A stretch of DNA of 64,000 bases, from the sequence record OM632671.1; one strand, given 5' to 3'. Both the position numbers and the translations under genes were made by a program. This document shows, piece by piece, positions 1-64,000 of this stretch (position 1 is its first letter; each line of letters opens with the position of its first letter). The stretch comes from Escherichia phage BEU50. The notes under the pieces were generated by a model. That model was given only the letters and a program-made list of their open reading frames with translations. It had not been told where the DNA came from and made no database searches.

Positions 1-882
1 TCTAAAATTGACTCATATAACAAAGTTATTAAGATGTATCATGATGGTGGTACATGTCCTACTTGTGCATCACAGTTGCACCAGGGTGATCCTATTGTCT
101 CTAAGATTACCGATAAGCTTCACGAATGTAATCACTCATTCGAGCAACTTACATGTCACAGAGATAATCTGAGTGTCCTAGTGGACGAATATAGAGCTAA
201 TGTTAAGACTAAACAGGACCTTGCATCTGATATTCGTACCAAGAAACAAGCAATGATTGCCACTATTGATAAAGCTAAGAAAGTTAAAGCTGCAATAGAA
301 CAAGCCTCGGCGGAATTTATCGACCATGCCGATGAGATAGCTTTGCTTCAAAAAGAACTTGATAAAATCATTAAAACAAAATCGGATATCGTTCTTGAAA
401 AATACCATCGCGGTATTATCACAGATATGTTAAAAGATTCTGGTATTAAAGGTGCTATCATTAAAAAATATGTGCCTCTGTTCAACAAGCAGATTAACCA
501 TTATCTTAAAATCATGGAAGCTGATTATGTGTTTTCTATTGACGAAGAATTCAATGAATCTATAAAATCACGTGGACGTGAAGAATTCAGTTATGCTTCG
601 TTTAGTCAAGGTGAAAAGGCACGTATCGATATCGCATTGTTGTTTACATGGCGAGATATCGCTGAAAAGGTCTCTGGCGTTAGAATCAATACATTAATTA
701 TGGACGAAGTCATGGATTCCGCGACTGATTCTGAAGGTATTAAAGCTATTTCAACAATTCTTAACTCTCTAACCGATGCAAACGTGTTTATAATTAGTCA
801 CAGAGACCATGACCCACAAGCTTATGGACAACATCTTCAAATGAGCAAAGTTGGACGATTTACTGTAATGAAAGCCTCTTAA
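1..882 (+). CDS. 46: Recombination endonuclease subunit gp46 (SbcC/Rad50-like), C-terminal part; 5' end lies outside the window
   Basis: Frame open from position 1; translation has the Rad50/SbcC-type signature region (FSQGEKARIDIALL ... LIMDEV); synteny directly upstream of 45.2/rpbA/45. Confidence 0.8.
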   Translation, partial: SKIDSYNKVIKMYHDGGTCPTCASQLHQGDPIVSKITDKLHECNHSFEQLTCHRDNLSVLVDEYRANVKTKQDLASDIRTKKQAMIATIDKAKKVKAAIEQASAEFIDHADEIALLQKELDKIIKTKSDIVLEKYHRGIITDMLKDSGIKGAIIKKYVPLFNKQINHYLKIMEADYVFSIDEEFNESIKSRGREEFSYASFSQGEKARIDIALLFTWRDIAEKVSGVRINTLIMDEVMDSATDSEGIKAISTILNSLTDANVFIISHRDHDPQAYGQHLQMSKVGRFTVMKAS

Positions 883-1595
883 TGAGGCTTATATTTACAA
901 TTATCGAAATGCCAACGATGCATATTAGCAGGGATCCCTATTTTATCGCAATGAGGACATTTAATTTTCTTGTCCTCTTTTTTCTTTCTGTTAGGATTTG
1001 ATTTACAGAATTTTATATGTGGCTTTAACGCCGATAACTTAGTAGTTAAGCCACAAAACGGGCAAGAATCTTCTTTCCAAATTTTCGTGGCCATGGTTTT
1101 AATTATTTTATCTTTTGTTTCTTGATCAAGTTTTACTATTTTAGGCGTTGGACCTTGTTTACAATTATCAAAATGCCAACGTCGCATGTTTCCTTCAGTT
1201 CCAGTTAAACCACAATGTGGACAGGTAATCTTTGGTTTATTTTTTGCAGACTCGGACATTTTCTTACGGGTTTCAGCAGTGAATTCTTTATTCTTTTGAA
1301 CTTCTTGATTCTTACGTCGAAGCCATCCAAATAATTTGTTTTTGCTTCTATCTGCTTTAGGAGATGATATGGTCATCATACGAGCGGCATATATTAAAGA
1401 GGCATTATCTGGATGGATTTTTACCAACAGTTGATGTGCCAAATAATGTTCTTCCGGTGTTAAGTCTACTAAGTTTAAAGCATCATCACTTCCACCTAAA
1501 CATTGTGGTATAATGTGATGACGTTCTGTATAACCATCTAAACTTCTTGATTTAGCATTGGTGATAAGCTTTTCGTATATTGAGTTATAATTCAT
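879..1595 (-). CDS. HNH homing endonuclease with three C-terminal zinc-ribbon repeats (Mob/I-TevIII-like)
   Basis: N-terminal HNH motif (TERHHIIPQCLGGSDDALNLVDLTPEEHYLAH); three CPHCG...RWHFDNCK repeats; opposite orientation to flanking early genes; paralogue of 35065..35862 and 61264..62073. Confidence 0.75.
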   Translation of the reverse strand: MNYNSIYEKLITNAKSRSLDGYTERHHIIPQCLGGSDDALNLVDLTPEEHYLAHQLLVKIHPDNASLIYAARMMTISSPKADRSKNKLFGWLRRKNQEVQKNKEFTAETRKKMSESAKNKPKITCPHCGLTGTEGNMRRWHFDNCKQGPTPKIVKLDQETKDKIIKTMATKIWKEDSCPFCGLTTKLSALKPHIKFCKSNPNRKKKEDKKIKCPHCDKIGIPANMHRWHFDNCKYKPH

Positions 1596-1640
1596 TTACT
1601 AAATCCTTATTTGATACAGCAACAGATAAATTGATAAACC

Positions 1641-1648
1641 TATTTATA
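1641..1648 (-). promoter_or_regulatory. T4-type late promoter TATAAATA (minus strand) about 45 nt upstream of the HNH gene
   Basis: Plus-strand TATTTATA is the reverse complement of the late-promoter octamer. Confidence 0.4.
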
Positions 1649-1672
1649 TTGCTTTAATCACGGAGATTTATA

Positions 1673-1864
1673 ATGGCGGAGTATTCAACCGGACAACATC
1701 TTCTCGTTGTCCCTGAAATTAAAAGATATGTTTTGACCAATACGTTTTCAGGTGAAGAACATATTGTTACTGAACAAATGCTCAAATCTGCTTTTAAAGA
1801 TGAGTATAATAAAATAATGTCTAATCGCAATTCCGCATGGACAGTTACCGACTTCTACGAATAA
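1673..1864 (+). CDS. Small early protein at the 45.2 position
   Basis: 63-aa ORF with ATG; position between 46 and rpbA as in T4. Confidence 0.4.
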   Translation: MAEYSTGQHLLVVPEIKRYVLTNTFSGEEHIVTEQMLKSAFKDEYNKIMSNRNSAWTVTDFYE

Positions 1865-1876
1865 GAGAGAAATAAT

Positions 1877-2293
1877 ATGTTTACTACTGCTAAAGGTTTC
1901 ACTGCTGCTGATCTGAAAGTTACTTCTATCCGTACTGACGCTAACCCACATAACCATAATCGTGTTCGTAAAGCATGGGTCCTGCATTGTGATGACGCAA
2001 GTGCTAAAAAACTCCAATCTTTGCCACAAGAAACTCGTTTTATGATTTATGGTTTTATTGATAACGATGTATCTGATATGTGGATTCATCTGATGCGTAA
2101 GCACTATAAAGATTCTATTGAAGCTGGCGGAAAAATCGTTCTTGATAAAGACGGTTCTGAGCGTCTGGAAGATTTCTATTGTGTTGATGCCGACGAACAA
2201 CTAATTGCAGCTGGCGAAATTGTTGCTTCTAAAATTCCAGAATATATTGAATCACTGCCTGAAGCTATTAAAAAGCAGATGGTTGCTGCATAA
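1877..2293 (+). CDS. rpbA: RpbA-like RNA polymerase-binding protein
   Basis: 138-aa ORF immediately upstream of gene 45 (T4 rpbA position); Shine-Dalgarno GAGAGAAA before ATG. Confidence 0.45.
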   Translation: MFTTAKGFTAADLKVTSIRTDANPHNHNRVRKAWVLHCDDASAKKLQSLPQETRFMIYGFIDNDVSDMWIHLMRKHYKDSIEAGGKIVLDKDGSERLEDFYCVDADEQLIAAGEIVASKIPEYIESLPEAIKKQMVAA

Positions 2294-2335
2294 TAAATTT
2301 GTTATAAACTTTGAATTGTCTTGAAAGGAAATAAA

Positions 2336-3022
2336 ATGAAACTGTCTAAAGATACTATCGCTATTCTGAAAAACTTTGCCTCTATTAACTCCGGCATTCT
2401 GCTTAGTCAAGGTAAATTTATTATGACTCGTGCAGTTAATGGCACCACTTATGCGGAAGCAAATATCTCCGATGAAATTGATTTTGACGTAGCACTTTAT
2501 GATTTGAATAGCTTCTTAAGCATTTTGAGTCTAGTGTCTGATGATGCTGAAATTTCAATGCACACTGATGGCAATATTAAAATTGCAGACACACGTTCCA
2601 CAGTTTATTGGCCTGCCGCTGACAAGAGCACCATTGTTTTTCCTAATAAGCCAATTCAATTCCCAGTGGCTTCTGTGATTACTGAAATTAAAGCCGAAGA
2701 CCTTCAACAATTGCTTCGAGTTTCACGTGGTCTTCAGATTGATACAATTGCTATTACAAATAAAGATGGTAAAATTGTTATCAACGGCTATAATAAAGTT
2801 GAAGATTCTGGACTAACTCGTCCTAAGTATTCTTTGACTCTTACCGATTATGATGGTTCTAACAACTTTAACTTCGTAATCAATATGGCTAATATGAAAA
2901 TCCAGCCAGGTAACTATAAAGTAATGTTGTGGGGAGCTGGTGATAAAGTTGCAGCTAAGTTTGAAAGCTCTCAAGTAAGTTATGTTATTGCGATGGAAGC
3001 CGATTCTACCCACGACTTCTAA
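2336..3022 (+). CDS. 45: Sliding clamp gp45
   Basis: Translation MKLSKDT...TRAVNGTTYAEANISD...STHDF matches T4-family gp45 from memory; the ORF track start at 2321 is an upstream TTG, ATG at 2336 follows the RBS AAAGGAA. Confidence 0.9.
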   Translation: MKLSKDTIAILKNFASINSGILLSQGKFIMTRAVNGTTYAEANISDEIDFDVALYDLNSFLSILSLVSDDAEISMHTDGNIKIADTRSTVYWPAADKSTIVFPNKPIQFPVASVITEIKAEDLQQLLRVSRGLQIDTIAITNKDGKIVINGYNKVEDSGLTRPKYSLTLTDYDGSNNFNFVINMANMKIQPGNYKVMLWGAGDKVAAKFESSQVSYVIAMEADSTHDF

Positions 3023-3097
3023 GTCAAAGCTTTACGTTTATTGTGATACGTTTATGGAGGAGAAATCCTCCAGTTTAATGATAATGAGGAAAATTAC

Positions 3098-4060
3098 ATG
3101 ATTACTATCAATTCCAAAGAACACATTCTAGAACAGAAATATCGTCCTTCTTCCATTGACGAATGTATTCTGCCTGCGTATGACCATGAAACATTCAAGT
3201 CTTTAGTATCTAAAGGAAAACTTCCTCATATTATTTTGCACTCTCCTTCTCCTGGTACAGGTAAAACAACCGTAGCAAAAGCATTATGTAACGATATCAA
3301 CGCTGAAATGATGTTCGTCAACGGTTCTGATTGTAAGATTGATTTTGTGCGTGGTCCGTTAACTGCATTCGCTCGTTCAGTCTCAATGGAAGGCAAGCCG
3401 AAAGTTATCGTTATCGATGAATTTGACCGTAGTGGCCTTGCTGAATCACAACGGCACCTTCGTACATTCATGGAAGAATTCTCTAGTAACTGTTCTATTA
3501 TTATTACTGCTAACAACATCGATGGAATTATTGAACCATTACGTAGTCGTTGTCGAGTTATCGAATTCGGACGTCCAACCGAAGAAGATAAAATCTCGAT
3601 GATGAAGAAAATGATTCATCGTATGGTTGAAATCTGTAAGAACGAAAATATCGAAATCGCTGATATGAAAGTTGTTGCAGCTCTGGTTAAAAAGAACTTC
3701 CCGGACTTTCGTCGTACAATTGGACAATTAGACCAGTACTCGTCTAAAGGTGTTCTCGATGCAGGTATTCTGTCTATCGTAACTAATGACCGTGGCACAG
3801 TCTCTGATGTTATCGAAGCAATGAAGAACAAAGATATCAAACAACTTCGTGCATTAGCTCCAAAATATGCTGCAGATTATTCATGGTTCATCGATAAATT
3901 AGTTTCAGAATGTTATGACCAAGTTGCACCTGGTAAAAGTATTATTTCGCTTTACGAAATTGCAGGCGAAAATAATAAGTTTCATGGACTAGCTAGTAAT
4001 ATTGAATTACATGTTATGTATATGCTTCTTCAATTGACTTGTGAACTGACTTGGAAATAA
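3098..4060 (+). CDS. 44: Clamp loader large subunit gp44 (AAA+)
   Basis: Walker [15 protein letters not shown] Walker B, SRC motif ([10 protein letters not shown]); synteny 45-44-62. Confidence 0.9.
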
Positions 4061-4061
4061 T

Positions 4062-4625
4062 ATGAACTTATTCGATGATGACGTCCGGCTTAACGAGCAC
4101 CAAATTGCATGGAAGTCTAATGACGCTGATGCGATTCAAAAATGTGCTGACATGTTTAAAGAAAAACCTGAGAATGAATTCTTTAAAATCATTAATGCTA
4201 TTAATGAAAAGAAATCTATGTCAATTGCTCAGGTCGACTACTCAAAATTTATGGTTGAGAACTCATTATCCCAGTTCCCGGAATGTATGCCAGCTGTTTA
4301 CATGATGAACTTAGTCGGTTCTGAATTAAGTGATGAAGCACACTTCAACTATATGATGGCGGCAATTCCGCGTGGTCGTCGATTCTCTAAATGGGCTAAA
4401 CTAGTTGAAGACACTTCAGAGTTACTAGTTATCAAACTGTTGATGAAACATTACACAATCAACATGAATGATGCTACCGAGTATAAGCGGCTCCTTGAAA
4501 AAAATAACAAGTTGCCAATAGTCCTTAAAGAACTGAAGGCCATGGTCACTGATGAGTTTCTCAAAGAAGTTACAAAAAATGTGAAAGAACAAAAACAATT
4601 TAAAAAATTAGCATTGGAATGGTAA
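4062..4625 (+). CDS. 62: Clamp loader small subunit gp62
   Basis: 187-aa ORF starting 1 nt after gp44 stop; T4 synteny. Confidence 0.75.
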
Positions 4626-4627
4626 AA

Positions 4628-4996
4628 ATGATCGAAATTAAATTGAAGAACCCTGAAGATTTTCTGAAAGTCAAAGAGACTTTGACCCGTATGGGCATCG
4701 CTAATAACAAGGATAAAGTCCTTTATCAGTCCTGTCATATACTCCAAAAGCAAGGTAAATATTACATCGTCCACTTTAAAGAAATGTTGCGTATGGATGG
4801 ACGACAAGTTGATATCGATGGTGAAGACTACCAACGACGTGATTCGATTGCTCAGTTGCTTGAAGACTGGGGCTTGATTGTTATTGAAGACTCTGCTCGT
4901 GAAGATCTGTTTGGCCTGACTAATAACTTCCGTGTTATCTCTTTTAAACAGAAAGATGACTGGACTTTGAAAGCAAAATATACAATTGGTAATTAA
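4628..4996 (+). CDS. regA: Translational repressor RegA
   Basis: MIEIKLKNPEDFLKVKETLTRMGIANNKDKVLYQSCHILQK... closely matches T4 RegA from memory; ATG at 4628 preferred over 4619. Confidence 0.85.
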   Translation: MIEIKLKNPEDFLKVKETLTRMGIANNKDKVLYQSCHILQKQGKYYIVHFKEMLRMDGRQVDIDGEDYQRRDSIAQLLEDWGLIVIEDSAREDLFGLTNNFRVISFKQKDDWTLKAKYTIGN

Positions 4997-5000
4997 AGCA

Positions 5001-5018
5001 ATGGGACTTCGGTCCCAT
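5001..5018 (+). other. Perfect RNA stem-loop ATGGGAC-UUCG-GUCCCAT between regA and gene 43 (no U tract)
   Basis: 7-bp stem with UUCG tetraloop; no downstream T run, so more likely a stability/processing or regulatory hairpin than a terminator. Confidence 0.35.
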
Positions 5019-5077
5019 TTGGAGTATAATAAGTTCATCAACAAACAAAAGACAATAACTCGTCTAAAGGAAATTAA

Positions 5078-7789
5078 ATGAAAGAATTTTACTTAACGGT
5101 TGAACAGATTGGTGATTCAATTTTTGAACGTTACATCGATTCTAATGGCCGTGAACGTACTCGTGAAGTAGAATATAAACCATCACTGTTTGCTCATTGT
5201 CCAGAAAGTCAGGCTACGAAATATTTCGATATCTACGGTAAACCGTGTACTCGTAAGTTGTTCGCTAATATGCGTGATGCCTCCCAATGGATTAAACGCA
5301 TGGAAGATATCGGACTTGAAGCACTTGGCATGGACGATTTCAAATTGGCGTATTTGTCTGACACTTATAACTATGAAATCAAATACGACCATACAAAAAT
5401 TCGTGTGGCTAACTTCGACATCGAAGTAACATCTCCGGATGGGTTCCCTGAGCCGTCACAAGCAAAACATCCTATTGATGCTATCACCCATTATGACTCA
5501 ATTGACGACAGGTTCTACGTATTTGATCTATTGAATTCTCCATATGGTAATGTGGAAGAATGGTCTATCGAAATTGCGGCTAAGCTTCAAGAACAAGGCG
5601 GTGATGAAGTTCCATCCGAAATTATCGACAAAATCGTTTATATGCCGTTCGATAACGAAAAAGAATTGTTGATGGAATATCTCAACTTCTGGCAACAGAA
5701 AACTCCTGTCATTTTGACTGGATGGAACGTTGAGTCATTTGATATTCCATATGTGTATAACCGAATCAAGAATATTTTTGGCGAATCTACTGCGAAACGT
5801 TTATCACCACATCGTAAAACTCGTGTTAAAGTTATCGAAAACATGTATGGTTCTCGTGAAATCATTACATTGTTCGGTATCTCTGTTCTTGATTACATTG
5901 ACCTTTACAAAAAATTCTCTTTTACCAATCAACCGTCGTATTCTCTGGATTACATTTCAGAATTTGAATTGAACGTTGGTAAACTGAAATATGACGGCCC
6001 TATTTCTAAGCTTCGTGAAAGCAATCACCAACGATATATTTCTTATAACATTATCGACGTGTATCGTGTATTGCAAATTGATGCTAAGCGTCAGTTCATC
6101 AACTTGAGCTTGGACATGGGTTATTATGCTAAGATACAGATTCAATCTGTGTTTAGCCCAATTAAAACATGGGATGCTATTATTTTTAATAGCCTTAAAG
6201 AGCAGAACAAGGTGATTCCACAAGGTCGTTCTCACCCAGTTCAACCTTACCCTGGTGCTTTTGTTAAGGAACCTATTCCAAATCGATACAAATATGTAAT
6301 GAGTTTCGACCTTACATCTCTGTATCCAAGTATTATTCGCCAAGTGAATATTAGCCCGGAAACAATAGCAGGAACGTTTAAAGTAGCTCCACTGCATGAT
6401 TATATTAACGCAATCGCTGAACGTCCTTCAGATGTGTACAGTTGCTCTCCTAACGGCATGATGTATTATAAAGACCGTGATGGTGTAGTTCCAACTGAAA
6501 TCACTAAGGTCTTTAATCAACGTAAAGAACATAAAGGTTACATGCTTGCAGCTCAACGTAATGGTGAAATAATTAAAGAGGCATTGCATAATCCTAATCT
6601 TTCTGTTGACGAACCATTAGATGTTGATTATCGTTTCGACTTCAGTGATGAGATTAAAGAAAAGATTAAAAAGTTGTCTGCTAAATCTCTTAATGAAATG
6701 TTGTTTAGAGCTCAACGTACTGAAGTTGCAGGTATGACTGCACAGATTAACCGTAAATTGCTCATCAACTCACTTTATGGTGCACTTGGCAACGTTTGGT
6801 TCCGTTATTATGATTTGCGTAATGCTACTGCAATCACAACATTTGGTCAAATGGCTTTACAGTGGATTGAACGTAAAGTTAATGAATATCTGAATGAAGT
6901 TTGTGGTACAGAAGGTGAAGCTTTCGTTCTATATGGTGATACAGACTCCATTTACGTATCTGCAGATAAAATTATTGATAAGGTTGGTGAATCTAAATTC
7001 CGTGATACCAACCATTGGGTAGACTTCTTAGATAAGTTCGCTCGTGAACGTATGGAACCTGCTATTGATAGAGGTTTCCGTGAAATGTGCGAATACATGA
7101 ACAATAAACAACACTTAATGTTCATGGACCGAGAAGCTATCGCTGGTCCTCCGCTCGGTTCTAAAGGTATTGGTGGATTTTGGACTGGTAAGAAACGTTA
7201 TGCATTAAACGTGTGGGATATGGAAGGAACCAGATACGCTGAACCTAAGCTTAAAATCATGGGTCTCGAAACACAGAAATCTTCGACTCCTAAAGCAGTA
7301 CAGAAAGCTCTTAAAGAATGTATTCGTCGTATGCTTCAAGAAGGTGAAGAATCATTACAAGAATATTTTAAAGAGTTTGAAAAAGAATTCCGTCAATTGA
7401 ATTATATTAGCATCGCGTCGGTATCTTCTGCGAATAACATTGCTAAATATGATGTAGGTGGATATCCAGGACCTAAATGCCCGTTCCATATTCGTGGAAT
7501 TCTGACGTATAACCGGGCTATCAAAGGTAATACCGATGCACCGCAAGTTGTAGAAGGTGAAAAAGTATATGTTCTGCCTTTACGTGAAGGAAACCCATTC
7601 GGTGATAAATGTATCGCATGGCCTTCTGGTACTGAAATCACAGATTTAATTAAAGACGATGTACTTCATTGGATGGACTACACTGTTCTCCTTGAGAAGA
7701 CATTTATTAAACCACTTGAAGGATTCACATCAGCAGCGAAACTCGATTACGAGAAGAAAGCATCTCTGTTCGATATGTTCGATTTTTGA
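5078..7789 (+). CDS. 43: DNA polymerase gp43 (family B), RB69-type, 903 aa
   Basis: Translation matches the RB69 polymerase sequence as I remember it (MKEFYLTVEQIGDSIFERYIDSNGRERTREVEYKPSLFAHC...), exonuclease motifs FDIE and YNIIDV, polymerase motifs SLYPS, YGDTDS. Confidence 0.95.
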   Translation: MKEFYLTVEQIGDSIFERYIDSNGRERTREVEYKPSLFAHCPESQATKYFDIYGKPCTRKLFANMRDASQWIKRMEDIGLEALGMDDFKLAYLSDTYNYEIKYDHTKIRVANFDIEVTSPDGFPEPSQAKHPIDAITHYDSIDDRFYVFDLLNSPYGNVEEWSIEIAAKLQEQGGDEVPSEIIDKIVYMPFDNEKELLMEYLNFWQQKTPVILTGWNVESFDIPYVYNRIKNIFGESTAKRLSPHRKTRVKVIENMYGSREIITLFGISVLDYIDLYKKFSFTNQPSYSLDYISEFELNVGKLKYDGPISKLRESNHQRYISYNIIDVYRVLQIDAKRQFINLSLDMGYYAKIQIQSVFSPIKTWDAIIFNSLKEQNKVIPQGRSHPVQPYPGAFVKEPIPNRYKYVMSFDLTSLYPSIIRQVNISPETIAGTFKVAPLHDYINAIAERPSDVYSCSPNGMMYYKDRDGVVPTEITKVFNQRKEHKGYMLAAQRNGEIIKEALHNPNLSVDEPLDVDYRFDFSDEIKEKIKKLSAKSLNEMLFRAQRTEVAGMTAQINRKLLINSLYGALGNVWFRYYDLRNATAITTFGQMALQWIERKVNEYLNEVCGTEGEAFVLYGDTDSIYVSADKIIDKVGESKFRDTNHWVDFLDKFARERMEPAIDRGFREMCEYMNNKQHLMFMDREAIAGPPLGSKGIGGFWTGKKRYALNVWDMEGTRYAEPKLKIMGLETQKSSTPKAVQKALKECIRRMLQEGEESLQEYFKEFEKEFRQLNYISIASVSSANNIAKYDVGGYPGPKCPFHIRGILTYNRAIKGNTDAPQVVEGEKVYVLPLREGNPFGDKCIAWPSGTEITDLIKDDVLHWMDYTVLLEKTFIKPLEGFTSAAKLDYEKKASLFDMFDF

Positions 7790-7829
7790 TATAATGTCAT
7801 GGACGGTAAACTAATTAAATGAGAGAAAT

Positions 7830-8465
7830 ATGAAAACTACTCCTATTACTATCGCTATTGACGCAATCATAAAACAAGCTTCTTCTTTGGCCGCTATGGC
7901 CAAAGTAATTAGTCAAAACCCTGCTCGTTATAATGCTATTCTAGAAACTCTTCGACGCCCGGGACTTAGTAATTATGAAAGCCGAGTAATTATTACAGGT
8001 GTTGGTAAGAATGCTAATATTGCAACTAAAGCTTCTGAGACATTTGCTTCACTCGGTATCCCGAGTATGTACTTGAACACTGGGCATTATTCTCACGGTG
8101 ATGCAGGATTCATTGCGCCTAATGATGTGTTGATTCATATTAGTCGTTCTGGTAAAACTGAAGAAATGATAGGCGTGGCTAAGCATCTTAAAATGATTCG
8201 ACCGAACGTCAAACAGATTCTGTTGCATTGTAACCCAGACATTCCACAAGAAAATGAAGCCCTTTTTGATTACTCTTTCTGTACAGGCATCGCAGTAGAG
8301 GTTGATGAGAATTCTCTGGCTCCGACTATGTCCACTACATTGTTGTTAGCGCTTATCGATACGTTTGCTATCAACCTTTCGTCTGAACGTGGATTTACCT
8401 CTAATGACTTCCTTAAGTTCCACCCTGGTGGTGCACTAGGTGCCATGTTACGAGGCGAACAATGA
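7830..8465 (+). CDS. SIS-domain sugar-phosphate isomerase, KdsD/GutQ-type arabinose-5-phosphate isomerase catalytic domain without CBS domains
   Basis: Motifs GVGKNANIATKASETFASLG, HGDAG, ISRSGKT, LAPTMSTT, HPGGALG align with the KdsD SIS domain (ATFASTG, HGDLG, ISNSGES, LAPTSSTT, HPGGALG) from memory. Confidence 0.7.
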   Translation: MKTTPITIAIDAIIKQASSLAAMAKVISQNPARYNAILETLRRPGLSNYESRVIITGVGKNANIATKASETFASLGIPSMYLNTGHYSHGDAGFIAPNDVLIHISRSGKTEEMIGVAKHLKMIRPNVKQILLHCNPDIPQENEALFDYSFCTGIAVEVDENSLAPTMSTTLLLALIDTFAINLSSERGFTSNDFLKFHPGGALGAMLRGEQ

Positions 8466-8605
8466 AAGCAATAACAATAGGACTTTTACTATTGATGCTT
8501 GTCATGACTATCTACTGGAGCTTAACGGCTCCAGTAATGATTCCAACACTTGTAATTGGATGGATTATGATTGGACTACAAGCAAAGTATGAATGCTTTA
8601 ACTAG
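8462..8605 (+). CDS. Small hydrophobic membrane protein (47 aa), start overlaps the isomerase stop (ATGA)
   Basis: MKAITIGLLLLMLVMTIYWSLTAPVMIPTLVIGWIMIGLQAKYECFN; below the ORF-track size cutoff. Confidence 0.3.
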   Translation: MKAITIGLLLLMLVMTIYWSLTAPVMIPTLVIGWIMIGLQAKYECFN

Positions 8606-8618
8606 AATAGTGTACAAT
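8594..8618 (+). promoter_or_regulatory. Possible MotA-dependent middle promoter (MotA box TGCTTTA, 12 nt, TACAAT)
   Basis: aTGCTTTAactagaatagtgTACAAT about 30 nt upstream of the 8647 start. Confidence 0.35.
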
Positions 8619-8646
8619 ACTCCTACTTACCAATGAGGACCACAAC

Positions 8647-10332
8647 ATGAAAAAAGCTGTTATTCTTGGTGCTGGACTGGCAACTCGTTTATATCCAATT
8701 ACTCACCATATTCCTAAGGTGCTTGTTAACTATAAACAAGACACTATTCTGAGCAATTTGTATACAATTTATTCTGACCTAGGCGCAGATGAAATTATTG
8801 TAGTAGTTCATTCAAAATTTGCTGAAACTGTTCGAGCTTATTGTGAGCAAGAAGGGTTCAATGTGACTATTCGTACAGTTGATGAAGCGTATGGTTCTGC
8901 TTATGCTCTTGCTAAATTACACAAAGATTTAGACGGCCATAATGTAATTGTTAACTGGTGTGATATTATTCCGGATTTTGGTTCATGGTCTTGGAATGTT
9001 AACGCAATCTATGTTAAGGGTGACGAATGTCGATATAATTTCGACGGTGAAAATATCACTAACGTAGGTTCAACAGGTGGTAATGTTGTAGGAATTTATC
9101 AGTTCAAAGACTGGGAATTCTATATGGGTTCTACTGATGAGGAAATTCATGAATACTGCAAAGGACGTGATTTCGTAGAATTCCTTTACGGCAGCGCATT
9201 CAATAAATCAGAGCTTATGAATCTAATTGATTTAGGTGATATGCCTAAACTTGAAAAAGCTCATGAAGTTCGTGAACTTAATCGTAGTTTTAATGCAGTT
9301 GAAATTGGTGAAGAAACTGTAACTAAATTCGCATTAACCGAACAGGGCCGAGCTCTTCAGAAAGATGAGATTTCGTGGTATTTGAAAGTGAAATCAGATT
9401 CAGTCCCTCAGTTAGTTTCTGTTAATGAAAATAACTTTGAAATGGAACGCATTAAAGGTAAGCCGGCATTTGAATATATTAAATCCAAATCAAGTCTTGC
9501 TCGTCCACAAATTGTTGATGCAATTTTAGATGCACTGAAATTCAGCACAGACACTTATTTTGTAAGTCCTGAAACTGTTCGTCGTGATTTCACTAAAGAA
9601 TTCTATACGAAAGTTATTGATCGTTGTGAAAGCATTCAACCATTGATTGATTCATTTGGTAAAATCACACATGTGAACTACACTAAGATTGGACGTCTGA
9701 AGCCAATGCTGAAACAAGCTTTAGAACACCTTATTCGTTATCATAACCGTTCTCAGGGACAGTACTCTGTTATTCATGGTGACCCGAACTTCAGTAATAC
9801 TATGATTACTGATAACGGCGAAGTCAAATTTATCGACCCTCGTGGATATTTTGGCGAAACCAAGATTTACGGGCCAAAATTGTACGATGAAGCTAAAGTG
9901 CTTTACGCTGTTTCAGGTTATGATGAATTCAATGCTAATCCGACCTGGGGACAGTTTACTATTGATGAAACAACTTGTAATGTGACTATTAACATCAATC
10001 CATTAGTTTACAAATATGGAAAGATGAGTTCGTTTAACGAGTATCATCATTTGGCAGTGGCAATTATCTGGATTGCATTAGGTGGTTATTTCAAGAATAA
10101 TCCACTTAAAGCGGTAGCCGCATATTATAAAGGTATGGAACTTCTGACTAAGCAATTACGTAACATGGGCCGTGTACTTCAGGACGGCTCTATTAGTTAT
10201 GACGTAGCAGAACCTGTAACGGCTACTCTGATTACAAAAAATCCTGGTAAATGGGTACTAACTGATAAAGAAACTGGTGTTTCCTATCGTCCAATCGGTG
10301 GCGATATCACTCATCAATGGGAACGAATTTGA
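8647..10332 (+). CDS. Bifunctional sugar-1-phosphate nucleotidyltransferase (N-terminal) / APH-fold anomeric sugar kinase (C-terminal)
   Basis: N-terminal MKKAVILGAGLATRLYPIT (RmlA/GlmU-type G-x-G-T-R-L motif); C-terminal HGDPNFSNTMITDNGEVKFIDPRGYFG (APH/choline-kinase Brenner motif HGDxxxxN and DxxG). Confidence 0.65.
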   Translation: MKKAVILGAGLATRLYPITHHIPKVLVNYKQDTILSNLYTIYSDLGADEIIVVVHSKFAETVRAYCEQEGFNVTIRTVDEAYGSAYALAKLHKDLDGHNVIVNWCDIIPDFGSWSWNVNAIYVKGDECRYNFDGENITNVGSTGGNVVGIYQFKDWEFYMGSTDEEIHEYCKGRDFVEFLYGSAFNKSELMNLIDLGDMPKLEKAHEVRELNRSFNAVEIGEETVTKFALTEQGRALQKDEISWYLKVKSDSVPQLVSVNENNFEMERIKGKPAFEYIKSKSSLARPQIVDAILDALKFSTDTYFVSPETVRRDFTKEFYTKVIDRCESIQPLIDSFGKITHVNYTKIGRLKPMLKQALEHLIRYHNRSQGQYSVIHGDPNFSNTMITDNGEVKFIDPRGYFGETKIYGPKLYDEAKVLYAVSGYDEFNANPTWGQFTIDETTCNVTININPLVYKYGKMSSFNEYHHLAVAIIWIALGGYFKNNPLKAVAAYYKGMELLTKQLRNMGRVLQDGSISYDVAEPVTATLITKNPGKWVLTDKETGVSYRPIGGDITHQWERI

Positions 10333-11078
10333 TACATTATCTCTACAAAACTACTAATCTTATAAACGGTAAAGTTTATTTAGGAATGCACTCGGCTGAA
10401 GAAGCCGAGCCTTTAGATTTATATAAAGGTTCTGGTAAATTATATAAAAAGGCTGAAAGGAAATACGGTAAGGAAAATTTTCTTAAAGAAATCATTTCCT
10501 ACCATAGCTCAAGAGAAGAATTAAAAATAGCTGAAAAGGCTCTAATAACATTAGACATAGTTAAAGACCCGAATTATTACAATCTTAAAACTGGTGGCGA
10601 AGGTGGTTCTGACGGGTTATCCCAAAGGTCCAAGGATAAAATTTCTAAGGCAAATAAAGGACGTTTAGTTGGTGATAAAAACCCAAGATGGGGTAAAACT
10701 TTGTCAGCTGAATCTATAGCTAGGGGTAAAGAAAAGCACAGGAGGTATGGTAAACCTGCATTACATGGTCTAAAGATTAATGTAGATGGCAAATATTATG
10801 AATCCTGTCGGGAAGCGGCTAAAGATTTGGGTATATCTTCTGCCACGATTCAAAAGAGAGTAAAATCGCCTAAATATCTTAATTATCGATATCAGGACGA
10901 AAGCAAAAATGCTCACAAGTCTCAAAAATTTGTTAAAATAAACGAAAATTACTATGAATCTCTTAGGATAGCTGAAAAGAAAACGGGTATTCCTAGAAAG
11001 CGTATAGCTGATAATATTAAAAATTCTATTGAAGGATATTGCTATGAAACCATTACATCTTTGCGTGGACGTCGATGA
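10317..11078 (+). CDS. GIY-YIG homing endonuclease (seg-like) with NUMOD-type DNA-binding repeats
   Basis: N-terminal YLYKTTNLINGKVYLGMH (GIY-YIG core); repeated KISKANKGR / GK-x-x-S-x-E motifs; overlaps neighbours at both ends as typical of free-standing HEGs. Confidence 0.65.
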   Translation: MGTNLIHYLYKTTNLINGKVYLGMHSAEEAEPLDLYKGSGKLYKKAERKYGKENFLKEIISYHSSREELKIAEKALITLDIVKDPNYYNLKTGGEGGSDGLSQRSKDKISKANKGRLVGDKNPRWGKTLSAESIARGKEKHRRYGKPALHGLKINVDGKYYESCREAAKDLGISSATIQKRVKSPKYLNYRYQDESKNAHKSQKFVKINENYYESLRIAEKKTGIPRKRIADNIKNSIEGYCYETITSLRGRR

Positions 11079-11418
11079 TTGTATAACAGAGTGGAATAAC
11101 AATCGTGATTACGTGAACTTCAAACCAGACGTCGAAATGGTGTCTGCCATTAATGCCCTGTATGAGGCAGGGCATACCATAACGCTTTACACTGCTCGCG
11201 GTATGAAGTCAGTAGGTCCTGGTCGTATAGCAATTGACATTCTCCCAAGTCTGATTCAGAACTTGGCAAACATTGGCTTGAAGTACCATAATTTGCTAAC
11301 ACATAAACCAGTATATGATTGGATTATCGACGACAAAGCTATGCGTCCTGACGAATTCAAAGCTCTTATGAATAAAGGCGAATTCGAAACATTTAAATCA
11401 TATAAACCGAATCTATAA
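11044..11418 (+). CDS. HAD-superfamily phosphatase (small, KdsC/GmhB-like)
   Basis: Motif I LCVDVDDCIT (DxDx[T/V]); about 125 aa; ATG at 11044 preferred over 11029. Confidence 0.55.
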   Translation: MKPLHLCVDVDDCITEWNNNRDYVNFKPDVEMVSAINALYEAGHTITLYTARGMKSVGPGRIAIDILPSLIQNLANIGLKYHNLLTHKPVYDWIIDDKAMRPDEFKALMNKGEFETFKSYKPNL

Positions 11419-11464
11419 TAATTTAAGTAAGACCTGCAAAAACCATCGCATCAATTAACGTGAG

Positions 11465-12637
11465 ATGCAAAAAAAAATGAATACTTTTAAAATCGGAACG
11501 AATTTTGATTTAGCTCTTCTTGATAAAATCGTAGAGCTCAATAAAACTTATCCTAATAGCTTGATAAACGAAGTATACGGCTCTACAAGAGAAATGGCTT
11601 TTGTAGCAGCCAGACCTGATTTTAGGCTTCCTGACGTTGACAAAAAGATGTTAGAAGATTACGTTAAACGTTGTAACGAATTAGGTATTTGCTTTAACTA
11701 TACACTCAACACGATAAATCCTGGTTCAAAAAGAGAACTAGTTGAGTGGAAGAAGAAAGCTATTCAGGATTATGTTCAGTATCTTTGGTCAATAGGCGTA
11801 TGGCGTATTACTATCGCTAACCCTGTTGTTATGGAAATTGTTCGTGAAGTCAATAAAGACATTGAGATTGAAGTTTCAACAATTCTACATGTCGATGCTG
11901 TAACTCAAATCAAATACTTGCATGACCAATATAATATCAAAAAGGTCTGCTGTGGAATTCATAAGAACCGTTCAGTTTCTTTCCTGAAGCGTGCAGCAGA
12001 GTTTTGCAATAAGAACAATATAATATTTGAAGTTCTTGTAAATGAGTTCTGTTCTAATGCTGGTAAAGGGTATACAACACATTGTAGCTATCGTGACTCT
12101 TGCTATATTTTCCATAGTACTGATGTTACAGCTGATGATGCTAAATCCTTAAACGGATATCCAATGCAGCACTGTATTAAAGCTCGTGATACAGACCCAT
12201 TTAACTGGTTGAGAACTCGTTTTGTTCGTCCTCAAGATTTGAAACTTTATAATGATATTGGTATCACTCAATTCAAAGTTTCAGGACGTACAGGTAGCAC
12301 AGACTACATTTTGAAAGTTCTTGAAGCATACGCTTCTGAAAAGTTTGAAGGTAATTTGTTAGAACTGTGGAAGCCTTTAGAGACTATTTTCACTCTTGAA
12401 AACGAAACTGAGTTTTCACATACGGTAAATATTGAAACCTCTTTGTTAGATGGCTTTTTAGAAAAAAGGTGGTTCAGACATCCAGATTTCGATTGTGCTA
12501 ATGAAATCTGCGGGACGACGTGTACATATTGTGAAAGATATTATAAACGTCAGTTATCTAAAAATGGGTTATCAGAAAATTCTATATCTATTATTGATAT
12601 AACTAACTCTGACGACGCTTTGAGGTACCCGGAATGA
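11465..12637 (+). CDS. Cys-rich protein with U32-family-like features (function unknown)
   Basis: EVLVNEFCSNAGKGYTTHCSYRDSC and FKVSGRTGSTDY resemble U32 family signatures (E-x-F...C...C and K-I-E-G-R-x-x-S-x-x-Y); C-terminal CANEICGTTCTYCERYY cysteine cluster; weak, from memory. Confidence 0.3.
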   Translation: MQKKMNTFKIGTNFDLALLDKIVELNKTYPNSLINEVYGSTREMAFVAARPDFRLPDVDKKMLEDYVKRCNELGICFNYTLNTINPGSKRELVEWKKKAIQDYVQYLWSIGVWRITIANPVVMEIVREVNKDIEIEVSTILHVDAVTQIKYLHDQYNIKKVCCGIHKNRSVSFLKRAAEFCNKNNIIFEVLVNEFCSNAGKGYTTHCSYRDSCYIFHSTDVTADDAKSLNGYPMQHCIKARDTDPFNWLRTRFVRPQDLKLYNDIGITQFKVSGRTGSTDYILKVLEAYASEKFEGNLLELWKPLETIFTLENETEFSHTVNIETSLLDGFLEKRWFRHPDFDCANEICGTTCTYCERYYKRQLSKNGLSENSISIIDITNSDDALRYPE

Positions 12638-12873
12638 TTTCTAGAAAAACTTTTAATTATAAACTTAATGAAGAGATTTTGACTATGAAACTGAACACCA
12701 ACGAACAAATTCTTAAAAAGGCCCTTATGGGCCTGTTTGAAACCAAAGCGGCTAAAGTGATTAAAGAACCTATTCAATTGGAATACTATGCTGATGCATT
12801 TCTTCATAGTGTTCTTGGAAGTATCGATGCTGAAGCTTTACGTTATATCAACATTGCCAAGAAATTCAAATAA
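12634..12873 (+). CDS. Hypothetical protein (79 aa)
   Basis: ORF with ATG overlapping upstream stop. Confidence 0.3.
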   Translation: MISRKTFNYKLNEEILTMKLNTNEQILKKALMGLFETKAAKVIKEPIQLEYYADAFLHSVLGSIDAEALRYINIAKKFK

Positions 12874-12896
12874 GCTTTACGAATTGAGTATATAAT
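12874..12896 (+). promoter_or_regulatory. Possible middle promoter for gene 42 (GCTTTA MotA-box-like, 11 nt, TATAAT)
   Basis: aaGCTTTAcgaattgagtaTATAAT 20 nt upstream of the gene 42 ATG. Confidence 0.35.
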
Positions 12897-12915
12897 AAAT
12901 TGTATTGAGGTAAAC

Positions 12916-13632
12916 ATGGGAAAACATAACACAATGAAATATATCAAAGCCGCAGATTTTCAAGCCGCATTTAAAGCAGTCAATCGTGAAATTTTAGAAA
13001 ACCCGGAATTCGTAACTGATTCTCGTATTGGGCGTTGTAATGAAATTGGGTCTATGACAGTAGTTGTTGACACTCCATCATCATTCAAAATGACCGACCC
13101 ACGTATTAACCGCATCTCTTATGAATATGCCGAAGACTTCTGGAAGTTTATGATTTCTGGTGGTACCAACGCAGAAGAAGCGTTTAAGGCATATCCTAAT
13201 GTCGCTAAATTTATTTCTAAACCAAAATCAGATGTTTTGCCGGCGAACTTCAACACTTTCTATGGTCCTCGCATTGCGGCCCAATTACCAGCTCTTCTAA
13301 AAGAACTTAAAGAGAAGCCTAACTCTCGAAGAGTTGTGTTCCAAATTCTAGAAAGTTCTGATCAGGCTTTGCTTGATTCAGACGAAACGCTTGAATATCC
13401 ATGTACTGACTCAGTGACTTATTATATTCGTGATGGTAAGCTTTATACCCACTGTCATATGCGTTCTCAGAACTGTGCTGTTGTTATGCAGTTGGATTTT
13501 TATCTCCAAGGAAAATTACTTCATTATATCGCTAACGAATGTGGTGTAGAAGTTGGTGATTATACTCATACCATGGTAAGTGCCCATGTGTTTGAACGTG
13601 ATTTTGATTATGTTAAAGGATTCCTTGACTAA
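12916..13632 (+). CDS. 42: dCMP hydroxymethylase gp42-like (thymidylate synthase fold)
   Basis: TS-fold motifs (RRVVFQILESSD, EYPCTDSVTYYIRDGKLYTHCHMRSQN, H..VFERD); T4 position between 43 and uvsX. Confidence 0.7.
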   Translation: MGKHNTMKYIKAADFQAAFKAVNREILENPEFVTDSRIGRCNEIGSMTVVVDTPSSFKMTDPRINRISYEYAEDFWKFMISGGTNAEEAFKAYPNVAKFISKPKSDVLPANFNTFYGPRIAAQLPALLKELKEKPNSRRVVFQILESSDQALLDSDETLEYPCTDSVTYYIRDGKLYTHCHMRSQNCAVVMQLDFYLQGKLLHYIANECGVEVGDYTHTMVSAHVFERDFDYVKGFLD

Positions 13633-14531
13633 TGGCTATTTTCCGCGTACCTATTTTGAGTATGCGGTCTTATGAAACTGGACAGTATGCCATCCTTAAG
13701 GATGGCAACTTCCAACTTCATTTGCACCGTGCTAATCCAGGTGATGTGATTACATATCCACGTAATGCATCCGATATTAAAGAATGTGAACGTCTTTTCC
13801 CAGAATTTAAGTTTGTTCCATTATGGTATAAAGATAACGCGTATAACACTCGTAAATATTTCTGGTCTGAAAATGAATTTGTGGTTGATTCATTAATCGC
13901 TTATTATGATTGTGATTTTCTAATCACAGATATCACTGGATACGACGGCGCTTTTGATGTAGAATTCAATTTCAATATCACTGCAGACCCTAATAAACCA
14001 CGTTTTTATATTGACGAATTCTTAAAAACCGACATGTTGTCGGTTAATCGTTCAATCCAAACAACTGTGTTGAATAAACGTCAAAAGGAAGTGCTGGTTA
14101 ACGCAGGTGCAGATGGTAATAAGATTATCATAACCCAGAAAGTTATACGTCCTTCCATCATGCAGCGTCTTGTAGGTGATTTAGCTCCTATTCATCTAGA
14201 TGGTATTTTTCATCCATTTCGAATTAGTGACCCGTGCTATCGGTTTGAACAAGTGGTTGAATGTGCAATTCAATTAGGCCAACCGCTTTATATAACCGAT
14301 CCAAATAATAGCTTCGACAGAAATAAGTATCCTGAAGAAGCGCTGATTCGAATTTTTAAACCAACTAAAACTGAGTACTATCAAATTCTTAAAGGACGTC
14401 CGAAGATTCAATATTTCGAAAATCCTGAAGAAGTATTCCATCCAGGTCTTGGTGAGTTCATCTACTTTAATGCTTTAATTTCTTCACCGTATAATATACC
14501 TAAATACGAAGATGTCGTAATCGAGGAATAA
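13632..14531 (+). CDS. Hypothetical protein (299 aa) at the locus where T4 encodes beta-glucosyltransferase
   Basis: ORF with ATG overlapping gene 42 stop; no confident family assignment; position-based suspicion of a DNA-modification role. Confidence 0.4.
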   Translation: MAIFRVPILSMRSYETGQYAILKDGNFQLHLHRANPGDVITYPRNASDIKECERLFPEFKFVPLWYKDNAYNTRKYFWSENEFVVDSLIAYYDCDFLITDITGYDGAFDVEFNFNITADPNKPRFYIDEFLKTDMLSVNRSIQTTVLNKRQKEVLVNAGADGNKIIITQKVIRPSIMQRLVGDLAPIHLDGIFHPFRISDPCYRFEQVVECAIQLGQPLYITDPNNSFDRNKYPEEALIRIFKPTKTEYYQILKGRPKIQYFENPEEVFHPGLGEFIYFNALISSPYNIPKYEDVVIEE

Positions 14532-14532
14532 A

Positions 14533-15081
14533 ATGGCTAAAATTATTTTAGTAGATGGCCCGGATAATGCTGGTAAAACAACTTTCATTAATGACATAAT
14601 GGAAATTAGTGAAAGATATGTAAAGATTGATTTCCCTAAACGAACAGTTGATGGACGTTTCGATGTTAAGTCTCGAAATGAAGTTGGCTGTTTCGAAACG
14701 ATGTTGAATTATTTAGACCCTACTAAGATTTATCTGTTAGACCGTGGATATATTAGTAACTGGGTTTACGGACGTATTCGACAAGATGCGGACTCTGTTC
14801 TTGACGTTTATGAACAGGATTATGTTCGTCTTTGCCAAAACCATGATGTGTTCACAATTATTTTAACACGTAACGAAATGACTGAAAGTTTTGAAGACGA
14901 CCTTATTACTTTGTCTTCATTCGGTTTTAATACAGTCATTTCACATTTTGAAGAGTTTGCAATTCATAACAAAATCCAAACGTATCAATTACTTAATCAT
15001 GATGGTGCTAACAAAGTTATAGGATTTAATGCAAGCGAACGTAATGTTTTGATTACAGAAATCATCAAATGGGCTCGTTAA
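14533..15081 (+). CDS. P-loop nucleotide/nucleoside kinase-like protein
   Basis: Walker A VDGPDNAGKTTF (thymidylate/dNMP kinase-like), 182 aa. Confidence 0.5.
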   Translation: MAKIILVDGPDNAGKTTFINDIMEISERYVKIDFPKRTVDGRFDVKSRNEVGCFETMLNYLDPTKIYLLDRGYISNWVYGRIRQDADSVLDVYEQDYVRLCQNHDVFTIILTRNEMTESFEDDLITLSSFGFNTVISHFEEFAIHNKIQTYQLLNHDGANKVIGFNASERNVLITEIIKWAR

Positions 15082-15179
15082 GAGCCATTTAAAGTTTTAA
15101 ATGCTGTATAACCCTTAGTATATAATCATCTTATCTTTTAAACATGAGTAAAATATAATGATGCCTATGGAAAAATACA

Positions 15180-16352
15180 ATGTCTGATTTAAAATCTCGT
15201 CTGATTAAAGCTTCTACTTCTAAAATGACTGCAGACTTGACTAAGTCTAAGCTGTTTAATAATCGTGATGAAGTCCCTACTCGTATTCCGATGTTGAATA
15301 TTGCATTAGGTGGTGCACTGAATGCAGGGTTGCAATCAGGCTTAACTATTTTTGCTGCTCCTTCTAAACACTTTAAAACGTTGTTTGGGCTGACTATGGT
15401 TGCAGCGTATATGAAGAAATATAAAGATGCAATCTGTTTGTTTTATGACTCAGAATTCGGTGCTTCAGAATCTTATTTTCGTTCAATGGGTGTTGATTTA
15501 GACCGTGTAGTTCATACTCCGATTCAATCTGTCGAACAACTTAAAGTCGATATGACTAATCAGCTTGACGCTATTGAACGCGGTGATAAAGTTATTATCT
15601 TTATTGACTCGATTGGTAATACTGCATCTAAGAAAGAAACCGAAGATGCATTGAACGAGAAAGTTGTAGGTGATATGTCTCGTGCTAAGGCACTTAAATC
15701 TCTGTTCCGCATTGTGACTCCTTATCTGACTATTAAAGATATTCCATGTGTTGCAATTAACCATACAGCAATGGAAATCGGCGGATTGTATCCTAAAGAG
15801 ATTATGGGCGGTGGTACAGGTATTCTTTATTCTGCCAACACGGTATTTTTTATCTCTAAACGTCAGGTTAAAGAAGGTACAGAATTGACCGGTTATGACT
15901 TCACGTTGAAAGCAGAAAAATCTCGCACAGTTAAAGAGAAATCTACTTTCCCGATCACGGTTAATTTTGATGGCGGTATTGACCCATTCAGTGGCTTGTT
16001 AGAAATGGCAACTGAAATTGGTTTTGTAGTTAAGCCTAAAGCCGGTTGGTATGCTCGCGAATTCCTTGACGAAGAAACAGGTGAAATGATTCGTGAAGAA
16101 AAATCATGGCGTGCTAAAGCTACTGATTGTGTAGAATTCTGGGGACCTTTGTTTAAACACAAACCTTTCCGAGATGCAATTGAAACTAAATATAAACTAG
16201 GTGCTATCTCTTCTATTAAAGAAGTTGATGACGCTGTTAATGACCTTATTAATTGCAAAGCAACAACTAAAGTTCCGGTTAAAACTTCTGATGCTCCGTC
16301 TGCAGCAGATATAGAAAACGACCTTGACGAAATGGAAGATTTCGATGAATAA
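15180..16352 (+). CDS. uvsX: RecA-like recombinase UvsX
   Basis: 390 aa; RecA core (FAAPSKHFKT P-loop, IFIDSIGN); T4 synteny. Confidence 0.9.
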   Translation: MSDLKSRLIKASTSKMTADLTKSKLFNNRDEVPTRIPMLNIALGGALNAGLQSGLTIFAAPSKHFKTLFGLTMVAAYMKKYKDAICLFYDSEFGASESYFRSMGVDLDRVVHTPIQSVEQLKVDMTNQLDAIERGDKVIIFIDSIGNTASKKETEDALNEKVVGDMSRAKALKSLFRIVTPYLTIKDIPCVAINHTAMEIGGLYPKEIMGGGTGILYSANTVFFISKRQVKEGTELTGYDFTLKAEKSRTVKEKSTFPITVNFDGGIDPFSGLLEMATEIGFVVKPKAGWYAREFLDEETGEMIREEKSWRAKATDCVEFWGPLFKHKPFRDAIETKYKLGAISSIKEVDDAVNDLINCKATTKVPVKTSDAPSAADIENDLDEMEDFDE

Positions 16353-16686
16353 TCTCGATGATTTAAATCTAGAAATCGTTGATGAATCCCCTTCTTCGGA
16401 AGGGGAAGACATTCGCAAAGAACGAGTGTTTAATGAATCTCTTAAAATTATCCGTTCAGCAATGGAAAATGTCATTCAAGAGATTCTGATTACACTTGAA
16501 GACGGTTCCCATCATATAGTCTATATTACAAAACTAGACTGGGTTGATGGTAAAATCGTAATGGACTTTGCAGTTCTTGACCAGGACAGAAAAGCAGAAC
16601 TTGCACCACATGTTGAAAAATGTGTTACAATGCAAGTACAACAAGCTTTTAATGAACGAACCAAGAAAAAATTTAAATTCTTTTAA
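16345..16686 (+). CDS. 40: gp40-like head vertex assembly protein
   Basis: ATG at 16345 overlaps uvsX stop; about 113 aa; T4 position between uvsX and 41. Confidence 0.4.
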   Translation: MNNLDDLNLEIVDESPSSEGEDIRKERVFNESLKIIRSAMENVIQEILITLEDGSHHIVYITKLDWVDGKIVMDFAVLDQDRKAELAPHVEKCVTMQVQQAFNERTKKKFKFF

Positions 16687-16695
16687 GGAGTTATC

Positions 16696-18138
16696 GTGGT
16701 AGAAATTATTTTGTCTCATCTAGTATACGACCAGGCTTATTTTTCTAAGGTCTGGCCTTATATGGATTCTGAGTATTTTGAGCGTGGACCGGCAAAAAAC
16801 GTCTTTAAAATTATAAAGAGCCACGTTAACGAATATAATGCAATGCCATCTATCAATGCATTAAAGGTGGCTTTAGATAACAGTTCTTTAACTGAAGCCG
16901 AATATAAAGGAACTTCAGACCTAATTGAAAAATTGGCTGATACTCCTGAAGACCACGAATGGTTGGTTAAAGAAACTGAGAAATATGTCCAGCAAAAAGC
17001 GATGTATAATGCTACATCCAAAATCATTGAGATTCAGTCTAATGCTGAACTACCTCCAGAACAACGTAACAAGAAAATGCCTGATGTAGGAGCTATTCCT
17101 GATATTATGCGTCAAGCACTTTCAATTTCGTTTGATAGTTATGTTGGACATGACTGGATGGAAGACTACGAAGCACGCTGGCTTTCTTATCTAAATAAAG
17201 CACGTAAGGTCCCGTTCAAATTAAACATTCTGAATAAAATCACTAAAGGTGGTGCTGAAACAGGTACACTAAACGTTTTAATGGCTGGTGTTAACGTTGG
17301 TAAATCTTTAGGCCTTTGTTCACTTGCTGCAGATTATCTTCAAACAGGTCATAATGTTCTTTATATTTCCATGGAAATGGCTGAAGAAGTTTGCGCTAAG
17401 CGTATAGATGCAAACATGCTTGACGTATCACTTGATGATATCGATGATGGTAACGTATCTTATGCTGAATATAAAGCCAAGATGGAAAAATGGCGTTCAA
17501 AATCCACATTAGGACGTTTAGTAGTTAAACAGTATCCTACTGGTGGAGCTAATGCTAATACATTTCGTGCATTGCTTAATGAGTTAAAACTTAAGAAGAA
17601 CTTTGTGCCATCTGTAATCATGGTTGATTACTTAGGTATTTGTGGGTCTTGTCGTATCAGAGTTTACACTGAAAATAGCTACACATTAGTTAAAGCTATC
17701 GCAGAAGAACTTCGTGCATTAGCAGTAGAATCTGAAACAGTTCTATGGACTGCAGCTCAAGTAGGACGTGCAGCATGGGATGCTTCGGATATGAACATGA
17801 GTGATATTGCAGAATCAGCAGGTTTACCAGCAACGGCAGATTTCATGTTGGCCGTAATTGAAACCGAAGAACTTGCACAAGCTGAACAACAACTTATCAA
17901 ACAAATCAAATCACGATATGGTGATAAGAATAAGTGGAATAAATTCCTGATGGGTGTACGTAAAGGCAACCAGAAATGGATTGAGATTGAGCAAGAAGGC
18001 ATGAACACACCTAACACAGTAAATGAAAACGCAGGTGCTCAGATGCGTCAGGCAGAGGTGAATCGTACGGAACGCGTAGGTAAAGCCAAAGCAACACGGG
18101 CTGACCTAGATAGCTTAGCCAATGAGTTAAAATTTTAA
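16696..18138 (+). CDS. 41: Replicative DnaB-like helicase gp41 (GTG start)
   Basis: Walker A GVNVGKS, DnaB-family core; RBS AAGGAG 6 nt upstream of GTG. Confidence 0.9.
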   Translation: MVEIILSHLVYDQAYFSKVWPYMDSEYFERGPAKNVFKIIKSHVNEYNAMPSINALKVALDNSSLTEAEYKGTSDLIEKLADTPEDHEWLVKETEKYVQQKAMYNATSKIIEIQSNAELPPEQRNKKMPDVGAIPDIMRQALSISFDSYVGHDWMEDYEARWLSYLNKARKVPFKLNILNKITKGGAETGTLNVLMAGVNVGKSLGLCSLAADYLQTGHNVLYISMEMAEEVCAKRIDANMLDVSLDDIDDGNVSYAEYKAKMEKWRSKSTLGRLVVKQYPTGGANANTFRALLNELKLKKNFVPSVIMVDYLGICGSCRIRVYTENSYTLVKAIAEELRALAVESETVLWTAAQVGRAAWDASDMNMSDIAESAGLPATADFMLAVIETEELAQAEQQLIKQIKSRYGDKNKWNKFLMGVRKGNQKWIEIEQEGMNTPNTVNENAGAQMRQAEVNRTERVGKAKATRADLDSLANELKF

Positions 18139-18144
18139 TAAAAA

Positions 18145-18163
18145 GGAGACTTCGGTCTCCTTT
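18145..18163 (+). terminator. Stem-loop GGAGAC-UUCG-GUCUCC followed by UUU after gene 41
   Basis: 6-bp GC-rich stem, UUCG tetraloop, short U run. Confidence 0.5.
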
Positions 18164-18167
18164 CGGG

Positions 18168-18197
18168 GTTTACATCTTCCTCTAGGCATGATATGAT
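18168..18197 (+). promoter_or_regulatory. Early promoter (GTTTACA, 18 nt, TATGAT)
   Basis: Matches the recurrent GTTTAC-N18-TAnnnT pattern seen before many early genes here. Confidence 0.4.
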
Positions 18198-18226
18198 GTA
18201 CTTACACCAACCAAGAGGAAAACATT

Positions 18227-18601
18227 ATGAATATGTCTCAAGCAATTTTTACTGCAATCACCGAAAACACAACTGTTGAAGTAGTTTCTCCACTGGCAAC
18301 CTACGTTATTCTTGCTCCTAAAACTATTGTATCTCGTATGGAAAACATGGGCAAACGTATCGTACAAATAGTTGGAGCCGGAAATCAAAAACTTGATTAT
18401 CTACGAACCATCAAAGCTTATGAACATTTCCAACTCGAAAAAGGTTCTCCTATCCAGGTAGAACTCGTAAATGGTGATATCGTTCGAGCAATGTTCCATC
18501 ATTTCTATGCATTGAATGACCCATCTAAAGCGGTTCGTTTAATTGCATACGATGCAAACCAAAACGAAATCAACGCAGATATATCTAAATTACGTTTTTA
18601 A
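18227..18601 (+). CDS. Hypothetical protein (124 aa)
   Basis: ORF with RBS AAGAGGA before ATG. Confidence 0.4.
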   Translation: MNMSQAIFTAITENTTVEVVSPLATYVILAPKTIVSRMENMGKRIVQIVGAGNQKLDYLRTIKAYEHFQLEKGSPIQVELVNGDIVRAMFHHFYALNDPSKAVRLIAYDANQNEINADISKLRF

Positions 18602-18656
18602 GTTTACTTCTCCAGTAGTTGTGTTATTATAGATCTATCAACTACTGGAGAACAAA

Positions 18657-18974
18657 ATGAAAACCATCGATTGTAAAGCAGAATTTAAGATTTTTTATCA
18701 CGGTTCAAGTAGTTCAGCTAACATCGAAAACATGCTTTGTCCTCCTGAGGAAACAGGAGTTCTGTCTGAAACTGGACGTAAGAAAAACTTGGATCGTGTA
18801 TTCTTTACTGAAGATATCGGTTTAGCAAAGATTTATGCAGGACGAGCAGCACGCTCTTATGGAGGTGAACCACGTCTCTACCGAGTAATTTCTCCGGTAG
18901 ATGTAGTTCAAATGAATGATACTAAAGGCGCTACAGTTTATCACGCTGAATGGGCATTTTGCGAGGAAATATGA
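18657..18974 (+). CDS. Hypothetical protein (105 aa)
   Basis: ORF with ATG; no confident family. Confidence 0.4.
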   Translation: MKTIDCKAEFKIFYHGSSSSANIENMLCPPEETGVLSETGRKKNLDRVFFTEDIGLAKIYAGRAARSYGGEPRLYRVISPVDVVQMNDTKGATVYHAEWAFCEEI

Positions 18975-19172
18975 GCAAATTAACTAAAGTTACTTTTATC
19001 GGTTGGTTTAAAAGCGGTGAGATGTTCACTAAAGATATGATGTTATCAGGTGATCGCGAAGAAATCGAGTGGGTTACGGTACAACTTGCTGAAGTGAACA
19101 AAGCATTAGTTAAAGCATTTGTTAATGACGAGAAAGTTTTCGAAGCAGATTTTCGATAATTTTAAAATAACT

Positions 19173-19202
19173 GTTTACAAGCCCCACATACTGTGTTACT
19201 AT
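19173..19202 (+). promoter_or_regulatory. Early promoter (GTTTAC, 18 nt, TACTAT)
   Basis: Consensus-like elements about 30 nt upstream of the 19231 start. Confidence 0.4.
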
Positions 19203-19230
19203 CTTTCTATCAACTACAGAGGAAATTGAA

Positions 19231-19599
19231 ATGAAAAAATTAATCGCTTTAGCAATGGTATTCGGATTAACCGGATGTGGTGCCCATGGCTTTATCCCTA
19301 ATAACGTTGGCCAACTGATTTACAATCCGAATGTTAAACAGTACGACCAACCTAAAGTTGAAGTGGAAGACCCGGTTACTGTAGGTAATCGAATGATTCA
19401 AGCTGATGCCCATGCTCAACGTTATCGTGACTCTGATACTGTAGCATTGTCAAAAGAACAACGCGTTAAAGAACATTGCTTACAGGCTACTGAAATCGCA
19501 TTCATTCGCTATGTTGAAACAACTGGTAAAGAGCCTACCCAGAAACAAATAGCGAATAACTACGTCCAGTGTATTGAACGTTTAAACAAATTTAATTAA
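19231..19599 (+). CDS. Putative lipoprotein (122 aa)
   Basis: Signal peptide with lipobox MKKLIALAMVFGLTGCG. Confidence 0.45.
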   Translation: MKKLIALAMVFGLTGCGAHGFIPNNVGQLIYNPNVKQYDQPKVEVEDPVTVGNRMIQADAHAQRYRDSDTVALSKEQRVKEHCLQATEIAFIRYVETTGKEPTQKQIANNYVQCIERLNKFN

Positions 19600-19602
19600 T
19601 TG

Positions 19603-19632
19603 GTTTACACCAAAGTTAAAACAAGATACTAT
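19603..19632 (+). promoter_or_regulatory. Early promoter (GTTTAC, 18 nt, TACTAT)
   Basis: Upstream of the 19661 start. Confidence 0.4.
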
Positions 19633-19660
19633 AAACATAACAAATCAAGAGGAAATTAAC

Positions 19661-19909
19661 ATGGAATTATTCGTAGCTAGTTCAGTAGCAGTTTTAATCG
19701 CAGGTATTGGTTCAATCATCATTTACATGTTGCCTTGGGTAATCGCACTTATTCGTGGCACAAAAGGCACAACAGCAATCTTCTTTGTATCTTTACTCTT
19801 TAACTGGACGATGGTTGGTTGGATTGGAACTTTAATTTGGTCTATCGTTGCCGAAAAGAAATCTGCTCAGCAGCCTCAACAAGTAATTATTATTCGCGAA
19901 AAAGAATAA
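19661..19909 (+). CDS. Superinfection immunity (Imm)-family small membrane protein
   Basis: Two TM segments and motif YMLPWVIALIRG...NWTMVGWIGTLIWSIV resembling the Imm family pattern (LPxxIA..R ... GWT.IGW..A.IW). Confidence 0.45.
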   Translation: MELFVASSVAVLIAGIGSIIIYMLPWVIALIRGTKGTTAIFFVSLLFNWTMVGWIGTLIWSIVAEKKSAQQPQQVIIIREKE

Positions 19910-19913
19910 ACTT

Positions 19914-19943
19914 GTTTACATTATAGATGGACTATAGTATAGT
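19914..19943 (+). promoter_or_regulatory. Early promoter (GTTTACA, 18 nt, TATAGT)
   Basis: Upstream of the 19973 start. Confidence 0.4.
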
Positions 19944-19972
19944 AGTCCTATCAAATCAACTAAGGAGTTAAA

Positions 19973-20266
19973 ATGAAAAAGTTATCATTGGCAGCAATCT
20001 TACTTGCAGTATCATGTGCACCGGCTCCAGTTACGGCAGGTTATGATAAAGACCTCTGTGAGTGGTCAATGACTGCAAATCAAGAAGATGTTGAACAACA
20101 AATCTTCTCTGATATCATGAACATCACTAAACGAGACCGTCCTAATATGGTTAATAAAGTTGTTGAACAACTTAAGTCTGGCGGTATCATGCAGTACAAC
20201 TATGTTTTGTATTGTGACCCTAATTTCGATAACAAAGATATCGTAACCGAAATCACAGGTGAATAA
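19973..20266 (+). CDS. Periplasmic Sp (spackle)-like protein, 97 aa with signal peptide
   Basis: Signal peptide MKKLSLAAILLAVSCAPAPVTA; size and GYDKDLCEW...YNYVLYCD content fit what I recall of T4 Sp. Confidence 0.45.
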   Translation: MKKLSLAAILLAVSCAPAPVTAGYDKDLCEWSMTANQEDVEQQIFSDIMNITKRDRPNMVNKVVEQLKSGGIMQYNYVLYCDPNFDNKDIVTEITGE

Positions 20267-20918
20267 TATGATTTATTATATGCACAAAAATGCGCCATTT
20301 AAATATGGTAAATTTCCTAATGCACAATGTTATAATATAACGCCGAATGAAAATAATAACGGATACCATCTCGGTGTAATTTTTGTAATTGTTAAAGATA
20401 ACGAAATCGTTGCCTGGGCAGATTTTAAAGGTACAACATATGACGTTAATCCTGTGCCTTTCACATATTACAATATAATGGATTTGGCATATGATTATAA
20501 TTGGTTTAATCATGACACGTTGGCTCATATTGAAGGTGTAGGATTTGACATCTCTTATTCTAGTTATTCATTATGTCCTATGAGCCGAGCTCACGGTAAA
20601 GATGCATCATATCTTTCAATTCGGAAACGTGTAAACTTCAAACGTAGTACAGAGTATGTTGGTGGACTCTTTGTTAAAGATAATAAAATAACCCGTATTA
20701 GTTATCCTCTAAGTGTAGGCCAAAAAGATGTTGATGTTGATTTGGACTTAACTGAAAATAACATTAATCGTATTGCTTCTGTATATTTTGATATCGATGA
20801 AAAAATTGTAGTGTGTGGATATGAATTACCACCTGAAGAAAAGGCTGAAGCAATTGAAGTCGAATTAGAAATTTCTGTTGATGACCAAATATTTAATGCA
20901 TTTATGAATCGAGGTTAA
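20259..20918 (+). CDS. Hypothetical protein (about 215 aa)
   Basis: ORF; true start may be an internal ATG shortly after 20259. Confidence 0.4.
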   Translation: MNNMIYYMHKNAPFKYGKFPNAQCYNITPNENNNGYHLGVIFVIVKDNEIVAWADFKGTTYDVNPVPFTYYNIMDLAYDYNWFNHDTLAHIEGVGFDISYSSYSLCPMSRAHGKDASYLSIRKRVNFKRSTEYVGGLFVKDNKITRISYPLSVGQKDVDVDLDLTENNINRIASVYFDIDEKIVVCGYELPPEEKAEAIEVELEISVDDQIFNAFMNRG

Positions 20919-20919
20919 A

Positions 20920-21117
20920 ATGACTACTGCAATTTGCACTGGTTCTAAAATTAGTGTTTTTACAAGTTTTGAAGATTATGAAGTTGTTTCAAAACACCAA
21001 TGCCATATTAGCGTAAAAGCTAATGACGGTGTAATTTGGAATATTCCACAGTATGAAGGCACTACATATGAAGTCACAGATATAAATGGTGACAAAGCGA
21101 TCTTTGTAATTGATTAA
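20920..21117 (+). CDS. Hypothetical protein (65 aa)
   Basis: ORF starting 2 nt after the previous stop. Confidence 0.3.
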   Translation: MTTAICTGSKISVFTSFEDYEVVSKHQCHISVKANDGVIWNIPQYEGTTYEVTDINGDKAIFVID

Positions 21118-21604
21118 ATATACTCAGGAGGTACCTATGGGTATTATTAACACTGCAATAGATTCTGTTTATGCATATAAGTTTATTCGACTAATGCAAA
21201 AACCTTTTACCGAATGGAAAGCATACGAAGCCAAAATCATCGATGAACGTGGAAGTGTTCTTAAACGTCCTTCTACTCCCGAAGAAAAAGCGGCGTATAC
21301 ACCTTTTCATGCTTCAGTTCGTTCAATGAAGCGAATGATGAGCACTGTTCCGGGTCTTAATGGAATGGCCTCAATGATGTCTGCCTGGAGTGCTGTAGCT
21401 TCACGCTATAACATTACGGAAGAACAACAGAAAGAAATATTTAAAGAACTCCCTTTATTTGAGGATATGGTTGCTGGTGATTCAGGCGGCAGTCCTCAAG
21501 CTATTGCATCAGGAACAACTACAGGTGCAGTCGTAAATAAAGGTCCAGACCAAATTCCTTCCAAGAAAAGAAAGCGAATTAAAGTAAATATTAATAAGTT
21601 GTGA
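21110..21604 (+). CDS. Hypothetical protein (about 155-164 aa)
   Basis: ORF; RBS AGGAGG precedes the internal ATG at 21137. Confidence 0.35.
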   Translation: MIKYTQEVPMGIINTAIDSVYAYKFIRLMQKPFTEWKAYEAKIIDERGSVLKRPSTPEEKAAYTPFHASVRSMKRMMSTVPGLNGMASMMSAWSAVASRYNITEEQQKEIFKELPLFEDMVAGDSGGSPQAIASGTTTGAVVNKGPDQIPSKKRKRIKVNINKL

Positions 21605-21645
21605 TATGATGGCCTTAAATTAATTTAAGGCCTCTGGAGAATACT

Positions 21646-22668
21646 ATGGCTGAATGGATAGATAATGAATTTGCTTATCGTGCGTTTTCTCACCTCCCTC
21701 GTTTTAGACAAATCAATAATTCAAGCACATTTAAATTAACGTTTCGTTGTCCAGTTTGTGGCGACTCTCAGACAGATGCAATGAAAGCTCGCGGTTGGTA
21801 TTATGGCGGTACTCCTGGTAATGTACATTGCTATAACTGTCAATACCACAATACAATTTCCGGATACTTAAAAGAGTATGATGAAGAGCTTTATCGCGAA
21901 TATCTAATGGAAGTTCGTAAAGAAAAAGCTAGAATGGAACCAAAGATTGAAAAGGTTCCTGAAGCTAAGCCAGAGCCAGAGAAAAAGACTATAAATTCTT
22001 TGCCGTCTTGTTCTCGTCTGGACAAGTTGCCTGAAGAGCATCCTATTGTGAAATATGTTAAGTCTCGGTGTATTCCTAAAGAATCATGGAACAGATTATG
22101 GTTCACATTAGAATGGCCCAAATTGGTCAACAAGATTCAACCTGGTACGTATAAGAAAGAGATTCCAGAACCACGTTTAGTGATTCCTATTTTTAATAAA
22201 GATGGGAAGGCCGAGTCATTCCAAGGACGTGCACTTCGTAAAGATGCTCCTCAGAAATATATCACTATTAAAGCGTTTGAGTCTGCAACAAAAATTTATG
22301 GTGTTGAACGTGTTAAGGAAGGAGACGTCTGGGTAATGGAAGGCCCTATTGATAGTTTATTCATACCCAATGCAATCGCTATTACAGGCGGCTCAATAGA
22401 TTTAGATGTGGTACCATTTAAAGAACGTCGGGTATGGGTAATGGATAATGAACCTAGGCATCCGGATACTATAGCTCGCATGAAGCGATTAGTTGATGCA
22501 GGCGAACGTGTCATGTTCTGGGATCGAGCTCCATGGAGATCAAAGGATGTGAATGATATGGTAATGAAAGAAAATGCAACACCACAAGAAATTTTAGAAT
22601 ATATGAAACAGAATATTTCAAGTGGGTTGCATGCTAAAATGAGATTATCTCGTTATTCGAAGATTTAA
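21646..22668 (+). CDS. 61: DNA primase gp61
   Basis: Zinc ribbon FRCPVCGDSQTDAMKARGWYYGG...CYNCQYH, TOPRIM-like EGPIDSL, matches T4 gp61 from memory. Confidence 0.9.
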   Translation: MAEWIDNEFAYRAFSHLPRFRQINNSSTFKLTFRCPVCGDSQTDAMKARGWYYGGTPGNVHCYNCQYHNTISGYLKEYDEELYREYLMEVRKEKARMEPKIEKVPEAKPEPEKKTINSLPSCSRLDKLPEEHPIVKYVKSRCIPKESWNRLWFTLEWPKLVNKIQPGTYKKEIPEPRLVIPIFNKDGKAESFQGRALRKDAPQKYITIKAFESATKIYGVERVKEGDVWVMEGPIDSLFIPNAIAITGGSIDLDVVPFKERRVWVMDNEPRHPDTIARMKRLVDAGERVMFWDRAPWRSKDVNDMVMKENATPQEILEYMKQNISSGLHAKMRLSRYSKI

Positions 22669-22853
22669 ACAAGCCCTATAATAGCAAAGGCCAAATCAAC
22701 TACAGTATCCAATGGAACAGAAGGAACTATAATACCATGGGCAACTAACAATGGTGCAATCCCGAAGTTCCATGAAATAATGCCACCTACAACTATTGCA
22801 GTTTTCTTTTTATTGCCTTTAATAGCGTTGATTAACGATGGAAGTTTAAACAT
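22665..22853 (-). CDS. Small membrane protein (62 aa) encoded antisense to the early-gene direction
   Basis: Minus-strand ORF with strong RBS (TAAGGAG, 6 nt, ATG); hydrophobic; occupies the intergenic space between 61 and 56. Confidence 0.35.
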   Translation of the reverse strand: MFKLPSLINAIKGNKKKTAIVVGGIISWNFGIAPLLVAHGIIVPSVPLDTVVDLAFAIIGLV

Positions 22854-22941
22854 AATATCTCCTTAGTTACCTATTATTTATTACGCTTTATAAAATTAAT
22901 GTTAGAATTAACTCTCTTATACTGAATTGAAAGGAAAAATA

Positions 22942-23463
22942 ATGGCACACTTTAACGAATGTTCACAACTTATTTCTGGTGTTGATAAAGCAGAAGAAGC
23001 TTATTTTAATGCTCTGATTCACGAAGATAAAGACCCACTGCAGGTAATGCTTGATATGCAGAAATCTTTACAGGTTCGTCTGGCAAATGACAAGCCTGAA
23101 CATAACAAACATCCTGATGAATTGGCCACTGCTGGTGATGTTGTTGATTGGCTGCGTAATCAGAAAGATTATATTGATGATGAATTCCGTGAACTGCTGA
23201 CTTCACTTGGTGGTATGAGCAATGGTGAGAAAACCGCTAGCTCTGTATGGAAGCCATGGAAAGCACAACATGCTGAATATCGAAATCGTCGTATCGATGA
23301 ACTGTCTCCTGAAGACCAGCTTGAAATTAAATTCGAGATGATTGATATCCTCCACTTTGTTCTGAATATGTTCCAAGGTCTGGGTCTTTCCGCTGAAGAA
23401 ATCTTTAAACTTTACTACTTGAAAAACCAACACAACTTTGAACGTCAGGATAATGGTTACTGA
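22942..23463 (+). CDS. 56: dCTP pyrophosphatase gp56-like (MazG-like)
   Basis: About 173 aa; T4 position near 61; motif content DELATAGDVVDWLRN...EFRELL...DILHFVLNMF. Confidence 0.6.
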   Translation: MAHFNECSQLISGVDKAEEAYFNALIHEDKDPLQVMLDMQKSLQVRLANDKPEHNKHPDELATAGDVVDWLRNQKDYIDDEFRELLTSLGGMSNGEKTASSVWKPWKAQHAEYRNRRIDELSPEDQLEIKFEMIDILHFVLNMFQGLGLSAEEIFKLYYLKNQHNFERQDNGY

Positions 23464-23469
23464 TTAAGT

Positions 23470-23477
23470 TATAAATA
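23470..23477 (+). promoter_or_regulatory. Late promoter TATAAATA for soc
   Basis: Exact octamer 32 nt upstream of the soc ATG. Confidence 0.55.
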
Positions 23478-23508
23478 CACCTGTAATTAAACAACAAAGG
23501 AGTTAATT

Positions 23509-23745
23509 ATGGGTGGTTACGTTAATATCAAAACCTTTACACATCCGGCTGGTGAAGGCAAAGAAGTTAAAGGTATGGAAGTTTCTGTACCGTTTGAGAT
23601 TTATTCAAACGAACATCGGATTGCAGATTCTCATTACCAAATCTTTCCATCAGAAAAGGCAGCTTATTCTGATGTCGTTTCTGATGCAGCAACTTGGAAA
23701 ACTAAGAACGCTGCAATGTTTACCCCTACACCAGTAAGTGGTTAA
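23509..23745 (+). CDS. soc: Small outer capsid protein Soc
   Basis: 78 aa; GYVNIKTF...HYQIFPSEKAAYS matches T4 Soc from memory; late promoter and terminator flank it. Confidence 0.65.
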   Translation: MGGYVNIKTFTHPAGEGKEVKGMEVSVPFEIYSNEHRIADSHYQIFPSEKAAYSDVVSDAATWKTKNAAMFTPTPVSG

Positions 23746-23753
23746 ATAATTTA

Positions 23754-23781
23754 AGGAATCCTTCGGGATTCCTTTTTTTTT
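23754..23781 (+). terminator. Intrinsic terminator (AAGGAAUCC-UUCG-GGAUUCCUU followed by U9)
   Basis: 9-bp stem, UUCG loop, long T run immediately after soc. Confidence 0.7.
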
Positions 23782-23790
23782 GTTTCTACA

Positions 23791-23820
23791 GTTTACATCC
23801 ACTAAAAACTGTGTTAAGAT
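23791..23820 (+). promoter_or_regulatory. Early promoter (GTTTACA, 18 nt, TAAGAT)
   Basis: Lies inside the ORF-track start at 23780, so the downstream gene more likely starts at ATG 23849. Confidence 0.35.
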
Positions 23821-23848
23821 ATTCTTACTTACTCAAGAGGAGAACAAT

Positions 23849-24076
23849 ATGTTAAATCGTTGGATTAAACCTAATAACACATTAGGTGCTTTGATTGCTC
23901 AAGAAGTTTCATTGAAATACGGTCTTGGATATTACGATGATGTAGTCGTACACTCATTCATGATGGATGGTGAAGACGTCAAATTTAATGCCGAAATCCG
24001 TTGGGATGATGGTGGTGTTCGTTTTGTTCGAGGAACAATTAATGCTTACGATACTGAAGAAGTTGTTTGCTGTTAA
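23849..24076 (+). CDS. Hypothetical protein (75 aa)
   Basis: ATG preceded by AAGAGGAG; shortened relative to ORF-track 23780. Confidence 0.35.
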   Translation: MLNRWIKPNNTLGALIAQEVSLKYGLGYYDDVVVHSFMMDGEDVKFNAEIRWDDGGVRFVRGTINAYDTEEVVCC

Positions 24077-24465
24077 ACCAGGCGAAGGTATGATGCCTAT
24101 TCCTGATACACATGAAAAGGCTTGGGAATACATTGGTGACGGCATGATAGAAGAAGTTGTTCGTCCAAAAACAAAACATGTTAATGCTTCAAGCTCTTCA
24201 AGTTATAATCATTCATACGTATCGTCTTGGCCTGGTGATTCTGGGTCAAGTTATTCTGATTGTGGTTCAAGCTCAGGGAGCTGCGAATGAACAAGATAGT
24301 TAAATGGTTTAAAAGCTGGGACGATGGTGTCGGTCCAGAAGATTGGCTGGATGTTCTTGAAGAGAATATGGCTAAAGAATTCCAGAAACATGAAGAAAAG
24401 CTCGTCGAAGATGAAGGCGAACGTATTGTAAAACTTTATATGGGTGAACCATCGAGGAAATTATA

Positions 24466-24930
24466 ATGGATGCTATGTTATTTAAAATGTATTTGCTTGA
24501 AGCCAAGTCATTTAAACATATACCAGTGGAAGATAAGACTCCACTAGAAATAGCTATTCTCATTAACAAAAGTCTAAATAATCCGCAATATATCGTAGAA
24601 GAATTCTGCAAATTGCAGATTCCTAAAGGTTACAAAATTCGTGTAGAGCGAGTTGGAGCTATTACTCATTCTAAAAATTCTCCGTTTAGTCTTGAAGAAG
24701 GCATAAAGGACTTAGGTTATGAATCTACGGAAAATGCCGTTTATGTGAATCCTGAAAAGCGTTTAGACTTGTTTGAAAAGCGAGACCATAAGTATTTTGC
24801 CAAAAAATACTTTATTACATCATTAGCAGATTTAATCCATTTGCAACGAGCTATTTGGAAATTTTTTAAGACAAAAGGTGTAGCGCTAGAAACATTCTCC
24901 GAGCAGCCTAGTTTTTATTTAGGTGAATAA
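24466..24930 (+). CDS. Hypothetical protein (154 aa)
   Basis: ORF with ATG overlapping upstream stop. Confidence 0.4.
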   Translation: MDAMLFKMYLLEAKSFKHIPVEDKTPLEIAILINKSLNNPQYIVEEFCKLQIPKGYKIRVERVGAITHSKNSPFSLEEGIKDLGYESTENAVYVNPEKRLDLFEKRDHKYFAKKYFITSLADLIHLQRAIWKFFKTKGVALETFSEQPSFYLGE

Positions 24931-25271
24931 TATGGACCTTATGAGTATGTTTGACGAGCCTGAAGTTGAGGCTCCTAAAGTGCATCGTAGTGAACTTGTT
25001 GATGAACTAGATAGTATTATACAACGACACGGCTTTAGTTTACCTGTTGAAGCCCTGAAAGACCTTGCCTCTTATTATGACGACCCTCCGCCATGGAGTC
25101 CTTGGAAATGAAAGAGAAATTTAAAGAGAAATTCTTACTAGAAATCAAGGAAAAAGACTTTGAGACATGGTATCGAATGGTGAAAGGGTTGACATTGCTT
25201 TTTAAAGCATCCTTATTCATGTTAGAACAACCTGGTCCTGATGGTCCTTTAGTAGGAAAGCTTAAAAAGTA

Positions 25272-25300
25272 GTTTACATTCCCTCCTCTCGTGTTATGAT
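25272..25300 (+). promoter_or_regulatory. Early promoter (GTTTACA, 17 nt, TATGAT)
   Basis: Upstream of the 25328 start. Confidence 0.4.
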
Positions 25301-25327
25301 AGGCTTATCTTTAAATGGAGGTCTATC

Positions 25328-25909
25328 ATGACATGTCAATCTGAACTTCAAGAACGTGAATACCTAACAAATCTGATTGATAGCAAATTCACCCGCCAAG
25401 AACAAAACATTCTCTGGGCTTGCACCGATTCTAAGGAAGACCCGGATTTCCACTATGAATTAGACCATCTTGTTCGTAAGCATATGACTTCTACAGTACC
25501 AGTAGAACTCTACCGTGGTGTAACTCCAGAAGAAGTAGAACGTCTTTCCCTTCTTTCTGTTGGATGCCATTGGTCTCCTGGACGAGTAACATCGTTCACA
25601 ACTGATTTCAGTACAGCTCGTCAATTCTCCGGGAGTTGGGAATATCAGACGTACACTATTCTTAGTCTCAGGAATGCTCCATTCATTTTTGATTACTACC
25701 AAAACATGATTAACATTGTACTTGCCGGAAAGAACCCTAAGCATGTTATGGAAGAAACTCGTATCGATGTCCTAGATATGATTGAATCTGAACAAGAGTA
25801 CATGGTCTCAGGCATCTCTCGATTTGAGATTGTGGAAATTGAAGACTTAGAATATGACCCTTTATCTCGATTATACAAAATCATTCATTTGAAAATGTTG
25901 AATTTTTAG
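25328..25909 (+). CDS. ADP-ribosyltransferase-like protein (ModB/ModA family paralogue 1)
   Basis: R-S-E type spacing: LYRG (Arg), TTDFSTARQFS, EQE; T4 position of modA/modB between soc and dda. Confidence 0.5.
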   Translation: MTCQSELQEREYLTNLIDSKFTRQEQNILWACTDSKEDPDFHYELDHLVRKHMTSTVPVELYRGVTPEEVERLSLLSVGCHWSPGRVTSFTTDFSTARQFSGSWEYQTYTILSLRNAPFIFDYYQNMINIVLAGKNPKHVMEETRIDVLDMIESEQEYMVSGISRFEIVEIEDLEYDPLSRLYKIIHLKMLNF

Positions 25910-25966
25910 TGTACAAACTCTTCCGATGATGATATTATACCTTTATCAACCACAGGAGAAACCTAA

Positions 25967-26575
25967 ATGTTTATGCCGTATAACGAGTGTGAAATTGAAG
26001 AAATGGTTCGTCGTGCTCAAAACCCCGAATATCAAGATGTATTGCAGTACGAAATTGATAGTCAATTCAACGATAATGAACAAAGCATCCTTTGGCAGTG
26101 TATGGAAAACAAGCCAGACTGTATTCAACAGGAGTTAAGTTCAATCGTTCGTAGAAATTGGACGTCTTCTGTTCCTGAGACAATGTATCGTGGAATCTCT
26201 AAGAAAACTATGGCCACACTTGATGATAAAGGCATTGGTAGTATTATTAAATTTGACAGAGTAATGAGCTTCAGCCCAGTGTTCGGTGTAGCACGTAACT
26301 TTGCTTCGTATAATTTTTACGGAACATTTAATATGTTCTGCATCAAAGATGCACCATTTGCTTTCAACTTCCGTGAACATATGCTTAACATGATTCTGGC
26401 CGCGCCATCTTGCGAGTTCAATGGAGCTTTCCCTGAAGCGACAAGACGGTCTAATGCTAGACTTATATCTGACGAATGTGAATTTATGCTCCCTATAGGG
26501 ACTACACTGCGTGTAGATTCTATTATTCAAGATGGACGTTATACAATCTGGAATCTATCTATTGTCAGTTACTGA
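25967..26575 (+). CDS. ADP-ribosyltransferase-like protein (ModB/ModA family paralogue 2)
   Basis: Paralogue of 25328..25909 (ILWxC, SxVP..xYRG, FxF/STS-like, ECE motif). Confidence 0.5.
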   Translation: MFMPYNECEIEEMVRRAQNPEYQDVLQYEIDSQFNDNEQSILWQCMENKPDCIQQELSSIVRRNWTSSVPETMYRGISKKTMATLDDKGIGSIIKFDRVMSFSPVFGVARNFASYNFYGTFNMFCIKDAPFAFNFREHMLNMILAAPSCEFNGAFPEATRRSNARLISDECEFMLPIGTTLRVDSIIQDGRYTIWNLSIVSY

Positions 26576-26650
26576 CTGAATTGGAATAACCGGATGGAAC
26601 TCAGAACCATTATAACACATAAAAAATTAAAGCATTTTACGAAAAAAGAG

Positions 26651-26678
26651 TGTACACTACCTGAGGGCATGATATTAT
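26651..26678 (+). promoter_or_regulatory. Early promoter-like element (TGTACA, 16 nt, TATTAT)
   Basis: Upstream of the 26728 start. Confidence 0.3.
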
Positions 26679-26727
26679 AAGCTTATCAGCTAAATGACCT
26701 AACGTCCGTAAGACAGAGGAAAATATT

Positions 26728-27474
26728 ATGTTATCAAATAATAAAATTAACAAAATCAATCGTCGTCTTGACCACACCAGAGCTTCTGCGAAGAGACGCT
26801 CTAAGGATTTTAACTTAGACTTTAATTACCTTAAAAACATTCTTGATCAAAAGGTCTGCGCTTACTCAGGTGAATCTTTTAATAACTCTGTTGAAGGTGA
26901 GAAATTATCCTTAGAACGTTTTAATAATGATATAGGCTACATTAAAGGTAATGTTATCCCAGTTAAGAAAAAATATAACACGGCTCGTTCTGATTTAACA
27001 TTAGAAGAACTTATTGGGAAACGTGATGCCATTGCAAGACGTATCGCTAATCCTTCTGTCAGTAAAGTAGAGAAACTTAATCTTGACGAGAAGAAATGGG
27101 CCCAAATTAAAAAGGTTTATGATACTATTTTAAAAATCCGAGCAAAACGTGAAAATCGTGTTAAGCATATGGCGAACATGATGAAAAATCAACCTTTATC
27201 TAACGAATCTAAACTTAGAATTGTTGCTTTGAAAGCACGCATTAATGGCTCACATCAAGCACTAGGCCATGAACTTACTAAACTCAACGTTCTTCTTAAA
27301 GGCTCTGACTGGAAAACTAAAACTAAATTAACTGACGCTGAATCGCTTTTCGATACATATGATAAAGTTATCCAAGGTCTGCAACGTTTTGAAAAGATTG
27401 GTTTCATTGGTAAATTAAAATTGAAACGTGGCTTACCACTTAGCGCATCATTATTCCAACTGATTAAAGGTTAA
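26728..27474 (+). CDS. Hypothetical protein (248 aa), possibly HNH-like nuclease-related
   Basis: Weak HNH-like segment CAYSGESF...ERFNNDIGYIKGNVIP; position of T4 srd. Confidence 0.35.
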   Translation: MLSNNKINKINRRLDHTRASAKRRSKDFNLDFNYLKNILDQKVCAYSGESFNNSVEGEKLSLERFNNDIGYIKGNVIPVKKKYNTARSDLTLEELIGKRDAIARRIANPSVSKVEKLNLDEKKWAQIKKVYDTILKIRAKRENRVKHMANMMKNQPLSNESKLRIVALKARINGSHQALGHELTKLNVLLKGSDWKTKTKLTDAESLFDTYDKVIQGLQRFEKIGFIGKLKLKRGLPLSASLFQLIKG

Positions 27475-27476
27475 TT

Positions 27477-27788
27477 ATGGTTTATGTATATGCAATAGTT
27501 TATCGAGATATGGAAGGATTTACTGTCCCGGTTCCACTTGATGAGCATCGTCCTGCAGTATTTTTTAGAAAGGATATTGCAGATAAAGTTTTCGATACTT
27601 TGAAAACACAGTATAAAACAGATTTAAAAATGGGAGTTCTAAGAATGGTCGAAACTCCGCGTAAGTTCTGGTTTAATAAGCTTGAAATGAAACACGTTAA
27701 ACTAGATGCGGAGACGCAAAGATTGTATCAACGAATCCTGGACACAGGCCGTATTGTTAGTATTCCAATTGCAGGGACTTTACGATGA
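27477..27788 (+). CDS. Hypothetical protein (103 aa) upstream of dda
   Basis: ORF; overlapping stop/start with dda. Confidence 0.35.
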   Translation: MVYVYAIVYRDMEGFTVPVPLDEHRPAVFFRKDIADKVFDTLKTQYKTDLKMGVLRMVETPRKFWFNKLEMKHVKLDAETQRLYQRILDTGRIVSIPIAGTLR

Positions 27789-29098
27789 CATTTGATGATT
27801 TGACTGAAGGTCAGAAAAACGCCTTCAACGTTGTTATGAACGCTATTAAAGAAAAGAAACATCACGTAACTATTAATGGGCCTGCTGGTACAGGTAAAAC
27901 AACCCTTACTAGATTCATCGTTGAAGCCCTTATTTCTTCTGGAGAATCAGGTATTATTTTAGCAGCCCCTACACATGCTGCTAAAAAGGTTCTAAGCAAA
28001 CTTGCTGGTCAAGAAGCATCGACTATTCATAGCATTCTTAAAATCAACCCAACTACATACGAAGAAAACGTATTGTTTGAACAGAAAAAGGTTCCCGACT
28101 TAGCCTTGTGCCGTGTACTGTTATTTGATGAAGCGTCAATGTGCGACCGTTCTCTGTTTAAAATAATGTTAGCTAGTATCCCTAAATGGTGTACAGTAAT
28201 TGGAATCGGCGACCGATGCCAGATTCGACCGGTAGACCCAGGCGAATCAACTGCGTATCTAAGTCCTTTCTTCACTCACAAAGACTTCGTGCAATGCAAC
28301 CTTACAGAAGTTAAACGTAGCAATGCACCAATTATTGATGTTGCGACTGATATTCGTAATGGCAAATGGATTTACGATAAAGTAGTTGATGGGCACGGTG
28401 TTCATGGATATACAGACCTTAAATCGTATATGATGAACTATTTTAACGTTGTTAAAACTCCTGAAGACCTTTTCGAAAATCGAATGATGGCATTCACAAA
28501 TAAGTCAGTGGACAAGTTAAATTCAATTATTCGCCGAAAACTTCTTGAAACAGAAAAACCATTTATTAAAGACGAAGTCATTGTTCTACAAGAGCCATTT
28601 ACTAAGACATATAAGCTAGATGGTAAAAATATGACCGAAATGCTTTTCAATAACGGGCAATTCGTTCGTATTCGAGATGCTGTAGAAACGTCTACATTCG
28701 TTAAAGCACGTGGTGTTTCAGGCGAATATATGATACGATACTGGAATCTTACAGTAGAAACATATGGGGATGATGAAGAATATATCCGCGAAGATATAAA
28801 GGTTATTTCTTCTGAAGAAGAGCTTTATAAATTCAATTTGTTTTTGGCTAAGACTGCAGAAACATACAAATTCTGGAATAAAGGTGGTAAAGCTCCATGG
28901 AGCGAATTCTGGGATGCTAAACGTATGTTCACTAAGGTGAAGGCACTACCTGTATCAACCTTCCATAAGGCCCAGGGTATGTCTGTTGACACGGCCTTTG
29001 TTTATACACCGTGTATCCATTATGCTGATTCAGAATTAGCTAAACAGTTATTGTATGTCGGCACGACTCGTGGTCGTTTTGACGTCCATTTTATTTGA
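27785..29098 (+). CDS. dda: SF1 DNA helicase Dda
   Basis: Walker A NGPAGTGKTT; 437 aa; RecD-like motifs; T4 synteny with dexA. Confidence 0.9.
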   Translation: MTFDDLTEGQKNAFNVVMNAIKEKKHHVTINGPAGTGKTTLTRFIVEALISSGESGIILAAPTHAAKKVLSKLAGQEASTIHSILKINPTTYEENVLFEQKKVPDLALCRVLLFDEASMCDRSLFKIMLASIPKWCTVIGIGDRCQIRPVDPGESTAYLSPFFTHKDFVQCNLTEVKRSNAPIIDVATDIRNGKWIYDKVVDGHGVHGYTDLKSYMMNYFNVVKTPEDLFENRMMAFTNKSVDKLNSIIRRKLLETEKPFIKDEVIVLQEPFTKTYKLDGKNMTEMLFNNGQFVRIRDAVETSTFVKARGVSGEYMIRYWNLTVETYGDDEEYIREDIKVISSEEELYKFNLFLAKTAETYKFWNKGGKAPWSEFWDAKRMFTKVKALPVSTFHKAQGMSVDTAFVYTPCIHYADSELAKQLLYVGTTRGRFDVHFI

Positions 29099-29107
29099 GA
29101 GAAAATT

Positions 29108-29785
29108 ATGAGCACTGATGTTATTATAGATTTTGAAACATTCGGCAATACATCAAAAGCGGCTGTTATTGACCTTGCGGTTATTGCATATAATTCCGAC
29201 CCTGAAGTTGTTGAATCATTTGAAGAACTTGTTCAACGAGGTAAGCGAATTAAATTTAATTTAGCTTCTCAGAAAGGGAAGCGAGTTTTCGCTAAATCCA
29301 CTATGAAATGGTGGAAAGAACAATCGGCTGAAGCGCGTAAAAACTTGGCTCCGTCTGAAGACGATGTCACTACGCTTGAAGGCATTAAAATCTTTTTAGA
29401 CTATTGCCGAGCTAATAAAGTTGACCAATGGAAATCACAGATGTGGTGCCGTGGTATGAGCTTTGACTTCCCGATCTTGGTCGATTTGATTCGTGACCTC
29501 TATCGTGATGAAGGTGTTCTTGAACCAGATATTGATACTGATAAATTAGAACCGGTTAAATTCTGGGCTCAACGCGATATTCGTACGGCAATCGAAGCTT
29601 ACTCTTTGACACGAGGATTAAGTATGTGTCCATTACCGATGGGTACGCTAAAAGGATTCGTTGCCCATGATAGTATTCATGATTGTGCTAAAGATATTTT
29701 GATGTTAAAATATGCTCAGCGTTATGCGCTTGGCCTTGAAGATGTACCTGAGAATCCTGACCCGTTAAGTGTAAAACAGCGATAA
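29108..29785 (+). CDS. dexA: 3'-5' exonuclease DexA
   Basis: DEDD-type N-terminus VIIDFETFG; 225 aa. Confidence 0.8.
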   Translation: MSTDVIIDFETFGNTSKAAVIDLAVIAYNSDPEVVESFEELVQRGKRIKFNLASQKGKRVFAKSTMKWWKEQSAEARKNLAPSEDDVTTLEGIKIFLDYCRANKVDQWKSQMWCRGMSFDFPILVDLIRDLYRDEGVLEPDIDTDKLEPVKFWAQRDIRTAIEAYSLTRGLSMCPLPMGTLKGFVAHDSIHDCAKDILMLKYAQRYALGLEDVPENPDPLSVKQR

Positions 29786-29789
29786 AACA

Positions 29790-29819
29790 GTTTACAACCA
29801 AGGACGGTTGGAGTATAAT
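29790..29819 (+). promoter_or_regulatory. Early promoter (GTTTACA, 18 nt, TATAAT)
   Basis: Upstream of paralogue 1 (29851). Confidence 0.4.
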
Positions 29820-29850
29820 CTTTCTATCTTAACCAAACAGGAAAAACATT

Positions 29851-30345
29851 ATGAATATCAATACTACGGCTACTTACATCCTGAAAGACGAAAAACAAAT
29901 CAACTGGTACGGTGCTTCAGTGAGAGCTTATGAAAAGTTTTGTGAAATTTTAGGTGCCACTCAAGGTAATAGTTTCACTATTGTTAACTTCATCAAACAA
30001 GCTGAAGGCCCTTGGTTATTCTTAGAAATTAAAAATTCATACGGTACAATTTCTACTACCGCCCTTCCAAGCACCGACTTTGAACTGTTGATTGAAGAAG
30101 TAGAACCCGGTAAAGACATCTGTATTGATATGGATATCGCTTGTATGTACGGTACTCTGATTAAGCCTATTGAGCCTACTGATTTGTTGTGTAAAGCTGT
30201 TTCAATTCGACGTCCGTTCGCAGGTCCAGTGAGTGGATGGGTAACTGATCAATGGATTGAAGACGGTGTTGAACTTCTGAACGTTGTTCATGCAGGTGAT
30301 TTTAGTGTAGTTCCACGTAGTGCTGTGGTTAATATCCTTAATTAA
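29851..30345 (+). CDS. Tandem paralogue 1 of a three-gene family (function unknown)
   Basis: Shares C-terminal block ...WV(T/S)DQWIEDGVELLNVVHAGDFSVVP... with the next two ORFs. Confidence 0.45.
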   Translation: MNINTTATYILKDEKQINWYGASVRAYEKFCEILGATQGNSFTIVNFIKQAEGPWLFLEIKNSYGTISTTALPSTDFELLIEEVEPGKDICIDMDIACMYGTLIKPIEPTDLLCKAVSIRRPFAGPVSGWVTDQWIEDGVELLNVVHAGDFSVVPRSAVVNILN

Positions 30346-30347
30346 TG

Positions 30348-30377
30348 TTGTACATCCAAGGATGGATGGAGTATAGT
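30348..30377 (+). promoter_or_regulatory. Early promoter-like element (TTGTACA, 18 nt, TATAGT)
   Basis: Upstream of paralogue 2. Confidence 0.35.
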
Positions 30378-30407
30378 GAATTCAATTTAAACAAAGAGAG
30401 AAAAATT

Positions 30408-30863
30408 ATGATTACTATTGGTGAAATTAAGCGTGTATCGTCTGCATCTCGTTCTAAAGCTGCAGGTCGTCTAGTTGAAGTGGTAGGACTTCGTACTAAT
30501 GGTACTGGTCGTGTTAAAGAAGTTAAAGTTCGAATCATTCCTAGTTCTGGAAAAACTGAAACTCAGTACGCTTACGTAAGTCCTAAATTTTTGGAAACTC
30601 CTGTGAGCGCTCATTTTGCTTCTACTGAACCTAATGCACAGTTCAAATGGGCCCTTTGCAAAGGTGTTGAATTCCAGACGGATAAAGAATTTGACTTCAT
30701 CGATGAATACGGTTATCCAAGCAAAACTGATACTATGTGTGGCTTCATTAGTGACCAATGGGTTGAAGATGGTGAAAAGTTATACAATATCGTATTCTTA
30801 GGTGACTTCCGAGTTGTTAAAGAATCTGAAATCACTCGCTATGTGTCTCCTCGTAAAGCTTAA
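30408..30863 (+). CDS. Tandem paralogue 2 of the three-gene family
   Basis: ISDQWVEDGEKLYNIVFLGDFRVV; ATG at 30408 preceded by AAAGAGAG. Confidence 0.45.
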   Translation: MITIGEIKRVSSASRSKAAGRLVEVVGLRTNGTGRVKEVKVRIIPSSGKTETQYAYVSPKFLETPVSAHFASTEPNAQFKWALCKGVEFQTDKEFDFIDEYGYPSKTDTMCGFISDQWVEDGEKLYNIVFLGDFRVVKESEITRYVSPRKA

Positions 30864-30872
30864 GGAATTATT

Positions 30873-31292
30873 ATGAATATTGTAAATCTCTCTACAGGTG
30901 ATTATGTATATGTATCCGTTGCTTCTCGCTCTAAAGTTGCCGGGAAGTTGGTTGAAGTTCTTTCTGTGAGTGATCCGGTTTTTGGACGTAACGAAGTTAA
31001 AGTTCGTGACGCTGATGGTAACATTGGTTATGTCTCAAGCCAATTCATTGAACCAGAAGAAAAAGCGTTCAAATGGGGACTATGCAGATCAGTTTCTGTT
31101 GAAAAAGACCATGAATTCACTATTGCTGCGGCAACTGATGGAACACCGTGGAAAACTAAGCAAATCGCTGGATTTATTAGCGACCGTTGGGTAGAAGATG
31201 GTGTTAAGCTTTATAACATCGTTTTCGCTGGACAGTTCATGGTAGTTCCTGAATTCCAAATTAAAAAATATAGCCCAGCTGCTTTCGCATAA
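30873..31292 (+). CDS. Tandem paralogue 3 of the three-gene family
   Basis: ISDRWVEDGVKLYNIVFAGQFMVV; N-terminal ...SRSKVAGKLVEV... shared with paralogue 2. Confidence 0.45.
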   Translation: MNIVNLSTGDYVYVSVASRSKVAGKLVEVLSVSDPVFGRNEVKVRDADGNIGYVSSQFIEPEEKAFKWGLCRSVSVEKDHEFTIAAATDGTPWKTKQIAGFISDRWVEDGVKLYNIVFAGQFMVVPEFQIKKYSPAAFA

Positions 31293-31296
31293 AGTT

Positions 31297-31325
31297 GTTT
31301 ACTTCTCCTCTGGTTTTGGTATTAT
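31297..31325 (+). promoter_or_regulatory. Early promoter (GTTTAC, 17 nt, TATTAT)
   Basis: Upstream of the 31352 start. Confidence 0.35.
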
Positions 31326-31351
31326 AACCATATCAACCAGAGGAGAATAAT

Positions 31352-31876
31352 ATGTTAGTTTACCGCGTAGAACGTAGTTTTTGTACTCAACGTGAATCAT
31401 TACCAGGAATTGCTATCGAAGACGGTAAAGCCGTCAGAATTTGGGAAACCTCTTGGAATAAAGAACCTCGCTCACCATACGGTTGGTCGGGCACCGACAA
31501 CTCTGAAGAAACATGGGAGTTCCTTGATAAACATGGAATAATCTCAGGTAATTTCTACCATCACGGCGACAACTATAACGTCCCTAATCGTCCTACAGTA
31601 AATGAAGACAAACTCCTTGAACAAAATATCTTAAGATACTATAGAATTGAGCACACATTTGAATTGAGTGAAGATTGGGCTCAAGGGTTCTATTTTGGAT
31701 TTGAAAGTGTTGACGCGGTTTATGCATGGTTTGATGACCAGGTGGATGTTGAACTCTTGAAAGCTAAAGGATACTACATCGCGGTCTATGAAGCACCTGA
31801 TTTCATCCTCGGAAGTTGTCAATTAATGTTCAGACGTTCATTGGCAGAACAAGTTGATTTTATTTTGCTAAAATGA
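31352..31876 (+). CDS. Hypothetical protein (174 aa)
   Basis: ORF with RBS AGAGGAGAA. Confidence 0.4.
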   Translation: MLVYRVERSFCTQRESLPGIAIEDGKAVRIWETSWNKEPRSPYGWSGTDNSEETWEFLDKHGIISGNFYHHGDNYNVPNRPTVNEDKLLEQNILRYYRIEHTFELSEDWAQGFYFGFESVDAVYAWFDDQVDVELLKAKGYYIAVYEAPDFILGSCQLMFRRSLAEQVDFILLK

Positions 31877-31933
31877 TGTACAACAACTATGGTCTATGAT
31901 ACTATAGACCTATCAAAACAAGAGGAGAATATT

Positions 31934-32161
31934 ATGAAACGTCAAATCATTAAAAACGTAACTACTGATTCAAACATCGATGAGTTTGAAGATGTTCTGT
32001 TTAATCCTGATTTAGTTGTTGTACAGAAAAACTGGACCGAATTTTTATGCTACACTGAAGTGGTTTACGTTTACGAAAAACTCGGCGATGAAATGCCTAT
32101 CTATGGTATCTTCCGTGAAATCACTGAAAACGGTACAACTTATTGGAAGGAAACTTACTAA
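31934..32161 (+). CDS. Hypothetical protein (75 aa)
   Basis: ATG at 31934 preceded by AAGAGGAGAA and a promoter-like element at 31877..31905. Confidence 0.3.
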
Positions 32162-32574
32162 TGGCTAATAAATTCCGCGTTAACTCATGGTACCAATTTA
32201 AAGATAAACGTGCCCAAGAAGAGTTTATTAAAGACCACACTGATAATGGGATTTATGCACGACGTCTTGGCATGGAACCATTTAAAGTATTAGATGTTGA
32301 CCATCTTGGTCGTCCTACTAAAATTGTGACATCTACTGGCATGGTTGGATACGCAACAGGCGGTGATATCCTTGATGAAAACTTTATCTGGCTCTCCACG
32401 AATGAAGCAGAGTTCTTTGACGAAGTTGGAAATCCATATCAAGAGTCTAAAGAGCAAGATTCTGGTGAACTTGACGAATTGTCTGAATTTCCGGTGATGA
32501 CGATTACTATCGAAAATAACGACCAGGCATGGTCTTTGTATCAAATGTTGAAAGCTCACTTTAAGGAACAATAA
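32161..32574 (+). CDS. Hypothetical protein (137 aa)
   Basis: ATG overlapping upstream stop. Confidence 0.35.
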
Positions 32575-32753
32575 TGCCGTTATACGACTATAAATGTCAA
32601 TCTGAAGATTGTGGTCATGAATATGAAAAAATTAAAAGAATTTCTGAACGAGAAAACGATGTTTGCCCTGAATGTCATCGTCTGTCTACTCGTCGGGTTT
32701 CTGCTCCTAAACATGTGAACGGTGGTTTTTACGACTTACTTAAGAAGGGTTAA
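32574..32753 (+). CDS. Small zinc-ribbon protein (59 aa)
   Basis: CQSEDCGH ... CPECH (two CxxC pairs); ATG overlaps upstream stop; below ORF-track cutoff. Confidence 0.35.
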   Translation: MPLYDYKCQSEDCGHEYEKIKRISERENDVCPECHRLSTRRVSAPKHVNGGFYDLLKKG

Positions 32754-32755
32754 TT

Positions 32756-33181
32756 ATGGCTTTTAAAGGTTTTGAAGTTGGTAAGAAATATCGTATTATC
32801 AAAGGACAAGAAGATAATTTCTTGAGAATTCTTAATACGACTGGTAAACGTCTTAATACTAATCTGCATACTACTTTATTGTCCAAAGATTTTATTGTGG
32901 AAGAGATGATTGGTTACGGTGTTTCGATGATTGCTGTAGAAGCCGTAGGCGATTATGGCCGAACTATTCATAGTATGCAAGGTGATATTCTGCTTTATGG
33001 TGCAGAATTTAAATTCTTTGAAGAAGTTCCGGAACCAGATACAGCTGTCGATTTCAAAAAAGGCTCTATAGAATTTGTTGATGGTTCGGTGATCGTATCA
33101 GGCGATGTGGTCATTACAGTTAAAAGTGAACAAGGGCGTTTAGCTGCAATTGATGCACTTCAGAAAATTAAATTTAAATAA
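32756..33181 (+). CDS. Hypothetical protein (141 aa)
   Basis: ORF directly upstream of gene 39; same length as T4 goF, not verified. Confidence 0.35.
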   Translation: MAFKGFEVGKKYRIIKGQEDNFLRILNTTGKRLNTNLHTTLLSKDFIVEEMIGYGVSMIAVEAVGDYGRTIHSMQGDILLYGAEFKFFEEVPEPDTAVDFKKGSIEFVDGSVIVSGDVVITVKSEQGRLAAIDALQKIKFK

Positions 33182-33199
33182 GGGCTTAGGCCCTTTTTG
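33181..33199 (+). terminator. Terminator-like hairpin (AGGGC-UUAG-GCCCU followed by UUUU)
   Basis: Short GC stem plus T run immediately after the 32756..33181 ORF. Confidence 0.4.
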
Positions 33200-33244
33200 C
33201 TTTAGATTTTGGATGATAGAATACCTTCATAACGAGGAGACAAC

Positions 33245-35065
33245 ATGATTAAAAATGAAATTAAGGTATTGTCAGATGTAGAACATATTAAGAAACGTAG
33301 TGGTATGTATATTGGTTCTTCTGCTAAAGAAGCACATGAGCGTTTTTTGTTTGGTAAATATCAACAAGTTGAATATGTTCCTGGTCTGGTTAAATTAATC
33401 GATGAGATTATTGACAACTCGGTTGATGAAGCTATTCGTACATCATTTAAGTTTGCAAATAAAATTGATGTGCAAATTAAAAATAATCAAGTTTCGGTGG
33501 AAGATAACGGACGTGGTATTCCTCAAGGTTTAGTTACCGACCAAACGGGTGAACAAATTCCTGGGCCTGTAGCAGCCTGGACTATTCCAAAGGCTGGTGG
33601 TAACTTTGGTGATGACTCTGAACGCAAGACTGGTGGTATGAACGGTGTAGGGAGTAGTTTAACTAATATCTTCTCTACGTTGTTTACAGGCATCACGTCA
33701 GATGGCGAAAATGAAATCACTGTTAACTGTTCAAACGGAATGGAAAACAAATCATGGTCTTCTAAGAAATCTAAAGGTAAAGGCACTAAAGTAATCTTCA
33801 CTCCTGATTTCTCTTCATTTGAAGAGCATAATTTATCTCAAATTTATTTAGATATTACTTTAGACAGACTTCAAACATTGGCAGTCGTTTATCCTGATAT
33901 CAAGTTCACATTTAATGGTAAAAAGGTTGATGGTAATTTTAAACGATTTGCTAAACAATTTGGTGAAGATAACATCATTCAAGAAAATGATAAAGTCTCT
34001 ATAGCATTCACAACATCACCAGATGGCTTCCGTCATTTAACTTATGTGAATAACATCCATACTAAAAATGGTGGCCATCATGTTGAATGTGTAATGGATG
34101 ATATCTGTGAACATCTTTTGCCGGGTATTAAAAAGAAATATAAGGGTATTGAAGTCACTAAAGCTCGTGTTAAAGAATGCCTCACAATGTTGATGTTTAT
34201 TAGAGACATGAGCAACATGCGTTTTGATTCTCAGACTAAAGAACGTTTAACGTCAACGTATGGTGATATTCGTAATCATATCCAATTAGATGCTAAGAAA
34301 ATTGCTCAGGCACTTCTTAAAAACGAAGCCTTGATTATGCCTATTGTTGAAGCAGCATTAGCTCGTAAATTGGCAGCAGAAAAGGCTGCAGAAACTAAAG
34401 CAGCTAAAAAGGCGACTAAAGCTAAGGTTCATAAGCATATTAAAGCTAACCAATGTGGTAAAGATGCAGATACGACATTGTTTTTAACAGAAGGTGATTC
34501 GGCAATTGGTTATCTCATTGATGTTCGTGACCGTGAACTACACGGCGGATTCCCATTACGTGGTAAGGTGATGAATAGCTGGGGTATGTCATATGCTGAT
34601 ATGATGAAGAACAAAGAGCTCTTTGATATCTGTGCTATCACAGGTCTTATTCTTGGTGAAAAGGCAGAGAATACGAACTATCGTAATATTGCAATTATGA
34701 CCGATGCCGATCATGACGGTCTTGGAAGTATCTATCCAGCTTTGCTTGCTTTCTTTAGTAATTGGCCTGAATTGTTTGAACAAGGACGTATTCGCTTTGT
34801 TAAAACGCCTGTAATTATTGCACAAATTGGCAAAACTCAAAAATGGTTTTATACTGTAGCTGAGTATGAAGAAGCTAAAGATACACTGCCTAAGCATAGT
34901 ATTCGATACATCAAGGGATTGGGCTCACTTCAGCGAGATGAATATAAAGAAATGATTCAAAACCCTGTGTACGACGTAGTTAAACTTCCTGAAAATTGGA
35001 AAGAACTATTTGAAATGCTCATGGGTAACGACCCTGAACTCCGTAAAGATTGGATGCTAGGATAA
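33245..35065 (+). CDS. 39: DNA topoisomerase II ATPase subunit, fused gp60+gp39 form (606 aa)
   Basis: GyrB-like GHKL ATPase N-terminus (LVKLIDEIIDNSVDEA), TOPRIM (LTEGDSA ... DADHDG); continuous ORF of the length of the fused 60+39 form. Confidence 0.9.
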   Translation: MIKNEIKVLSDVEHIKKRSGMYIGSSAKEAHERFLFGKYQQVEYVPGLVKLIDEIIDNSVDEAIRTSFKFANKIDVQIKNNQVSVEDNGRGIPQGLVTDQTGEQIPGPVAAWTIPKAGGNFGDDSERKTGGMNGVGSSLTNIFSTLFTGITSDGENEITVNCSNGMENKSWSSKKSKGKGTKVIFTPDFSSFEEHNLSQIYLDITLDRLQTLAVVYPDIKFTFNGKKVDGNFKRFAKQFGEDNIIQENDKVSIAFTTSPDGFRHLTYVNNIHTKNGGHHVECVMDDICEHLLPGIKKKYKGIEVTKARVKECLTMLMFIRDMSNMRFDSQTKERLTSTYGDIRNHIQLDAKKIAQALLKNEALIMPIVEAALARKLAAEKAAETKAAKKATKAKVHKHIKANQCGKDADTTLFLTEGDSAIGYLIDVRDRELHGGFPLRGKVMNSWGMSYADMMKNKELFDICAITGLILGEKAENTNYRNIAIMTDADHDGLGSIYPALLAFFSNWPELFEQGRIRFVKTPVIIAQIGKTQKWFYTVAEYEEAKDTLPKHSIRYIKGLGSLQRDEYKEMIQNPVYDVVKLPENWKELFEMLMGNDPELRKDWMLG

Positions 35066-35862
35066 TGAATTATCGTAAAATTTATGATAAACTTATCGCT
35101 GCGGCTAAAAACCGCAGCATTATTCCTAATTATACTGAGACACATCATATATTGCCAAAATCTATGGGTGGGAGTAATGATAAATCAAATCTAGTTAAAA
35201 TGACCCCTAGAGAGCATTTTATCGCCCATTTATTGCTTTATAAAATTCATAAGAACCGTTCTATGCTTATGGCTATTAGAGCTTTTTACATGGGAGCTAG
35301 AAATTCTAGAGATTATGATTGGCTTAAACAAGAATTCTCTAAAGAGCACTCTAGATTTATGAAAGAATGGATTGCTAAAAACGGCAACCCATTTAAAGGT
35401 AAAAAACATACTAAAGCAACAAGAGAATTAATGTCACATATTGCTTCACAACGTATAGGCGAATTAAATCCATTTTATGGTAAAACTCATACGCAAGAAG
35501 CAATAGATAAAATAATACAGGCCAACAAGTTATCTTGGGAGAATGGGCGAAAAGCACCTGTAAAAACAAAAGAACACCAGGATAAAATAACTAAATCAAG
35601 AATGGAAACATTTAAAACAAAAGGATTTAAACCATACACTCCTAGGTCGGAAGAAACTAAAGCTAAGACTAGAGAGTTGTATAAATCTAAATATGAAAGA
35701 AGGCCTATAAGAATCACAAGTGTAAAAACAGGTGAAACTATTGATTTTAACTATCTTTATGAATTAAGAGAGTATTTAGATATAGGGTCTTCTAATATAT
35801 TGAAAGCATTAAATAATCCTAACAGAACCTGCAAAGGTTATAAAATGTGTTGGATGTCCTAA
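35065..35862 (+). CDS. HNH homing endonuclease (MobA-like position)
   Basis: ETHHILPKSMGGSNDKSNLVKMTPREHFIAH; N-terminus MNYRKIYDKL parallels the other two HNH paralogues; ATG overlaps gene 39 stop. Confidence 0.7.
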   Translation: MNYRKIYDKLIAAAKNRSIIPNYTETHHILPKSMGGSNDKSNLVKMTPREHFIAHLLLYKIHKNRSMLMAIRAFYMGARNSRDYDWLKQEFSKEHSRFMKEWIAKNGNPFKGKKHTKATRELMSHIASQRIGELNPFYGKTHTQEAIDKIIQANKLSWENGRKAPVKTKEHQDKITKSRMETFKTKGFKPYTPRSEETKAKTRELYKSKYERRPIRITSVKTGETIDFNYLYELREYLDIGSSNILKALNNPNRTCKGYKMCWMS

Positions 35863-35885
35863 GCTCCTTCGGGAGCTTCATTTTA
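35861..35885 (+). terminator. Terminator-like hairpin (AAGCUCC-UUCG-GGAGCUU)
   Basis: 7-bp stem with UUCG loop immediately after the HNH gene; weak U tract. Confidence 0.4.
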
Positions 35886-35904
35886 ATTTTAATAAGGCTT
35901 AATT

Positions 35905-37005
35905 ATGAAAGTTATGTTTATCCCATCTCGTGCAGTCCCATTTAATCCTGACCGTGTACAAGGTGGTCTTGAAGCGGTTCATTTGAACGTGTTGAAATAT
36001 TTAGTTTCTATCGGTGCCGATATTGATTATATCGGCTTTGATAATGACACGTTTGGTGACTGGAAAGTTACACACCATCCTGTTGGTCATCTGACTAAAT
36101 TCAGTCTAGGTATGAGTTATACTATGGCTCGTAAGATTGTTGAACTAGCCGGCATCCATGAATACGATTTTGTTGTTACTATGGAACCGACTAAACTAAC
36201 CGTTCAGGCAATTAAAGACGCAGGTCTCTCTAAAGTTCATAAGAATTTTATGGCAACACCATTTGAACCAGTATCTCGTGGCATTGTTCAAATTTGGGAC
36301 CAGACTATTCAAATTCATAAGAATGGCGGTAAGAGTTATGCTCCTACTAAAGCCTTCCGTGAATTTGAACGCAAATATTGTTATATGACTTCAGGTCTGA
36401 CTGACAAAATCGATTATGATTATTGGCGAGCAAATCCGTTGTTTGAAGCCGAAGATTATCCGGTTATTTGTTTGACTGAAAAGCCAGAAGTTCTCCCGGC
36501 AACTGATTTGATTATTAGTGCTCAACGTTATGACACTAAGATGCGTCGCACTGATGTTGCTCTTGAAGCAATTAAAGCACTAGGCGAAAATGGTGTAGGA
36601 TACTGTCCTAGTAAATGGGCACCACCAGCTAAATATCCTGTTATTATTGATGCTCCACACAGTGAAATCATGGAACGTCTTAAAACAGCTAAAGCACTTA
36701 TTAATACGTGTCCTGACACAGGTACGGTAGAGAATAGTTCTATTGAAGCCATCTCTAAAGGTGTCCCTGTAATCCAGTTAGTTTTTAAGGATTATCCTCA
36801 TGCGACATTTGAATACGACCCAGATACTGTGCGTGTAGAAATTGATTCCTCTACTCCTAAGAAAGAAGTAGTTGCGCTTTACACAAAAGCTGTATTAGAA
36901 TTCACTGACACATACGAAGCTCGAGTTAAACGTGCTGAAGCAGTATGGAAGAAGTATAATCGAGATGCAGTTGTTGCGATGTGGGATAAAATCTTCACAG
37001 CGTAA
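35905..37005 (+). CDS. GT-B fold glycosyltransferase (candidate DNA hydroxymethylcytosine sugar transferase)
   Basis: C-terminal GT-B/GT4-like motif TGTVENSSIEAISKGVPVIQ (compare EGFG..LEAMA.G.PVI); located between topoisomerase and rIIA. Confidence 0.6.
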   Translation: MKVMFIPSRAVPFNPDRVQGGLEAVHLNVLKYLVSIGADIDYIGFDNDTFGDWKVTHHPVGHLTKFSLGMSYTMARKIVELAGIHEYDFVVTMEPTKLTVQAIKDAGLSKVHKNFMATPFEPVSRGIVQIWDQTIQIHKNGGKSYAPTKAFREFERKYCYMTSGLTDKIDYDYWRANPLFEAEDYPVICLTEKPEVLPATDLIISAQRYDTKMRRTDVALEAIKALGENGVGYCPSKWAPPAKYPVIIDAPHSEIMERLKTAKALINTCPDTGTVENSSIEAISKGVPVIQLVFKDYPHATFEYDPDTVRVEIDSSTPKKEVVALYTKAVLEFTDTYEARVKRAEAVWKKYNRDAVVAMWDKIFTA

Positions 37006-37020
37006 ATCCTGAATAGCCTG

Positions 37021-37071
37021 AGGCACTATTACACATAAGATGATAGATTATATGGTCTTTAGTAATAGTGC
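37021..37071. repeat. Inverted repeat GGCACTATTAC / GTAATAGTGCC separated by 29 nt
   Basis: 11-bp perfect inverted repeat in the intergenic region after the glycosyltransferase gene. Confidence 0.5.
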
Positions 37072-37097
37072 CCTAGGAATCTACTGAAGAGAATATT

Positions 37098-37298
37098 ATG
37101 AGAACATATAACGTGGACTTGGAACTTTTTGATAAAGCAGTGCTCCGGGAATTCCGGCTTATCCAAAGATTTTTTGATATCGAATCAGCAGAGTCCTTTA
37201 AAGAACGCTTTAAAGAAATTCGATATAAAATACAAACCGATACAGCTACTAAAGAAGAACTTCTTGAAGTAGCAGAAATTTTTAAACGTAACTTGTGA
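37098..37298 (+). CDS. Small protein (66 aa) at the rIIA.1 position
   Basis: ORF with RBS GAAGAGAA. Confidence 0.3.
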   Translation: MRTYNVDLELFDKAVLREFRLIQRFFDIESAESFKERFKEIRYKIQTDTATKEELLEVAEIFKRNL

Positions 37299-37310
37299 TG
37301 AGAGAAAAAC

Positions 37311-39368
37311 ATGATTATCGAAACGGCTAAAGAAACGATTATTGGTTCTGGTGGTAAGAGCACAGCATTCACTATTCAAGGCAATAGCAAAGTTTATAAG
37401 ATTTTGTCTAATGACCTTTATACAAACAAAGAATTGGCTTGTGTACGTGAATTAATCACAAACTGTATCGATGGACAAATTCTTAATGGTTGCACTGATA
37501 AGTTTATTGTTCAGGCTCCAGGTCGTTTAGACCCACGTTTTGTAGTTCGAGACTTTGGTCCTGGTATGAGTGATTTCACCATTCGAGGTAATGACGAAGA
37601 GCCAGGAATCTATAACTCATATTTTGCTTCAACTAAAACATCGAGTAATGATTTCATTGGTGGATTCGGACTCGGCTCTAAAGCTCCATTAGCATATACT
37701 GATACGTTTAACATTACTTCTTATCATAATGGTGAAGTTCGTGGTTATGTAATTTATCAAGATGACAGTGGTCCACAAATTAAGCCAACCTTTGTAGATA
37801 AGATGGGCCCTGATGACCGTACGGGTGTAGAAGTAGTTGTGCCTGTTAACCCGGAAGATTTTGAAAAGTTCGCATCTGAAATTGCGTATGTTATGCGTCC
37901 TCTCGGCGATATTGCAGAAGTTCGTGGTGTTAAAGATATCAAATACTTCCCGGAATTCGATGATGTTTATTTAGCCAAGGAAGCTCCATGGGGTGAACGT
38001 GGTAATATCATGGCTGTTTATGGTGGTATTGTATATCCAATCGGAAGTGTTATTAAAGAACAAACATGGATGATGACGCGATGCACTACAGCTTATATCA
38101 AATTCCCTATGGGTGAACTAGATGTAGCCCCGTCTCGTGAAGCATTGTCATTTGATAAACGTACAGTAGCAAATATTCATAAACGTGTTGCAGAAATTGA
38201 TGCAAAATTATTTGCTGAAGATTCTAAGAAATGGATTGATTGTGAATATCCACGTCATGTATTCCGTGAAATCGATTCTCTTGGTTACTCTGCTCGTAAA
38301 TACATGGAAAAAGCCGGTTCTAATATTGAATCACTGAAATATTCTAAAGAACAACTAACTTATTCTGAGTTGTACAAACGTTTTAAAATGGGACCTGAAT
38401 GGTGCAACCTTGGCGTTGTATATGATATCGTTTCAGATCCACGACTTCGTCGTATTCGTGAAAGCGGAAGCTCGTCTGCAACTATTTCAATTAATAGCCT
38501 GCTAGGTATTAGTCGTAAGCATATTGATATTGTTATTGACGATGTGAAAGGCCGCGTACCAATGATGCGTGCTCTGAACGATGCTTTGACTTCCACCGAT
38601 GCATCAACACTCGTTGATAAGGTTCCTTCCGGACGGGGTAGTAGCGTATTATTCATTAACCCGGAAGATGAAGTTGCAATGAAACTTCTGGAACGATTAA
38701 AGGTTATTTTCGCTGGTGATAGCCTTAAATTTTATAAGACCTCTGAAATTCTTGCATTAGTTAAACCATGGATTGAAGTTAAAGAACGTTCATCGCAGCC
38801 TCGTCCTAAATCCCCAAGTGCTCATCGGTTCTTTAAGAATGAAAACGATGTTTGGGTATCAGAAGATCTCTTTATTCCGGCCGGTAAAGCTGATGAGATT
38901 CAAGGTTATGTTGTAATTCGTAATCGTTCTAACGCTGAATGTCTTGACGCAGATAAAGGTTGGTTGAACTATGATTCTAATTTCTTGACTCGTATTGCTG
39001 ATTTGTCAGGTATTAAAGAGTTCACTGTAGTCCGTCCACAGATTGCTAAGAAAGTTCGTAAACTTGGTGAAGTAGAATGCTTGTTCGAAAAATCAATTAA
39101 TGACTATATTACGCTAATTGATAAAGTGGATTATGATGAGTATGTATCACCAAGTCGTAGAGCACAGCCTTATTTGAATCATATTACTCGTAACGAAGAG
39201 CTTAACTTCCTTAGTAAGTATTTTAGCTCTAAGAACAAAGAAATCAGTAAAGACTTTGCAAAACTCTCAACAGTAAATAATCGCTGGGGATGGAATCGAT
39301 TCGCAGGTGCTGATAACAGAGACCTGAACAGGAAGTTAGAATTGTGCTTAAAGAGGACTCTTTTGTAG
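37311..39368 (+). CDS. rIIA: rIIA-like protein (GHKL ATPase fold), possibly C-terminally truncated at a breakpoint
   Basis: N-terminal MIIETAKET...[15 protein letters not shown] (GHKL motif I-like), GGFGLGSK (G-loop); 685 aa versus about 725 aa recalled for T4 rIIA; no rIIB follows. Confidence 0.55.
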
Positions 39369-39619
39369 ACCCAGAAATTTTCTACGGTTTGCGTGCCCGT
39401 GAAATTGAAATTGAGCCACAACCTACAGTTAAAATTGAAGGTGGTCAACACCTGAACGTTAACGTTCTGCGTCGTGAAACTCTGGAAGATGCAGTTAAGC
39501 ATCCGGAAAAATATCCGCAATTGACTATCCGTGTATCCGGTTATGCAGTTCGCTTTAACTCTCTGACTCCGGAACAGCAGCGCGACGTTATCGCTCGTAC
39601 CTTTACCGAGAGTTTGTAA
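39344..39619 (+). CDS. GrcA/YfiD-like autonomous glycyl-radical domain (3' portion of gene; N-terminal part not present upstream)
   Basis: C-terminal about 60 aa ...[60 protein letters not shown] is near-identical to E. coli GrcA as I recall it, including the glycyl-radical motif RVSGYAV; host-like GC-rich codons. Confidence 0.6.
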
Positions 39620-39840
39620 TGGCAAAGATAATTATTGAAGGTTCTGAAGATGTGCTAAATGCTTTCGCCGAGTGGTTTAGTAATTCAGGTGAACAACAAT
39701 TTAATGAAGCGTGGAATATGGGTGATATTGATGGAATTTATCCTACGACAGAAATTTCTGTTCAGGGATATGGCATTCATGAACCTATTCGTTTAGTTGA
39801 ATACGATTTATGTACTGGCGAGGAAGTCAAATATGATTGA
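39619..39840 (+). CDS. Hypothetical protein (73 aa)
   Basis: ATG overlapping upstream stop. Confidence 0.3.
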   Translation: MAKIIIEGSEDVLNAFAEWFSNSGEQQFNEAWNMGDIDGIYPTTEISVQGYGIHEPIRLVEYDLCTGEEVKYD

Positions 39841-40099
39841 AGATATTAAGGGTTATAAACCACATACCGACGAAAAAATCGGTAAAGTAAATGCTATTAA
39901 AGACGCTGAAGTTCGTTTAGGACTTATCTTTGATGCTTTATACGATGAATTTTGGGAAGCATTTGATAGCTGTGAAGATGATGAACTCGCGAAGAATTAC
40001 GCCGAAAGCCTCGATCAGTTAACTATTGCTAAAACGAAACTCAAAGAAGCAAGTATGTGGGCTTGCCGTGCTGTGTTCCAACCAGAGGAAAAATACTAA
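39833..40099 (+). CDS. Hypothetical protein (88 aa)
   Basis: ATGA start/stop overlap with previous ORF. Confidence 0.3.
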
Positions 40100-40377
40100 T
40101 GGCTCAATTAAGCGCAGGGTTTGGTTATGAGTATTATACTGCCCCTCGTCGTGTATCTGTTGCTCCTAAGAAAATTCAAAGTCTTGATGATTTCCAGGAA
40201 GTAGTCCGTAACGCTTTCCAGGACTATGCACGCTATCTTAAAGAAGATTCACAGGACTGTCTCGAAGAAGATGAAATTGCTTACTATACGCAGCGTCTTG
40301 AACAGCTCAAAAATCTACATGAGGTTCGTGCCGAAGTTTCAAAGTCTATGAATAAATTGATTAGATTTAAAGAATAA
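40099..40377 (+). CDS. Hypothetical protein (92 aa)
   Basis: ATG overlapping upstream stop. Confidence 0.3.
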
Positions 40378-40379
40378 CT

Positions 40380-40409
40380 GTTTACTTTTCCTCTTGACTG
40401 TGGTATAAT
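40380..40409 (+). promoter_or_regulatory. Early promoter (GTTTAC, 18 nt, TATAAT)
   Basis: Upstream of regB. Confidence 0.4.
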
Positions 40410-40436
40410 TTTTCTATCAGTTAAGAGGAGAATAAC

Positions 40437-40898
40437 ATGACTATCAACACAGAAGTTTTTATCCGTCGAAATAAGCTTCGTCGTCACTTTGAGTCGGAGT
40501 TTCGTCAAATTAACAATGAGATTCGTGAGGCATCAAAAGCAGCAGGGGTCTCATCGTTTCATCTAAAATATTCTCAGCATCTTCTTGATCGTGCAATTCA
40601 ACGGGAGATTGATGAGACATATGTTTTTGAATTATTCCACAAAATAAAAGACCATGTTTTAGAAGTTAATGAATTCCTGAGTATGCCTCCGCGTCCTGAC
40701 ATTGATGAGGATTTTATTGATGGGGTTGAATACCGTCCTGGACGTTTAGAAATCACAGATGGAAATCTTTGGCTTGGATTTACAGTTTGTAAACCTAATG
40801 CGAAGTTCAAAGACCCGTCGCTTCAATGCAGGATGGCAATTATCAATAGTCGTCGTTTACCAGGAAAGGCTTCTAAAGCAGTAATTAAAACTCAATGA
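40437..40898 (+). CDS. regB: Endoribonuclease RegB-like (153 aa)
   Basis: Length and sequence fit T4 RegB as I recall it; position upstream of tk. Confidence 0.6.
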   Translation: MTINTEVFIRRNKLRRHFESEFRQINNEIREASKAAGVSSFHLKYSQHLLDRAIQREIDETYVFELFHKIKDHVLEVNEFLSMPPRPDIDEDFIDGVEYRPGRLEITDGNLWLGFTVCKPNAKFKDPSLQCRMAIINSRRLPGKASKAVIKTQ

Positions 40899-40905
40899 GG
40901 TAAGC

Positions 40906-41451
40906 ATGAGAAAAGCACTACTCGCTGGTCTATTGGCCATTTCAATGATGGCACATAGCTCCGAGCATACTTTCAGTAATGTCCAACTCGATAACATGCG
41001 TTACGCGTATCAATTCGGGGAACAATTTTCTAAGGATGGAAAATATAAAACACACAAAAACATCCACAAGAGCGGATTGGGTCATATAATGGCTGCTATT
41101 TTGTGGCAAGAAAGCTCTGCCGGAGTTAATTTAAAATCTAAACCAAAGCATCACGCCTACGGAATGTTCCAAAATTATTTGCCTACTATGCGAGCGAGAG
41201 TTAAGGAACTTGGTTATAATATGACCGATGCTGAAATAAAAAGAATGTTGAATAAACGATCCAATTCAGCTTCCTGGGCGTACATTGAACTTTCTTATTG
41301 GTTAAATATACATAAGGGCGATATAAGAAAAGCAATATCCTCTTATAATTCGGGATGGAATGTTAAAGCAGGTTCTAAATATGCTTCTGAAGTCCTAGAA
41401 AAGGCTAATTACCTTAAAAATAATAAACTTTTGGAAATAGTAAATGACTAA
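40906..41451 (+). CDS. Secreted lytic transglycosylase-like protein (SLT-like motifs)
   Basis: Signal peptide MRKALLAGLLAISMMAHS; ILWQESSAG ... AYGMFQ ... SYNSGW resemble SLT family E-S / GLMQ / AYNAG motifs. Confidence 0.45.
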   Translation: MRKALLAGLLAISMMAHSSEHTFSNVQLDNMRYAYQFGEQFSKDGKYKTHKNIHKSGLGHIMAAILWQESSAGVNLKSKPKHHAYGMFQNYLPTMRARVKELGYNMTDAEIKRMLNKRSNSASWAYIELSYWLNIHKGDIRKAISSYNSGWNVKAGSKYASEVLEKANYLKNNKLLEIVND

Positions 41452-41785
41452 AATTTTGGTTTTATGTATAGGATTAATTTCATTTTCTGCGTTAGCAGAT
41501 ACATCATATACTGAAATTAGAGAGTATGTAAACCGTACTGCAGCGGATTATTGCGGGAAAAATAAAGCATGCCAAGCTGAATTTGCGCAGAAATTAATAT
41601 ATGCATATAAAGACGGAGAAAGAGATAAATCAAGCAGATACAAAAATGATACATTGTTAAAACGATATGCTAAAAAGTGGAATACCTTAGAATGTTCAGT
41701 TGCGGAGGAGAAAGATAAAGCCGCTTGTCATTCAATGGTTGACCGTTTAGTAGATTCTTATAATCGAGGATTGAGTACTAGATGA
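41444..41785 (+). CDS. Secreted small protein with four Cys (113 aa)
   Basis: Signal peptide MTKILVLCIGLISFSALA. Confidence 0.35.
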   Translation: MTKILVLCIGLISFSALADTSYTEIREYVNRTAADYCGKNKACQAEFAQKLIYAYKDGERDKSSRYKNDTLLKRYAKKWNTLECSVAEEKDKAACHSMVDRLVDSYNRGLSTR

Positions 41786-42261
41786 TTGTAAAATATATCA
41801 AGGGCGATATTGTCGCCCTATTTCTTCAAGGTAATATTATTGCGCACGGGTGCAATTGCTTCCACACAATGGGCTCTGGCGTAGCAGGTCAATTAGCAAG
41901 AGCCTATCCCAAAATTTTAGAAATAGATAAAACCACTACCGAGTACGGTTCTCGTGATAAATTAGGCGATATGTCTATTGTTTTTAAACATAGTCCTACG
42001 GGATTTGGTATATGCTATAACCTGTATACACAATACGAACCGGGTCCTAATCTTGATTATGGTGCTTTAGTAAACTGCATGATAGAATTAAATCTACAGG
42101 CAGAAACCCTTTTGTTTAAACCAGTAATTTACATTCCACGCATAGGTTGCGGTATTGCTGGTGGTGATTGGGATAAGGTTTCTAAATTAATCGACATGTT
42201 TACTCCTGATATTGATTTAATAGTGGTGGATTATGAAAGTACATTACCCGCATCCGTTTGA
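41782..42261 (+). CDS. Macro-domain-like protein (ADP-ribose binding/processing)
   Basis: GDIVALFLQGNIIAHGCNCFHTMGSGVAGQLARAYP resembles the macro-domain N-terminal signature (GDIT...VNAAN..L.GGGV.GAI); later PRIGCGIAGGDWDKV. Confidence 0.5.
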   Translation: MIVKYIKGDIVALFLQGNIIAHGCNCFHTMGSGVAGQLARAYPKILEIDKTTTEYGSRDKLGDMSIVFKHSPTGFGICYNLYTQYEPGPNLDYGALVNCMIELNLQAETLLFKPVIYIPRIGCGIAGGDWDKVSKLIDMFTPDIDLIVVDYESTLPASV

Positions 42262-43009
42262 TCCTAAAAACAAAGTGGAAATTATTCGTCAATGGGAACG
42301 CATTTGCCGTACTAAATGCCCAATTAATAGTCCACATGATGTAGATAAAGACTATATTGGAACATTCGTTGAATATACCTTTATTGATAGGAAAGGTCGT
42401 AAACAACATGTAGAAGAATATTGTTTAAAGGTTACATGGTTATGAGCCAAACTAGTATTCTTAAAAATGCCCATTGTGAAAAGTGTAAGTGGCCGATTGT
42501 TTTTGCTTTATGTAATGATGAAATGGCTTGTGATTTCGATTATTGGTGCTATTGTTCTAATAAAGGATGCATCAATCATAAAGGTGAAGGATTTTATTCA
42601 GGATTTTATCCTTATCCTGATTTCGTTAAAGAAGGTAAACCGAAATGAATAGTTTTGAGTTACAATATGAAGTGTTACGTGAGCTTGATAATTTAATTGA
42701 ACTCGCTGTCAATAAAGGTTTTGCCATTGGAATCGGTCAAAAAGATACTGGTCATTTAACTATGGAAATATTTAAGCAAAAGCGAATTATTTTAAAACTC
42801 CTGGAAATTAATATATGAGTCTGAGTAAAGAATAAAAAGATAAATTGTTTGAGCTTATCCATGAACTTCTAGATGAGCATGCAGAAGCAAACACCTTTTA
42901 TGATGAATACGGCCCGCTATCTCCCGAACAGCAAGAAGAATTTGCTGATCGGTTTGATAAGAAAGAAAACGAATTAATAGCTTATGTGAATATGCTTTAA
43001 GAAGGTGAT

Positions 43010-43591
43010 ATGGCGAGTTTAATTTTTACTTACGCAGCAATGAATGCTGGAAAATCTGCTTCTCTTTTGACTGCTGCACATAATTATAAAGAACGCGGAA
43101 TGAGTGTATTAGTTCTTAAGCCTGCTATTGATACTCGCGATTCTGTCTGTGAAGTCGTTTCTCGCATTGGAATTAAGCAGGAAGCGAATATTATTACAGA
43201 TGATATGGATATTTTCGAGTTCTATAAATGGGCTGAAGCACAAAAAGATATTCATTGCGTATTTGTAGATGAAGCTCAGTTTTTAAAAACTGAACAGGTG
43301 CATCAATTAAGTCGAATTGTTGATACATATAATGTTCCTGTTATGGCTTATGGATTAAGGACTGATTTCGCTGGAAAATTGTTTGAAGGTTCTAAAGAAC
43401 TTTTAGCGATTGCAGATAAACTTATTGAACTAAAGGCAGTTTGTCATTGCGGCAAAAAAGCGATTATGACAGCTCGATTAATGGAAGATGGAACACCAGT
43501 TAAAGAAGGTAATCAAATCTGTATTGGTGATGAAATTTATGTTTCTTTGTGTAGAAAACATTGGAACGAATTAACTAAAAAGCTCGGTTAG
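43010..43591 (+). CDS. tk: Thymidine kinase
   Basis: Walker A AAMNAGKSASLL, DEAQF, C-terminal zinc-binding CHCG...C..H; 193 aa. Confidence 0.9.
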   Translation: MASLIFTYAAMNAGKSASLLTAAHNYKERGMSVLVLKPAIDTRDSVCEVVSRIGIKQEANIITDDMDIFEFYKWAEAQKDIHCVFVDEAQFLKTEQVHQLSRIVDTYNVPVMAYGLRTDFAGKLFEGSKELLAIADKLIELKAVCHCGKKAIMTARLMEDGTPVKEGNQICIGDEIYVSLCRKHWNELTKKLG

Positions 43592-43600
43592 TGCAAAAGT

Positions 43601-43608
43601 TATAAATA
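43601..43608 (+). promoter_or_regulatory. Late promoter TATAAATA
   Basis: Exact octamer 26 nt upstream of the 43634 ATG. Confidence 0.4.
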
Positions 43609-43633
43609 GGTTTATCTAACTAAAGGGGTATAT

Positions 43634-43846
43634 ATGCTACAATTAACTGAAAAGCAACTTCGCAATCTTACTGTTCTTCAATTAGATGAAATTCGTAGGG
43701 AAGTTGGAAATATCATTTCAGCTTTGCGTCGAGAAGTATCACTCAACCAATCTCCGGCAGACTATACTAGATTGCGAAATTTTGAAAAATACCTTGATAA
43801 AGTTAAGGCCGTGCATCGGCATAAAGTAAATACAGGACAAAAATGA
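43634..43846 (+). CDS. Hypothetical protein (70 aa)
   Basis: ORF with RBS AAAGGGG. Confidence 0.3.
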
Positions 43847-43858
43847 TAGGAGGCCTTT

Positions 43859-44152
43859 ATGGCCTTAAAAGCAACGGCACTATTTGCCATGCTAGGATTA
43901 GCGTTTGCTTTATCTCCATCGATTGAAGCGAATGTCGATCCTCATTTTGATAAATTTATGGAATCTGGTATTAGACACGTTTATATGCTTTTTGAAAATA
44001 AAAGCGTAGAATCATCTGAACAGTTCTATAGTTTTATGCGAACGACTTATAAAAATGACCCGTGCTCTTCTGATTTTGAATGTATAGAGCGAGGCGCGGA
44101 GATGGCACAATCATACGCTAGAATTATGAACATTAAATTGGAGACTGAATGA
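43859..44152 (+). CDS. Secreted hypothetical protein (97 aa)
   Basis: Signal peptide MALKATALFAMLGLAFALSPSIEA. Confidence 0.35.
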   Translation: MALKATALFAMLGLAFALSPSIEANVDPHFDKFMESGIRHVYMLFENKSVESSEQFYSFMRTTYKNDPCSSDFECIERGAEMAQSYARIMNIKLETE

Positions 44153-44535
44153 AATTCAGCGACTTTTCACAAAGTGGAAAACCTTCAAAGGCAGATGAAT
44201 ACTTAGGTTTATTAATGGCTGCACAAGCTTATTTTCATTCTGCGCATTTTGAAACTAAAAGTTATGCTAGACACAAAGCATACGATTTTATTTTCTCCGA
44301 GTTGCCAGATTTGATTGATAAATTTGGTGAGCAATATTTGGGGTATTCTGGTAGAAAATACACACCTTCAATTCCAGATGCTAGTAAACTTCCTACCGAC
44401 ACAATTAAAATGATTGATCGCATACTAGACCAATCTAACAGCATTTATAAAGAAATGCCTCCAGCCATTCAAAGCACGATAGATGATATCACTGGGATGT
44501 TTTATCAGAGTAAATATCTTCTTTCCCTCGAATAA
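44149..44535 (+). CDS. Hypothetical protein (128 aa)
   Basis: ORF with ATGA overlap. Confidence 0.35.
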
Positions 44536-44539
44536 CGTT

Positions 44540-44563
44540 AGTCTCCTTCGGGAGACTTTTTTC
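44540..44563 (+). terminator. Intrinsic terminator (AGUCUCC-UUCG-GGAGACU followed by U6)
   Basis: 7-bp stem, UUCG loop, T6. Confidence 0.7.
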
Positions 44564-44572
44564 ATTTTACCG

Positions 44573-44602
44573 GTTTACTTTCCATTTGAGCTGTGATACT
44601 AT
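44573..44602 (+). promoter_or_regulatory. Early promoter (GTTTAC, 18 nt, TACTAT)
   Basis: Immediately after the terminator, upstream of the 44631 ATG. Confidence 0.4.
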
Positions 44603-44630
44603 ACAACCATCGGATAAAGAGGAGAACATC

Positions 44631-44819
44631 ATGAAAATTGAAGCACTTAATCAAGAAGGAAATATCTACGTCATCATTAATGGTGATTTTTTCGTCGACA
44701 TGGATGAAGTTACCAGTGAAGAACTTGTAGAACTTCTTAAGAAACGTTATAATATGTGTGATGAAGTTGCAACTCACATGGCGTGTGCAATATTCTCTCT
44801 TTCATATGTGGTGGAATAA
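44631..44819 (+). CDS. Hypothetical protein (62 aa)
   Basis: ATG preceded by AAGAGGAGAA. Confidence 0.3.
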
Positions 44820-45022
44820 TGAAAACTGAAAAGCAAGCGGATAAAATTAAGGAATTAGTGGCTTCAATTCGTAAAGCAGATGAAGAGCTGATTGACTTTG
44901 CTTGGTATTCATCGGGTATTTCGAATAAAGGCATTAAAGACTTTGAAACTAAAGTTGATAATGCTTTAGAAGCGTTAGATATGTTTCTTGATGAAATTAT
45001 CGATCATAATACGAGAGTTTAA
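44819..45022 (+). CDS. Hypothetical protein (67 aa), starts MKTEKQ within a 26-nt repeat
   Basis: ATG embedded in GGTGGAATAATGAAAACTGAAAAGCA. Confidence 0.3.
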   Translation: MKTEKQADKIKELVASIRKADEELIDFAWYSSGISNKGIKDFETKVDNALEALDMFLDEIIDHNTRV

Positions 45023-45024
45023 GT

Positions 45025-45219
45025 ATGCTAACACGTGAACAGTTTGAAAAAATCATTAAATTAGCACGTGATGTTGAAATAGATTCATATCAATTAGCAG
45101 TTGAGCATTGTGAAGGATATTCATACGATGGTATAGAATCAGCTAAAAGGGATTTGGATAAATCTAAAGCTAAGTTAGTCCAATATCTTGAAATGATTAG
45201 GTGGAATAATGAAAACTGA
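45025..45219 (+). CDS. Hypothetical protein (64 aa)
   Basis: ORF following 44819..45022. Confidence 0.3.
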   Translation: MLTREQFEKIIKLARDVEIDSYQLAVEHCEGYSYDGIESAKRDLDKSKAKLVQYLEMIRWNNEN

Positions 45220-45382
45220 AAAGCAGATGTTTTTAATGAAACTAATTGAAGAATATGCTAATGCAGTTTCTGACTATGAGCGTTCTTCTCGGGAAAGAGG
45301 TACAGCTTTCGCCAAAGAAGAAATGAAAATCATGGTTGATGCTCACACAAAGCTTCAGAATTTTATTGAAAACAACATTTAA
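45209..45382 (+). CDS. Hypothetical protein (57 aa), starts MKTEKQ within the second copy of the 26-nt repeat
   Basis: ATG embedded in second copy of GGTGGAATAATGAAAACTGAAAAGCA. Confidence 0.3.
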   Translation: MKTEKQMFLMKLIEEYANAVSDYERSSRERGTAFAKEEMKIMVDAHTKLQNFIENNI

Positions 45383-45870
45383 CGGTTTACAAGTTGGCAA
45401 GGTTATGGTATAGTAATCTTGTCAACTGTCAAGGAGAAGAGAATGAAAGTTTTGTTTGTTGTGTATGTAATGATTCAATATAATTACCCAATGTTTACTT
45501 ATAATCTGGTGAACAACATTATTGATATTATTCAAAGGAGTATGTAATTGTGAGTGAGTCGAAGAGAATCAATATGAAACGATTAGTATTAGAAGTTAGT
45601 CCGCTTTTTGGTGAATTGGCTATAGAAAAAGTAAATAACATGTATCGTTTGACGCAAGAAGACGATATGCTATATTTTACGCCTAGTGAAATCATTCATT
45701 TAACCCAAATTGAATATCCTTATACTGATAAAATAGTAAGTATCAATGATGAGCACAAAATTCATTGCTCGTTTGATTGAAGTTGAAGCCCAAATTGCAG
45801 AACACACCAAATTGTTAAAAGCTCTTAATGCAAAAGCAAATGGTTTACGTAATGCTATTGAGGTATTGAA

Positions 45871-46185
45871 ATGAAAAAGCGTCTATTAGAAGACATTGCA
45901 GCTTCAAGTAATTCCAGTTTAATTAAAATTATTATGGCCGGTGAAGAAGACGATCTGGAAATGCGTGGAAAGATTTATGGTTGTGATGATTATAGCAGCC
46001 CTATTAATTGGGATTCTGTAATGGTCATGGTTGAACGTCGCGAAAGGGCTTCTAAAAACGTTCCTAATTGCCCTGAATGTGGAACTGAACAGGTGCAATT
46101 AGTCCATTGGCAGACTAATAATCTTCGTTATAAATGTCGCCATTGTAAACACCGATTTGACCGAGAAGAAAATGACAAAGCGTAA
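45871..46185 (+). CDS. Small zinc-ribbon protein (104 aa)
   Basis: CPECG ... CRHCKH. Confidence 0.35.
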
Positions 46186-46415
46186 AGAATATATGGAGAC
46201 CGCCGAAAAGGCAGTCCGTGAATTAGCAATAGCTTATTATAATGAACACGGTAAATTTCCTGATAGATACAGCGTGCTTAAATCTGCTTTAACTCGTTCA
46301 TATAAAAATATGCTATCAGAAGTAAGTGATATTATATACAAACATAAAGAACAAACGGGCCAAAGTCTTGATTACGACGAGACTTTTAAACAAGTACTAG
46401 GAATTAAGGAATAAT

Positions 46416-46679
46416 ATGTTTAAAGTATATGGTTATGATAGCAACATCCATAAATGTGTGTATTGCGATAATGCAAAACGTCTTTTGACCGTGAAGAAAC
46501 AGCCGTTTGAATTTATCAACATTATGCCGGAAAAAGGTGTTTTTGATGATGAGAAAATCGCTGAGCTTCTGACTAAACTAGGTCGTGATACTCAAATCGG
46601 CTTAACAATGCCTCAGGTATTTGCTCCTGATGGAAGTCATATTGGTGGATTTGACCAATTGCGGGAATACTTTAAATGA
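46416..46679 (+). CDS. nrdC: Glutaredoxin/thioredoxin NrdC
   Basis: 87 aa; active-site CVYC; matches T4 NrdC from memory. Confidence 0.8.
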   Translation: MFKVYGYDSNIHKCVYCDNAKRLLTVKKQPFEFINIMPEKGVFDDEKIAELLTKLGRDTQIGLTMPQVFAPDGSHIGGFDQLREYFK

Positions 46680-47168
46680 TTCTCGAAGGAACTGATTATA
46701 TCCATGATTACCGCGGAAGCGCGGTATATGTAGGTGATGAAGTTGCAGTTTACTACGGGTATGGAACTTTGATGACAGCCAAGGTTATTCAAATTAAAAA
46801 TAATCGTGCTAAACTCGAAGTTTATTATTCTAACGGCGAAAAGTCTATTTCTAAGTGGAAATACGGCGATTGTATGGTCAAACTGGGGTAAATATGATTT
46901 ACGATATTAGTGCAGCAAGAGCTCCATCAATGGTTGCTATTCCAGCTGAAGAATTAGATCGTCTTCATAAAATTGAAGAACTTCTGTGGGAAATTGAATC
47001 TGATTTGCCATCAGGATTAGAATCCTGGATTGATTATGAAGAACTTAATAAGCTTCGGGGTTAAACCCTGGTGGGCGGCTAGATGGGAAACTGTAGAGCC
47101 AGAGCCGGAAGAACCGGTTTACACTGATGAAGAAACAGTATATAATGAACCAACGATAAATGACTTAA

Positions 47169-47672
47169 TTGATATGGAGATGGGACATGATTACAGTAGA
47201 TAAGTGGTTTAGAATTAATCGTGTTGATACAGGGCTATGTAATTACTGGCCGGAACTTAGTGCAGGTACTGTCTTTAAAGTTCGTGAACTTGCAAAAGAA
47301 TGTGAAGATGATATAGAACCTGATACTGGAATTATTGAAATTGAACTTTCTGATGGAAAGATTATTAACATCTATGATAAGCCAATTACGTATTGGTGCT
47401 TGTGGAATACTGAATCCGTTGAAAATGGCGAAATTGAAGAAGTTGTAGAGAGAACTAGCCAAGATGCTCAGAAGCCTAAAGCCGCTTTTCAAGGTGAACG
47501 TATTTCATACGCATTAGCTAAATTAGCTGCACAAGAAAATAACGATGGTTATGAAGGAAATTTAATGCAAGCTGCCGCAGAGTACATTGAATGGCTTGAA
47601 ACTCAAATTTCTTTTTCTGACCAAATGATTCGGCAATATAAGCGATTGCATCAAATGTTTTACAATACTTGA
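47169..47672 (+). CDS. Hypothetical protein (about 160 aa)
   Basis: ORF; its C-terminus (MIRQYKRLHQMFYNT) is repeated downstream. Confidence 0.35.
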   Translation: MIWRWDMITVDKWFRINRVDTGLCNYWPELSAGTVFKVRELAKECEDDIEPDTGIIEIELSDGKIINIYDKPITYWCLWNTESVENGEIEEVVERTSQDAQKPKAAFQGERISYALAKLAAQENNDGYEGNLMQAAAEYIEWLETQISFSDQMIRQYKRLHQMFYNT

Positions 47673-47925
47673 AAAAACTCAAAATTCTTTTTCTGACAAG
47701 GCATTTTAATGAAAACCGAATTGGTTTATACTGAAAAGTTAAATGGCGGTAAGGTTTGGAAACTTTTTATTAAAGGACATTCTACGGACCCTCATATGAC
47801 CACTTGCGTAGGAACCTATTCTCGTCCTACTAAAAAGATGATTCGACAGTATAAACGATTGCATCGAATGTTTTACAATACTTAAATAATAAATACCCTT
47901 ATCTATTTAAGGTAAGGGTTTTATT

Positions 47926-48399
47926 ATGTTATTGACTGGCAAATTATACAAAGAAGAAAAACAAAAATTTTATAATGTACAAAACGGTAAATGCTTAATT
48001 TGCCAACGAGAACTAAATCCTGATGTTCAAGCTAATCACCTTGACCATGACCATGAATTAAATGGACCAAAAGCAGGAAAGGTACGTGGATTGCTTTGTA
48101 ATCTCTGCAATGCTGCAGAAGGTCAAATGAAGCACAAATTTAATCGTTCTGGCTTAAAGGGTCAAGGTGTTGATTATCTTGAATGGTTAGAAAATTTACT
48201 TACTTATTTAAAATCCGATTACACCCAAAATAATATTCACCCTAACTTTGTTGGAGATAAATCAAAGGAATTTTCTCGTTTAGGAAAAGAGGAAATGATG
48301 GCCGAGATGCTTCAAAGTGGATTTGAATATAATGAATCTGACACCAAAACACAATTAATAGCTTCATTTAAGAAGCAGCTTAGAAAGAGTTTAAAATGA
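47926..48399 (+). CDS. 49: Endonuclease VII (gp49) Holliday junction resolvase
   Basis: 157 aa; GKCLICQREL...HLDHDHELNGPKAGKVRGLLCNLCN matches T4 endo VII from memory. Confidence 0.9.
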   Translation: MLLTGKLYKEEKQKFYNVQNGKCLICQRELNPDVQANHLDHDHELNGPKAGKVRGLLCNLCNAAEGQMKHKFNRSGLKGQGVDYLEWLENLLTYLKSDYTQNNIHPNFVGDKSKEFSRLGKEEMMAEMLQSGFEYNESDTKTQLIASFKKQLRKSLK

Positions 48400-49217
48400 A
48401 TGTAGTATATAAACTATCATTTATTAATAGAATTAATGCTAAAACCCCACCATATTATTACATTGGAAGTAAAACCAATTGCACTTTTGATGGAACGAAT
48501 ATTATTGATAAAAATGGTAAATTTTATTATTCGTCTTCGTCATCTTCTGAATTTCAAAAAGCCTTATTGAAAGAAACGCCGAAAGTTGAAATATTATATT
48601 TTCAATTAGTCGGAGATGAACAAATAACTAGCATTGAAGCTGAATTTCAAAAGAATATAGAAAAAGATGTATGGAATAAAGAGTATTTTAATTTAGCATA
48701 TGCTGATGGCAAATTTACGACATATGGTATTTCTCCTTCTAAAGAAACTAGAGAAAAGCAATCAATAACCATGATTAAAAGAAATCGTAATAAAGGCAAA
48801 AATCATGGATTTTATGGAAAGCATCATACTAATTTAGCTAGAAAGAAAATATCAGAAGCTTCTAAAAAATACTGGAAAGAAAATCCACATCGTGGATTTT
48901 CGCATACAAAGGAAGCTAAAATTAAAATTGGAATTTCATCTTCTATCAGGCATAAAGGAAGTGGAAATCCGATGTATGGTGTAAAACCTTGGAAAACTCC
49001 GAGCGCAATTAAATCTGGTACTTGTATATTATGGTTAAAATACGCAGAAATTTTATATGATTATTTAAGTCCAGATTTTAAAAGTAAATCATCTATTTTT
49101 GCGGATTTAAACTTACCGAAATTTAGAATTGATAATTTCATCAAAAGGTTTAAAATGGGTTGGAACCCATATTTAGACGAAGAATTTCAAAAGGATAAAT
49201 TAGAATTATGTCTTTAG
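48396..49217 (+). CDS. GIY-YIG homing endonuclease with NUMOD repeats, free-standing between 49 and nrdD
   Basis: N-terminal YKLSFINRINAKTPPYYYIGSK (GIY-YIG-like), repeated G..HTxxAxxKIS motifs. Confidence 0.6.
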   Translation: MNVVYKLSFINRINAKTPPYYYIGSKTNCTFDGTNIIDKNGKFYYSSSSSSEFQKALLKETPKVEILYFQLVGDEQITSIEAEFQKNIEKDVWNKEYFNLAYADGKFTTYGISPSKETREKQSITMIKRNRNKGKNHGFYGKHHTNLARKKISEASKKYWKENPHRGFSHTKEAKIKIGISSSIRHKGSGNPMYGVKPWKTPSAIKSGTCILWLKYAEILYDYLSPDFKSKSSIFADLNLPKFRIDNFIKRFKMGWNPYLDEEFQKDKLELCL

Positions 49218-50200
49218 AAAAAGATGTTTTAAATTTTATTTCAAATAAAGATAAAGAATTAAATACAGAAAACGCCAACAAAGATTCTCGCGTCTTTCCA
49301 ACAAAAAGAGATTTAATGGCCGGTATTGTTTCTAAACATATCGCTTGTCGTATTCTTCCAAGTCATATTGTAAATGCCCATAATGTTGGATTAATTCATT
49401 TTCATGATTTAGATTACAGTATATCATTGCCTTTTACTAATTGCTGTTTAGTAGATTTAAAAGGAATGCTTGAGAACGGGTTTAAGCTCGGTAATGCACA
49501 GATTGAAACTCCTAAATCAATCGGTGTTGCTACTGCAATTATGGCACAAATTACTGCACAGGTTGCTTCTCACCAATATGGCGGAACTACATTTGCTAAT
49601 GTCGATAAAGTACTTTCTCCTTATGTTAAACGCACCTATGCAAAACATATCGAAGACGCAGAAAAATGGCAAATCGCCGATGCGTTAAATTATGCTCAAT
49701 CTAAAACAGAAAAAGACGTATACGATGCATTCCAAGCTTATGAATATGAAGTAAATACTCTCTTTAGTTCAAACGGACAGACTCCTTTTGTAACAATTAC
49801 ATTTGGTACAGGAACTGACTGGACTGAACGAATGATTCAGAAAGCAATTCTGAAAAATCGTATTAAAGGTCTTGGTCGTGATGGGATAACTCCTATTTTC
49901 CCTAAGCTTGTTATGTTTGTTGAAGAAGGTGTTAATCTTTATAAAGACGATCCGAACTATGATATTAAGCAGCTTGCTCTAGAGTGTGCAAGCAAAAGAA
50001 TGTATCCTGATATTATTTCAGCTAAGAACAATAAAGCTATCACTGGTTCATCTGTTCCTGTTTCTCCAATGGGTTGCCGTAGTTTCTTGGGCGTATGGAA
50101 AGATTCGACTGGTAATGAAATTCTTGATGGACGTAATAATCTTGGCGTTGTAACACTGAATCTTCCTCGCATCGCGTTAGATTCTTATATTGGAACACAG
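49208..50200 (+). CDS. nrdD: Anaerobic ribonucleotide reductase NrdD, N-terminal about 330 codons only (truncated at a breakpoint)
   Basis: [72 protein letters not shown] match class III RNR; the glycyl-radical C-terminal half is absent and the ORF tail runs antisense into gene 37. Confidence 0.7.
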
Positions 50201-50205
50201 TTCAA

Positions 50206-50340
50206 TCCTGAGTCATCTTTTGTGAAAATTGTTTTATCTTTTAAGTTTATAGCCAATTCACCTTCGGCTAATACTGAAGCAGCAGGACGTTGACCTGCAG
50301 TTTTGCTTCTTTTAAATTGTATTTGTTTTAAAGTAGCCAT
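50206..50340 (-). other. 37: 5' fragment of long tail fibre distal subunit gene 37 (first 45 codons only)
   Basis: Minus-strand [45 protein letters not shown] matches the gp37 N-terminus, then diverges and stops after 6 more codons. Confidence 0.6.
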
Positions 50341-50348
50341 AAGTCCTC

Positions 50349-50999
50349 TTAATAATAGCCGAAATCTTGAACAGAATCCTTAATTACGATTTGGTCAAAT
50401 CGTGGAACGTGTGAAGGTTGAGATGCAGGATTCTGTGAAAAAAGGTTTGGCGCAGTTAAATTTCCTGTCATAGTGTCTCCAGAGCGTAATACCCTAGAGT
50501 TTGCATTTGCTGTAACAGTATTTATTGCTCCATCAACATAATCTTTACGAGTAGCATCTGATGCTGCGGAAGGAGTAGATGTAACAGTTACAGATGGAGC
50601 CGTTACAGCTTTGGTAAATGTTGTCAAACCTTCTGGCGTAATAGTAATTTGTCCAGTAGTGATTTCACTACCTGCTGGTCTAAAACTAATACCGCCAGAA
50701 GAGCCACCAACTACAAGAGTATTACCAGTGCCGCCACCAGAACGAATTCGGATGGGGGTTTCATTATTACTTAATTGAAGATAACTATTTACACCATAAT
50801 TAATAGTAACTGGGCCTGTGTAAGTACCACCAGTAGATTTAGAAACGAAATCATTATCAGCTGCCTGTGGTTTATTATATTCTGAATATATTTTAAATGA
50901 TTTGTAGAGTACATCGTCACCGGCTGAATTCAACGGAAAATTTCCTTGATGCCAAATGACAGATCCACCTACAGTTGAACCTCCTTTTAAATCAGCCAT
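50349..50999 (-). CDS. 36: Long tail fibre hinge protein gp36
   Basis: 216 aa; synteny 34-35-36-37 on the minus strand. Confidence 0.8.
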
Positions 51000-51022
51000 A
51001 GTATGCCCATTTATTTTAATAT

Positions 51023-51030
51023 TATTTATA
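51023..51030 (-). promoter_or_regulatory. Late promoter TATAAATA (minus strand) for gene 36
   Basis: Plus-strand TATTTATA about 24 nt upstream of the gp36 start. Confidence 0.5.
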
Positions 51031-51039
51031 AAGAAAAAA

Positions 51040-51055
51040 GGAGCCCGGCGGCTCC
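51040..51055 (-). terminator. Minus-strand terminator hairpin (GGAGCC-GCCG-GGCUCC followed by U6) between genes 35 and 36
   Basis: Reverse complement reads GGGAGCCGCCGGGCTCCTTTTTT. Confidence 0.5.
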
Positions 51056-51061
51056 CTCAGT

Positions 51062-52177
51062 TTAAACTTCTCTAAATTCCTGTCCAAACACTTTACCAGT
51101 TTTAGACGATGCCTGTGTAGGAAGTACCATTATATCTGGAGGTGAAGCCGATTCACAGACATAATTAACGCGAATACCATTGACGCCAAATTCGGCAGGT
51201 TTTGAAATGCCGCCATTTCTTGATACTTCAGAAAAGCTTAAATTTCTCATACCGCCTTGACCCGCTTGGGCGGTTCTCTGTGTGTATATCGTAAATCCTA
51301 CTGCATTTTCAGGAACAACTACATAATCTTCTTTTAATTCCCAAGACCCAGCTTGCCCAGTAAACTCAGCTTGGGTCGAGGAAATATATCCATTTGATGC
51401 ATCATAAAAACGAATAGATATATTTGCAGTTCCAAGATCAAGTAAATCAGCATCAGCATATAGTTGTGCTTTAAGATAAAGAACATCACCAGGAATTAAA
51501 TTGTAGTCAGAAAGTTTACTTATAGCAGCTGAAGTTGGTAAACGCGCAATTTCATTATTAGTTCCACCAACCGCAGACATAAATTGCTCAACGCTTTCGT
51601 ATGTTCTTTTAGGAAATCCTGTAGCTCCGACGTCTTCTAAACTATCAAATACAACATCTAAAATAGTTTGATAATCATCTGTGCTTTTTCTATTACTTAG
51701 TTTAACATGCTCTAATGCAATAGCTCTTTTAGAAGAAGTATAAAAAGCAGCATATGACACGTCAAATCTTGACAATACTGAATCTGATGGAAAAACTGAA
51801 GTTCCTGCTCCCCTTAACCAAGATACCACTTCAGGAGGAAAATTAACCTTTCCGCTAGTTAATATAGCAACAAGTCTATTGTTTGACAAAGAATTCATGA
51901 AACTGACAAAAGTGGTAGATGTTGTATTGTTTGAAGCAGAAAAAGCATATGACTTACTATCAACTAATGCTCCCGTAGAAGGGTCAAAAACTCTTAAATG
52001 AAGACCTGCACTAAATGTTTGATTTCCAACGGGATTATCCTGAAATTTAACATATGGTCCCGCAGTAGAAAGCGGGCAAGAACCCGCTATGCTTATTTTA
52101 TATCTTACTGAATTGCTTTCCGATAAAAATGGCGTTTGGACATATCCTTGTCCAAACTCTGCCATAAATTTTTCCAT
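51062..52177 (-). CDS. 35: Long tail fibre protein gp35
   Basis: 371 aa; synteny. Confidence 0.8.
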   Translation of the reverse strand: MEKFMAEFGQGYVQTPFLSESNSVRYKISIAGSCPLSTAGPYVKFQDNPVGNQTFSAGLHLRVFDPSTGALVDSKSYAFSASNNTTSTTFVSFMNSLSNNRLVAILTSGKVNFPPEVVSWLRGAGTSVFPSDSVLSRFDVSYAAFYTSSKRAIALEHVKLSNRKSTDDYQTILDVVFDSLEDVGATGFPKRTYESVEQFMSAVGGTNNEIARLPTSAAISKLSDYNLIPGDVLYLKAQLYADADLLDLGTANISIRFYDASNGYISSTQAEFTGQAGSWELKEDYVVVPENAVGFTIYTQRTAQAGQGGMRNLSFSEVSRNGGISKPAEFGVNGIRVNYVCESASPPDIMVLPTQASSKTGKVFGQEFREV

Positions 52178-52185
52178 AATACCTC

Positions 52186-55100
52186 TTATTCAACCCATTC
52201 AAATTTAACAGTTTTATTCACTGGGTCAGGAATAATGCGAACATTACCAATTCGTAAGAAATCACGAATAGTAAGATTACCTATTATTCCATTATCAGAT
52301 GGGATTGCTCCTATATCCGAAGGTTGAGGAGGATTACCTCCATCGAATACCTGAACAAAACTTGACCAAGAGTTTTTGGTTTTCTGCCATGTACGTGTCC
52401 AGCGAGTGGTACGTGCTTCTGGGGTCGTTGGATAAGTAATCCAATCTTGGTAAAGTGAATCAAGTGTGTTACCAAACTGAGTCAATGTACCAGGAGATTT
52501 AACTTCTTCACCGCGTTCTAAATATGGAAGTCCAGTCACTTCATTAGTTTTTTCAACCATTTTAAAATAACCCGGGAACTGGTTATAAGTGGCTGAATCA
52601 TTAATATCGATTGACCAGAATCCTACAGTATCAGATGTTGGCGCACGGGTATATAAATCAGATGTTTTAACACCTTGAGAACGAATTCTCGAGTTAACAG
52701 TTAAACCGCCTGAACTTATAGTAGCACCTTTTGCAATGATTAAGCTTTCACCAATCGTTACTTGGCCAGATGCATTATTAATAGATAAAGGACGTAATCC
52801 ATTAAATCCGCCAGTTTGATCACCCGATGCAGTAAGCATAAAATTCGTTACTGACCCATCATTGCGAACAATGAAACCATAATTTCCGTTAATAGCACGG
52901 AAAGCATTTGCGCTTCGAGAAATAATTTCACCAGTTGCAGTGACTGAATTACCAAATGTTGCTACACCATTTGCATTCAATGTTCCTGAAGCATTAACAT
53001 TTATCGGTGTTACTGTACCGTTGATATTAAATGTTATATTTCCAGCTTTATTACGCTGAGAATAAAAATGACTAGACGTTTCATCACTAACTTCAAATAC
53101 GGTAGAACGTGTTGTGTCTGATTCCCCACTAAATTGATTTCCCCACACTCTGACTGTCATCGTTTGAGCCGGGTTTGTTCCAGTTTGAGGTCCTTTCTCA
53201 AAAATCAATCGAGTTGCCGTTCCAGTATTAGAAATAGTTAATGTACTATTTGCTGAAACTGATCCACCGAATGTAGCAGTACTAGATGATACAAGAGGGG
53301 CACTCAGATTCGTTTGTTGGGTTAAGGTTAGTGAACCATTAACTGTTTGTGCAATGTCCCTACGAATGAACTGGAGCGAATCTAGACCATCTAATAAATT
53401 ACTATCTACAGCTTTTGCTTTTAATGGCAAATAATTTGCTAATACGCGATTTAATTCATATGGTGATACTGCATAACCATTTTTCTCATATGATTCTAAT
53501 GGTTGTGTTGAACCTACCGTATCATTACCAACGAATGTAATTGAACCAGATGAAGTTTTAACAAACCCTCTTATCAGAGTAGTTGCTGCCCAAGTTGGTT
53601 CACTCTGCACAATCCATTTTAAATTTTTTGGAGATACAGCAGTATTTGCTGATGTTCCAGTCACAGTTTCAGACTGAGTTGCAACTTTAATAACACCTTC
53701 CTGTGCTTCAGTAGATTTAGTACCTAAAAGCTTTTTAGGAGTTATTAAAACATTATCTAATGTTCCTGCAGCAGCTTCAACTTGTGTAGCTACACGAAGT
53801 GTACCACGCTGTGTCTCATTTGCTTCAAGAATATTAAGTGTATAATGGTCCCAGAGAGTTCCTGATTCAACTAATCCAGATAGAGCAACAACAGAAGTAC
53901 GATCAGTACTATTAAATCTAGTTTTAATTTTTAATGGTGTAGAGATGCGAGTATCGTCGACGCCTGCGTCGAATTCAACTTGCGTAGCAATTTCAGCTAT
54001 ACCACTTAAACTTTCAGTTGCTCTACGGTCATTTAAAGTTTTAGGAGTGACTGCACGAGTATAGTCAGTTCCTGTGTTAACTTCACTTTGCGTAGCAATT
54101 TCAATTAAACCAATTCTTCCATCAGTTGATGTCTTTTTATGTAACGTTTCTGGCGTTACAACCGCATTTGCCCATCCTTCTTGGCTTTGTCCAGCAATTA
54201 CTTCACTTTCAACTGCTAAAATTACTGCGCCTTGTTGCGTTGGAGTAGCTTTATACTGATCCAAAGCTTTAGGTGAAACAACTAAATTATTAGTGTTTTT
54301 ATTATAAACATTCGTACCATTTAATTCACGGCTAGAAGCTGGAGTAGCTCCTGCAGTAGATACATAAGTTACAATACCAGATAATGATTCAGAACCTTGG
54401 CGAGCTTGAAGCTTTTTAGGAGTGATGATTGTAGTATCATCAGTACCTGTATTAGTTTCCTGCTGCGTAGCAATTTCAGCGACACCTCTACGAGTTTCTG
54501 TAGCAGTTCTTTCATTCAGCTTTTTAGGAGTGATGATAAGGTCATCTGCAAAAGAGAATGTGGTGTTCTGATTCACTTGAGCAGTAGTTGCTATTCTTGC
54601 AATACCTCTGCGAGTTTCTGTAGCAGTACGATTAGCTAACGTTTCTGGAGTAATTGCTAATTCTTTTTGTGGAGAATTTTCTAAATCAGCATTTGCTTGA
54701 GCTTGCGTAGCTAAAGCAATTACGCCTAATCTTGCTCTAGTAGAAGCATTTAAAGAGTCTACTCTTTCTACAGTTGGAACGTTTTGCTGTACAACCCAGC
54801 ATTTTCCATCAGAATCTTCTATATAAGCAAGTTGTAAAACTGGAACATAATTAGTTTCACCGTTAAAAACTAATTCTTGAACTGTTACCCATTCAGCTTC
54901 AGGCGGATATTCTGAACGTTTTGGGAATTGCAGCAATTGAACTGAGGAAGCAATTTTATCTTCACCTGCAGCTTTGATTTTAACTGTTTGTCCTTTTCTC
55001 ATGTAATTCATGGAAATTTTAACAGTATCACCAACAGAAATATCAGTCGGAAGCTGAAGTTCAATTGTTTGGGTTGTTCCATTATTCGCGCCAAATACCA

Positions 55101-56055
55101 TGACTTCTTCATTTGGACGAATATTAGAATTAGTTGTTATAATGCGTAAACGTGCTTTACTATCCCCGTCAAACAATCTCCACAATTTCTCATTATCATC
55201 AAACATCAAGAAACCGTCAATCGATGTACGGCCTTCAATGGAATGAGTTCCAACTTCTTGCACTGACGTTGTTTCATCATATGTCGTAACAATTGTATGA
55301 TAAAGTGGATTTAATTTATCTAAATCAACGAAATTAATGATATCTCCATGATTGGCAAATCTTGGAAGCTTAACATTAATCGGCGCGGCAGAAGTAAATC
55401 TACGTACGATAAAATCATTAGATTGTGCTTGATATGCAGTCGATGGAGTAACAATCGCAGCTTCTCTGCTATAATCAGCAATATACATTTGCCACAAACG
55501 ATTATTAAAAATGAATACCATCTGTGACTTTGGATGAGTCATTAAAACTGAACGTACCTGTTCACCTCTAAAATTGACAATACTCTGATTTGAAGAATTT
55601 ATTTTAACCTGATTTATGCCAGGTTTTCCACCGATATCTTGAATTATTACGGTTTCTCCATCAAGCGGAGAAGGTGGTAAAGTAAACTCAATGTCATTGC
55701 CAACTGATGTATCTACTGAAATTGCTTCTCCGGATTTTAATTGATATGGTCCAGATGATACGGTTGTATATACAGCATCAGTACGTAATGCTTTCCAACG
55801 AATTCTATTAAAATTTCCAGCAGGTTTTGGAATATTATCCGTTGCTGCCCAAAAACGATTATTATAAATGATTACAAAATCTTTTAAATATCCACGAGTT
55901 GGATCATATTGCTGAACTGTGTTTTCTTGAATTAAGTAATCAACGTTAACACCGTCAGTTCCTACGGTACGATCAGCTAAAGCTACGTTGATTATTTTAT
56001 CGCCACCTGCGTCCAGACCATCTTCTGCTCTGAACTTTCTTTTAATCTCGGCCAT
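52186..56055 (-). CDS. 34: Long tail fibre proximal subunit gp34
   Basis: 1289 aa, same length as T4 gp34; fibrous repeat-rich sequence. Confidence 0.9.
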   Translation of the reverse strand: MAEIKRKFRAEDGLDAGGDKIINVALADRTVGTDGVNVDYLIQENTVQQYDPTRGYLKDFVIIYNNRFWAATDNIPKPAGNFNRIRWKALRTDAVYTTVSSGPYQLKSGEAISVDTSVGNDIEFTLPPSPLDGETVIIQDIGGKPGINQVKINSSNQSIVNFRGEQVRSVLMTHPKSQMVFIFNNRLWQMYIADYSREAAIVTPSTAYQAQSNDFIVRRFTSAAPINVKLPRFANHGDIINFVDLDKLNPLYHTIVTTYDETTSVQEVGTHSIEGRTSIDGFLMFDDNEKLWRLFDGDSKARLRIITTNSNIRPNEEVMVFGANNGTTQTIELQLPTDISVGDTVKISMNYMRKGQTVKIKAAGEDKIASSVQLLQFPKRSEYPPEAEWVTVQELVFNGETNYVPVLQLAYIEDSDGKCWVVQQNVPTVERVDSLNASTRARLGVIALATQAQANADLENSPQKELAITPETLANRTATETRRGIARIATTAQVNQNTTFSFADDLIITPKKLNERTATETRRGVAEIATQQETNTGTDDTTIITPKKLQARQGSESLSGIVTYVSTAGATPASSRELNGTNVYNKNTNNLVVSPKALDQYKATPTQQGAVILAVESEVIAGQSQEGWANAVVTPETLHKKTSTDGRIGLIEIATQSEVNTGTDYTRAVTPKTLNDRRATESLSGIAEIATQVEFDAGVDDTRISTPLKIKTRFNSTDRTSVVALSGLVESGTLWDHYTLNILEANETQRGTLRVATQVEAAAGTLDNVLITPKKLLGTKSTEAQEGVIKVATQSETVTGTSANTAVSPKNLKWIVQSEPTWAATTLIRGFVKTSSGSITFVGNDTVGSTQPLESYEKNGYAVSPYELNRVLANYLPLKAKAVDSNLLDGLDSLQFIRRDIAQTVNGSLTLTQQTNLSAPLVSSSTATFGGSVSANSTLTISNTGTATRLIFEKGPQTGTNPAQTMTVRVWGNQFSGESDTTRSTVFEVSDETSSHFYSQRNKAGNITFNINGTVTPINVNASGTLNANGVATFGNSVTATGEIISRSANAFRAINGNYGFIVRNDGSVTNFMLTASGDQTGGFNGLRPLSINNASGQVTIGESLIIAKGATISSGGLTVNSRIRSQGVKTSDLYTRAPTSDTVGFWSIDINDSATYNQFPGYFKMVEKTNEVTGLPYLERGEEVKSPGTLTQFGNTLDSLYQDWITYPTTPEARTTRWTRTWQKTKNSWSSFVQVFDGGNPPQPSDIGAIPSDNGIIGNLTIRDFLRIGNVRIIPDPVNKTVKFEWVE

Positions 56056-56089
56056 TCTCCCGGGCTCCTATTGTGTTTTCAATAATAAG

Positions 56090-56097
56090 TATTTATA
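56090..56097 (-). promoter_or_regulatory. Late promoter TATAAATA (minus strand) for gene 34
   Basis: Plus-strand TATTTATA 35 nt upstream of the gp34 start. Confidence 0.45.
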
Positions 56098-56100
56098 CTT

Positions 56101-56130
56101 GTTTACTTTAAGATTTAGATAGTATATAAT
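56101..56130 (+). promoter_or_regulatory. Early promoter for rnh (GTTTAC, 16-18 nt, TATATAAT), divergent from the gene 34 late promoter
   Basis: Consensus-like elements 30 nt upstream of the rnh ATG. Confidence 0.4.
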
Positions 56131-56159
56131 AGAAATCTCACTAATTGAACGAGGTTCAT

Positions 56160-57077
56160 ATGGATTTAGAAATGATGTTGGATGAAGATTACAAAGAAGG
56201 AATTTGCTTAATTGACTTTAGTCAGATTGCGCTTTCAACTGCTCTGGTAAACTTCCCAGATAAAGAAAAAATTAATTTATCAATGGTTCGTCATTTGATA
56301 TTGAACTCAATTAAGTTTAATGTCAAAAAAGCAAAAACGCTTGGATACACTAAAATTGTGCTGTGTATTGATAACGCGAAATCTGGATACTGGCGTCGTG
56401 ATTTTGCTTATTATTATAAGAAAAACCGTGGAAAAGCACGAGAAGAATCTACTTGGGACTGGGAAGGTTATTTTGAATCCAGCCATAAAGTTATAGATGA
56501 ATTGAAAGCTTATATGCCATACATTGTTATGGATATTGATAAGTATGAAGCAGATGACCACATTGCTGTTCTTGTTAAAAAGTTCTCTTTAGAAGGACAT
56601 AAGATTTTAATCATTTCATCGGATGGTGACTTTACACAGCTTCACAAATATCCAAATGTTAAGCAATGGTCACCGATGCATAAGAAATGGGTTAAAATTA
56701 AAAGCGGTTCTGCTGAAATTGACTGTATGACTAAAATCCTTAAAGGCGACAAAAAGGATAACGTTGCTTCAGTTAAAGTACGATCTGACTTTTGGTTTAC
56801 CAAAGTTGAAGGTGAACGGACTCCTTCAATGAAAACTTCAATCGTTGAAGCTATTGCTAATGATCGTGAGCAAGCTAAGGTGCTTCTCACAGAATCTGAA
56901 TATAATCGTTATAAAGAAAATTTAGTTCTAATTGATTTTGATTATATTCCTGATAATATTGCTTCAAACATTGTGAATTACTATAATTCATATAAATTAC
57001 CACCGCGTGGCAAAATTTATTCATATTTTGTAAAAGCGGGTCTTTCTAAATTAACTAATAGCATTAATGAATTTTGA
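56160..57077 (+). CDS. rnh: RNase H / 5'-3' flap exonuclease (rnh)
   Basis: MDLEMMLDEDYKEGICLIDFSQIA... matches T4 RNase H from memory; ATG at 56160 preferred over 56145. Confidence 0.9.
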   Translation: MDLEMMLDEDYKEGICLIDFSQIALSTALVNFPDKEKINLSMVRHLILNSIKFNVKKAKTLGYTKIVLCIDNAKSGYWRRDFAYYYKKNRGKAREESTWDWEGYFESSHKVIDELKAYMPYIVMDIDKYEADDHIAVLVKKFSLEGHKILIISSDGDFTQLHKYPNVKQWSPMHKKWVKIKSGSAEIDCMTKILKGDKKDNVASVKVRSDFWFTKVEGERTPSMKTSIVEAIANDREQAKVLLTESEYNRYKENLVLIDFDYIPDNIASNIVNYYNSYKLPPRGKIYSYFVKAGLSKLTNSINEF

Positions 57078-57085
57078 GGTGAATA

Positions 57086-57355
57086 ATGGCTAAAAAAGAA
57101 ATGGTTGAATTTGATGAAGCTATCCATGGCGAAGACTTGGCTAAATTTATTAAAGAAGCATCTGATCATAAACTGAAAATTTCCGGTTATAATGAACTGA
57201 TTAAAGATATTCGAATTCGTGCTAAAGATGAACTTGGCGTTGATGGTAAGATGTTTAATCGTCTATTAGCTTTGTATCATAAAGATAACCGTGATGTGTT
57301 TGAAGCTGAAACTGAAGAGGTAGTTGAACTTTATGACACAGTTTTCTCTAAATGA
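57086..57355 (+). CDS. dsbA: DsbA-like late transcription enhancer protein
   Basis: 89 aa; T4 position between rnh and 33. Confidence 0.5.
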   Translation: MAKKEMVEFDEAIHGEDLAKFIKEASDHKLKISGYNELIKDIRIRAKDELGVDGKMFNRLLALYHKDNRDVFEAETEEVVELYDTVFSK

Positions 57356-57671
57356 CATTCGTCCGGTCGATGAGACCGGTCTTTCAGAAAAAGAACTTTC
57401 AATTAAGAAAGAAAAGGATGAAATAGCAAAGCTTCTTGATCGTCAAGAAAATGGATTTATTATTGAAAAAATGGTAGAAGAGTTTGGAATGAGTTATCTT
57501 GAAGCTACAACAGCATTCTTAGAAGAAAATTCTATTCCTGAAACTCAATTTGCTAAATTTATTCCTTCGGGTATAATTGAAAAAATTCAGTCAGAAGCTA
57601 TTGACGAAAATCTTTTACGTCCTTCTGTTGTTCGTTGTGAAAAAACTAATACATTAGATTTTCTACTATGA
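57324..57671 (+). CDS. 33: Late transcription co-activator gp33-like
   Basis: About 112 aa; position immediately upstream of the gene 59 start; start may be ATG 57333. Confidence 0.5.
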   Translation: MNFMTQFSLNDIRPVDETGLSEKELSIKKEKDEIAKLLDRQENGFIIEKMVEEFGMSYLEATTAFLEENSIPETQFAKFIPSGIIEKIQSEAIDENLLRPSVVRCEKTNTLDFLL

Positions 57672-57727
57672 TTAAACTCCGCATGCCTGCTGGTGGTGAA
57701 AGATACATTGATGGTAAATCAGTTTAG
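57668..57727 (+). other. 59: 5' fragment of helicase loader gene 59 (first 19 codons then stop)
   Basis: [19 protein letters not shown] matches the gp59 N-terminus as recalled, followed immediately by TAG TGA. Confidence 0.55.
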
Positions 57728-57810
57728 TGAGTATTTTGATAATAAAATTTCTACAGTTAAAACTTCTTCTGATTGTTACTATGATATTACTGTTTTGACG
57801 GAAAAACAAT

Positions 57811-58137
57811 ATGTTGAATTATCACCGCGCGGGCCGTCTATGCCGGGTAGTGAATAAATATAAATCCGACTTTGATGTTAATATTCACCGTGGTACATTT
57901 TGGGGAAATTACGTCGGTAAAGATGCTGGCAGCCGGGAGGCTGCCATTGAATTATTCAAAAAAGATTTTATACGTCGAATTAAATCCGGAGAAATAACTA
58001 AAGCACATTTAGAGCCTTTACGTGGAATGAGGCTAGGATGCACATGTAAACCAAAGCCGTGTCATGGTGATATAATAGCTCATATAGTTAACCGACTGTT
58101 TAAAGACGATTTTCAAGTTGAGGACTTATGCAATTAA
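57811..58137 (+). CDS. Hypothetical Cys/His-rich protein (108 aa, DUF4326-like pattern)
   Basis: RGTFWGNY ... [18 protein letters not shown] pattern; overlaps nrdA start by 10 nt. Confidence 0.35.
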
Positions 58138-60392
58138 TTAATGTTATCAAAAGTAGTGGTGTTTCTCAGAGCTTTGACCCGCAAAAAATTATTAAAGTTT
58201 TATCTTGGGCAGCTGAAGGAACATCAGTAGATCCTTATGAATTATATGAAAATATTAAATCTTATCTCCGTGATGGAATGACAACTGATGATATTCAGAC
58301 TATTGTCATTAAGGCCGCTGCGAATTCTATTTCGGTTGAAGAGCCTGATTATCAATATGTAGCTGCACGCTGTTTAATGTTCGCTCTTCGTAAGCATGTT
58401 TATGGGCAGTATGAACCACGTTCATTTATTGACCATATTTCTTACTGCGTAAATGAAGGTAAATATGACCCTGAATTATTGTCAAAATATTCAGCAGAAG
58501 AAATTACATTTTTAGAATCAAAAATTAAGCACGAGCGGGATATGGAATTTACTTATTCCGGGGCGATGCAATTAAAAGAAAAATATCTAGTCAAAGATAA
58601 AACCACCGGTCAAATTTATGAAACTCCGCAGTTTGCATTTATGACTATTGGAATGGCATTGCATCAAGATGAACCTGTTGATAGACTAAAACACGTTATC
58701 CGTTTTTATGAAGCAGTATCCACTCGACAGATTTCATTGCCAACTCCTATTATGGCTGGTTGCCGTACTCCGACTCGACAGTTTAGTTCATGTGTTGTTA
58801 TTGAGGCAGGAGATTCATTGAAGTCTATCAATAAGGCTTCTGCTTCAATTGTTGAATATATCTCTAAACGCGCTGGAATTGGTATTAACGTTGGTATGAT
58901 TCGTGCCGAAGGTTCTAAGATTGGCATGGGTGAAGTACGCCATACTGGTGTTATTCCTTTTTGGAAACATTTTCAGACTGCAGTTAAATCATGTTCACAG
59001 GGTGGAATTCGTGGCGGCGCTGCTACTGCTTATTATCCTATTTGGCATTTGGAAGTTGAAAATCTTCTCGTTTTGAAAAATAACAAAGGCGTAGAAGAAA
59101 ACCGCATTCGTCATATGGATTATGGTGTTCAACTGAATGATTTGATGATGGAACGTTTTGGAAAGAACGATTACATTACTTTGTTCAGTCCCCATGAAAT
59201 GGGTGGAGAGCTTTATTATTCTTATTTTAAAGACCAAGACCGTTTCCGTGAATTATACGAAGCAGCAGAAAAAGACCCTAATATTCGTAAAAAGCGTATT
59301 AAAGCCCGTGAACTATTTGAATTGCTCATGACTGAACGTTCAGGAACAGCAAGGATTTATGTACAGTTCATTGATAATACGAATAACTATACTCCGTTTA
59401 TTCGTGAAAAGGCACCTATTCGTCAGAGTAACTTGTGCTGTGAAATTGCTATTCCAACAAATGATGTGAATAGTCCTGATGCTGAAATTGGATTGTGTAC
59501 TCTCTCTGCATTCGTACTAGATAATTTTGACTGGCAAGACCAAGATAAAATTAATGAATTGGCAGAAGTTCAAGTTCGTGCTCTTGATAATCTTTTGGAT
59601 TACCAAGGATATCCAGTTCCTGAAGCAGAAAAAGCTAAAAAGCGTCGTAACCTTGGCGTAGGTGTTACCAACTATGCAGCTTGGCTGGCAAGTAACTTTG
59701 CTTCTTATGAAGATGCTAACGATTTAACACATGAACTATTTGAGAGATTACAGTATGGACTCATTAAAGCATCCATTAAGCTCGCCAAAGAAAAAGGACC
59801 TTGCGAATATTATTCAGACACTCGTTGGTCTCGAGGCGAATTACCTATCGACTGGTACAATAAAAAGATTGACCAAATCGCAGCTCCAAAATACGTTTGT
59901 GACTGGTCGTCGCTGCGGGAAGACCTCAAGCTCTTTGGCATCCGTAATAGCACATTATCAGCACTTATGCCATGTGAGTCATCTTCCCAAGTTTCTAACA
60001 GTACAAACGGTATCGAGCCTCCACGTGGACCGGTAAGTGTTAAAGAATCAAAAGAGGGTTCCTTTAATCAAGTCGTGCCCAATATTGAGCATAACATAGA
60101 CCTCTATGATTATACGTGGAAATTAGCTAAGAAAGGTAATAAACCTTATCTTACGCAGGTAGCTATTATGCTGAAATGGGTATGTCAATCAGCTTCAGCG
60201 AATACATACTATGACCCGCAAATTTTTCCAAAAGGAAAGGTTCCAATGTCAATAATGATTGATGACATGCTATATGGATGGTATTATGGCATTAAAAATT
60301 TCTATTATCATAATACCCGTGATGGTTCTGGTACTGATGATTATGAAATAGAAACTCCAAAAGCTGAAGATTGTTCATCCTGTAAATTATGA
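58128..60392 (+). CDS. nrdA: Aerobic ribonucleotide reductase large subunit NrdA
   Basis: 754 aa; class Ia active-site motifs (SNLCCEIA, catalytic Cys/Glu region, C-terminal CxxC tail ...CSSCKL). Confidence 0.9.
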   Translation: MQLINVIKSSGVSQSFDPQKIIKVLSWAAEGTSVDPYELYENIKSYLRDGMTTDDIQTIVIKAAANSISVEEPDYQYVAARCLMFALRKHVYGQYEPRSFIDHISYCVNEGKYDPELLSKYSAEEITFLESKIKHERDMEFTYSGAMQLKEKYLVKDKTTGQIYETPQFAFMTIGMALHQDEPVDRLKHVIRFYEAVSTRQISLPTPIMAGCRTPTRQFSSCVVIEAGDSLKSINKASASIVEYISKRAGIGINVGMIRAEGSKIGMGEVRHTGVIPFWKHFQTAVKSCSQGGIRGGAATAYYPIWHLEVENLLVLKNNKGVEENRIRHMDYGVQLNDLMMERFGKNDYITLFSPHEMGGELYYSYFKDQDRFRELYEAAEKDPNIRKKRIKARELFELLMTERSGTARIYVQFIDNTNNYTPFIREKAPIRQSNLCCEIAIPTNDVNSPDAEIGLCTLSAFVLDNFDWQDQDKINELAEVQVRALDNLLDYQGYPVPEAEKAKKRRNLGVGVTNYAAWLASNFASYEDANDLTHELFERLQYGLIKASIKLAKEKGPCEYYSDTRWSRGELPIDWYNKKIDQIAAPKYVCDWSSLREDLKLFGIRNSTLSALMPCESSSQVSNSTNGIEPPRGPVSVKESKEGSFNQVVPNIEHNIDLYDYTWKLAKKGNKPYLTQVAIMLKWVCQSASANTYYDPQIFPKGKVPMSIMIDDMLYGWYYGIKNFYYHNTRDGSGTDDYEIETPKAEDCSSCKL

Positions 60393-60443
60393 TATAATTT
60401 GACTCATGGACGAGTCACTATCTATTAACTAAGTGGAAAATTT

Positions 60444-61100
60444 ATGAGCACAGTTTTTAATACAAACCCAGTTGATGTTTTAAAAGAACCTATGTTTTTT
60501 GGTTCAGGTCTTGGTATTGCGCGTTATGATATTCAACGCCATAAAGTTTTTGAAGATTTGACCGAAAAGCAATTGTCATTTTTCTGGCGTCCTGAAGAAG
60601 TAAACTTAATGATGGATGCTGCACAGTTTAATAAGCTTCCTCAGTATCAGCAAAATATTTTTACTAATAACCTGAAGTATCAATCACTTTTGGATAGCAT
60701 TCAGGGTCGTGCGCCATCTGCTGTACTTATGTCATTAATTTCAGACCCGAGTCTTGATACATGGGTTGCTACATGGACTTTTAGTGAAACTATTCACAGC
60801 CGTTCATATACACATATCATGCGAAATCTTTATACTGATCCATCGAAGGTATTTGATGAGATTGTATTAGATGAAGCTATTATGAAACGTGCTGAATCTA
60901 TCGGTCGCTATTATGATGATGTTCTGATTAAAACCCGTGAATGGGAAAATGCTAAAGAATTTGTAGAACTAGCTAAAGAATCTCCTGATGCTGTCTTTCG
61001 TTTAAACCGAGCTATTAAACAAGAAGCCGAAGCTAAACGTGCTTTAATGAAATCTCTTTACCTCTGTTTGCACGTTATTAATGCCTTAGAAGCATTCGTT
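60444..61100 (+). CDS. nrdB: Ribonucleotide reductase small subunit NrdB, exon 1 (3' boundary approximate)
   Basis: R2 di-iron motifs (WATWTFSETIHSRSY, LYLCLHVINALEA); reading frame then enters the intron and stops at 61133. Confidence 0.75.
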
Positions 61101-61228
61101 TTTATGTATCTTTTGCGTAAAATGCGCCTTTAAACGGTAACGTTTATCGAAAACTCCTTTAATTGCTGGAAAGTCCTTTATAGGAAAACTAGCAGCCAAG
61201 GTTTTGCTTGCACCTTTAATTAGTATAA

Positions 61229-61236
61229 TATAAATA
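61229..61236 (+). promoter_or_regulatory. Late promoter TATAAATA inside the intron, upstream of the endonuclease ORF
   Basis: Exact octamer 27 nt upstream of the ORF start. Confidence 0.45.
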
Positions 61237-61263
61237 TGGTTATACTTTTAAGAGGATGCACAA

Positions 61264-62073
61264 TTGAACTATAGAAAAATTTGGATAGATGCTAACGGAC
61301 CTATACCTAAAGATTCTGATGGAAGAACATACGAAATCCATCATAAAGACGGTAACCGTGAAAATAATGATTTAGATAATTTGATGTGCCTTTCTATACA
61401 GGAACATTATGATATACATTTAGCTCAAAAAGATTACCAGGCTTGTCATGCTATAAAGCTTAGAATGAAATATTCTCCTGAAGAAATTTCTGAATTAGCT
61501 TCTAAAGCCGCAAAATCTAGAGAAATCCAGATTTTTAATATCCCTGAAGTACGAGCTAAAAATATTGCCTCTATTAAATCTAAGATAGAAAATGGTACAT
61601 TTCATCTTTTAGATGGTGAAATACAGCGTAAATCTAATTTAAATAGAGTTGCATTAGGTATACATAATTTTCAACAAGCTGAGCATATTGCAAAAGTTAA
61701 AGAACGCAATATTGCAGCTATAAAAGAAGGTACTCATGTATTTTGCGGTGGTAAAATGCAGTCAGAAACTCAATCAAAACGGGTAAATGACGGTTCACAT
61801 CATTTCTTATCAGAAGACCATAAGAAAAGAACATCAGCAAAAACATTAGAAATGGTTAAGAACGGGACCCATCCTGCACAAAAAGAAATCACATGTGATT
61901 TTTGTGGTCACATTGGTAAAGGTCCTGGATTTTATCTAAAACATAATGACAGATGTAAATTAAATCCAAATAGAATTCAATTGAATTGTCCATATTGTGA
62001 TAAGAAAGATTTATCACCATCAACATATAAACGATGGCACGGCGACAATTGCAAAACAAGGTTCAACGACTAG
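61264..62073 (+). CDS. Intron-encoded HNH homing endonuclease (I-TevIII-like), TTG start
   Basis: HNH motif YEIHHKDGNRENNDLDNLMCLSIQEHYDIH; C-terminal zinc ribbons CDFCGH ... CPYCDK ... WHGDNC; no in-frame ATG, start is TTG after RBS AAGAGGA. Confidence 0.75.
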   Translation: MNYRKIWIDANGPIPKDSDGRTYEIHHKDGNRENNDLDNLMCLSIQEHYDIHLAQKDYQACHAIKLRMKYSPEEISELASKAAKSREIQIFNIPEVRAKNIASIKSKIENGTFHLLDGEIQRKSNLNRVALGIHNFQQAEHIAKVKERNIAAIKEGTHVFCGGKMQSETQSKRVNDGSHHFLSEDHKKRTSAKTLEMVKNGTHPAQKEITCDFCGHIGKGPGFYLKHNDRCKLNPNRIQLNCPYCDKKDLSPSTYKRWHGDNCKTRFND

Positions 62074-62192
62074 TCTTCGGACGTAGGGTCAAGCGACTCG
62101 AAATGGGGAGAATCCCTCCGGGATTGTGATATAGTCTGGACTGCATGGTAACATGCAGCAGTTCATAAGAGAACGGGTTGAGAATTAGCGAG

Positions 62193-62711
62193 CTCAATCG
62201 AACATACGGTACCTTTAACTTCCATAAAAATATGGAAATTATGGAAGGTAATGCAAAGATTATGAAGTTCATTGCTCGTGACGAACAACTCCACCTCAAG
62301 GGTACTCAGTACATTATCCGTCAACTTCAATCTGGTACTGATGGTGATGAGTGGGTTCAAATTGCTAAAGAATGTGAACAAGAAGCAGTTGACATTTTTA
62401 TGGAAGTAAATAGTCAAGAGAAGGAATGGGCTGCACACCTCTTTAAAGACGGTACATGTCCAGGTATCAATACGCAGAGTATGTGTGCTTTTGTTGATTA
62501 CTTGACTGTGTCTCGTATGAAACAGTGTGGTTTGCCATGCCCAATCACTGATGCTCCGACCAAGCATCCGTATCCTTGGATTCGTGAATATCTGAACTCT
62601 GATTTAGTTCAAGCCGCTCCTCAGGAAGTTGAAATCAGTTCTTATCTTGTCGCACAAATTGATAATGATGTAGACCAAAATGTAATCAATTCATACAAAA
62701 AATATTTCTAA
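62193..62711 (+). CDS. nrdB: NrdB exon 2 (5' boundary approximate)
   Basis: FNFHKNMEIMEGNAKIMKFIARDEQLHL continues the R2 sequence (compare E. coli [28 protein letters not shown]). Confidence 0.75.
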   Translation, partial: LNRTYGTFNFHKNMEIMEGNAKIMKFIARDEQLHLKGTQYIIRQLQSGTDGDEWVQIAKECEQEAVDIFMEVNSQEKEWAAHLFKDGTCPGINTQSMCAFVDYLTVSRMKQCGLPCPITDAPTKHPYPWIREYLNSDLVQAAPQEVEISSYLVAQIDNDVDQNVINSYKKYF

Positions 62712-62715
62712 GGAC

Positions 62716-62737
62716 GGGACTTCGGTCCCACTTTATT
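62716..62737 (+). terminator. Stem-loop GGGAC-UUCG-GUCCC after nrdB
   Basis: Same hairpin core as at 5001..5018; followed by ACUUUAUU. Confidence 0.4.
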
Positions 62738-63148
62738 ATGAAAGATATTGCCGCCGAATATTCCTTTATTAAATATACAGAATTGGAGCTATTAGAAGAT
62801 GCAACAATTAAAACAGTTGATGTCCCTAATAAGAAAAATGTCATATACGCTATTGCTATAGATGACGAACTTGTGTATATTGGTAAAACCAAGAATTTAA
62901 AGAAACGCATTAACTATTATCGAACAGCCATAAATCGAAAAGACCAGACTTCAGATTCAAGAAAATCACTTATGATTTTGGATGCCTTAATGCAAGGCAA
63001 AAAGGTTGAATTCTGGGCCCGCCAATGTTTTGACCTTTCAGTCACCAACGAACTTGGTTCAATGACCATCGCAACAATGGACCTTGAAGAACCACTTTTT
63101 ATCAAAAAGTTCAACCCGCCTTGGAATATCCAACATAAGAAAAAGTAG
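62738..63148 (+). CDS. denA: Endonuclease II (DenA), GIY-YIG family
   Basis: 136 aa; VIYAIAIDDELVYIGKTKNLKKRINYY; T4 position between nrdB and rnlA. Confidence 0.65.
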   Translation: MKDIAAEYSFIKYTELELLEDATIKTVDVPNKKNVIYAIAIDDELVYIGKTKNLKKRINYYRTAINRKDQTSDSRKSLMILDALMQGKKVEFWARQCFDLSVTNELGSMTIATMDLEEPLFIKKFNPPWNIQHKKK

Positions 63149-63177
63149 TTTACATACCACAAGGATTGTGGTACAAT
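63148..63177 (+). promoter_or_regulatory. Early promoter (GTTTACA, 18 nt, TACAAT) for rnlA
   Basis: Upstream of the rnlA ATG. Confidence 0.4.
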
Positions 63178-63195
63178 TTAAAAAAAACTAACTGA

Positions 63196-64000
<805 letters not shown>

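Follow-up and report, generated by a model that had tools for sequence, protein, structure and literature searches.

Two Mob-class genes and I-TevIII: the three HNH homing endonuclease genes of a T-even phage window are very probably separate genes rather than one paralogous family

The fingers of the I-TevIII homing endonuclease of phage RB3 have been demonstrated to bind zinc and to take part in DNA binding, and cleavage is carried out by a dimer of the enzyme (PMC1865063). For I-TevIII, an arrangement in which the ribosome-binding site is sequestered has also been published (PMC2988022, section 12), and promoters of T4 intron endonucleases have been mapped by primer extension (PMC2988022). 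Nicking or cleavage of an endonuclease-free allele, together with over-representation in the progeny of mixed infections, is found in the literature for MobE and MobA only. Studies of phage homing endonucleases revealed that binding modules are repeated and exchanged between families by domain shuffling (PMC10448857).

We compared these systems with three HNH genes in a 64,000-nucleotide stretch of Escherichia phage BEU50 (OM632671.1), referred to below as the window. An earlier note on this DNA had read the three as paralogs that share an N terminus and an HNH core. The reading frames themselves were borne out: ORF1 at 879..1595 on the minus strand (238 aa), ORF2 at 35065..35862 on the plus strand (265 aa), and ORF3 at 61264..62073 on the plus strand (269 aa, with a TTG start). 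The common N termini are also real (MNYNSIYEKL in ORF1, MNYRKIYDKL in ORF2, and MNYRKIWIDA in ORF3), as is the HNH core in all three (ERHHIIP…N…EH…H, ETHHILP…, and EIHHKDGN…N…EH…H, respectively), and CxxC…H…C repeats do occur in two of the three proteins, with three copies in ORF1, two in ORF3, and zero in ORF2. The HNH superfamily is characterized by a beta-beta-alpha core bearing a catalytic His that acts as general base, an Asn, and a His that binds metal, and this is what we found from the invariant residues and model fold of ORF1 and from the Pfam HNH_3 match of ORF3. In the Pfam search, ORF1 and ORF2 stayed below the HNH cut-offs (HNH_5 at E 0.069 for ORF1; HNH at 18.9 bits against a cut-off of 21.4 for ORF2), so the HNH assignment of these two rests on the motif and on their similarity to Mob proteins. 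The trio is genuine but ordinary for T4-like phages: one member, I-TevIII, is characterized, and two are uncharacterized Mob relatives. Three joins in the window's assembly have no counterpart in any known phage, so its combination of the three genes calls for caution; all three do occur together in the complete genomes of a20 and NRG-P0074. The same note had added two GIY-YIG genes to the homing endonuclease count. Two seg-like GIY-YIG genes are indeed present (10317..11078 and 48396..49217), but the GIY-YIG family in the window comes to three with denA (62738..63148), which encodes endonuclease II and is not a homing gene.

ORF1 encodes a free-standing homing endonuclease of the Mob HNH class, whose C-terminal part bears three CCHC fingers. 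Its HNH (beta-beta-alpha-metal) head (1371..1595, minus strand; about aa 1-75) aligns to ORF2 and to the T4 Mob proteins, and BLASTP of ORF1 against T4 gave MobE at 6e-28, MobB at 4e-25, MobD at 3e-24, and MobC at 1e-18. BLASTP and phrog_655 both place a Mob-type N-terminal HNH domain in ORF1 and in ORF2, and each of these genes is free-standing and variably present with exact boundaries, ORF1 between genes 46 and 45.2 and ORF2 after gene 39. Residues H26, H27, N41, H50, and H54 of ORF1 were invariant among 58 homologues, and the AlphaFold2 model (pLDDT 92) has strands at aa 24-27 and 42-45 followed by a helix at aa 47-60. Among Mosigvirus copies dN/dS was 0.011-0.021, revealing strong purifying selection; the copy of phage ESCO47 carries H27Y in the catalytic HH pair, so some ORF1 copies may be inactive. 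A search of solved structures with the ORF1 sequence gave no significant match (at E 0.14, the C-terminal zinc site of LapB came closest), nor did structure searches with the full-length model. We also considered ORF1 as a member of the I-TevIII family and rejected this, as its head is of Mob type, it has no Pfam HNH_3 match, and phrog_12324 covers aa 164-235 only. Its fingers do match those of I-TevIII at 1e-10, and the BLASTP match between ORF1 and ORF3 is confined to this region (37% identity over 76 aa). ORF1 joins an HNH head of T4 Mob type to a NUMOD3-like helix and to three CCHC fingers of I-TevIII type.

The repeats had been described as zinc ribbons, a fold in which two beta-hairpin zinc knuckles make up a sheet of three strands and the ligands are usually four Cys. 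While the CxxC…H…C repeats are there, the ribbon fold is not what the model gives: the pattern is CxxC-N12-16-H-N3-C, modeled as a ββα CCHC finger in which a beta hairpin is followed by a helix bearing the His and the last Cys, and zinc ribbon is probably the wrong fold name for the repeats of ORF1 and ORF3. Pfam zinc-ribbon matches were all below cut-off and covered the CxxC knuckle alone, and no Pfam family captures the fingers; the best structural matches, which were weak, were to C2H2 arrays (CTCF, E 0.02) and to the Rad18 UBZ finger (TM 0.80 over 31 aa). In ORF1, finger 1 (CPHC…H…C; 1161..1223, minus strand; aa 125-145, CPHCGLTGTEGNMRRWHFDNC) is a beta hairpin plus helix in the model, finger 2 lies at 1005..1064 on the minus strand (aa 178-197, CPFCGLTTKLSALKPHIKFC), and finger 3, whose four ligands are all invariant in the 58 homologues, lies at 897..959 on the minus strand (aa 213-233, CPHCDKIGIPANMHRWHFDNC). 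Fingers 2 and 3, with an NPNR linker between them, match the two-finger module of I-TevIII (61894..62052, plus strand; aa 211-231 and 242-263). Finger 2, in the region where the protein varies most, is exchanged as a cassette in phage mar005p1, whose ORF1 orthologue is otherwise identical, which suggests retargeting via cassette exchange at a fixed genomic site. When we searched with the two-finger module of ORF1, 1,497 cluster representatives matched, in arrays of one to eight copies; in the best 150 of these 1,497, GIY-YIG heads were the commonest partner, Mob-HNH and HNH_3 heads were also found, and some arrays were headless. We tentatively raise the possibility, doubtful as it stands, that the I-TevIII-type CCHC finger is a portable, repeatable DNA-reading unit and that these endonucleases are natural zinc-finger nucleases. 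The recognition system would be decodable if every finger were to read a defined step along glucosylated hydroxymethylcytosine DNA.

Compared with RB69-type genomes, the ORF1 insertion at the junction of genes 46 and 45.2 spans 872..1677 (806 bp replacing 67 bp; BLAST breakpoints 871/872 and 1677/1678; the empty RB69 junction reads …GTTGGACGATTTACTGTAATGACTGTTTCATAAACGCTTTAACACG…). It changes the last three codons of gene 46 and supplies a new start codon to gene 45.2, and its boundaries were identical in the Mosigvirus genomes compared, six with the insertion and four lacking it, in which the anchors lie 835 and 96 bp apart, respectively. Orthologues of ORF1 with 44-68% amino acid identity occupy the same junction, also in antisense, in five other T4-like lineages, represented by Dhakavirus Bp7, Yersinia phage P8, ZCEC15, Klebsiella phage RCIP0020, and Cronobacter phage leN. 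At the left edge, a hairpin (AAGCCTC-TTAAT-GAGGCTT, 872..890) encloses the overlapping stop codons of gene 46 (880-882, plus strand) and ORF1 (879-881, minus strand). It folds at -17.9 kcal/mol (z -5.9) and may be a two-way terminator or an RNA stabilizer; Bp7 and P8 have a counterpart (z -3.1 and -3.5), ZCEC15 has another short stem, and the two most distant orthologues have none. Around ORF1, a scan for intrinsic terminators called no U-tract terminator, and a scan for sigma-70-type promoters remained at chance level. At the right edge, a MotA-box-like GCTTTA, 12 nt, and TATAAT (1651..1674, plus strand) can be read as a candidate middle promoter retained at the insertion edge; its -10 element overlaps the new 45.2 ATG (1673-1675), and the GCTTTA/TATAAT motif is also found in the non-carrier alleles of RB69 and T4. 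Mosigvirus carriers and non-carriers showed no extended shared flank haplotype, the fixed differences being restricted to the junction, so that no recent co-conversion can be seen and the comparison did not place the target site. The operator of I-TevI resembles its homing site and overlaps its promoter. An ORF1 operator resembling a homing site was sought and rejected: the promoter and leader aligned to the empty RB69 allele scored 8 against a shuffle mean of 9.1, and matched only the retained GCTTTAA-CACG box.

The T4-type late promoter is characterized by TATAAATA at about -10, no -35 element, and a properly oriented gene downstream, and transcription from it requires gp55, gp33, and gp45. 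As had been proposed, this sequence precedes ORF1 and ORF3: it lies 45 nt before the ORF1 ATG (1641..1648, minus strand; predicted from the exact motif and a positional test) and 27 nt before the ORF3 TTG (61229..61236, plus strand; exact motif, with the upstream 150 nt identical to RB3 save 1 nt). The ORF1 element could nevertheless be a chance match in AT-rich sequence, leaving the gene silent or expressed only by read-through, and the motif is indeed not enriched in the window, where six copies were found against 8.3 expected. All six, however, lie 23-45 nt upstream of an ORF start, those of the tail-fiber genes 34 and 36 among them. In the positional test, a site had to lie 20-50 nt upstream of the first start of a same-strand ORF with 60 aa or more; 4.2% of positions do so, and the resulting P of ~6e-9 for six out of six makes the late promoters credible. 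The ORF1 element is identical in the six endonuclease-carrying Mosigvirus genomes. It is also exact in Bp7 and ZCEC15, and three divergent lineages have the exact element despite their differing non-coding surroundings; in Yersinia phage P8 it reads CATAAATA, while the two most distant orthologues, with CTTAAATA and CCTAAATA in its place, lack the exact match and to that extent favor chance. Since ORF1 is antisense to every neighboring gene, early and middle units offer it no sense read-through transcript. We consider a chance match unlikely and infer that ORF1 is transcribed late from its own promoter. The predicted transcript would carry the Shine-Dalgarno sequence AAGGA (1604..1608, minus strand) within the conserved leader …GCTGTATCAAATAAGGAT…. 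A stem that would sequester the ribosome-binding site of ORF1, and whose 5' arm precedes the late start, has a fold energy of -17 kcal/mol (z -2.4; 5 of 200 shuffles as good) and is suggestive only.

ORF2 is a free-standing Mob-class HNH endonuclease with NUMOD3 repeats (Pfam 4.7e-9) as its DNA-binding tail and without fingers. Against T4, BLASTP gave MobB at 5e-28 and MobE at 4e-26, within a MobB/C/D/E range of 4e-14 to 5e-28. Relative to the non-carrier allele of phage NHEP36, the insertion spans 35057..35856 on the plus strand (800 bp), with a direct repeat of 7 bp, TTGGATG, at its two boundaries (35050-35056 and 35850-35856); the ORF finder extends the frame upstream to a TTG at 35050. The ATG overlaps the gene 39 stop (TAATG, 35063-35067), and the 3' end uses the original last codons of gene 39 (W-M-S-stop) and its terminator. 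Upstream of ORF2 there is no TATAAATA, the best nearby site being TATAAAGA at 34943, and the gene is likely to be translationally coupled to gene 39. ORF2 was also considered as the orthologue of T4 mobA and rejected, as the first ~70 residues alone match and the insertion point at gene 39 differs.

ORF3 is I-TevIII, the HNH endonuclease of the nrdB group I intron. It is identical to RB3 I-TevIII at 266 of 268 residues, differing by D23Y and A265T, and it matched phrog_12324 at E 2e-193 and Pfam HNH_3 at 48.7 bits against a cut-off of 24.8. The TTG start is common to ORF3, RB3, and NRG-P0074, and the region has 95.7% nucleotide identity to RB3 with the same flanks, promoter, and start codon. 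The Rfam search of the whole window at gathering thresholds gave zero matches, including for the nrdB group I intron, which the ORF splits; the intron identity thus rests on the 95.7% nucleotide identity to the annotated RB3 intron. Fold energies predict an RNA stem (61209..61260, plus strand) in which the ribosome-binding site AAGAGGA (61250-61256) is base-paired to a stretch that precedes the late start: the segment 61205-61280 folds at -15.3 kcal/mol (z -2.7), while 61243-61280 folds at -0.7 kcal/mol. Late I-TevIII transcripts would be without the 5' arm of the stem, and both the promoter and the hairpin agree with the published arrangement.

We hypothesize that, late in a mixed infection, each of the three enzymes would use its C-terminal module to bind a long asymmetric site in a co-infecting relative without the gene, at or beside the place of its own insertion. 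The HNH head would then nick the DNA, in the manner reported for MobA and MobE, or, like I-TevIII, make a double-strand cut as a dimer. Through recombination repair by the phage, the broken genome would receive a copy of the endonuclease gene together with flanking DNA close by, and the carrier genome would be immune since the insertion replaced or split its target site. In this scheme it is the cleavage and the target site that we infer. ORF1 and/or ORF2 might instead no longer be mobile, whether as decaying remnants or as genes domesticated for another role, for example competitor-phage exclusion, a DNA-binding regulator, or a promoter/terminator carrier for the flanking genes. The ORF1 insertion provides gene 45.2 with its start codon and with its ribosome-binding site, and it also brings a MotA-box-like promoter and the hairpin across the gene 46 stop; embedded signals of such a kind favor retention (PMC2988022); the ESCO47 H27Y copy and the lack of a visible co-conversion haplotype point the same way. 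A dN/dS of ~0.02 and intact catalytic residues speak against decay, however, homing predicts just such a patchy presence at a single exact site in several T4-like lineages, and excluding competitors follows from homing rather than being an alternative to it; we judge a loss of mobility quite improbable.

As to whether the three homing genes form a single family, the earlier note had proposed one that would have to align beyond the HNH core. This was so for two of the three pairs: ORF1 and ORF2 align over ~120 N-terminal residues (BLASTP 9e-26) with unrelated C termini, and ORF1 and ORF3 match in the fingers, but ORF2 and ORF3 share ~55 residues of the HNH core and nothing more (E 0.003). Profile searches assigned ORF1 (E 6e-67) and ORF2 (E 1e-56) to phrog_655 and ORF3, which had no phrog_655 match, to phrog_12324 and Pfam HNH_3, so that the single family did not hold. 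The genes are present in 13 of 161 (ORF1), 27 of 208 (ORF2), and 83 of 604 (ORF3) related phage records. Each has its own insertion and its own pattern of presence and absence, which suggests that the genes were acquired independently and did not arise by duplication inside this genome. The expansion of one HNH/zinc-ribbon family within this phage genome is highly improbable: the MNYxKI N terminus and HNH core common to all three, the collinear full-length hhalign match of the ORF1 family to I-TevIII profiles, which reaches the HNH head (probability 98%, E 2e-13), and the weak ORF3 matches to MobC (BLASTP 3e-4) and ORF2 favor it, but the families differ, Pfam HNH_3 is matched by ORF3 only, ORF2 lacks fingers, each gene has distinct closest relatives in other phages, and I-TevIII has ~96% nucleotide identity to copies in another genus. 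We therefore take it as very likely that this T-even phage window holds three separate HNH homing endonuclease genes, two of Mob class plus I-TevIII.

The payoff is modest: two uncharacterized Mob-class homing endonucleases with exact insertion anatomy, alongside the textbook I-TevIII. ORF1 is a clear case of module exchange between free-standing and intron-encoded endonucleases, and it keeps a single insertion site, antisense orientation, and late promoter across several T4-like lineages. It suits the question of how HNH nickases drive homing, with a20 and NRG-P0074 as carriers and RB69 as non-carrier, as well as the question of how arrays of several fingers recognize modified phage DNA. For annotation, the case teaches that a common N-terminal motif and common fingers do not make one gene family.

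The closest known systems are the T4 Mob proteins, MobE and MobB above all. ORF1 and ORF2 have the same head (MNYxxIY…E.HHI.P…GG.D..NLV.LT..EH..AH; 36-54% identity, E 1e-14 to 6e-28), are likewise free-standing with conserved genes on both sides, and carry a C-terminal DNA-binding region particular to the family. ORF2 lacks a promoter, as do mobA, mobC, mobD, and mobE (PMC2988022), but it follows an unsplit gene 39, whereas T4 mobA lies between the split genes 39 and 60. ORF1 differs from the T4 genes in its CxxC…H…C fingers, which no T4 Mob protein has, in its 46/45.2 site, which is empty in T4, and in being antisense to its neighbors with its own late promoter. T4 segD is also oriented against its surrounding genes (PMC2988022); it is a GIY-YIG gene that has no promoter of its own and is therefore thought to be barely expressed, while ORF1 has a consensus late promoter directly upstream. 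With RB3 I-TevIII (Robbins et al. 2007, PMC1865063), ORF3 is the same enzyme in the same intron, with the same TTG start and promoter. ORF1 resembles this enzyme in the finger-NPNR-finger module and, at the profile level, in the order of HNH head, helical linker, and fingers, but it has a Mob-type head, three fingers instead of two, a free-standing gene, and another target. Finally, the HNH endonucleases of ICP1 (Barth et al. 2023, PMC10448857) join an HNH head to a C-terminal zinc-finger DNA-binding domain as ORF1 does, although they belong to another phage lineage and their heads are of HNH_3 type. The domain shuffling described for ICP1 fits the arrays of one to eight fingers on GIY-YIG, Mob-HNH, and HNH_3 heads, and the likeness is one of architecture.

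The three HNH ORFs claimed by the earlier note were all found where it had placed them (ORF1, 879..1595, minus strand; ORF2, 35065..35862, plus strand; ORF3, 61264..62073, plus strand), and each has an HNH core and the MNY N-terminus that had been described, which reads MNYNSIY in ORF1, MNYRKIY in ORF2, and MNYRKIW in ORF3. The same note had treated them as one paralogous family, which the pairwise comparisons did not bear out. ORF1 and ORF2 aligned at 9e-26 over the N-terminal nuclease part (the head), and ORF1 and ORF3 aligned at 1e-10 over the fingers only (ORF1 aa 163-236 with I-TevIII aa 196-266), a match that contains the NPNR linker between two fingers. Alignment beyond the HNH core was thus obtained for these two pairs but not for ORF2 and ORF3, which share about 55 residues of the core at 0.003.

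The affiliations of the three proteins follow the same division. PHROG 655 "homing endonuclease" was matched by ORF1 (E 6e-67) and ORF2 (1e-56), and both resemble the T4 Mob proteins (ORF1: MobE 6e-28, MobB 4e-25, MobD 3e-24, MobC 1e-18; ORF2: MobB 5e-28, MobE 4e-26), a similarity confined to the N-terminal ~120 residues. ORF3, which matched Pfam HNH_3 and PHROG 12324 but not PHROG 655, is I-TevIII: 266 of 268 residues are identical to the characterised RB3 protein (differences D23Y and A265T), it lies in the same nrdB intron as in RB3 (95.7% nucleotide identity), and its TTG start is common to RB3 and NRG-P0074.

Three CxxC…H…C repeats were found in ORF1 (aa 125-145, 178-197, and 213-233), two in ORF3 (aa 211-231 and 242-263), and none in ORF2, so the earlier count of two repeat-bearing genes stands, while the zinc-ribbon fold assigned to the repeats probably does not. 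In an AlphaFold2 model of ORF1, built from a 58-sequence alignment and confident (mean pLDDT 92), the head has a beta-beta-alpha fold, the linker is helical, and there are three units in which a helix comes after a beta hairpin; as modeled, the repeats are classical beta-beta-alpha CCHC fingers and not zinc ribbons. The whole model gave no significant match in structure libraries. A profile of the 58 ORF1 homologues aligned collinearly with I-TevIII (hhalign probability 98%, E 2e-13), with the confidence coming mostly from the MNY/HNH head and the terminal fingers. ORF1-type fingers are absent from all five T4 Mob proteins. As judged from these alignments, ORF1 is a bridge between the other two, because it joins a Mob-type head, as in ORF2, to an I-TevIII-type DNA-binding tail, as in ORF3, and the apparent pattern is one of modular shuffling, not of a three-member paralog family.

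The fingers recur well beyond these proteins. ORF1 has 2,524 homologues, with at least one finger in all of the best 120, and the two-finger module alone matched 1,497 cluster representatives, single proteins matching in as many as 8 stretches. When the best 150 of these 1,497 were sorted heuristically by motif and HMM, at least 63 had GIY-YIG-like heads (several more fall within 32 unclassified proteins), 38 had Mob-HNH heads, 8 had HNH_3-like heads, and 9 had fingers without another domain. Pfam spot checks confirmed the GIY-YIG head of P0122 and, weakly, that of P0121, as well as the HNH_3 heads of P0128 and P0147; no Pfam family captures the finger itself. Five to eight tandem CCHC fingers occur in the metagenomic proteins P0031, P0092, P0121, and P0122; P0031 combines seven fingers with a head that is GIY-YIG-like by motif (no Pfam call), and the head of P0092 is Mob-HNH. 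Heuristic as the sort is, the pattern of a module apparently shuffled among endonuclease heads is clear.

ORF1 lies in antisense orientation in the order 46, ORF1, 45.2, rpbA, 45, 44. Relative to RB69, the insertion (window 872-1677, 806 bp) stands in place of 67 bp, turns the three terminal codons of gene 46 (T-V-S) into K-A-S, and gives gene 45.2 a new start (ATGGCGGAG versus ATGGAG). Its boundaries are exactly shared among six carrier and four noncarrier Mosigvirus genomes (835 versus 96 bp between anchors), and in these ten genomes fixed differences between carriers and noncarriers occur only at the junction, the polymorphisms in the flanks being mosaic. Gene 46 and ORF1 have overlapping stop codons (880-882 and 879-881, respectively), which lie in a TTAA inside a stable hairpin, AAGCCTC-TTAAT-GAGGCTT (-17.9 kcal/mol, z -5.9), which was also found in the Bp7 and P8 orthologues. 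At the other end, a plus-strand MotA-box-like GCTTTA-N12-TATAAT abuts the predicted ORF1 late promoter, with its -10 element overlapping the new 45.2 ATG; the same middle-promoter-like motif is present in the empty alleles of RB69 and T4.

The T4-type late promoter motif TATAAATA is no more frequent in the window than expected by chance (6 found, 8.3 expected), yet the copies are placed very nonrandomly: each of the six is followed, at a distance of 20-50 nt, by the first start codon of a same-strand ORF of at least 60 aa, and since only 4.2% of positions qualify, P is about 6e-9. One copy precedes ORF1 (1648..1641, minus strand, 45 nt before the ATG) and one ORF3 (61229..61236, plus strand, 27 nt before the start). 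The other four precede tail-fibre genes (56055 and 50999) and two small ORFs (78 and 70 aa); from their positions we read the four as genes 34, 36, soc, and rI.1, each an expected late gene. An identical 16-mer, TATAAATAGGTTTATC, is shared by the predicted late promoters of ORF1 (1633-1648, minus strand) and the 70-aa ORF after tk (43601-43616, plus strand), presumably rI.1. No TATAAATA was found for ORF2, the closest site being TATAAAGA, 122 nt upstream.

Conservation agrees with the earlier proposal of late promoters before at least two of the genes, and sequence and comparison together make those predicted for ORF1 and ORF3 well supported. The six carrier Mosigvirus genomes all have the ORF1 motif and leader unchanged, even ESCO47 with its strongly diverged downstream genes. 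Bp7 (-44) and ZCEC15 (-41) have the exact motif, P8 has CATAAATA, and the two orthologues at the greatest distance have CTTAAATA or CCTAAATA; each orthologue keeps the leader …TATC…GTATCAAA…AAGGA after it. Since ORF1 is antisense to all of its early and middle neighbours, no source of a sense transcript is evident except a promoter of its own, and late-only expression would follow. Of 150 nt in the ORF3 promoter region, 149 are the same in RB3. In the longer transcript, folding pairs the ribosome-binding site (-15.3 kcal/mol), a fold that is missing when the transcript begins past the promoter (-0.7 kcal/mol).

ORF1 was found in only 13 of 161 related phage records. Full-length orthologues (44-68% aa identity) occur in Dhakavirus Bp7, Yersinia phage P8, ZCEC15, Klebsiella phage RCIP0020, and Cronobacter phage leN, all five at the same 46/45.2 junction and in the same antisense orientation; three-finger relatives at 32-40% adjoin pseT, head-completion genes, or nrdA at other loci. 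Mosigvirus copies differ at 9-15% of synonymous sites and at only 1-2 residues (dN/dS 0.011-0.021), and the 58 homologues show no variation at H26, H27, N41, H50, H54, or the four finger-3 ligands. The patchy occurrence, fixed junction, low dN/dS, and invariant residues are evidence for ORF1 as a putatively functional, site-specific mobile gene. Two natural copies stand apart. In that of ESCO47 (L016, 1479-2195), the catalytic HH pair is changed by H27Y, and activity may be lost; in that of mar005p1, also a Mosigvirus (L017, 1479-2195), aa 1-155 and the C-terminal end are unchanged and the finger-2 cassette (about aa 157-225) is replaced, with a whole-gene dN/dS of 0.43.

Of 208 related records, 27 carry ORF2. 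Measured against the NHEP36 phage's empty allele, its 800-bp insertion is flanked by a 7-bp direct repeat, TTGGATG, and alters the end of gene 39 from …DWMS to …DWMLG; the original W-M-S-stop codons now end ORF2, and the terminator hairpin that belonged to gene 39 serves ORF2 as well. The start codon of ORF2 overlaps the stop of gene 39 (TAATG), and its C-terminal part has NUMOD3 repeats; by eye, this tail resembles the MobB repeats. Orthology with T4 mobA was rejected: the match ends after ~70 N-terminal residues, and in T4 mobA separates the split genes 39 and 60, while gene 39 is unsplit here (606 aa).

Two GIY-YIG genes had been noted in the window; the family has three members. A seg-like gene at 10317-11078 (plus strand, 253 aa), with an I-TevI-type DNA-binding domain and NUMOD1 and NUMOD3 motifs, lies among sugar-nucleotide/DNA-modification genes downstream of the DNA polymerase gene, its start overlapping the end of the preceding gene. 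Another, at 48396-49217 (plus strand, 273 aa) between gene 49 and nrdD, has a VYKLSF…YYYIGSKT head and NUMOD3, matches phrog_7504 at 1e-33, and is labelled "homing endonuclease" in Yersinia phage fPS-2. The third, denA (62738-63148), encodes the non-homing endonuclease II.

The first ~37 kb of the window are of the RB69-like T-even type (genus Mosigvirus), and 600-2000 is 100% identical to Escherichia phages a20 (OQ067374) and NRG-P0074 (PQ480333). Because the complete genomes of these two phages contain all three HNH genes at 99-100% identity, their co-residence occurs in nature. The window itself is not collinear with any known phage record and looks mosaic, with joins at 39347/39348, ~50206/50212, and ~57723/57727. 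At the first, rIIA (37311-39368) is truncated, breaking off at ~39.35 kb, and is followed by a Tequatrovirus-like regB…tk…nrdC…49…nrdD block (about 96% to fPS-2 and Killian), whose usual place is upstream of gene 46. At ~50.2 kb nrdD is cut after 361 aa and tail-fibre genes come next; at ~57.7 kb about 5.7 kb with genes 59, 32, frd, and td, a stretch that includes essential genes, is absent between gene 33 and nrdA. These joins suggest that the source is chimeric or misassembled, or a rearranged defective genome. In nrdB exon 1, some 25 nt before the intron, a 1-nt deletion at ~61093 (versus RB3, T4, and NRG-P0074) shifts the reading frame; it may reflect a sequencing error or be a genuine lesion near the region that I-TevIII cleaves. 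Over ~60900-64000, identity to NRG-P0074 changes abruptly: it is 71-86% in nrdA and the 5' part of nrdB, climbs to 98-100% at a point about 200 nt before the intron, and remains high through denA to the window end. This switch looks like a recombination boundary of the kind expected beside an intron from homing-associated exchange between genera.

Much of this agrees with known systems. I-TevIII is already fully characterised, and its CX2CX12-13HX3C zinc fingers, with which our assignment for ORF1 agrees, bind zinc and are needed for DNA binding (PMC1865063). Mob-class endonucleases are known as a class, with single-strand nicking and homing reported for MobE and MobA, and GenBank already labels ORF1 and ORF2 "homing endonuclease" or "Mob-like HNH homing endonuclease." The predicted late-only timing of ORF1 is the usual one for T4 endonucleases, for which only middle or late endonuclease-specific promoters, and none early, have been reported; the ORF3 fold is the published I-TevIII regulatory design; ORF2 resembles the "promoterless cassette" class of mobA, mobC, mobD, and mobE; and the middle-promoter-like motif kept at ORF1 fits the published theme that an endonuclease gene, once inserted, has to bring along or leave intact the transcription signals of its host (PMC2988022). 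Modular shuffling of homing endonucleases has been described (PMC1865063; PMC10448857), and HNH heads with C-terminal zinc fingers are on record in other phages (PMC10448857). What appears to be new, and is descriptive, is the exact insertion anatomy of both free-standing genes, the conserved antisense residence of ORF1, with its predicted late promoter, at 46/45.2 in several T4-like lineages, and the joining of a Mob head to I-TevIII fingers.

Follow-up and report, generated by a model that had tools for sequence, protein, structure and literature searches.

Genes and hairpins of the window

The window analysed here is a stretch of 64,000 nucleotides from Escherichia phage BEU50 (sequence record OM632671.1). 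Collinearity with Escherichia phage a20, a Mosigvirus of the RB69-like group, extends over bases 1-39346 at 98.8% identity; their T4 counterpart runs from gene 46 through rIIA at ~70-75% identity. From 39348 on, the sequence consists of T4-type (Tequatrovirus-like) blocks with ~78-98% identity to T4 and abrupt junctions between the blocks, and the junction-spanning rIIA product of the window had no record in the public assemblies searched. Almost all genes lie on the + strand, which is the direction of early and middle transcription, and the non-coding share is ~7%. Gene calls around the features described below combine PHROGs scans with the annotations of relatives. A scan of the window for TTCG loops with complementary flanks yielded seven hairpins with perfect stems, each named below by its first base:

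5000-5019, + strand: regA 3' hairpin AAUGGGAC-UUCG-GUCCCAUU, 8-bp stem, 3 nt past the regA stop codon (4994-4996) and upstream of gene 43
16387-16406, + strand: hairpin UCCCCUUC-UUCG-GAAGGGGA, 8-bp stem, past the uvsX stop codon and within the start of gene 40
18142-18163, + strand: gene 41 3' hairpin AAAGGAGAC-UUCG-GUCUCCUUU, 9-bp stem, directly past the double stop TAATAA, at the boundary of gene 41 and a gene of unknown function
23753-23774, + strand: C(UUCG)G hairpin, 9-bp stem, at the boundary of soc and a gene of unknown function
35861-35878, + strand: gene 39/homing-endonuclease 3' hairpin AAGCUCC-UUCG-GGAGCUU, 7-bp stem, overlapping the stop codon TAA (35860-35862), between a homing endonuclease gene inserted after gene 39 and a gene of unknown function
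44540-44557, + strand: C(UUCG)G hairpin, 7-bp stem, at the boundary of rI.-1 and a mobD.5-like gene
62716-62729, + strand: C(UUCG)G hairpin, 5-bp stem, at the boundary of nrdB exon 2 and denA (endonuclease II)

An earlier sequence-only reading had listed UUCG hairpins at six of these sites. All six are borne out by direct reading of the sequence and by the scan as perfect Watson-Crick stems closed by a C-G pair, but their extents needed correction (23753-23774 had been placed one base off, and two stems are longer than given), and the seventh hairpin at 16387-16406 had been overlooked. A C-G pair closes the loop at all seven sites, which therefore fall into the C(UUCG)G class. The description of the hairpins as near-identical is true of the 14-mer GGGACTTCGGTCCC, which occurs at 5003-5016 and 62716-62729 only; the remaining stems differ from one another and share just CUUCGG. 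Recurrence at gene boundaries, which the same reading had also proposed, holds throughout, as all seven hairpins start 0-35 nt past a stop codon.

Frequency, strand bias and folding of the hairpins

Counting stems of at least 5 bp, the window contains seven C(UUCG)G hairpins on the + strand and none on the - strand, while 200 dinucleotide-preserving shuffles gave a mean of 0.03 hairpins and a maximum of 2. The CTTCGG hexamer as such has no strand bias (12 copies on the + strand, 13 on the - strand); it lies inside a stem of at least 5 bp in 7 of the 12 copies on the + strand and in 0 of the 13 on the - strand. TTCG is not enriched in the window, with 474 occurrences seen and 488 expected, and UUCG is the most frequent tetraloop among the + strand hairpins of the window. 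On the strength of the TTCG counts and the shuffles, chance or base composition was rejected as the origin of the hairpins. Six of the seven fall within the small non-coding share of the window. In its local context, every one of the seven is the fold of lowest free energy (z = -2.1 to -3.4), and their nearest-neighbour energies range from -7.5 to -13.5 kcal/mol with the tetraloop bonus included. A search of Rfam at gathering score gave no match anywhere in the window.

U tracts, terminators and early promoters

We ranked the hairpins as terminators with a rough d'Aubenton-Carafa-type score, which used modern energy parameters and serves for ranking only. The soc hairpin 23753 came first (~53), followed by 44540 (~35); 5000, 18142 and 35861 scored 2 to 4, and 16387 and 62716 fell to about -20. 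This order mirrors the U tracts. The U run right after the full stem is U7 at 23753 and U5 at 44540, and counted from the GC core the number of U is 9 and about 6-7, respectively, so that the U-rich stretch of ~7-9 nt of an intrinsic terminator is present at these two sites. It is lacking at 16387, which has no U run of any kind, and at 62716, which has only the interrupted U-rich stretch ACUUUAUU. At 5000, 18142 and 35861 the tracts are short or interrupted, making these hairpins borderline as terminators. The earlier statement that only some of the hairpins are followed by U tracts was thus correct, with clear runs just at 23753 and 44540. A separate consensus scan for promoters and terminators over bases 1-20000 showed no excess over shuffled sequence, terminator-like sites included; it did not list the + strand UUCG hairpins and was uninformative.

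Motifs of the form GTTTAC-N17-TAnnnT, typical of early promoters, begin 5-17 nt past hairpins 18142, 23753 and 44540 and are absent at the other four. The corresponding features are:

18168-18197, + strand: early-promoter-like GTTTACA-N17-TATGAT, just past the gene 41 hairpin
23753-23781, + strand: predicted soc 3' intrinsic terminator, AAGGAAUCC-UUCG-GGAUUCCUU followed by U7, with the top terminator score of the seven
23791-23820, + strand: early-promoter-like GTTTACA-N17-TAAGAT, past the predicted soc terminator
44540-44562, + strand: predicted rI.-1 3' intrinsic terminator, AGUCUCC-UUCG-GGAGACU followed by U5, from terminator score and fold
44573-44602, + strand: early-promoter-like GTTTACT-N17-TACTAT, past the predicted rI.-1 terminator

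By sequence, 23753 and 44540 are predicted canonical intrinsic terminators. They resemble the Rho-independent terminators of E. coli in having a GC-containing stem, a stable loop and 5-7 U downstream of a stop codon, whereas the other five hairpins have no sufficient U tract. With a T4-type early promoter behind the U run, each of the two would insulate an early transcription unit from the one before it. The arrangement at 18142, 23753 and 44540 (stop codon, stem-loop, sigma-70-like early promoter, Shine-Dalgarno (SD) sequence and ATG in one intergenic spacer) is also that of the PeSL cassettes of phages RB49 and phi1 (PMC2839356) and is not found at the other four sites. The PeSL stems, however, pair a run of G with a run of C and lie variously within or around the promoter, while here a UUCG hairpin precedes the -35 element.

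The position of all seven hairpins so close behind stop codons raises the question whether all of them just terminate transcription, without Rho and with unequal efficiency, and have no further role in stability or translation. The U runs are canonical at two sites and partial at three, and such runs also accompany the uvsX hairpin in two of three distant relatives and many of the gene 41 hairpins, as this explanation would have it. E. coli RNA polymerase requires a U tract at intrinsic terminators, however, and 16387 and 62716 offer no usable one and score far below the rest. Moreover, no promoter motif lies in the interval between hairpin and AUG at 35861 and 62716; the genes downstream of these two hairpins therefore need read-through. 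The conserved SD-hairpin-AUG geometry at denA, described below, also speaks against termination as the only function, and we regard the uniform terminator explanation as unlikely. The literature searched contained no usable map of T4 3' ends or terminators.

Hairpins after regA, gene 41, soc, gene 39 and rI.-1

Conservation of the individual sites was assessed on IMG/VR loci. The regA hairpin has a free energy of -11.7 kcal/mol in its local context and is followed by the weak U tract UUUGGAG. All 20 loci in which regA and gene 43 are adjacent have a hairpin at this position. Among the 12 distinct hairpins that they represent, seven have a UUCG loop, and UACG, UCCG, GAAA, UUAC and CGUG also occur. 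In most of the 20 loci the hairpin is followed by the conserved sequence GGAGTATAAT and then by the gp43 operator hairpin. Two further elements thus lie between regA and gene 43:

5025-5030, + strand: TATAAT, a -10-like element within GGAGTATAAT, kept in nearly all loci with regA directly before gene 43
5050-5065, + strand: gp43 translational operator hairpin AGAC-AAUAACUC-GUCU (16 nt, RB69 type), an element separate from the regA hairpin

The TATAAT sequence may be part of a putative promoter for gene 43. We also considered the regA hairpin as the MotA box (GCTT core) of a middle promoter of gene 43. The spacing from MotA box to -10 element in middle promoters is 11-13 bp, and this candidate, at ~15 bp from the -10 element, was rejected. 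The gp43 operators of T4 and RB69 have been described (PMC3014915).

The gene 41 hairpin is followed by the tail UUUCGGGGUUU, consistent with its borderline terminator score. Of 42 gp41 loci, 19 have a hairpin here; T4 has none after its gene 41. The eight distinct hairpins at this site are built on six different stems, and seven of them have a UUCG loop; many have U runs and then a GTTTAC-type early promoter. After soc, a hairpin with a U run was found in all 19 loci, with a GTTTAC-type motif next in most; again seven of the eight distinct hairpins have a UUCG loop.

Behind the 35861 hairpin the tail reads CAUUUUAAUUUU, and the next ATG is at 35905. In phage ST0 the identical stem, with the loop UUCU, stands directly after gene 39. 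The genes upstream of this hairpin are of three different kinds, all converging on it. The rI.-1 hairpin is identical in five close relatives. Stem variation was absent both among the relatives of rI.-1 and among those of the gene downstream of 35861, all of which are too close for it.

The hairpins 5000, 18142 and 35861 are, judging from their stems and tails, probably leaky terminators or barriers to 3' exonucleases. Most likely they would do both, stopping some polymerases, letting others read through and opposing 3'-to-5' exonucleases, so that a stable 3' end would be fixed on the upstream message.

A uvsX 3' hairpin within gene 40

The 16387 hairpin starts 34 nt past the uvsX stop codon (16350-16352), within the 5' coding part of gene 40, where its stem and loop cover the codons for SPSSEGE. 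Its free energy in local context is -16.1 kcal/mol. A hairpin of at most -8 kcal/mol occurs at the same site in 42 of 47 related loci, with 18 distinct hairpins among them; counted by distinct sequence, the frequency is 41 of 46 (89%), compared with 6.5% of 598 control windows taken from the same loci.

The hairpin could be a by-product of the Pro-Ser-x-Glu-Gly codons of gp40, which are partly self-complementary, and not a selected RNA structure. The codon series CCN-UCN...GAR-GGN yields four of five complementary positions automatically, and the PSxEG motif is retained in many relatives. Yet the pairs formed between two wobble positions stay complementary and covary (CCC with GAG in T4, CCU with GAA here). 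Variants of gp40 with an unrelated peptide keep strong hairpins made from different sequences, such as AAGCUCCCCUU-GAAG-AAGGGGAGUUU, GGAAUCCUC-UGAU-GAGGAUUCC and GAGGCUCC-GAAA-GGAGCUUC. Furthermore, three distant relatives have no overlap of uvsX and gene 40, and there the hairpin stands in intergenic sequence directly past the uvsX stop codon, with a loop of UUCG or GAAA and a U run in two of the three. Together with the excess over the control windows, the wobble covariation, the unrelated peptides and the non-coding copies led us to reject the by-product explanation, which we consider hardly credible.

From this comparison, 16387 is best described as a 3' hairpin of uvsX that gene 40 overprints, since the reading frame of gene 40 runs across the uvsX stop codon. 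For T4, an in vivo RNA 3' end just downstream of a stem-loop in the region upstream of gene 41 is noted in a passage of Kim et al. 2025 (PMC12152347), which cites Hinton 1989 (J Biol Chem 264:14432 and 14440). The T4 CUUCGG hairpin orthologous to 16387 has a free energy of -15.9 kcal/mol. No other strong simple hairpin occurs in that 358-nt region, from which we infer that this one is the stem-loop drawn in PMC12152347. The 16387 hairpin shares with the T4 stem-loop, as it appears there, the place inside gene 40 at ~35 nt past the uvsX stop codon and the CUUCGG loop; it differs by one compensatory base-pair change. Most likely, 16387 would give a protected RNA 3' end and so lower the message for the gene 41 helicase relative to that for uvsX.

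A hairpin between SD sequence and start codon of denA

The last hairpin of the window begins 4 nt past the nrdB stop codon and is part of a compact junction:

62710-62740, + strand: nrdB/denA junction, with the SD sequence AAGGA (62710-62714), which shares bases with the nrdB stop codon, then the hairpin GGGAC-UUCG-GUCCC (62716-62729), an 8-nt spacer and the AUG of denA (62738-62740)

The linear distance from SD sequence to AUG is 23 nt, above the ~15 nt beyond which an SD sequence is too distant, and folding of the 14-nt hairpin would cut it to ~9 nt, restoring a usable spacing for denA; the same hairpin would also cap the nrdB message. The layout recurs in 15 further distinct related sequences. 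In the alignment of these with the window (16 rows), 89% of the cells are paired, three pairs have double changes (13 cells), and none of 500 shuffles reached as high a value. Sequences in this set that come from phages close to T4 carry a GCAA or GUAA loop. A conserved layout combined with compensatory changes in the stem is what a split initiation region should leave behind.

Such regions are known from T4 genes 38 and 25, in which an intervening hairpin brings the SD sequence back to a functional distance from the AUG (PMC3014915). The denA site has the same order of SD sequence, short stable hairpin and AUG, and the gene 38 site (T4 159629-159640) is even of the CUUCGG class, with the hairpin GGGC-UUCG-GCCC. 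The T4 sites differ from it in the gene that they serve; at denA, in addition, the hairpin lies near the nrdB stop codon and may double as a 3' cap. A function as a split ribosome-binding site of denA fits 62716 better than the stability or processing role that had been proposed for several of the hairpins, a proposal that probably missed a translational role here. The literature searched, whose reach did not extend to key older papers, contained no paper on an SD-hairpin-AUG arrangement at denA.

A further difference from the T4 split sites is a weak extra helix that may pair the SD sequence in the window. The minimum-free-energy fold pairs UAAGG with CUUUA around the 62716 hairpin, for about -2.9 kcal/mol. 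In this modelled fold the additional helix could partly mask the SD sequence instead of presenting it. The extension is not conserved among relatives.

Relation to the T4 CUUCGG hairpins and selection on RNA

CUUCGG hairpins are known as a class for the unusually high thermal stability of their RNA and for the pausing of reverse transcriptase at them. In the complete T4 genome we counted 18 C(UUCG)G hairpins with a stem of at least 4 bp, of which, by the gene tables, 17 are on the local gene strand. Four of the seven hairpins in the window are positional orthologues of T4 hairpins, and at three of these four sites the differences are compensatory. After regA (T4 29952-29969), T4 has the arms AAGGGGC/GCCCCUU and the window AAUGGGAC/GUCCCAUU. 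Inside gene 40 (T4 22329-22348), the T4 segments CCC...GAG correspond to CCU...GAA, both changes being synonymous and mutually compensatory. After soc (T4 15303-15324), a C-G pair of T4 is replaced by A-U. Only after rI.-1 (T4 58797-58814) is the hairpin identical in the two phages.

Hairpins of this kind were found in T4 mRNA by Tuerk et al. 1988 (PNAS 85:1364), as cited in passages of PMC4371310 and PMC8948821, which also describe them as abundant in intergenic regions of T4 and serving various processes; one passage of PMC8948821 gives the class pattern as X2-8 CUUCGG Y2-8. All seven hairpins of the window have the sequence features of the class, namely a UUCG loop closed by C-G, a stem of 5-9 bp and a place on the sense strand. 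They also share its phage group and mostly intergenic location, with six of the seven non-coding and the window matching Mosigvirus and Tequatrovirus genomes. Unlike the T4 set, their stems carry the compensatory changes described above, and T4 lacks the copies that follow genes 41 and 39; conversely, some T4 copies, for example the bypass hairpin of gene 60 and the one at the gene 38 start, have no counterpart in the window. The hairpins of the window are real, non-random and biologically meaningful members of the T4 CUUCGG class, a phenomenon already known because the class was described in T4 in 1988. The sequence-only reading did not recognise this well-known class.

Could the palindromes act instead at the level of DNA, as sites of recombination and module shuffling in the manner of PeSLs or as protein-binding sites, with RNA folding incidental? 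Three of them do form cassettes of stop codon, hairpin, early promoter and SD sequence like those of RB49 and phi1, the 35861 hairpin is the exact point of convergence of three different upstream genes, and hairpins have been gained or lost between lineages, for instance after gene 41. The UUCG loop, however, is always on the sense strand (all seven copies here, none on the antisense strand, and 17 of the 18 T4 copies), which argues against a DNA cruciform or a symmetric protein site, as neither would show a bias. The loops that take the place of UUCG in relatives (UACG, UCCG, GAAA and GCAA) are RNA-stable UNCG and GNRA tetraloops, and some orthologues contain G-U pairs. A G-U pair would be an A-C mismatch on the other strand, which again argues for RNA and not DNA. 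We therefore find an explanation at the DNA level very improbable, while noting that a role in recombination could coexist with one in RNA. Altogether, the kept positions, the drift of stems that remain paired, the exchange among stable tetraloops and the loop on the sense strand point to selection on RNA structure, and not on DNA sequence.

Proposed roles of the hairpins

We conclude with considerable confidence that the seven elements are C(UUCG)G RNA hairpins of the T4 kind at the 3' ends of cistrons, and that the role of each is set by what follows it. The extra-stable tetraloop would make the folding of even a short stem quick and dependable while the RNA is being transcribed, and effects on termination, stabilisation and translation, as we infer them from the sequences, would then depend on the U tract, promoter or start codon next to it. 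A role in RNA stability or processing rather than termination, as the sequence-only reading had favoured for several hairpins, is plausible for 5000, 18142, 35861 and 16387; for the predicted terminators 23753 and 44540 that reading put the emphasis wrongly. The T4 RNA 3' end noted above, behind a stem-loop in the region upstream of gene 41, fits such a role. So does an analogy with E. coli RNAs terminated by Rho, in which, according to a passage of PMC6061677, stable stem-loops lacking a U tract stand shortly before the steady-state 3' ends and shield these from PNPase and RNase II. These stem-loops are a model for the four U-poor hairpins, although they belong to host transcripts and that passage notes no particular tetraloop.

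More speculatively, and with more doubt than confidence, we propose that two of the sites are conserved devices as yet undescribed at the level of the subfamily. The uvsX hairpin, kept through T-even-like divergence despite gene 40, would be a tunable site of RNA 3'-end formation or attenuation, connected with Rho and GoF in T4, and would set the amount of gene 41 helicase message. The SD-hairpin-AUG arrangement at denA would add a third conserved split ribosome-binding site to the two at genes 38 and 25, and would link the translation of endonuclease II with the end of the nrdB message. The subfamily-wide presence of the uvsX hairpin inside gene 40 and the denA arrangement may go beyond the literature consulted.

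As a discovery the hairpins carry little weight, being orthologues or new copies, in relatives of T4, of the T4 hairpin of 1988. What is gained is a clean annotation, with two predicted terminators and their early promoters, three probably leaky boundary hairpins, one intragenic uvsX hairpin and one hairpin at the denA start site. The comparative lesson is that position and structure are kept while the sequence drifts and other stable tetraloops substitute for UUCG. The gene 40 and denA sites would be good small test cases for the control of relative expression within long read-through transcripts.

A minor observation concerns the sequence of the stems, several of which contain GGAG; T4 intergenic UUCG stem-loops holding GGAG have been reported to be RegB-resistant (PMC1702504).

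Sequence around the regA, gene 40 and gene 39 hairpins

The junction between regA and gene 43 carries, in addition to the regA hairpin (5000-5019), the following element.

5050-5065: translational operator hairpin of gp43, the DNA polymerase; AGAC-AAUAACUC-GUCU, 16 nt, RB69 type (PMC3014915)

The AUG of gene 43 lies 13 nt downstream of this operator, and its loop, AAU(A/C/U)ACUC, is kept in relatives. Immediately 3′ of the regA hairpin we found GGAGTATAAT (5021-5030), which is retained in nearly all phages whose regA abuts gene 43. Judged by its sequence, GGAGTATAAT with GGAG ahead of it is possibly a −10-like element and would then be a candidate gene 43 promoter; the regA hairpin sits where a −35 or MotA box would be, and the usual spacing is not matched.

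The loop of the gene 40 hairpin (16387-16406) is not absolutely constrained, since UUUG replaces UUCG in a 99%-identical relative (locus L087, IMGVR_UViG_3300030021_000008, 492-511), whose gp40 accordingly has Leu in place of Ser (SPSLEG). The hairpin after gene 39 has a UUCG loop in the window, whereas phage ST0 has UUCU. The same GGATGTCCTAA plus hairpin is reached by three different upstream coding sequences (window 35050-35878; related-phage loci L186-L188; locus L001, 34663-34690), namely gene 39 itself, a gene for a homing endonuclease and one further sequence. The hairpin is the homology boundary for insertions at this place.

Other intergenic signals

Hairpins with loops other than UUCG also lie between genes.

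3055-3072, + strand: UGGAGGA-GAAA-UCCUCCA, between genes 45 and 44
21611-21632, + strand: GGCCUUAAA-UUAA-UUUAAGGCC, ahead of gene 61
33180-33195, + strand: AAGGGC-UUAG-GCCCUU followed by a U run, ahead of gene 39
51040-51055, − (late) strand: GGAGCC-GCCG-GGCUCC followed by U6, between genes 35 and 36

At the place matching the hairpin ahead of gene 39, T4 has a UUCG loop in contrast to the UUAG of the window. Motifs fitting the T4-type early promoter consensus, GTTTAC-N16-19-TAnnnT, number 16 on the + strand versus 5 on the − strand of the whole window, and many appear to lie in intergenic spacers.

18602, 19173, 19603, 19914, 25272, 29790, 31297, 40380, 45385, 56101, 63148, + strand: examples of the motif

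Composition of the window

Positions 1-39346 are 98.8% identical to phage a20, that is, Mosigvirus-like, and the rest consists of successive T4-type blocks corresponding to scattered parts of the T4 map, in the order vs.6 to tk; nrdC; gene 49; nrdD; genes 36-35-34; rnh to gene 33; nrdA; nrdB to rnlA. Essential genes, 32 and 59 among them, are left out of this chain.

39346-39348, 42446-43010, 45762-45766, 46680-47063, 48399-49268, 50206, 57726-57727: patchwork positions

The first junction truncates the rIIA reading frame (37311..39368), and a search of public assemblies found no product of this junction-spanning frame on record. Short IMG/VR contigs of metagenome 3300030021 are identical at 98-100% to parts of the window. 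A chimeric assembly, or several contigs joined end to end, is the probable origin of the window, rather than a single genome.

The nrdB gene is split.

60444-62711: nrdB, with exon 1 at 60444-61133 and exon 2 at 62178-62711
61264-62073, within nrdB: complete gene for an I-TevIII-like HNH intron endonuclease, 269 aa

No Rfam match to a group I intron reached the gathering score in the window. The endonuclease gene is intact here, whereas the I-TevIII-type gene of T4 is defective.

Follow-up and report, generated by a model that had tools for sequence, protein, structure and literature searches.

An endonuclease gene in the arabinose-nucleotide operon

In the 64,000-nt stretch of DNA from the RB69-like Escherichia phage BEU50 that we analysed (OM632671.1; hereafter the window), an intact ORF of 253 amino acids extends from ATG 10317 to 11078 on the plus strand, exactly where the original prediction had placed a gene overlapping both of its neighbours. 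Upstream lies a bifunctional gene (8647–10332, plus strand, 561 amino acids) with an N-terminal sugar-1-phosphate nucleotidyltransferase and a C-terminal kinase, which is the orthologue of RB69 gp52:53 (AfhE-like). Its product matches Pfam NTP_transferase (8.5e-10) and NCBIfam nucleotidyltransferase models, and the kinase half has weak kinase-fold matches at residues 308–409. Downstream lies a HAD-type phosphatase gene (11044–11418, plus strand), the orthologue of RB69 gp51 (AfhF-like), which matches the capsule biosynthesis phosphatase model TIGR01689 (1.8e-13) and phrog_1238, and whose nucleophile motif, DVDD, begins at 11068. In RB69, gp52:53 and gp51 have AfhE-like and AfhF-like functions in an arabinose-nucleotide cluster (PMC13326640). 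The predicted position of the gene between a nucleotidyltransferase/kinase gene and a HAD phosphatase gene was therefore correct, and the sugar-nucleotide cluster is one for arabinose.

Each flanking gene is complete, with its own stop or start codon. We rejected a group I intron or intein setting, as both neighbouring genes are complete and no Rfam family was detected at E ≤ 1 in 9500–12000. No T4 late promoter (TATAAATA) was found within 12 kb, sigma-70-like matches occurred at chance level (16 found versus 18 expected), and our search for an operator-like repeat or a promoter of the endonuclease gene's own found none.

The ORF overlaps the 3′ end of the kinase ORF by 16 nt. Its overlap with the phosphatase gene is 35 nt with ATG 11044 as the phosphatase start, the choice made in the NRG-P0074 annotation, or 50 nt with TTG 11029. 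ATG 10317 falls in sequence that is also found in endonuclease-free alleles, in which it forms part of kinase codons (..CAA TGG..). Element-specific sequence starts at 10329, with a TTG that overlaps the kinase stop codon (TTGA). Because ATG 10317 is common to empty alleles and six of seven homologues start at the position of TTG 10329 in the alignment, the true start may be TTG 10329, which would yield a protein of 249 amino acids.

The ORF encodes a predicted Seg-like GIY-YIG endonuclease

Consistent with the predicted identity as a free-standing GIY-YIG homing endonuclease, the protein matched PHROG 314 ‘homing endonuclease’ (E = 3.4e-43) and TIGR01453 ‘group I intron endonuclease’ (63 bits; cut-off 56), as well as Pfam NUMOD1 and NUMOD3 at or above their cut-offs. 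The Pfam GIY-YIG models scored below their cut-offs for this protein, and SegE_GIY-YIG was sub-threshold (E = 2.3e-3; 18.6 bits versus a cut-off of 25). A Seg-type GIY-YIG catalytic domain occupies 10329–10607 on the plus strand (about residues 5–97) and contains Y8/Y10 (HYLY), Y21-L-G23, H25, Y36-x-G38-S-G40-K, E73 and N89. Eleven columns are invariant over 63 homologues, and the window protein retains all eleven. The ‘GIY’ and ‘YIG’ strand motifs correspond to HYLY (residues 7–10) and VYLG (residues 20–23), in which Y10, Y21 and G23 are among the residues invariant in the 63 homologues. The equivalents of the catalytic I-TevI residues E75 and N90 are E73 and N89, which are invariant in the same alignment and align with T4 SegB. 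There is no obvious invariant arginine equivalent to I-TevI R27; the Seg-type sequence Y36-x-G-S-G-K41 fills this region, as it does in the active enzyme SegB.

The catalytic domain is followed by a NUMOD3-type linker (10620–10721, plus strand; residues 102–135; Pfam NUMOD3 at cut-off, 20.4 bits), whose motif KISKANKGR..G.KNP is invariant within the endonuclease family, and by two tandem beta-beta-helix-turn-helix-beta DNA-binding modules (10770–11054, plus strand; residues about 152–192 and about 203–246). Residues 152–192 match Pfam I-TevI_DNA-bd (3.6e-8) and NUMOD1 (3e-5), and the secondary-structure pattern of the modules is repeated in an AlphaFold2 model of the protein (mean pLDDT 86.4). 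In this model, pLDDT is 91–98 over residues 11–90 and 86 over residues 1–10, and the N terminus forms strands at residues 5–14 and 20–28. The best Foldseek match was the I-TevI catalytic domain (1mk0 and 1ln0; probability 0.99, target TM-score 0.64–0.67), with E-values that are weak (0.05–0.1) because the query was the whole two-domain model; the I-TevI DNA-binding domain (1i3j) was matched with a probability of 0.97. The fold search was more informative than a direct sequence search of the PDB, which returned a marginal match to 1i3j alone (E = 0.036). The sequence homology exceeds chance by a wide margin, and together the profile, SegB and fold matches support the identification of the protein as a Seg-like homing endonuclease with predicted nuclease activity. 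A second ORF annotated as an endonuclease is present in the window on the minus strand (879–1595), and we found no relatedness between the two.

Among the closest known counterparts is T4 SegB, which experiments have shown to be active (PMC2330249). Residues 5–120 of the window protein are 45% identical to the SegB catalytic domain (SegB residues 1–122; E = 8e-29), and the two proteins share the motif set YxYK..Y.G.H..Y.GSGK..KYG..NF..E..YN. Like the T4 Seg genes (SegA–G), the window gene is free-standing between phage genes and absent from close relatives, and by analogy with SegB its expected mode of spread would be intronless homing in mixed infections. By contrast, the C-terminal half, with its NUMOD3 linker and two I-TevI-type helix-turn-helix modules, is unlike that of SegB. 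The sites also differ, in that SegB resides in a tRNA cluster and the window gene in the arabinose-nucleotide operon, where, unlike SegB, it shares sequence with the genes on both sides and supplies the downstream one with a new 5′ end. The overall architecture, an N-terminal GIY-YIG domain followed by a flexible linker and a C-terminal helix-turn-helix DNA-binding domain, resembles that of I-TevI. However, the catalytic domain is only about 20% identical to that of I-TevI, the linker shows no recognizable zinc finger, the helix-turn-helix module occurs twice and, unlike the I-TevI gene, the window gene lies outside any intron.

The element is absent from most relatives and replaces the start of the phosphatase gene

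A comparison of the locus across related phages, which had been proposed as a check on the original prediction of an insertion, did reveal empty sites. The insert was present in 3 of 188 matching records, about 153 of which matched at ≥95% identity, and the other records gave a two-piece match across the empty site. Among Mosigvirus records, three carriers thus contrast with about 150 empty sites, corresponding to a gene frequency of about 2% of sequenced genomes, with about 98% of close relatives lacking the gene. The empty site is clean and intact in RB69 and the remaining Mosigvirus records, and the flanks are 98–99% identical. A tblastn search (E ≤ 1) of 21 other T4-like clusters found neither the gene nor a degenerate remnant at the kinase–phosphatase junction. 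Presence and absence at one conserved site is a classic signature of homing.

The inserted segment proper spans 10329–11070 (plus strand), where 742 nt stand in place of the 42 nt (CTAATGCACCGTGTAGAAAACATGCTTAATCTTTGTTTTGAT) of the empty allele. These boundaries are exact, as all fixed differences between carriers and non-carriers fall inside them in comparisons against seven endonuclease-free Mosigvirus genomes, among them RB69 and F27. The MAFFT alignment spread the 42-nt segment of the empty allele within the gap, which created spurious ‘fixed differences’ at 10904–10914, and the junctions were therefore settled by eye.

Importantly, the element supplies the phosphatase gene with a ribosome-binding site, a start codon and its first nine codons. 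A Shine–Dalgarno-like AAGGA (11032–11036, plus strand) precedes ATG 11044 by 7 nt and is part of the endonuclease coding sequence, and the nine codons at 11044–11070 (plus strand; MKPLHLCVD) take the place of thirteen codons (MHRVENMLNLCFD) that endonuclease-free alleles have there. In five copies the 3′ end of the endonuclease gene runs into the phosphatase gene, and among these five the embedded ATG and N-terminal codons are conserved. At the Shine–Dalgarno position, GAAGGAT or AAAGGAT is kept in loci L005, L006, L007 and L046; among the three Ac42-type copies, GAGGA is found in two (Ac42 and L047) and GAGTG in the third (L045). The replacement also changes the sequence leading into the catalytic aspartate codon, which reads TGC GTG GAC in the carrier and TGT TTT GAT in the empty allele. 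The residue preceding the nucleophile aspartate is valine, isoleucine or leucine in all eight carrier alleles and phenylalanine in 18 of 20 empty alleles, a correlation that lineage history could account for instead of target immunity, as the alleles are phylogenetically non-independent.

Flanking haplotypes and selection on the element

We aligned 18.8 kb from four endonuclease-positive and seven endonuclease-negative phages and found no SNP linked to the gene outside 10329–11070. The flanks of the positive phages carry different haplotypes, which diverge within about 150 bp to the left of the element and about 90 bp to its right, and the backbone of JM17, a carrier like NRG-P0074 and a20, differs from the window at 17–25 positions per kb, making it as distant as any endonuclease-free phage. 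The lack of linked flanking SNPs suggests that co-conversion tracts were short or have been erased, although the absence of an extended linked haplotype neither proves nor excludes short tracts. The idea that the endonuclease drives the spread of the flanking modification genes therefore found no support, and the portion of the phosphatase gene that travels with the element is confined to its first nine codons.

The four Mosigvirus copies of the endonuclease gene differ at seven SNPs (10466–10889), all of which are third-position and synonymous, so that the four proteins are identical. Taking 21% of possible changes as synonymous, the chance of this outcome is about 2e-5, which indicates that the protein is under purifying selection. 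Diversity inside the element (5–7 differences per kb) is as high as in the flanks. This equality, together with the rarity of the gene, argues that no sweep has occurred, unlike the expectation for efficient drive.

These observations bear on whether the gene is an inactive relic that persists only as the translation start of the phosphatase gene. As the endonuclease ORF contains the Shine–Dalgarno sequence, the ATG and nine initial codons of the phosphatase gene, precise loss of the element would require replacement rather than deletion. Such a role, however, needs only the last 47 nt or so, whereas the whole 253-amino-acid frame is intact in all eight members of the family (described below), all invariant residues of the catalytic domain are kept and the seven synonymous SNPs lie well upstream of the overlap. 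We therefore consider a relic extremely improbable.

Alternatively, the purifying selection seen in spite of the low frequency of the gene could mean that the protein is kept for some other benefit, such as cutting and excluding competing relatives, promoting recombination or amplification near the modification genes, or repressing the operon by binding DNA, as I-TevI represses itself. T4 Seg enzymes mediate partial exclusion of T2 (PMC2993671), SegB is reported in a 2026 paper to amplify anti-defence loci (PMC13096335), and the putative target abuts the catalytic aspartate codons of an operon gene. Nothing in the sequence, however, separates such a benefit from ordinary homing, of which presence and absence at a single site is characteristic, and the search described above gave no operator-like repeat or dedicated promoter. 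We thus assign this explanation a very low probability.

The endonuclease family occupies one site in distant phages

Family members sharing 50–71% identity were found in Acinetobacter phage Ac42 and six metagenomic T4-like contigs. All eight members (the window gene, Ac42p079 and metagenomic P0002, P0003, P0004, P0006, P0007 and P0008) lie directly 5′ of an orthologous phosphatase gene, which argues that the family is site-specific. The closest annotated homologue outside Mosigvirus, with 51% identity over 96% of the length, is the putative GIY-YIG homing endonuclease Ac42p079, from a phage of a different subfamily, Twarogvirinae. Like the window gene, Ac42p079 is directly upstream of the phosphatase gene. 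Unlike the window gene, it does not overlap the phosphatase gene, as its stop codon lies 1 nt before the ATG, and three small ORFs lie between it and the kinase gene.

One possible explanation for this distribution is that an ancestral resident co-diverged vertically with the operon and was mostly lost by recombination with empty alleles, such that the polymorphism reflects loss and homing may now be rare or nil. Endonuclease identity does track that of the flanking genes across loci: kinase, endonuclease and phosphatase identities are 68, 71 and 83% for L005, 43, 61 and 61% for L006, 43, 62 and 67% for L007, and 51, 51 and 61% for Ac42. In addition, no near-identical donor copy was found outside Mosigvirus, and the low frequency of the Mosigvirus copies and a diversity equal to that of their flanks would fit such a history. 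On the other hand, the 42 nt of the empty allele specify another N terminus for the phosphatase, so simple deletion cannot restore that allele, and this empty configuration (..MHRVEN.L.LCFD) is itself conserved over several genera. Moreover, carriers occur on unrelated flank haplotypes, and a nuclease that had ceased to act would not readily account for strict purifying selection, in which seven of seven SNPs are synonymous. We therefore regard vertical descent followed by loss as unlikely. Taken together, the data make it probable that the gene is a free-standing Seg-like GIY-YIG homing endonuclease resident at the kinase/phosphatase junction of the T4-like arabinose-nucleotide operon.

Discussion

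As a resident homing endonuclease, the gene would be co-transcribed with the operon without a promoter of its own and translated at a low level, probably through coupling to the kinase stop codon (TTGA). In a mixed infection, the C-terminal helix-turn-helix modules would bind the endonuclease-free allele of a co-infecting relative, and the N-terminal GIY-YIG domain would then cleave close to the bound site. Recombinational repair off the endonuclease-bearing genome would copy the 742-nt element into the broken genome. The element would be tolerated and the operon would stay functional because the element equips the phosphatase gene with a ribosome-binding site, a start codon and its first nine codons, and the rewritten 5′ end (TGC GTG GAC for TGT TTT GAT) probably destroys the target, which would render carriers immune. 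The putative target would thus lie beside the codons of a catalytic residue of the host gene, an arrangement that may parallel that of I-TevI and thymidylate synthase (Edgell et al. 2004, as cited in PMC2330249).

More tentatively, the element could be a co-evolved, long-term resident of the arabinosyl-cytosine operon, holding one site in at least two T4-like subfamilies. It would target the phosphatase catalytic-aspartate DNA of empty alleles while supplying a resistant, functional 5′ end (Shine–Dalgarno sequence, ATG, nine codons and the change from phenylalanine to valine, isoleucine or leucine), and would act in co-infection as a weapon that breaks a rival's modification pathway and then converts the rival. 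We consider this extended scenario possible but rather improbable.

Close copies of the gene are already annotated in GenBank as homing endonucleases, and variation of homing endonuclease content across this region has been published. Although well supported, the locus is an ordinary representative of an already familiar type of mobile element and leaves the general understanding of homing endonucleases unchanged. In practical terms, it marks a site of difference among phage-therapy Mosigvirus genomes and may provide a new programmable GIY-YIG nuclease domain. RB69, the type Mosigvirus, was reported to be without homing endonuclease genes (PMC2993671); its close relatives do acquire them, even within the operon responsible for the sugar donor of their hypermodified cytosine. 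With its natural pair of filled and empty alleles, whose boundaries are exact, the locus lends itself to tests of intronless homing on arabinosylated DNA. It is also suited to asking how an element that brings along the translation start of the following gene enters a tightly coupled operon without breaking it.

A Seg-like endonuclease gene in the sugar-nucleotide operon

The 64-kb window derives from an RB69-like, T4-type phage of the genus Mosigvirus. Gene 43 DNA polymerase (5078–7789), a SIS-domain arabinose-5-phosphate isomerase (7830–8465), a nucleotidyltransferase/kinase of 561 aa (8647–10332), the endonuclease ORF of 253 aa (10317–11078, + strand) and a HAD phosphatase of 124 aa (11044–11418) are followed, in order, by a U32-peptidase-like protein, a thymidylate-synthase homologue, a putative glycosyltransferase, a kinase-like protein and UvsX. 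A 2026 study assigned the RB69 orthologues gp52:53 and gp51 as an AfhE-like bifunctional nucleotidyltransferase/kinase and an AfhF-like phosphatase, which yield activated arabinose for glycosylation of the phage's modified cytosine (PMC13326640), and the neighbouring genes had thus been named correctly in the original prediction. The RB69 record splits the nucleotidyltransferase/kinase into ORF053c and ORF052c, and the putative glycosyltransferase into ORF047c and ORF046c; each is a single ORF in the window (8647–10332 and 13632–14531) and in most relatives, and the splits are either RB69 frameshifts or sequencing errors of the 2003 record.

As predicted, the endonuclease ORF overlaps both neighbours, by 16 nt with the kinase gene and by 35 nt with the phosphatase gene. 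It matches PHROG 314 'homing endonuclease' (E=3.4e-43), and its product scores above the cut-off for TIGR01453 and contains Pfam matches to the I-TevI DNA-binding domain, NUMOD1 and NUMOD3. The catalytic domain is 45% identical to that of T4 SegB, a homing endonuclease proven by experiment (PMC2330249). All columns that are invariant among 63 aligned homologues (Y10, N14, Y21, G23, Y36, G38, G40, G51, F55, E73 and N89), which together form the Seg-type GIY-YIG motif set, are present in the window protein. An AlphaFold2 model (mean pLDDT 86) places an N-terminal alpha/beta domain before a poorly ordered linker and two repeated beta-beta-helix-turn-helix-beta modules, and its best PDB matches are the catalytic (1mk0, 1ln0) and DNA-binding (1i3j) domains of I-TevI. 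We found no group I intron around the ORF, which indicates that the gene is free-standing. In kind, it appears to be an ordinary Seg-like free-standing homing endonuclease gene.

Between genes 46 and 45.2 there is a second ORF, of 238 aa (879–1595, − strand). In phages NRG-P0074 and a20 it is annotated 'homing endonuclease', and JM17, F27, RB69 and other relatives lack it. Its Pfam matches are limited to weak zinc-ribbon hits, and on comparison it proved unrelated to the GIY-YIG ORF.

Insertion boundaries and expression

A megablast search of 50,697 phage records with 9300–12100 as the query returned 188 matches, of which about 153 reached at least 95% identity. The query was covered in full by just three of the 188 (NRG-P0074, a20 and JM17), and in these the ORF already carries a 'homing endonuclease' annotation; the remaining matches, RB69 included, aligned in two pieces that skip it. 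Relative to the empty allele, the filled allele has 742 nt (10329–11070) in place of 42 nt. In the empty allele, the phosphatase start overlaps the kinase stop (..GAA CGA ATC TAATG CAC CGT..), whereas in the filled allele the kinase gene ends in ..CGA ATT TGA, a stop overlapped by a TTG start (TTGA). The family and domain matches support the predicted endonuclease identity, and the existence of carriers and empty sites and the exact boundaries support the predicted invasion of the operon.

Inside the 3' part of the endonuclease gene, AAGGA (11032–11036), ATG 11044 and nine codons (MKPLHLCVD) stand in for thirteen codons of the empty allele (MHRVENMLNLCFD), and identity between the alleles picks up again at GTC GAT GAT, in the DVDD nucleophile motif. 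This replacement indicates that the element rebuilds the translation start and N terminus of the phosphatase gene.

Judged by sequence, the endonuclease start codon is ambiguous, because ATG 10317 sits in sequence also found in empty alleles, there within the kinase codons CAA TGG, and TTG 10329 lines up with the start of six of the seven closest homologues. No T4 late promoter was found near the ORF and sigma-70-like matches there were at chance level; with the TTGA overlap, this suggests that the gene is co-transcribed with the operon and translated at a low level by coupling. A terminator scan flagged a 7-bp GC-rich hairpin without a proper T tract (CTCGGCTGAAGAAGCCGAG; 10391–10409, + strand) in the 5' part of the ORF, for which a regulatory role is possible.

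The element in Mosigvirus

The original prediction also held that the endonuclease could spread the flanking modification genes. In an 18.8-kb alignment spanning the site, built from the window, the other three carriers and seven phages without the gene, no SNP outside 10329–11070 separated the two groups; hitchhiking of the modification genes, though it may occur, is therefore not supported, and there was no sign in this alignment of long stretches of the operon travelling with the element. Carriers differ among themselves at positions 10164 and 10182, within 150 bp on the left, and at 11143 and 11157, within 90 bp on the right, and in the nearest kilobase on each side they are no closer to one another than to non-carriers. 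There is some relatedness among the window, NRG-P0074 and a20 (9–17 differences per kb); the backbone of JM17 differs from the window by as much as that of any non-carrier does (17–25 per kb). By this pattern the element occurs on two or more backgrounds, which fits lateral movement through recombination.

The endonuclease proteins of the four carriers are identical. All seven polymorphic sites among the element copies are third-position and synonymous, an outcome with a chance of about 2e-5 given that 21% of possible changes are synonymous; the protein is thus under purifying selection. Diversity within the element (5–7 per kb) is similar to that of the flanks, and its frequency in Mosigvirus is about 2%; it has not swept and is no very recent arrival.

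A conserved insertion site and a candidate target

Outside Mosigvirus, the nearest relative with an annotation is Ac42p079 of Acinetobacter phage Ac42 (51% identity), whose gene directly precedes the orthologous phosphatase gene. When 5.8 billion proteins were searched, six more full-length family members (53–71% identity) came up, all of them in T4-like contigs and directly 5' of the orthologous phosphatase gene; in four, the 32–35-nt overlap recurs, along with an MKPL/MKKL.. phosphatase N terminus. Across loci, the identity of the endonuclease to the window copy rises and falls roughly with that of the flanking genes: for kinase, endonuclease and phosphatase, respectively, it is 68/71/83% in one related locus (L005) and 51/51/61% in Ac42. 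In an IMG/VR phosphatase scan, T4-like clusters with both kinase and phosphatase genes lacked the family at this junction, Ac42 excepted, and the endonuclease-free clusters held no detectable remnants. On these data, the family is rare, old and tied to one site.

In Ac42, the 25 or so nt just before the endonuclease start (Ac42 3975–4000; gtgagtcataattaggggaacgtatt) resemble the kinase 3' end of enterobacterial phages (atcactcatcaatgggaacgaat; window 10304–10328) and are unlike Ac42's own kinase end. This short stretch may be a relic of flank DNA that moved with the element.

DNA that encodes conserved catalytic residues is a common target of homing endonucleases, and the target sequence is commonly altered in carriers. 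The residue before the first catalytic Asp is V, I or L (GTG, ATA, CTG) in all eight carrier alleles; among 20 endonuclease-free alleles drawn from many genera, 18 have F (TTT or TTC) there. This correlation is not phylogenetically independent. A reasonable guess, then, is that the empty-allele segment ..CTTTGTTTTGATGTCGATGAT.. forms part of a candidate recognition site, and the altered residue in carriers is a candidate immunity determinant. The only two endonuclease-free alleles with V or I at this residue, L013 and L023 (both IMG/VR), may be former carriers or naturally resistant; in L013, the kinase and phosphatase genes are also separated by a 353-nt spacer that contains another ORF.

In two IMG/VR T4-like loci (L009, 3854–4501; L012, 3830–4501), the phosphatase gene is followed directly by another GIY-YIG endonuclease gene, whose product shares about 35% identity with the window protein in the catalytic domain. 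In different phages, homing endonuclease insertion sites thus lie on either side of this small gene. In a metagenomic T4-like contig (L006; ERZ13616879 NODE_47), a GIY-YIG ORF (1400–2098) lies between two DNA_pol_B fragments, so that a homing endonuclease gene appears to interrupt the polymerase gene.

Petrov et al. counted no homing endonuclease genes in RB69 and five in Ac42 (PMC2993671). A 2021 comparative paper attributed the region's variation among close relatives mostly to presence or absence of putative homing endonuclease genes and speculated that base-modification genes could transfer along with them (PMC8056088); the idea of such spread is therefore not new. The present analysis adds the exact insert boundaries, the conserved site across phage subfamilies, the embedded phosphatase translation start, the absence of a linked flank haplotype, evidence of purifying selection and a target hypothesis open to test.
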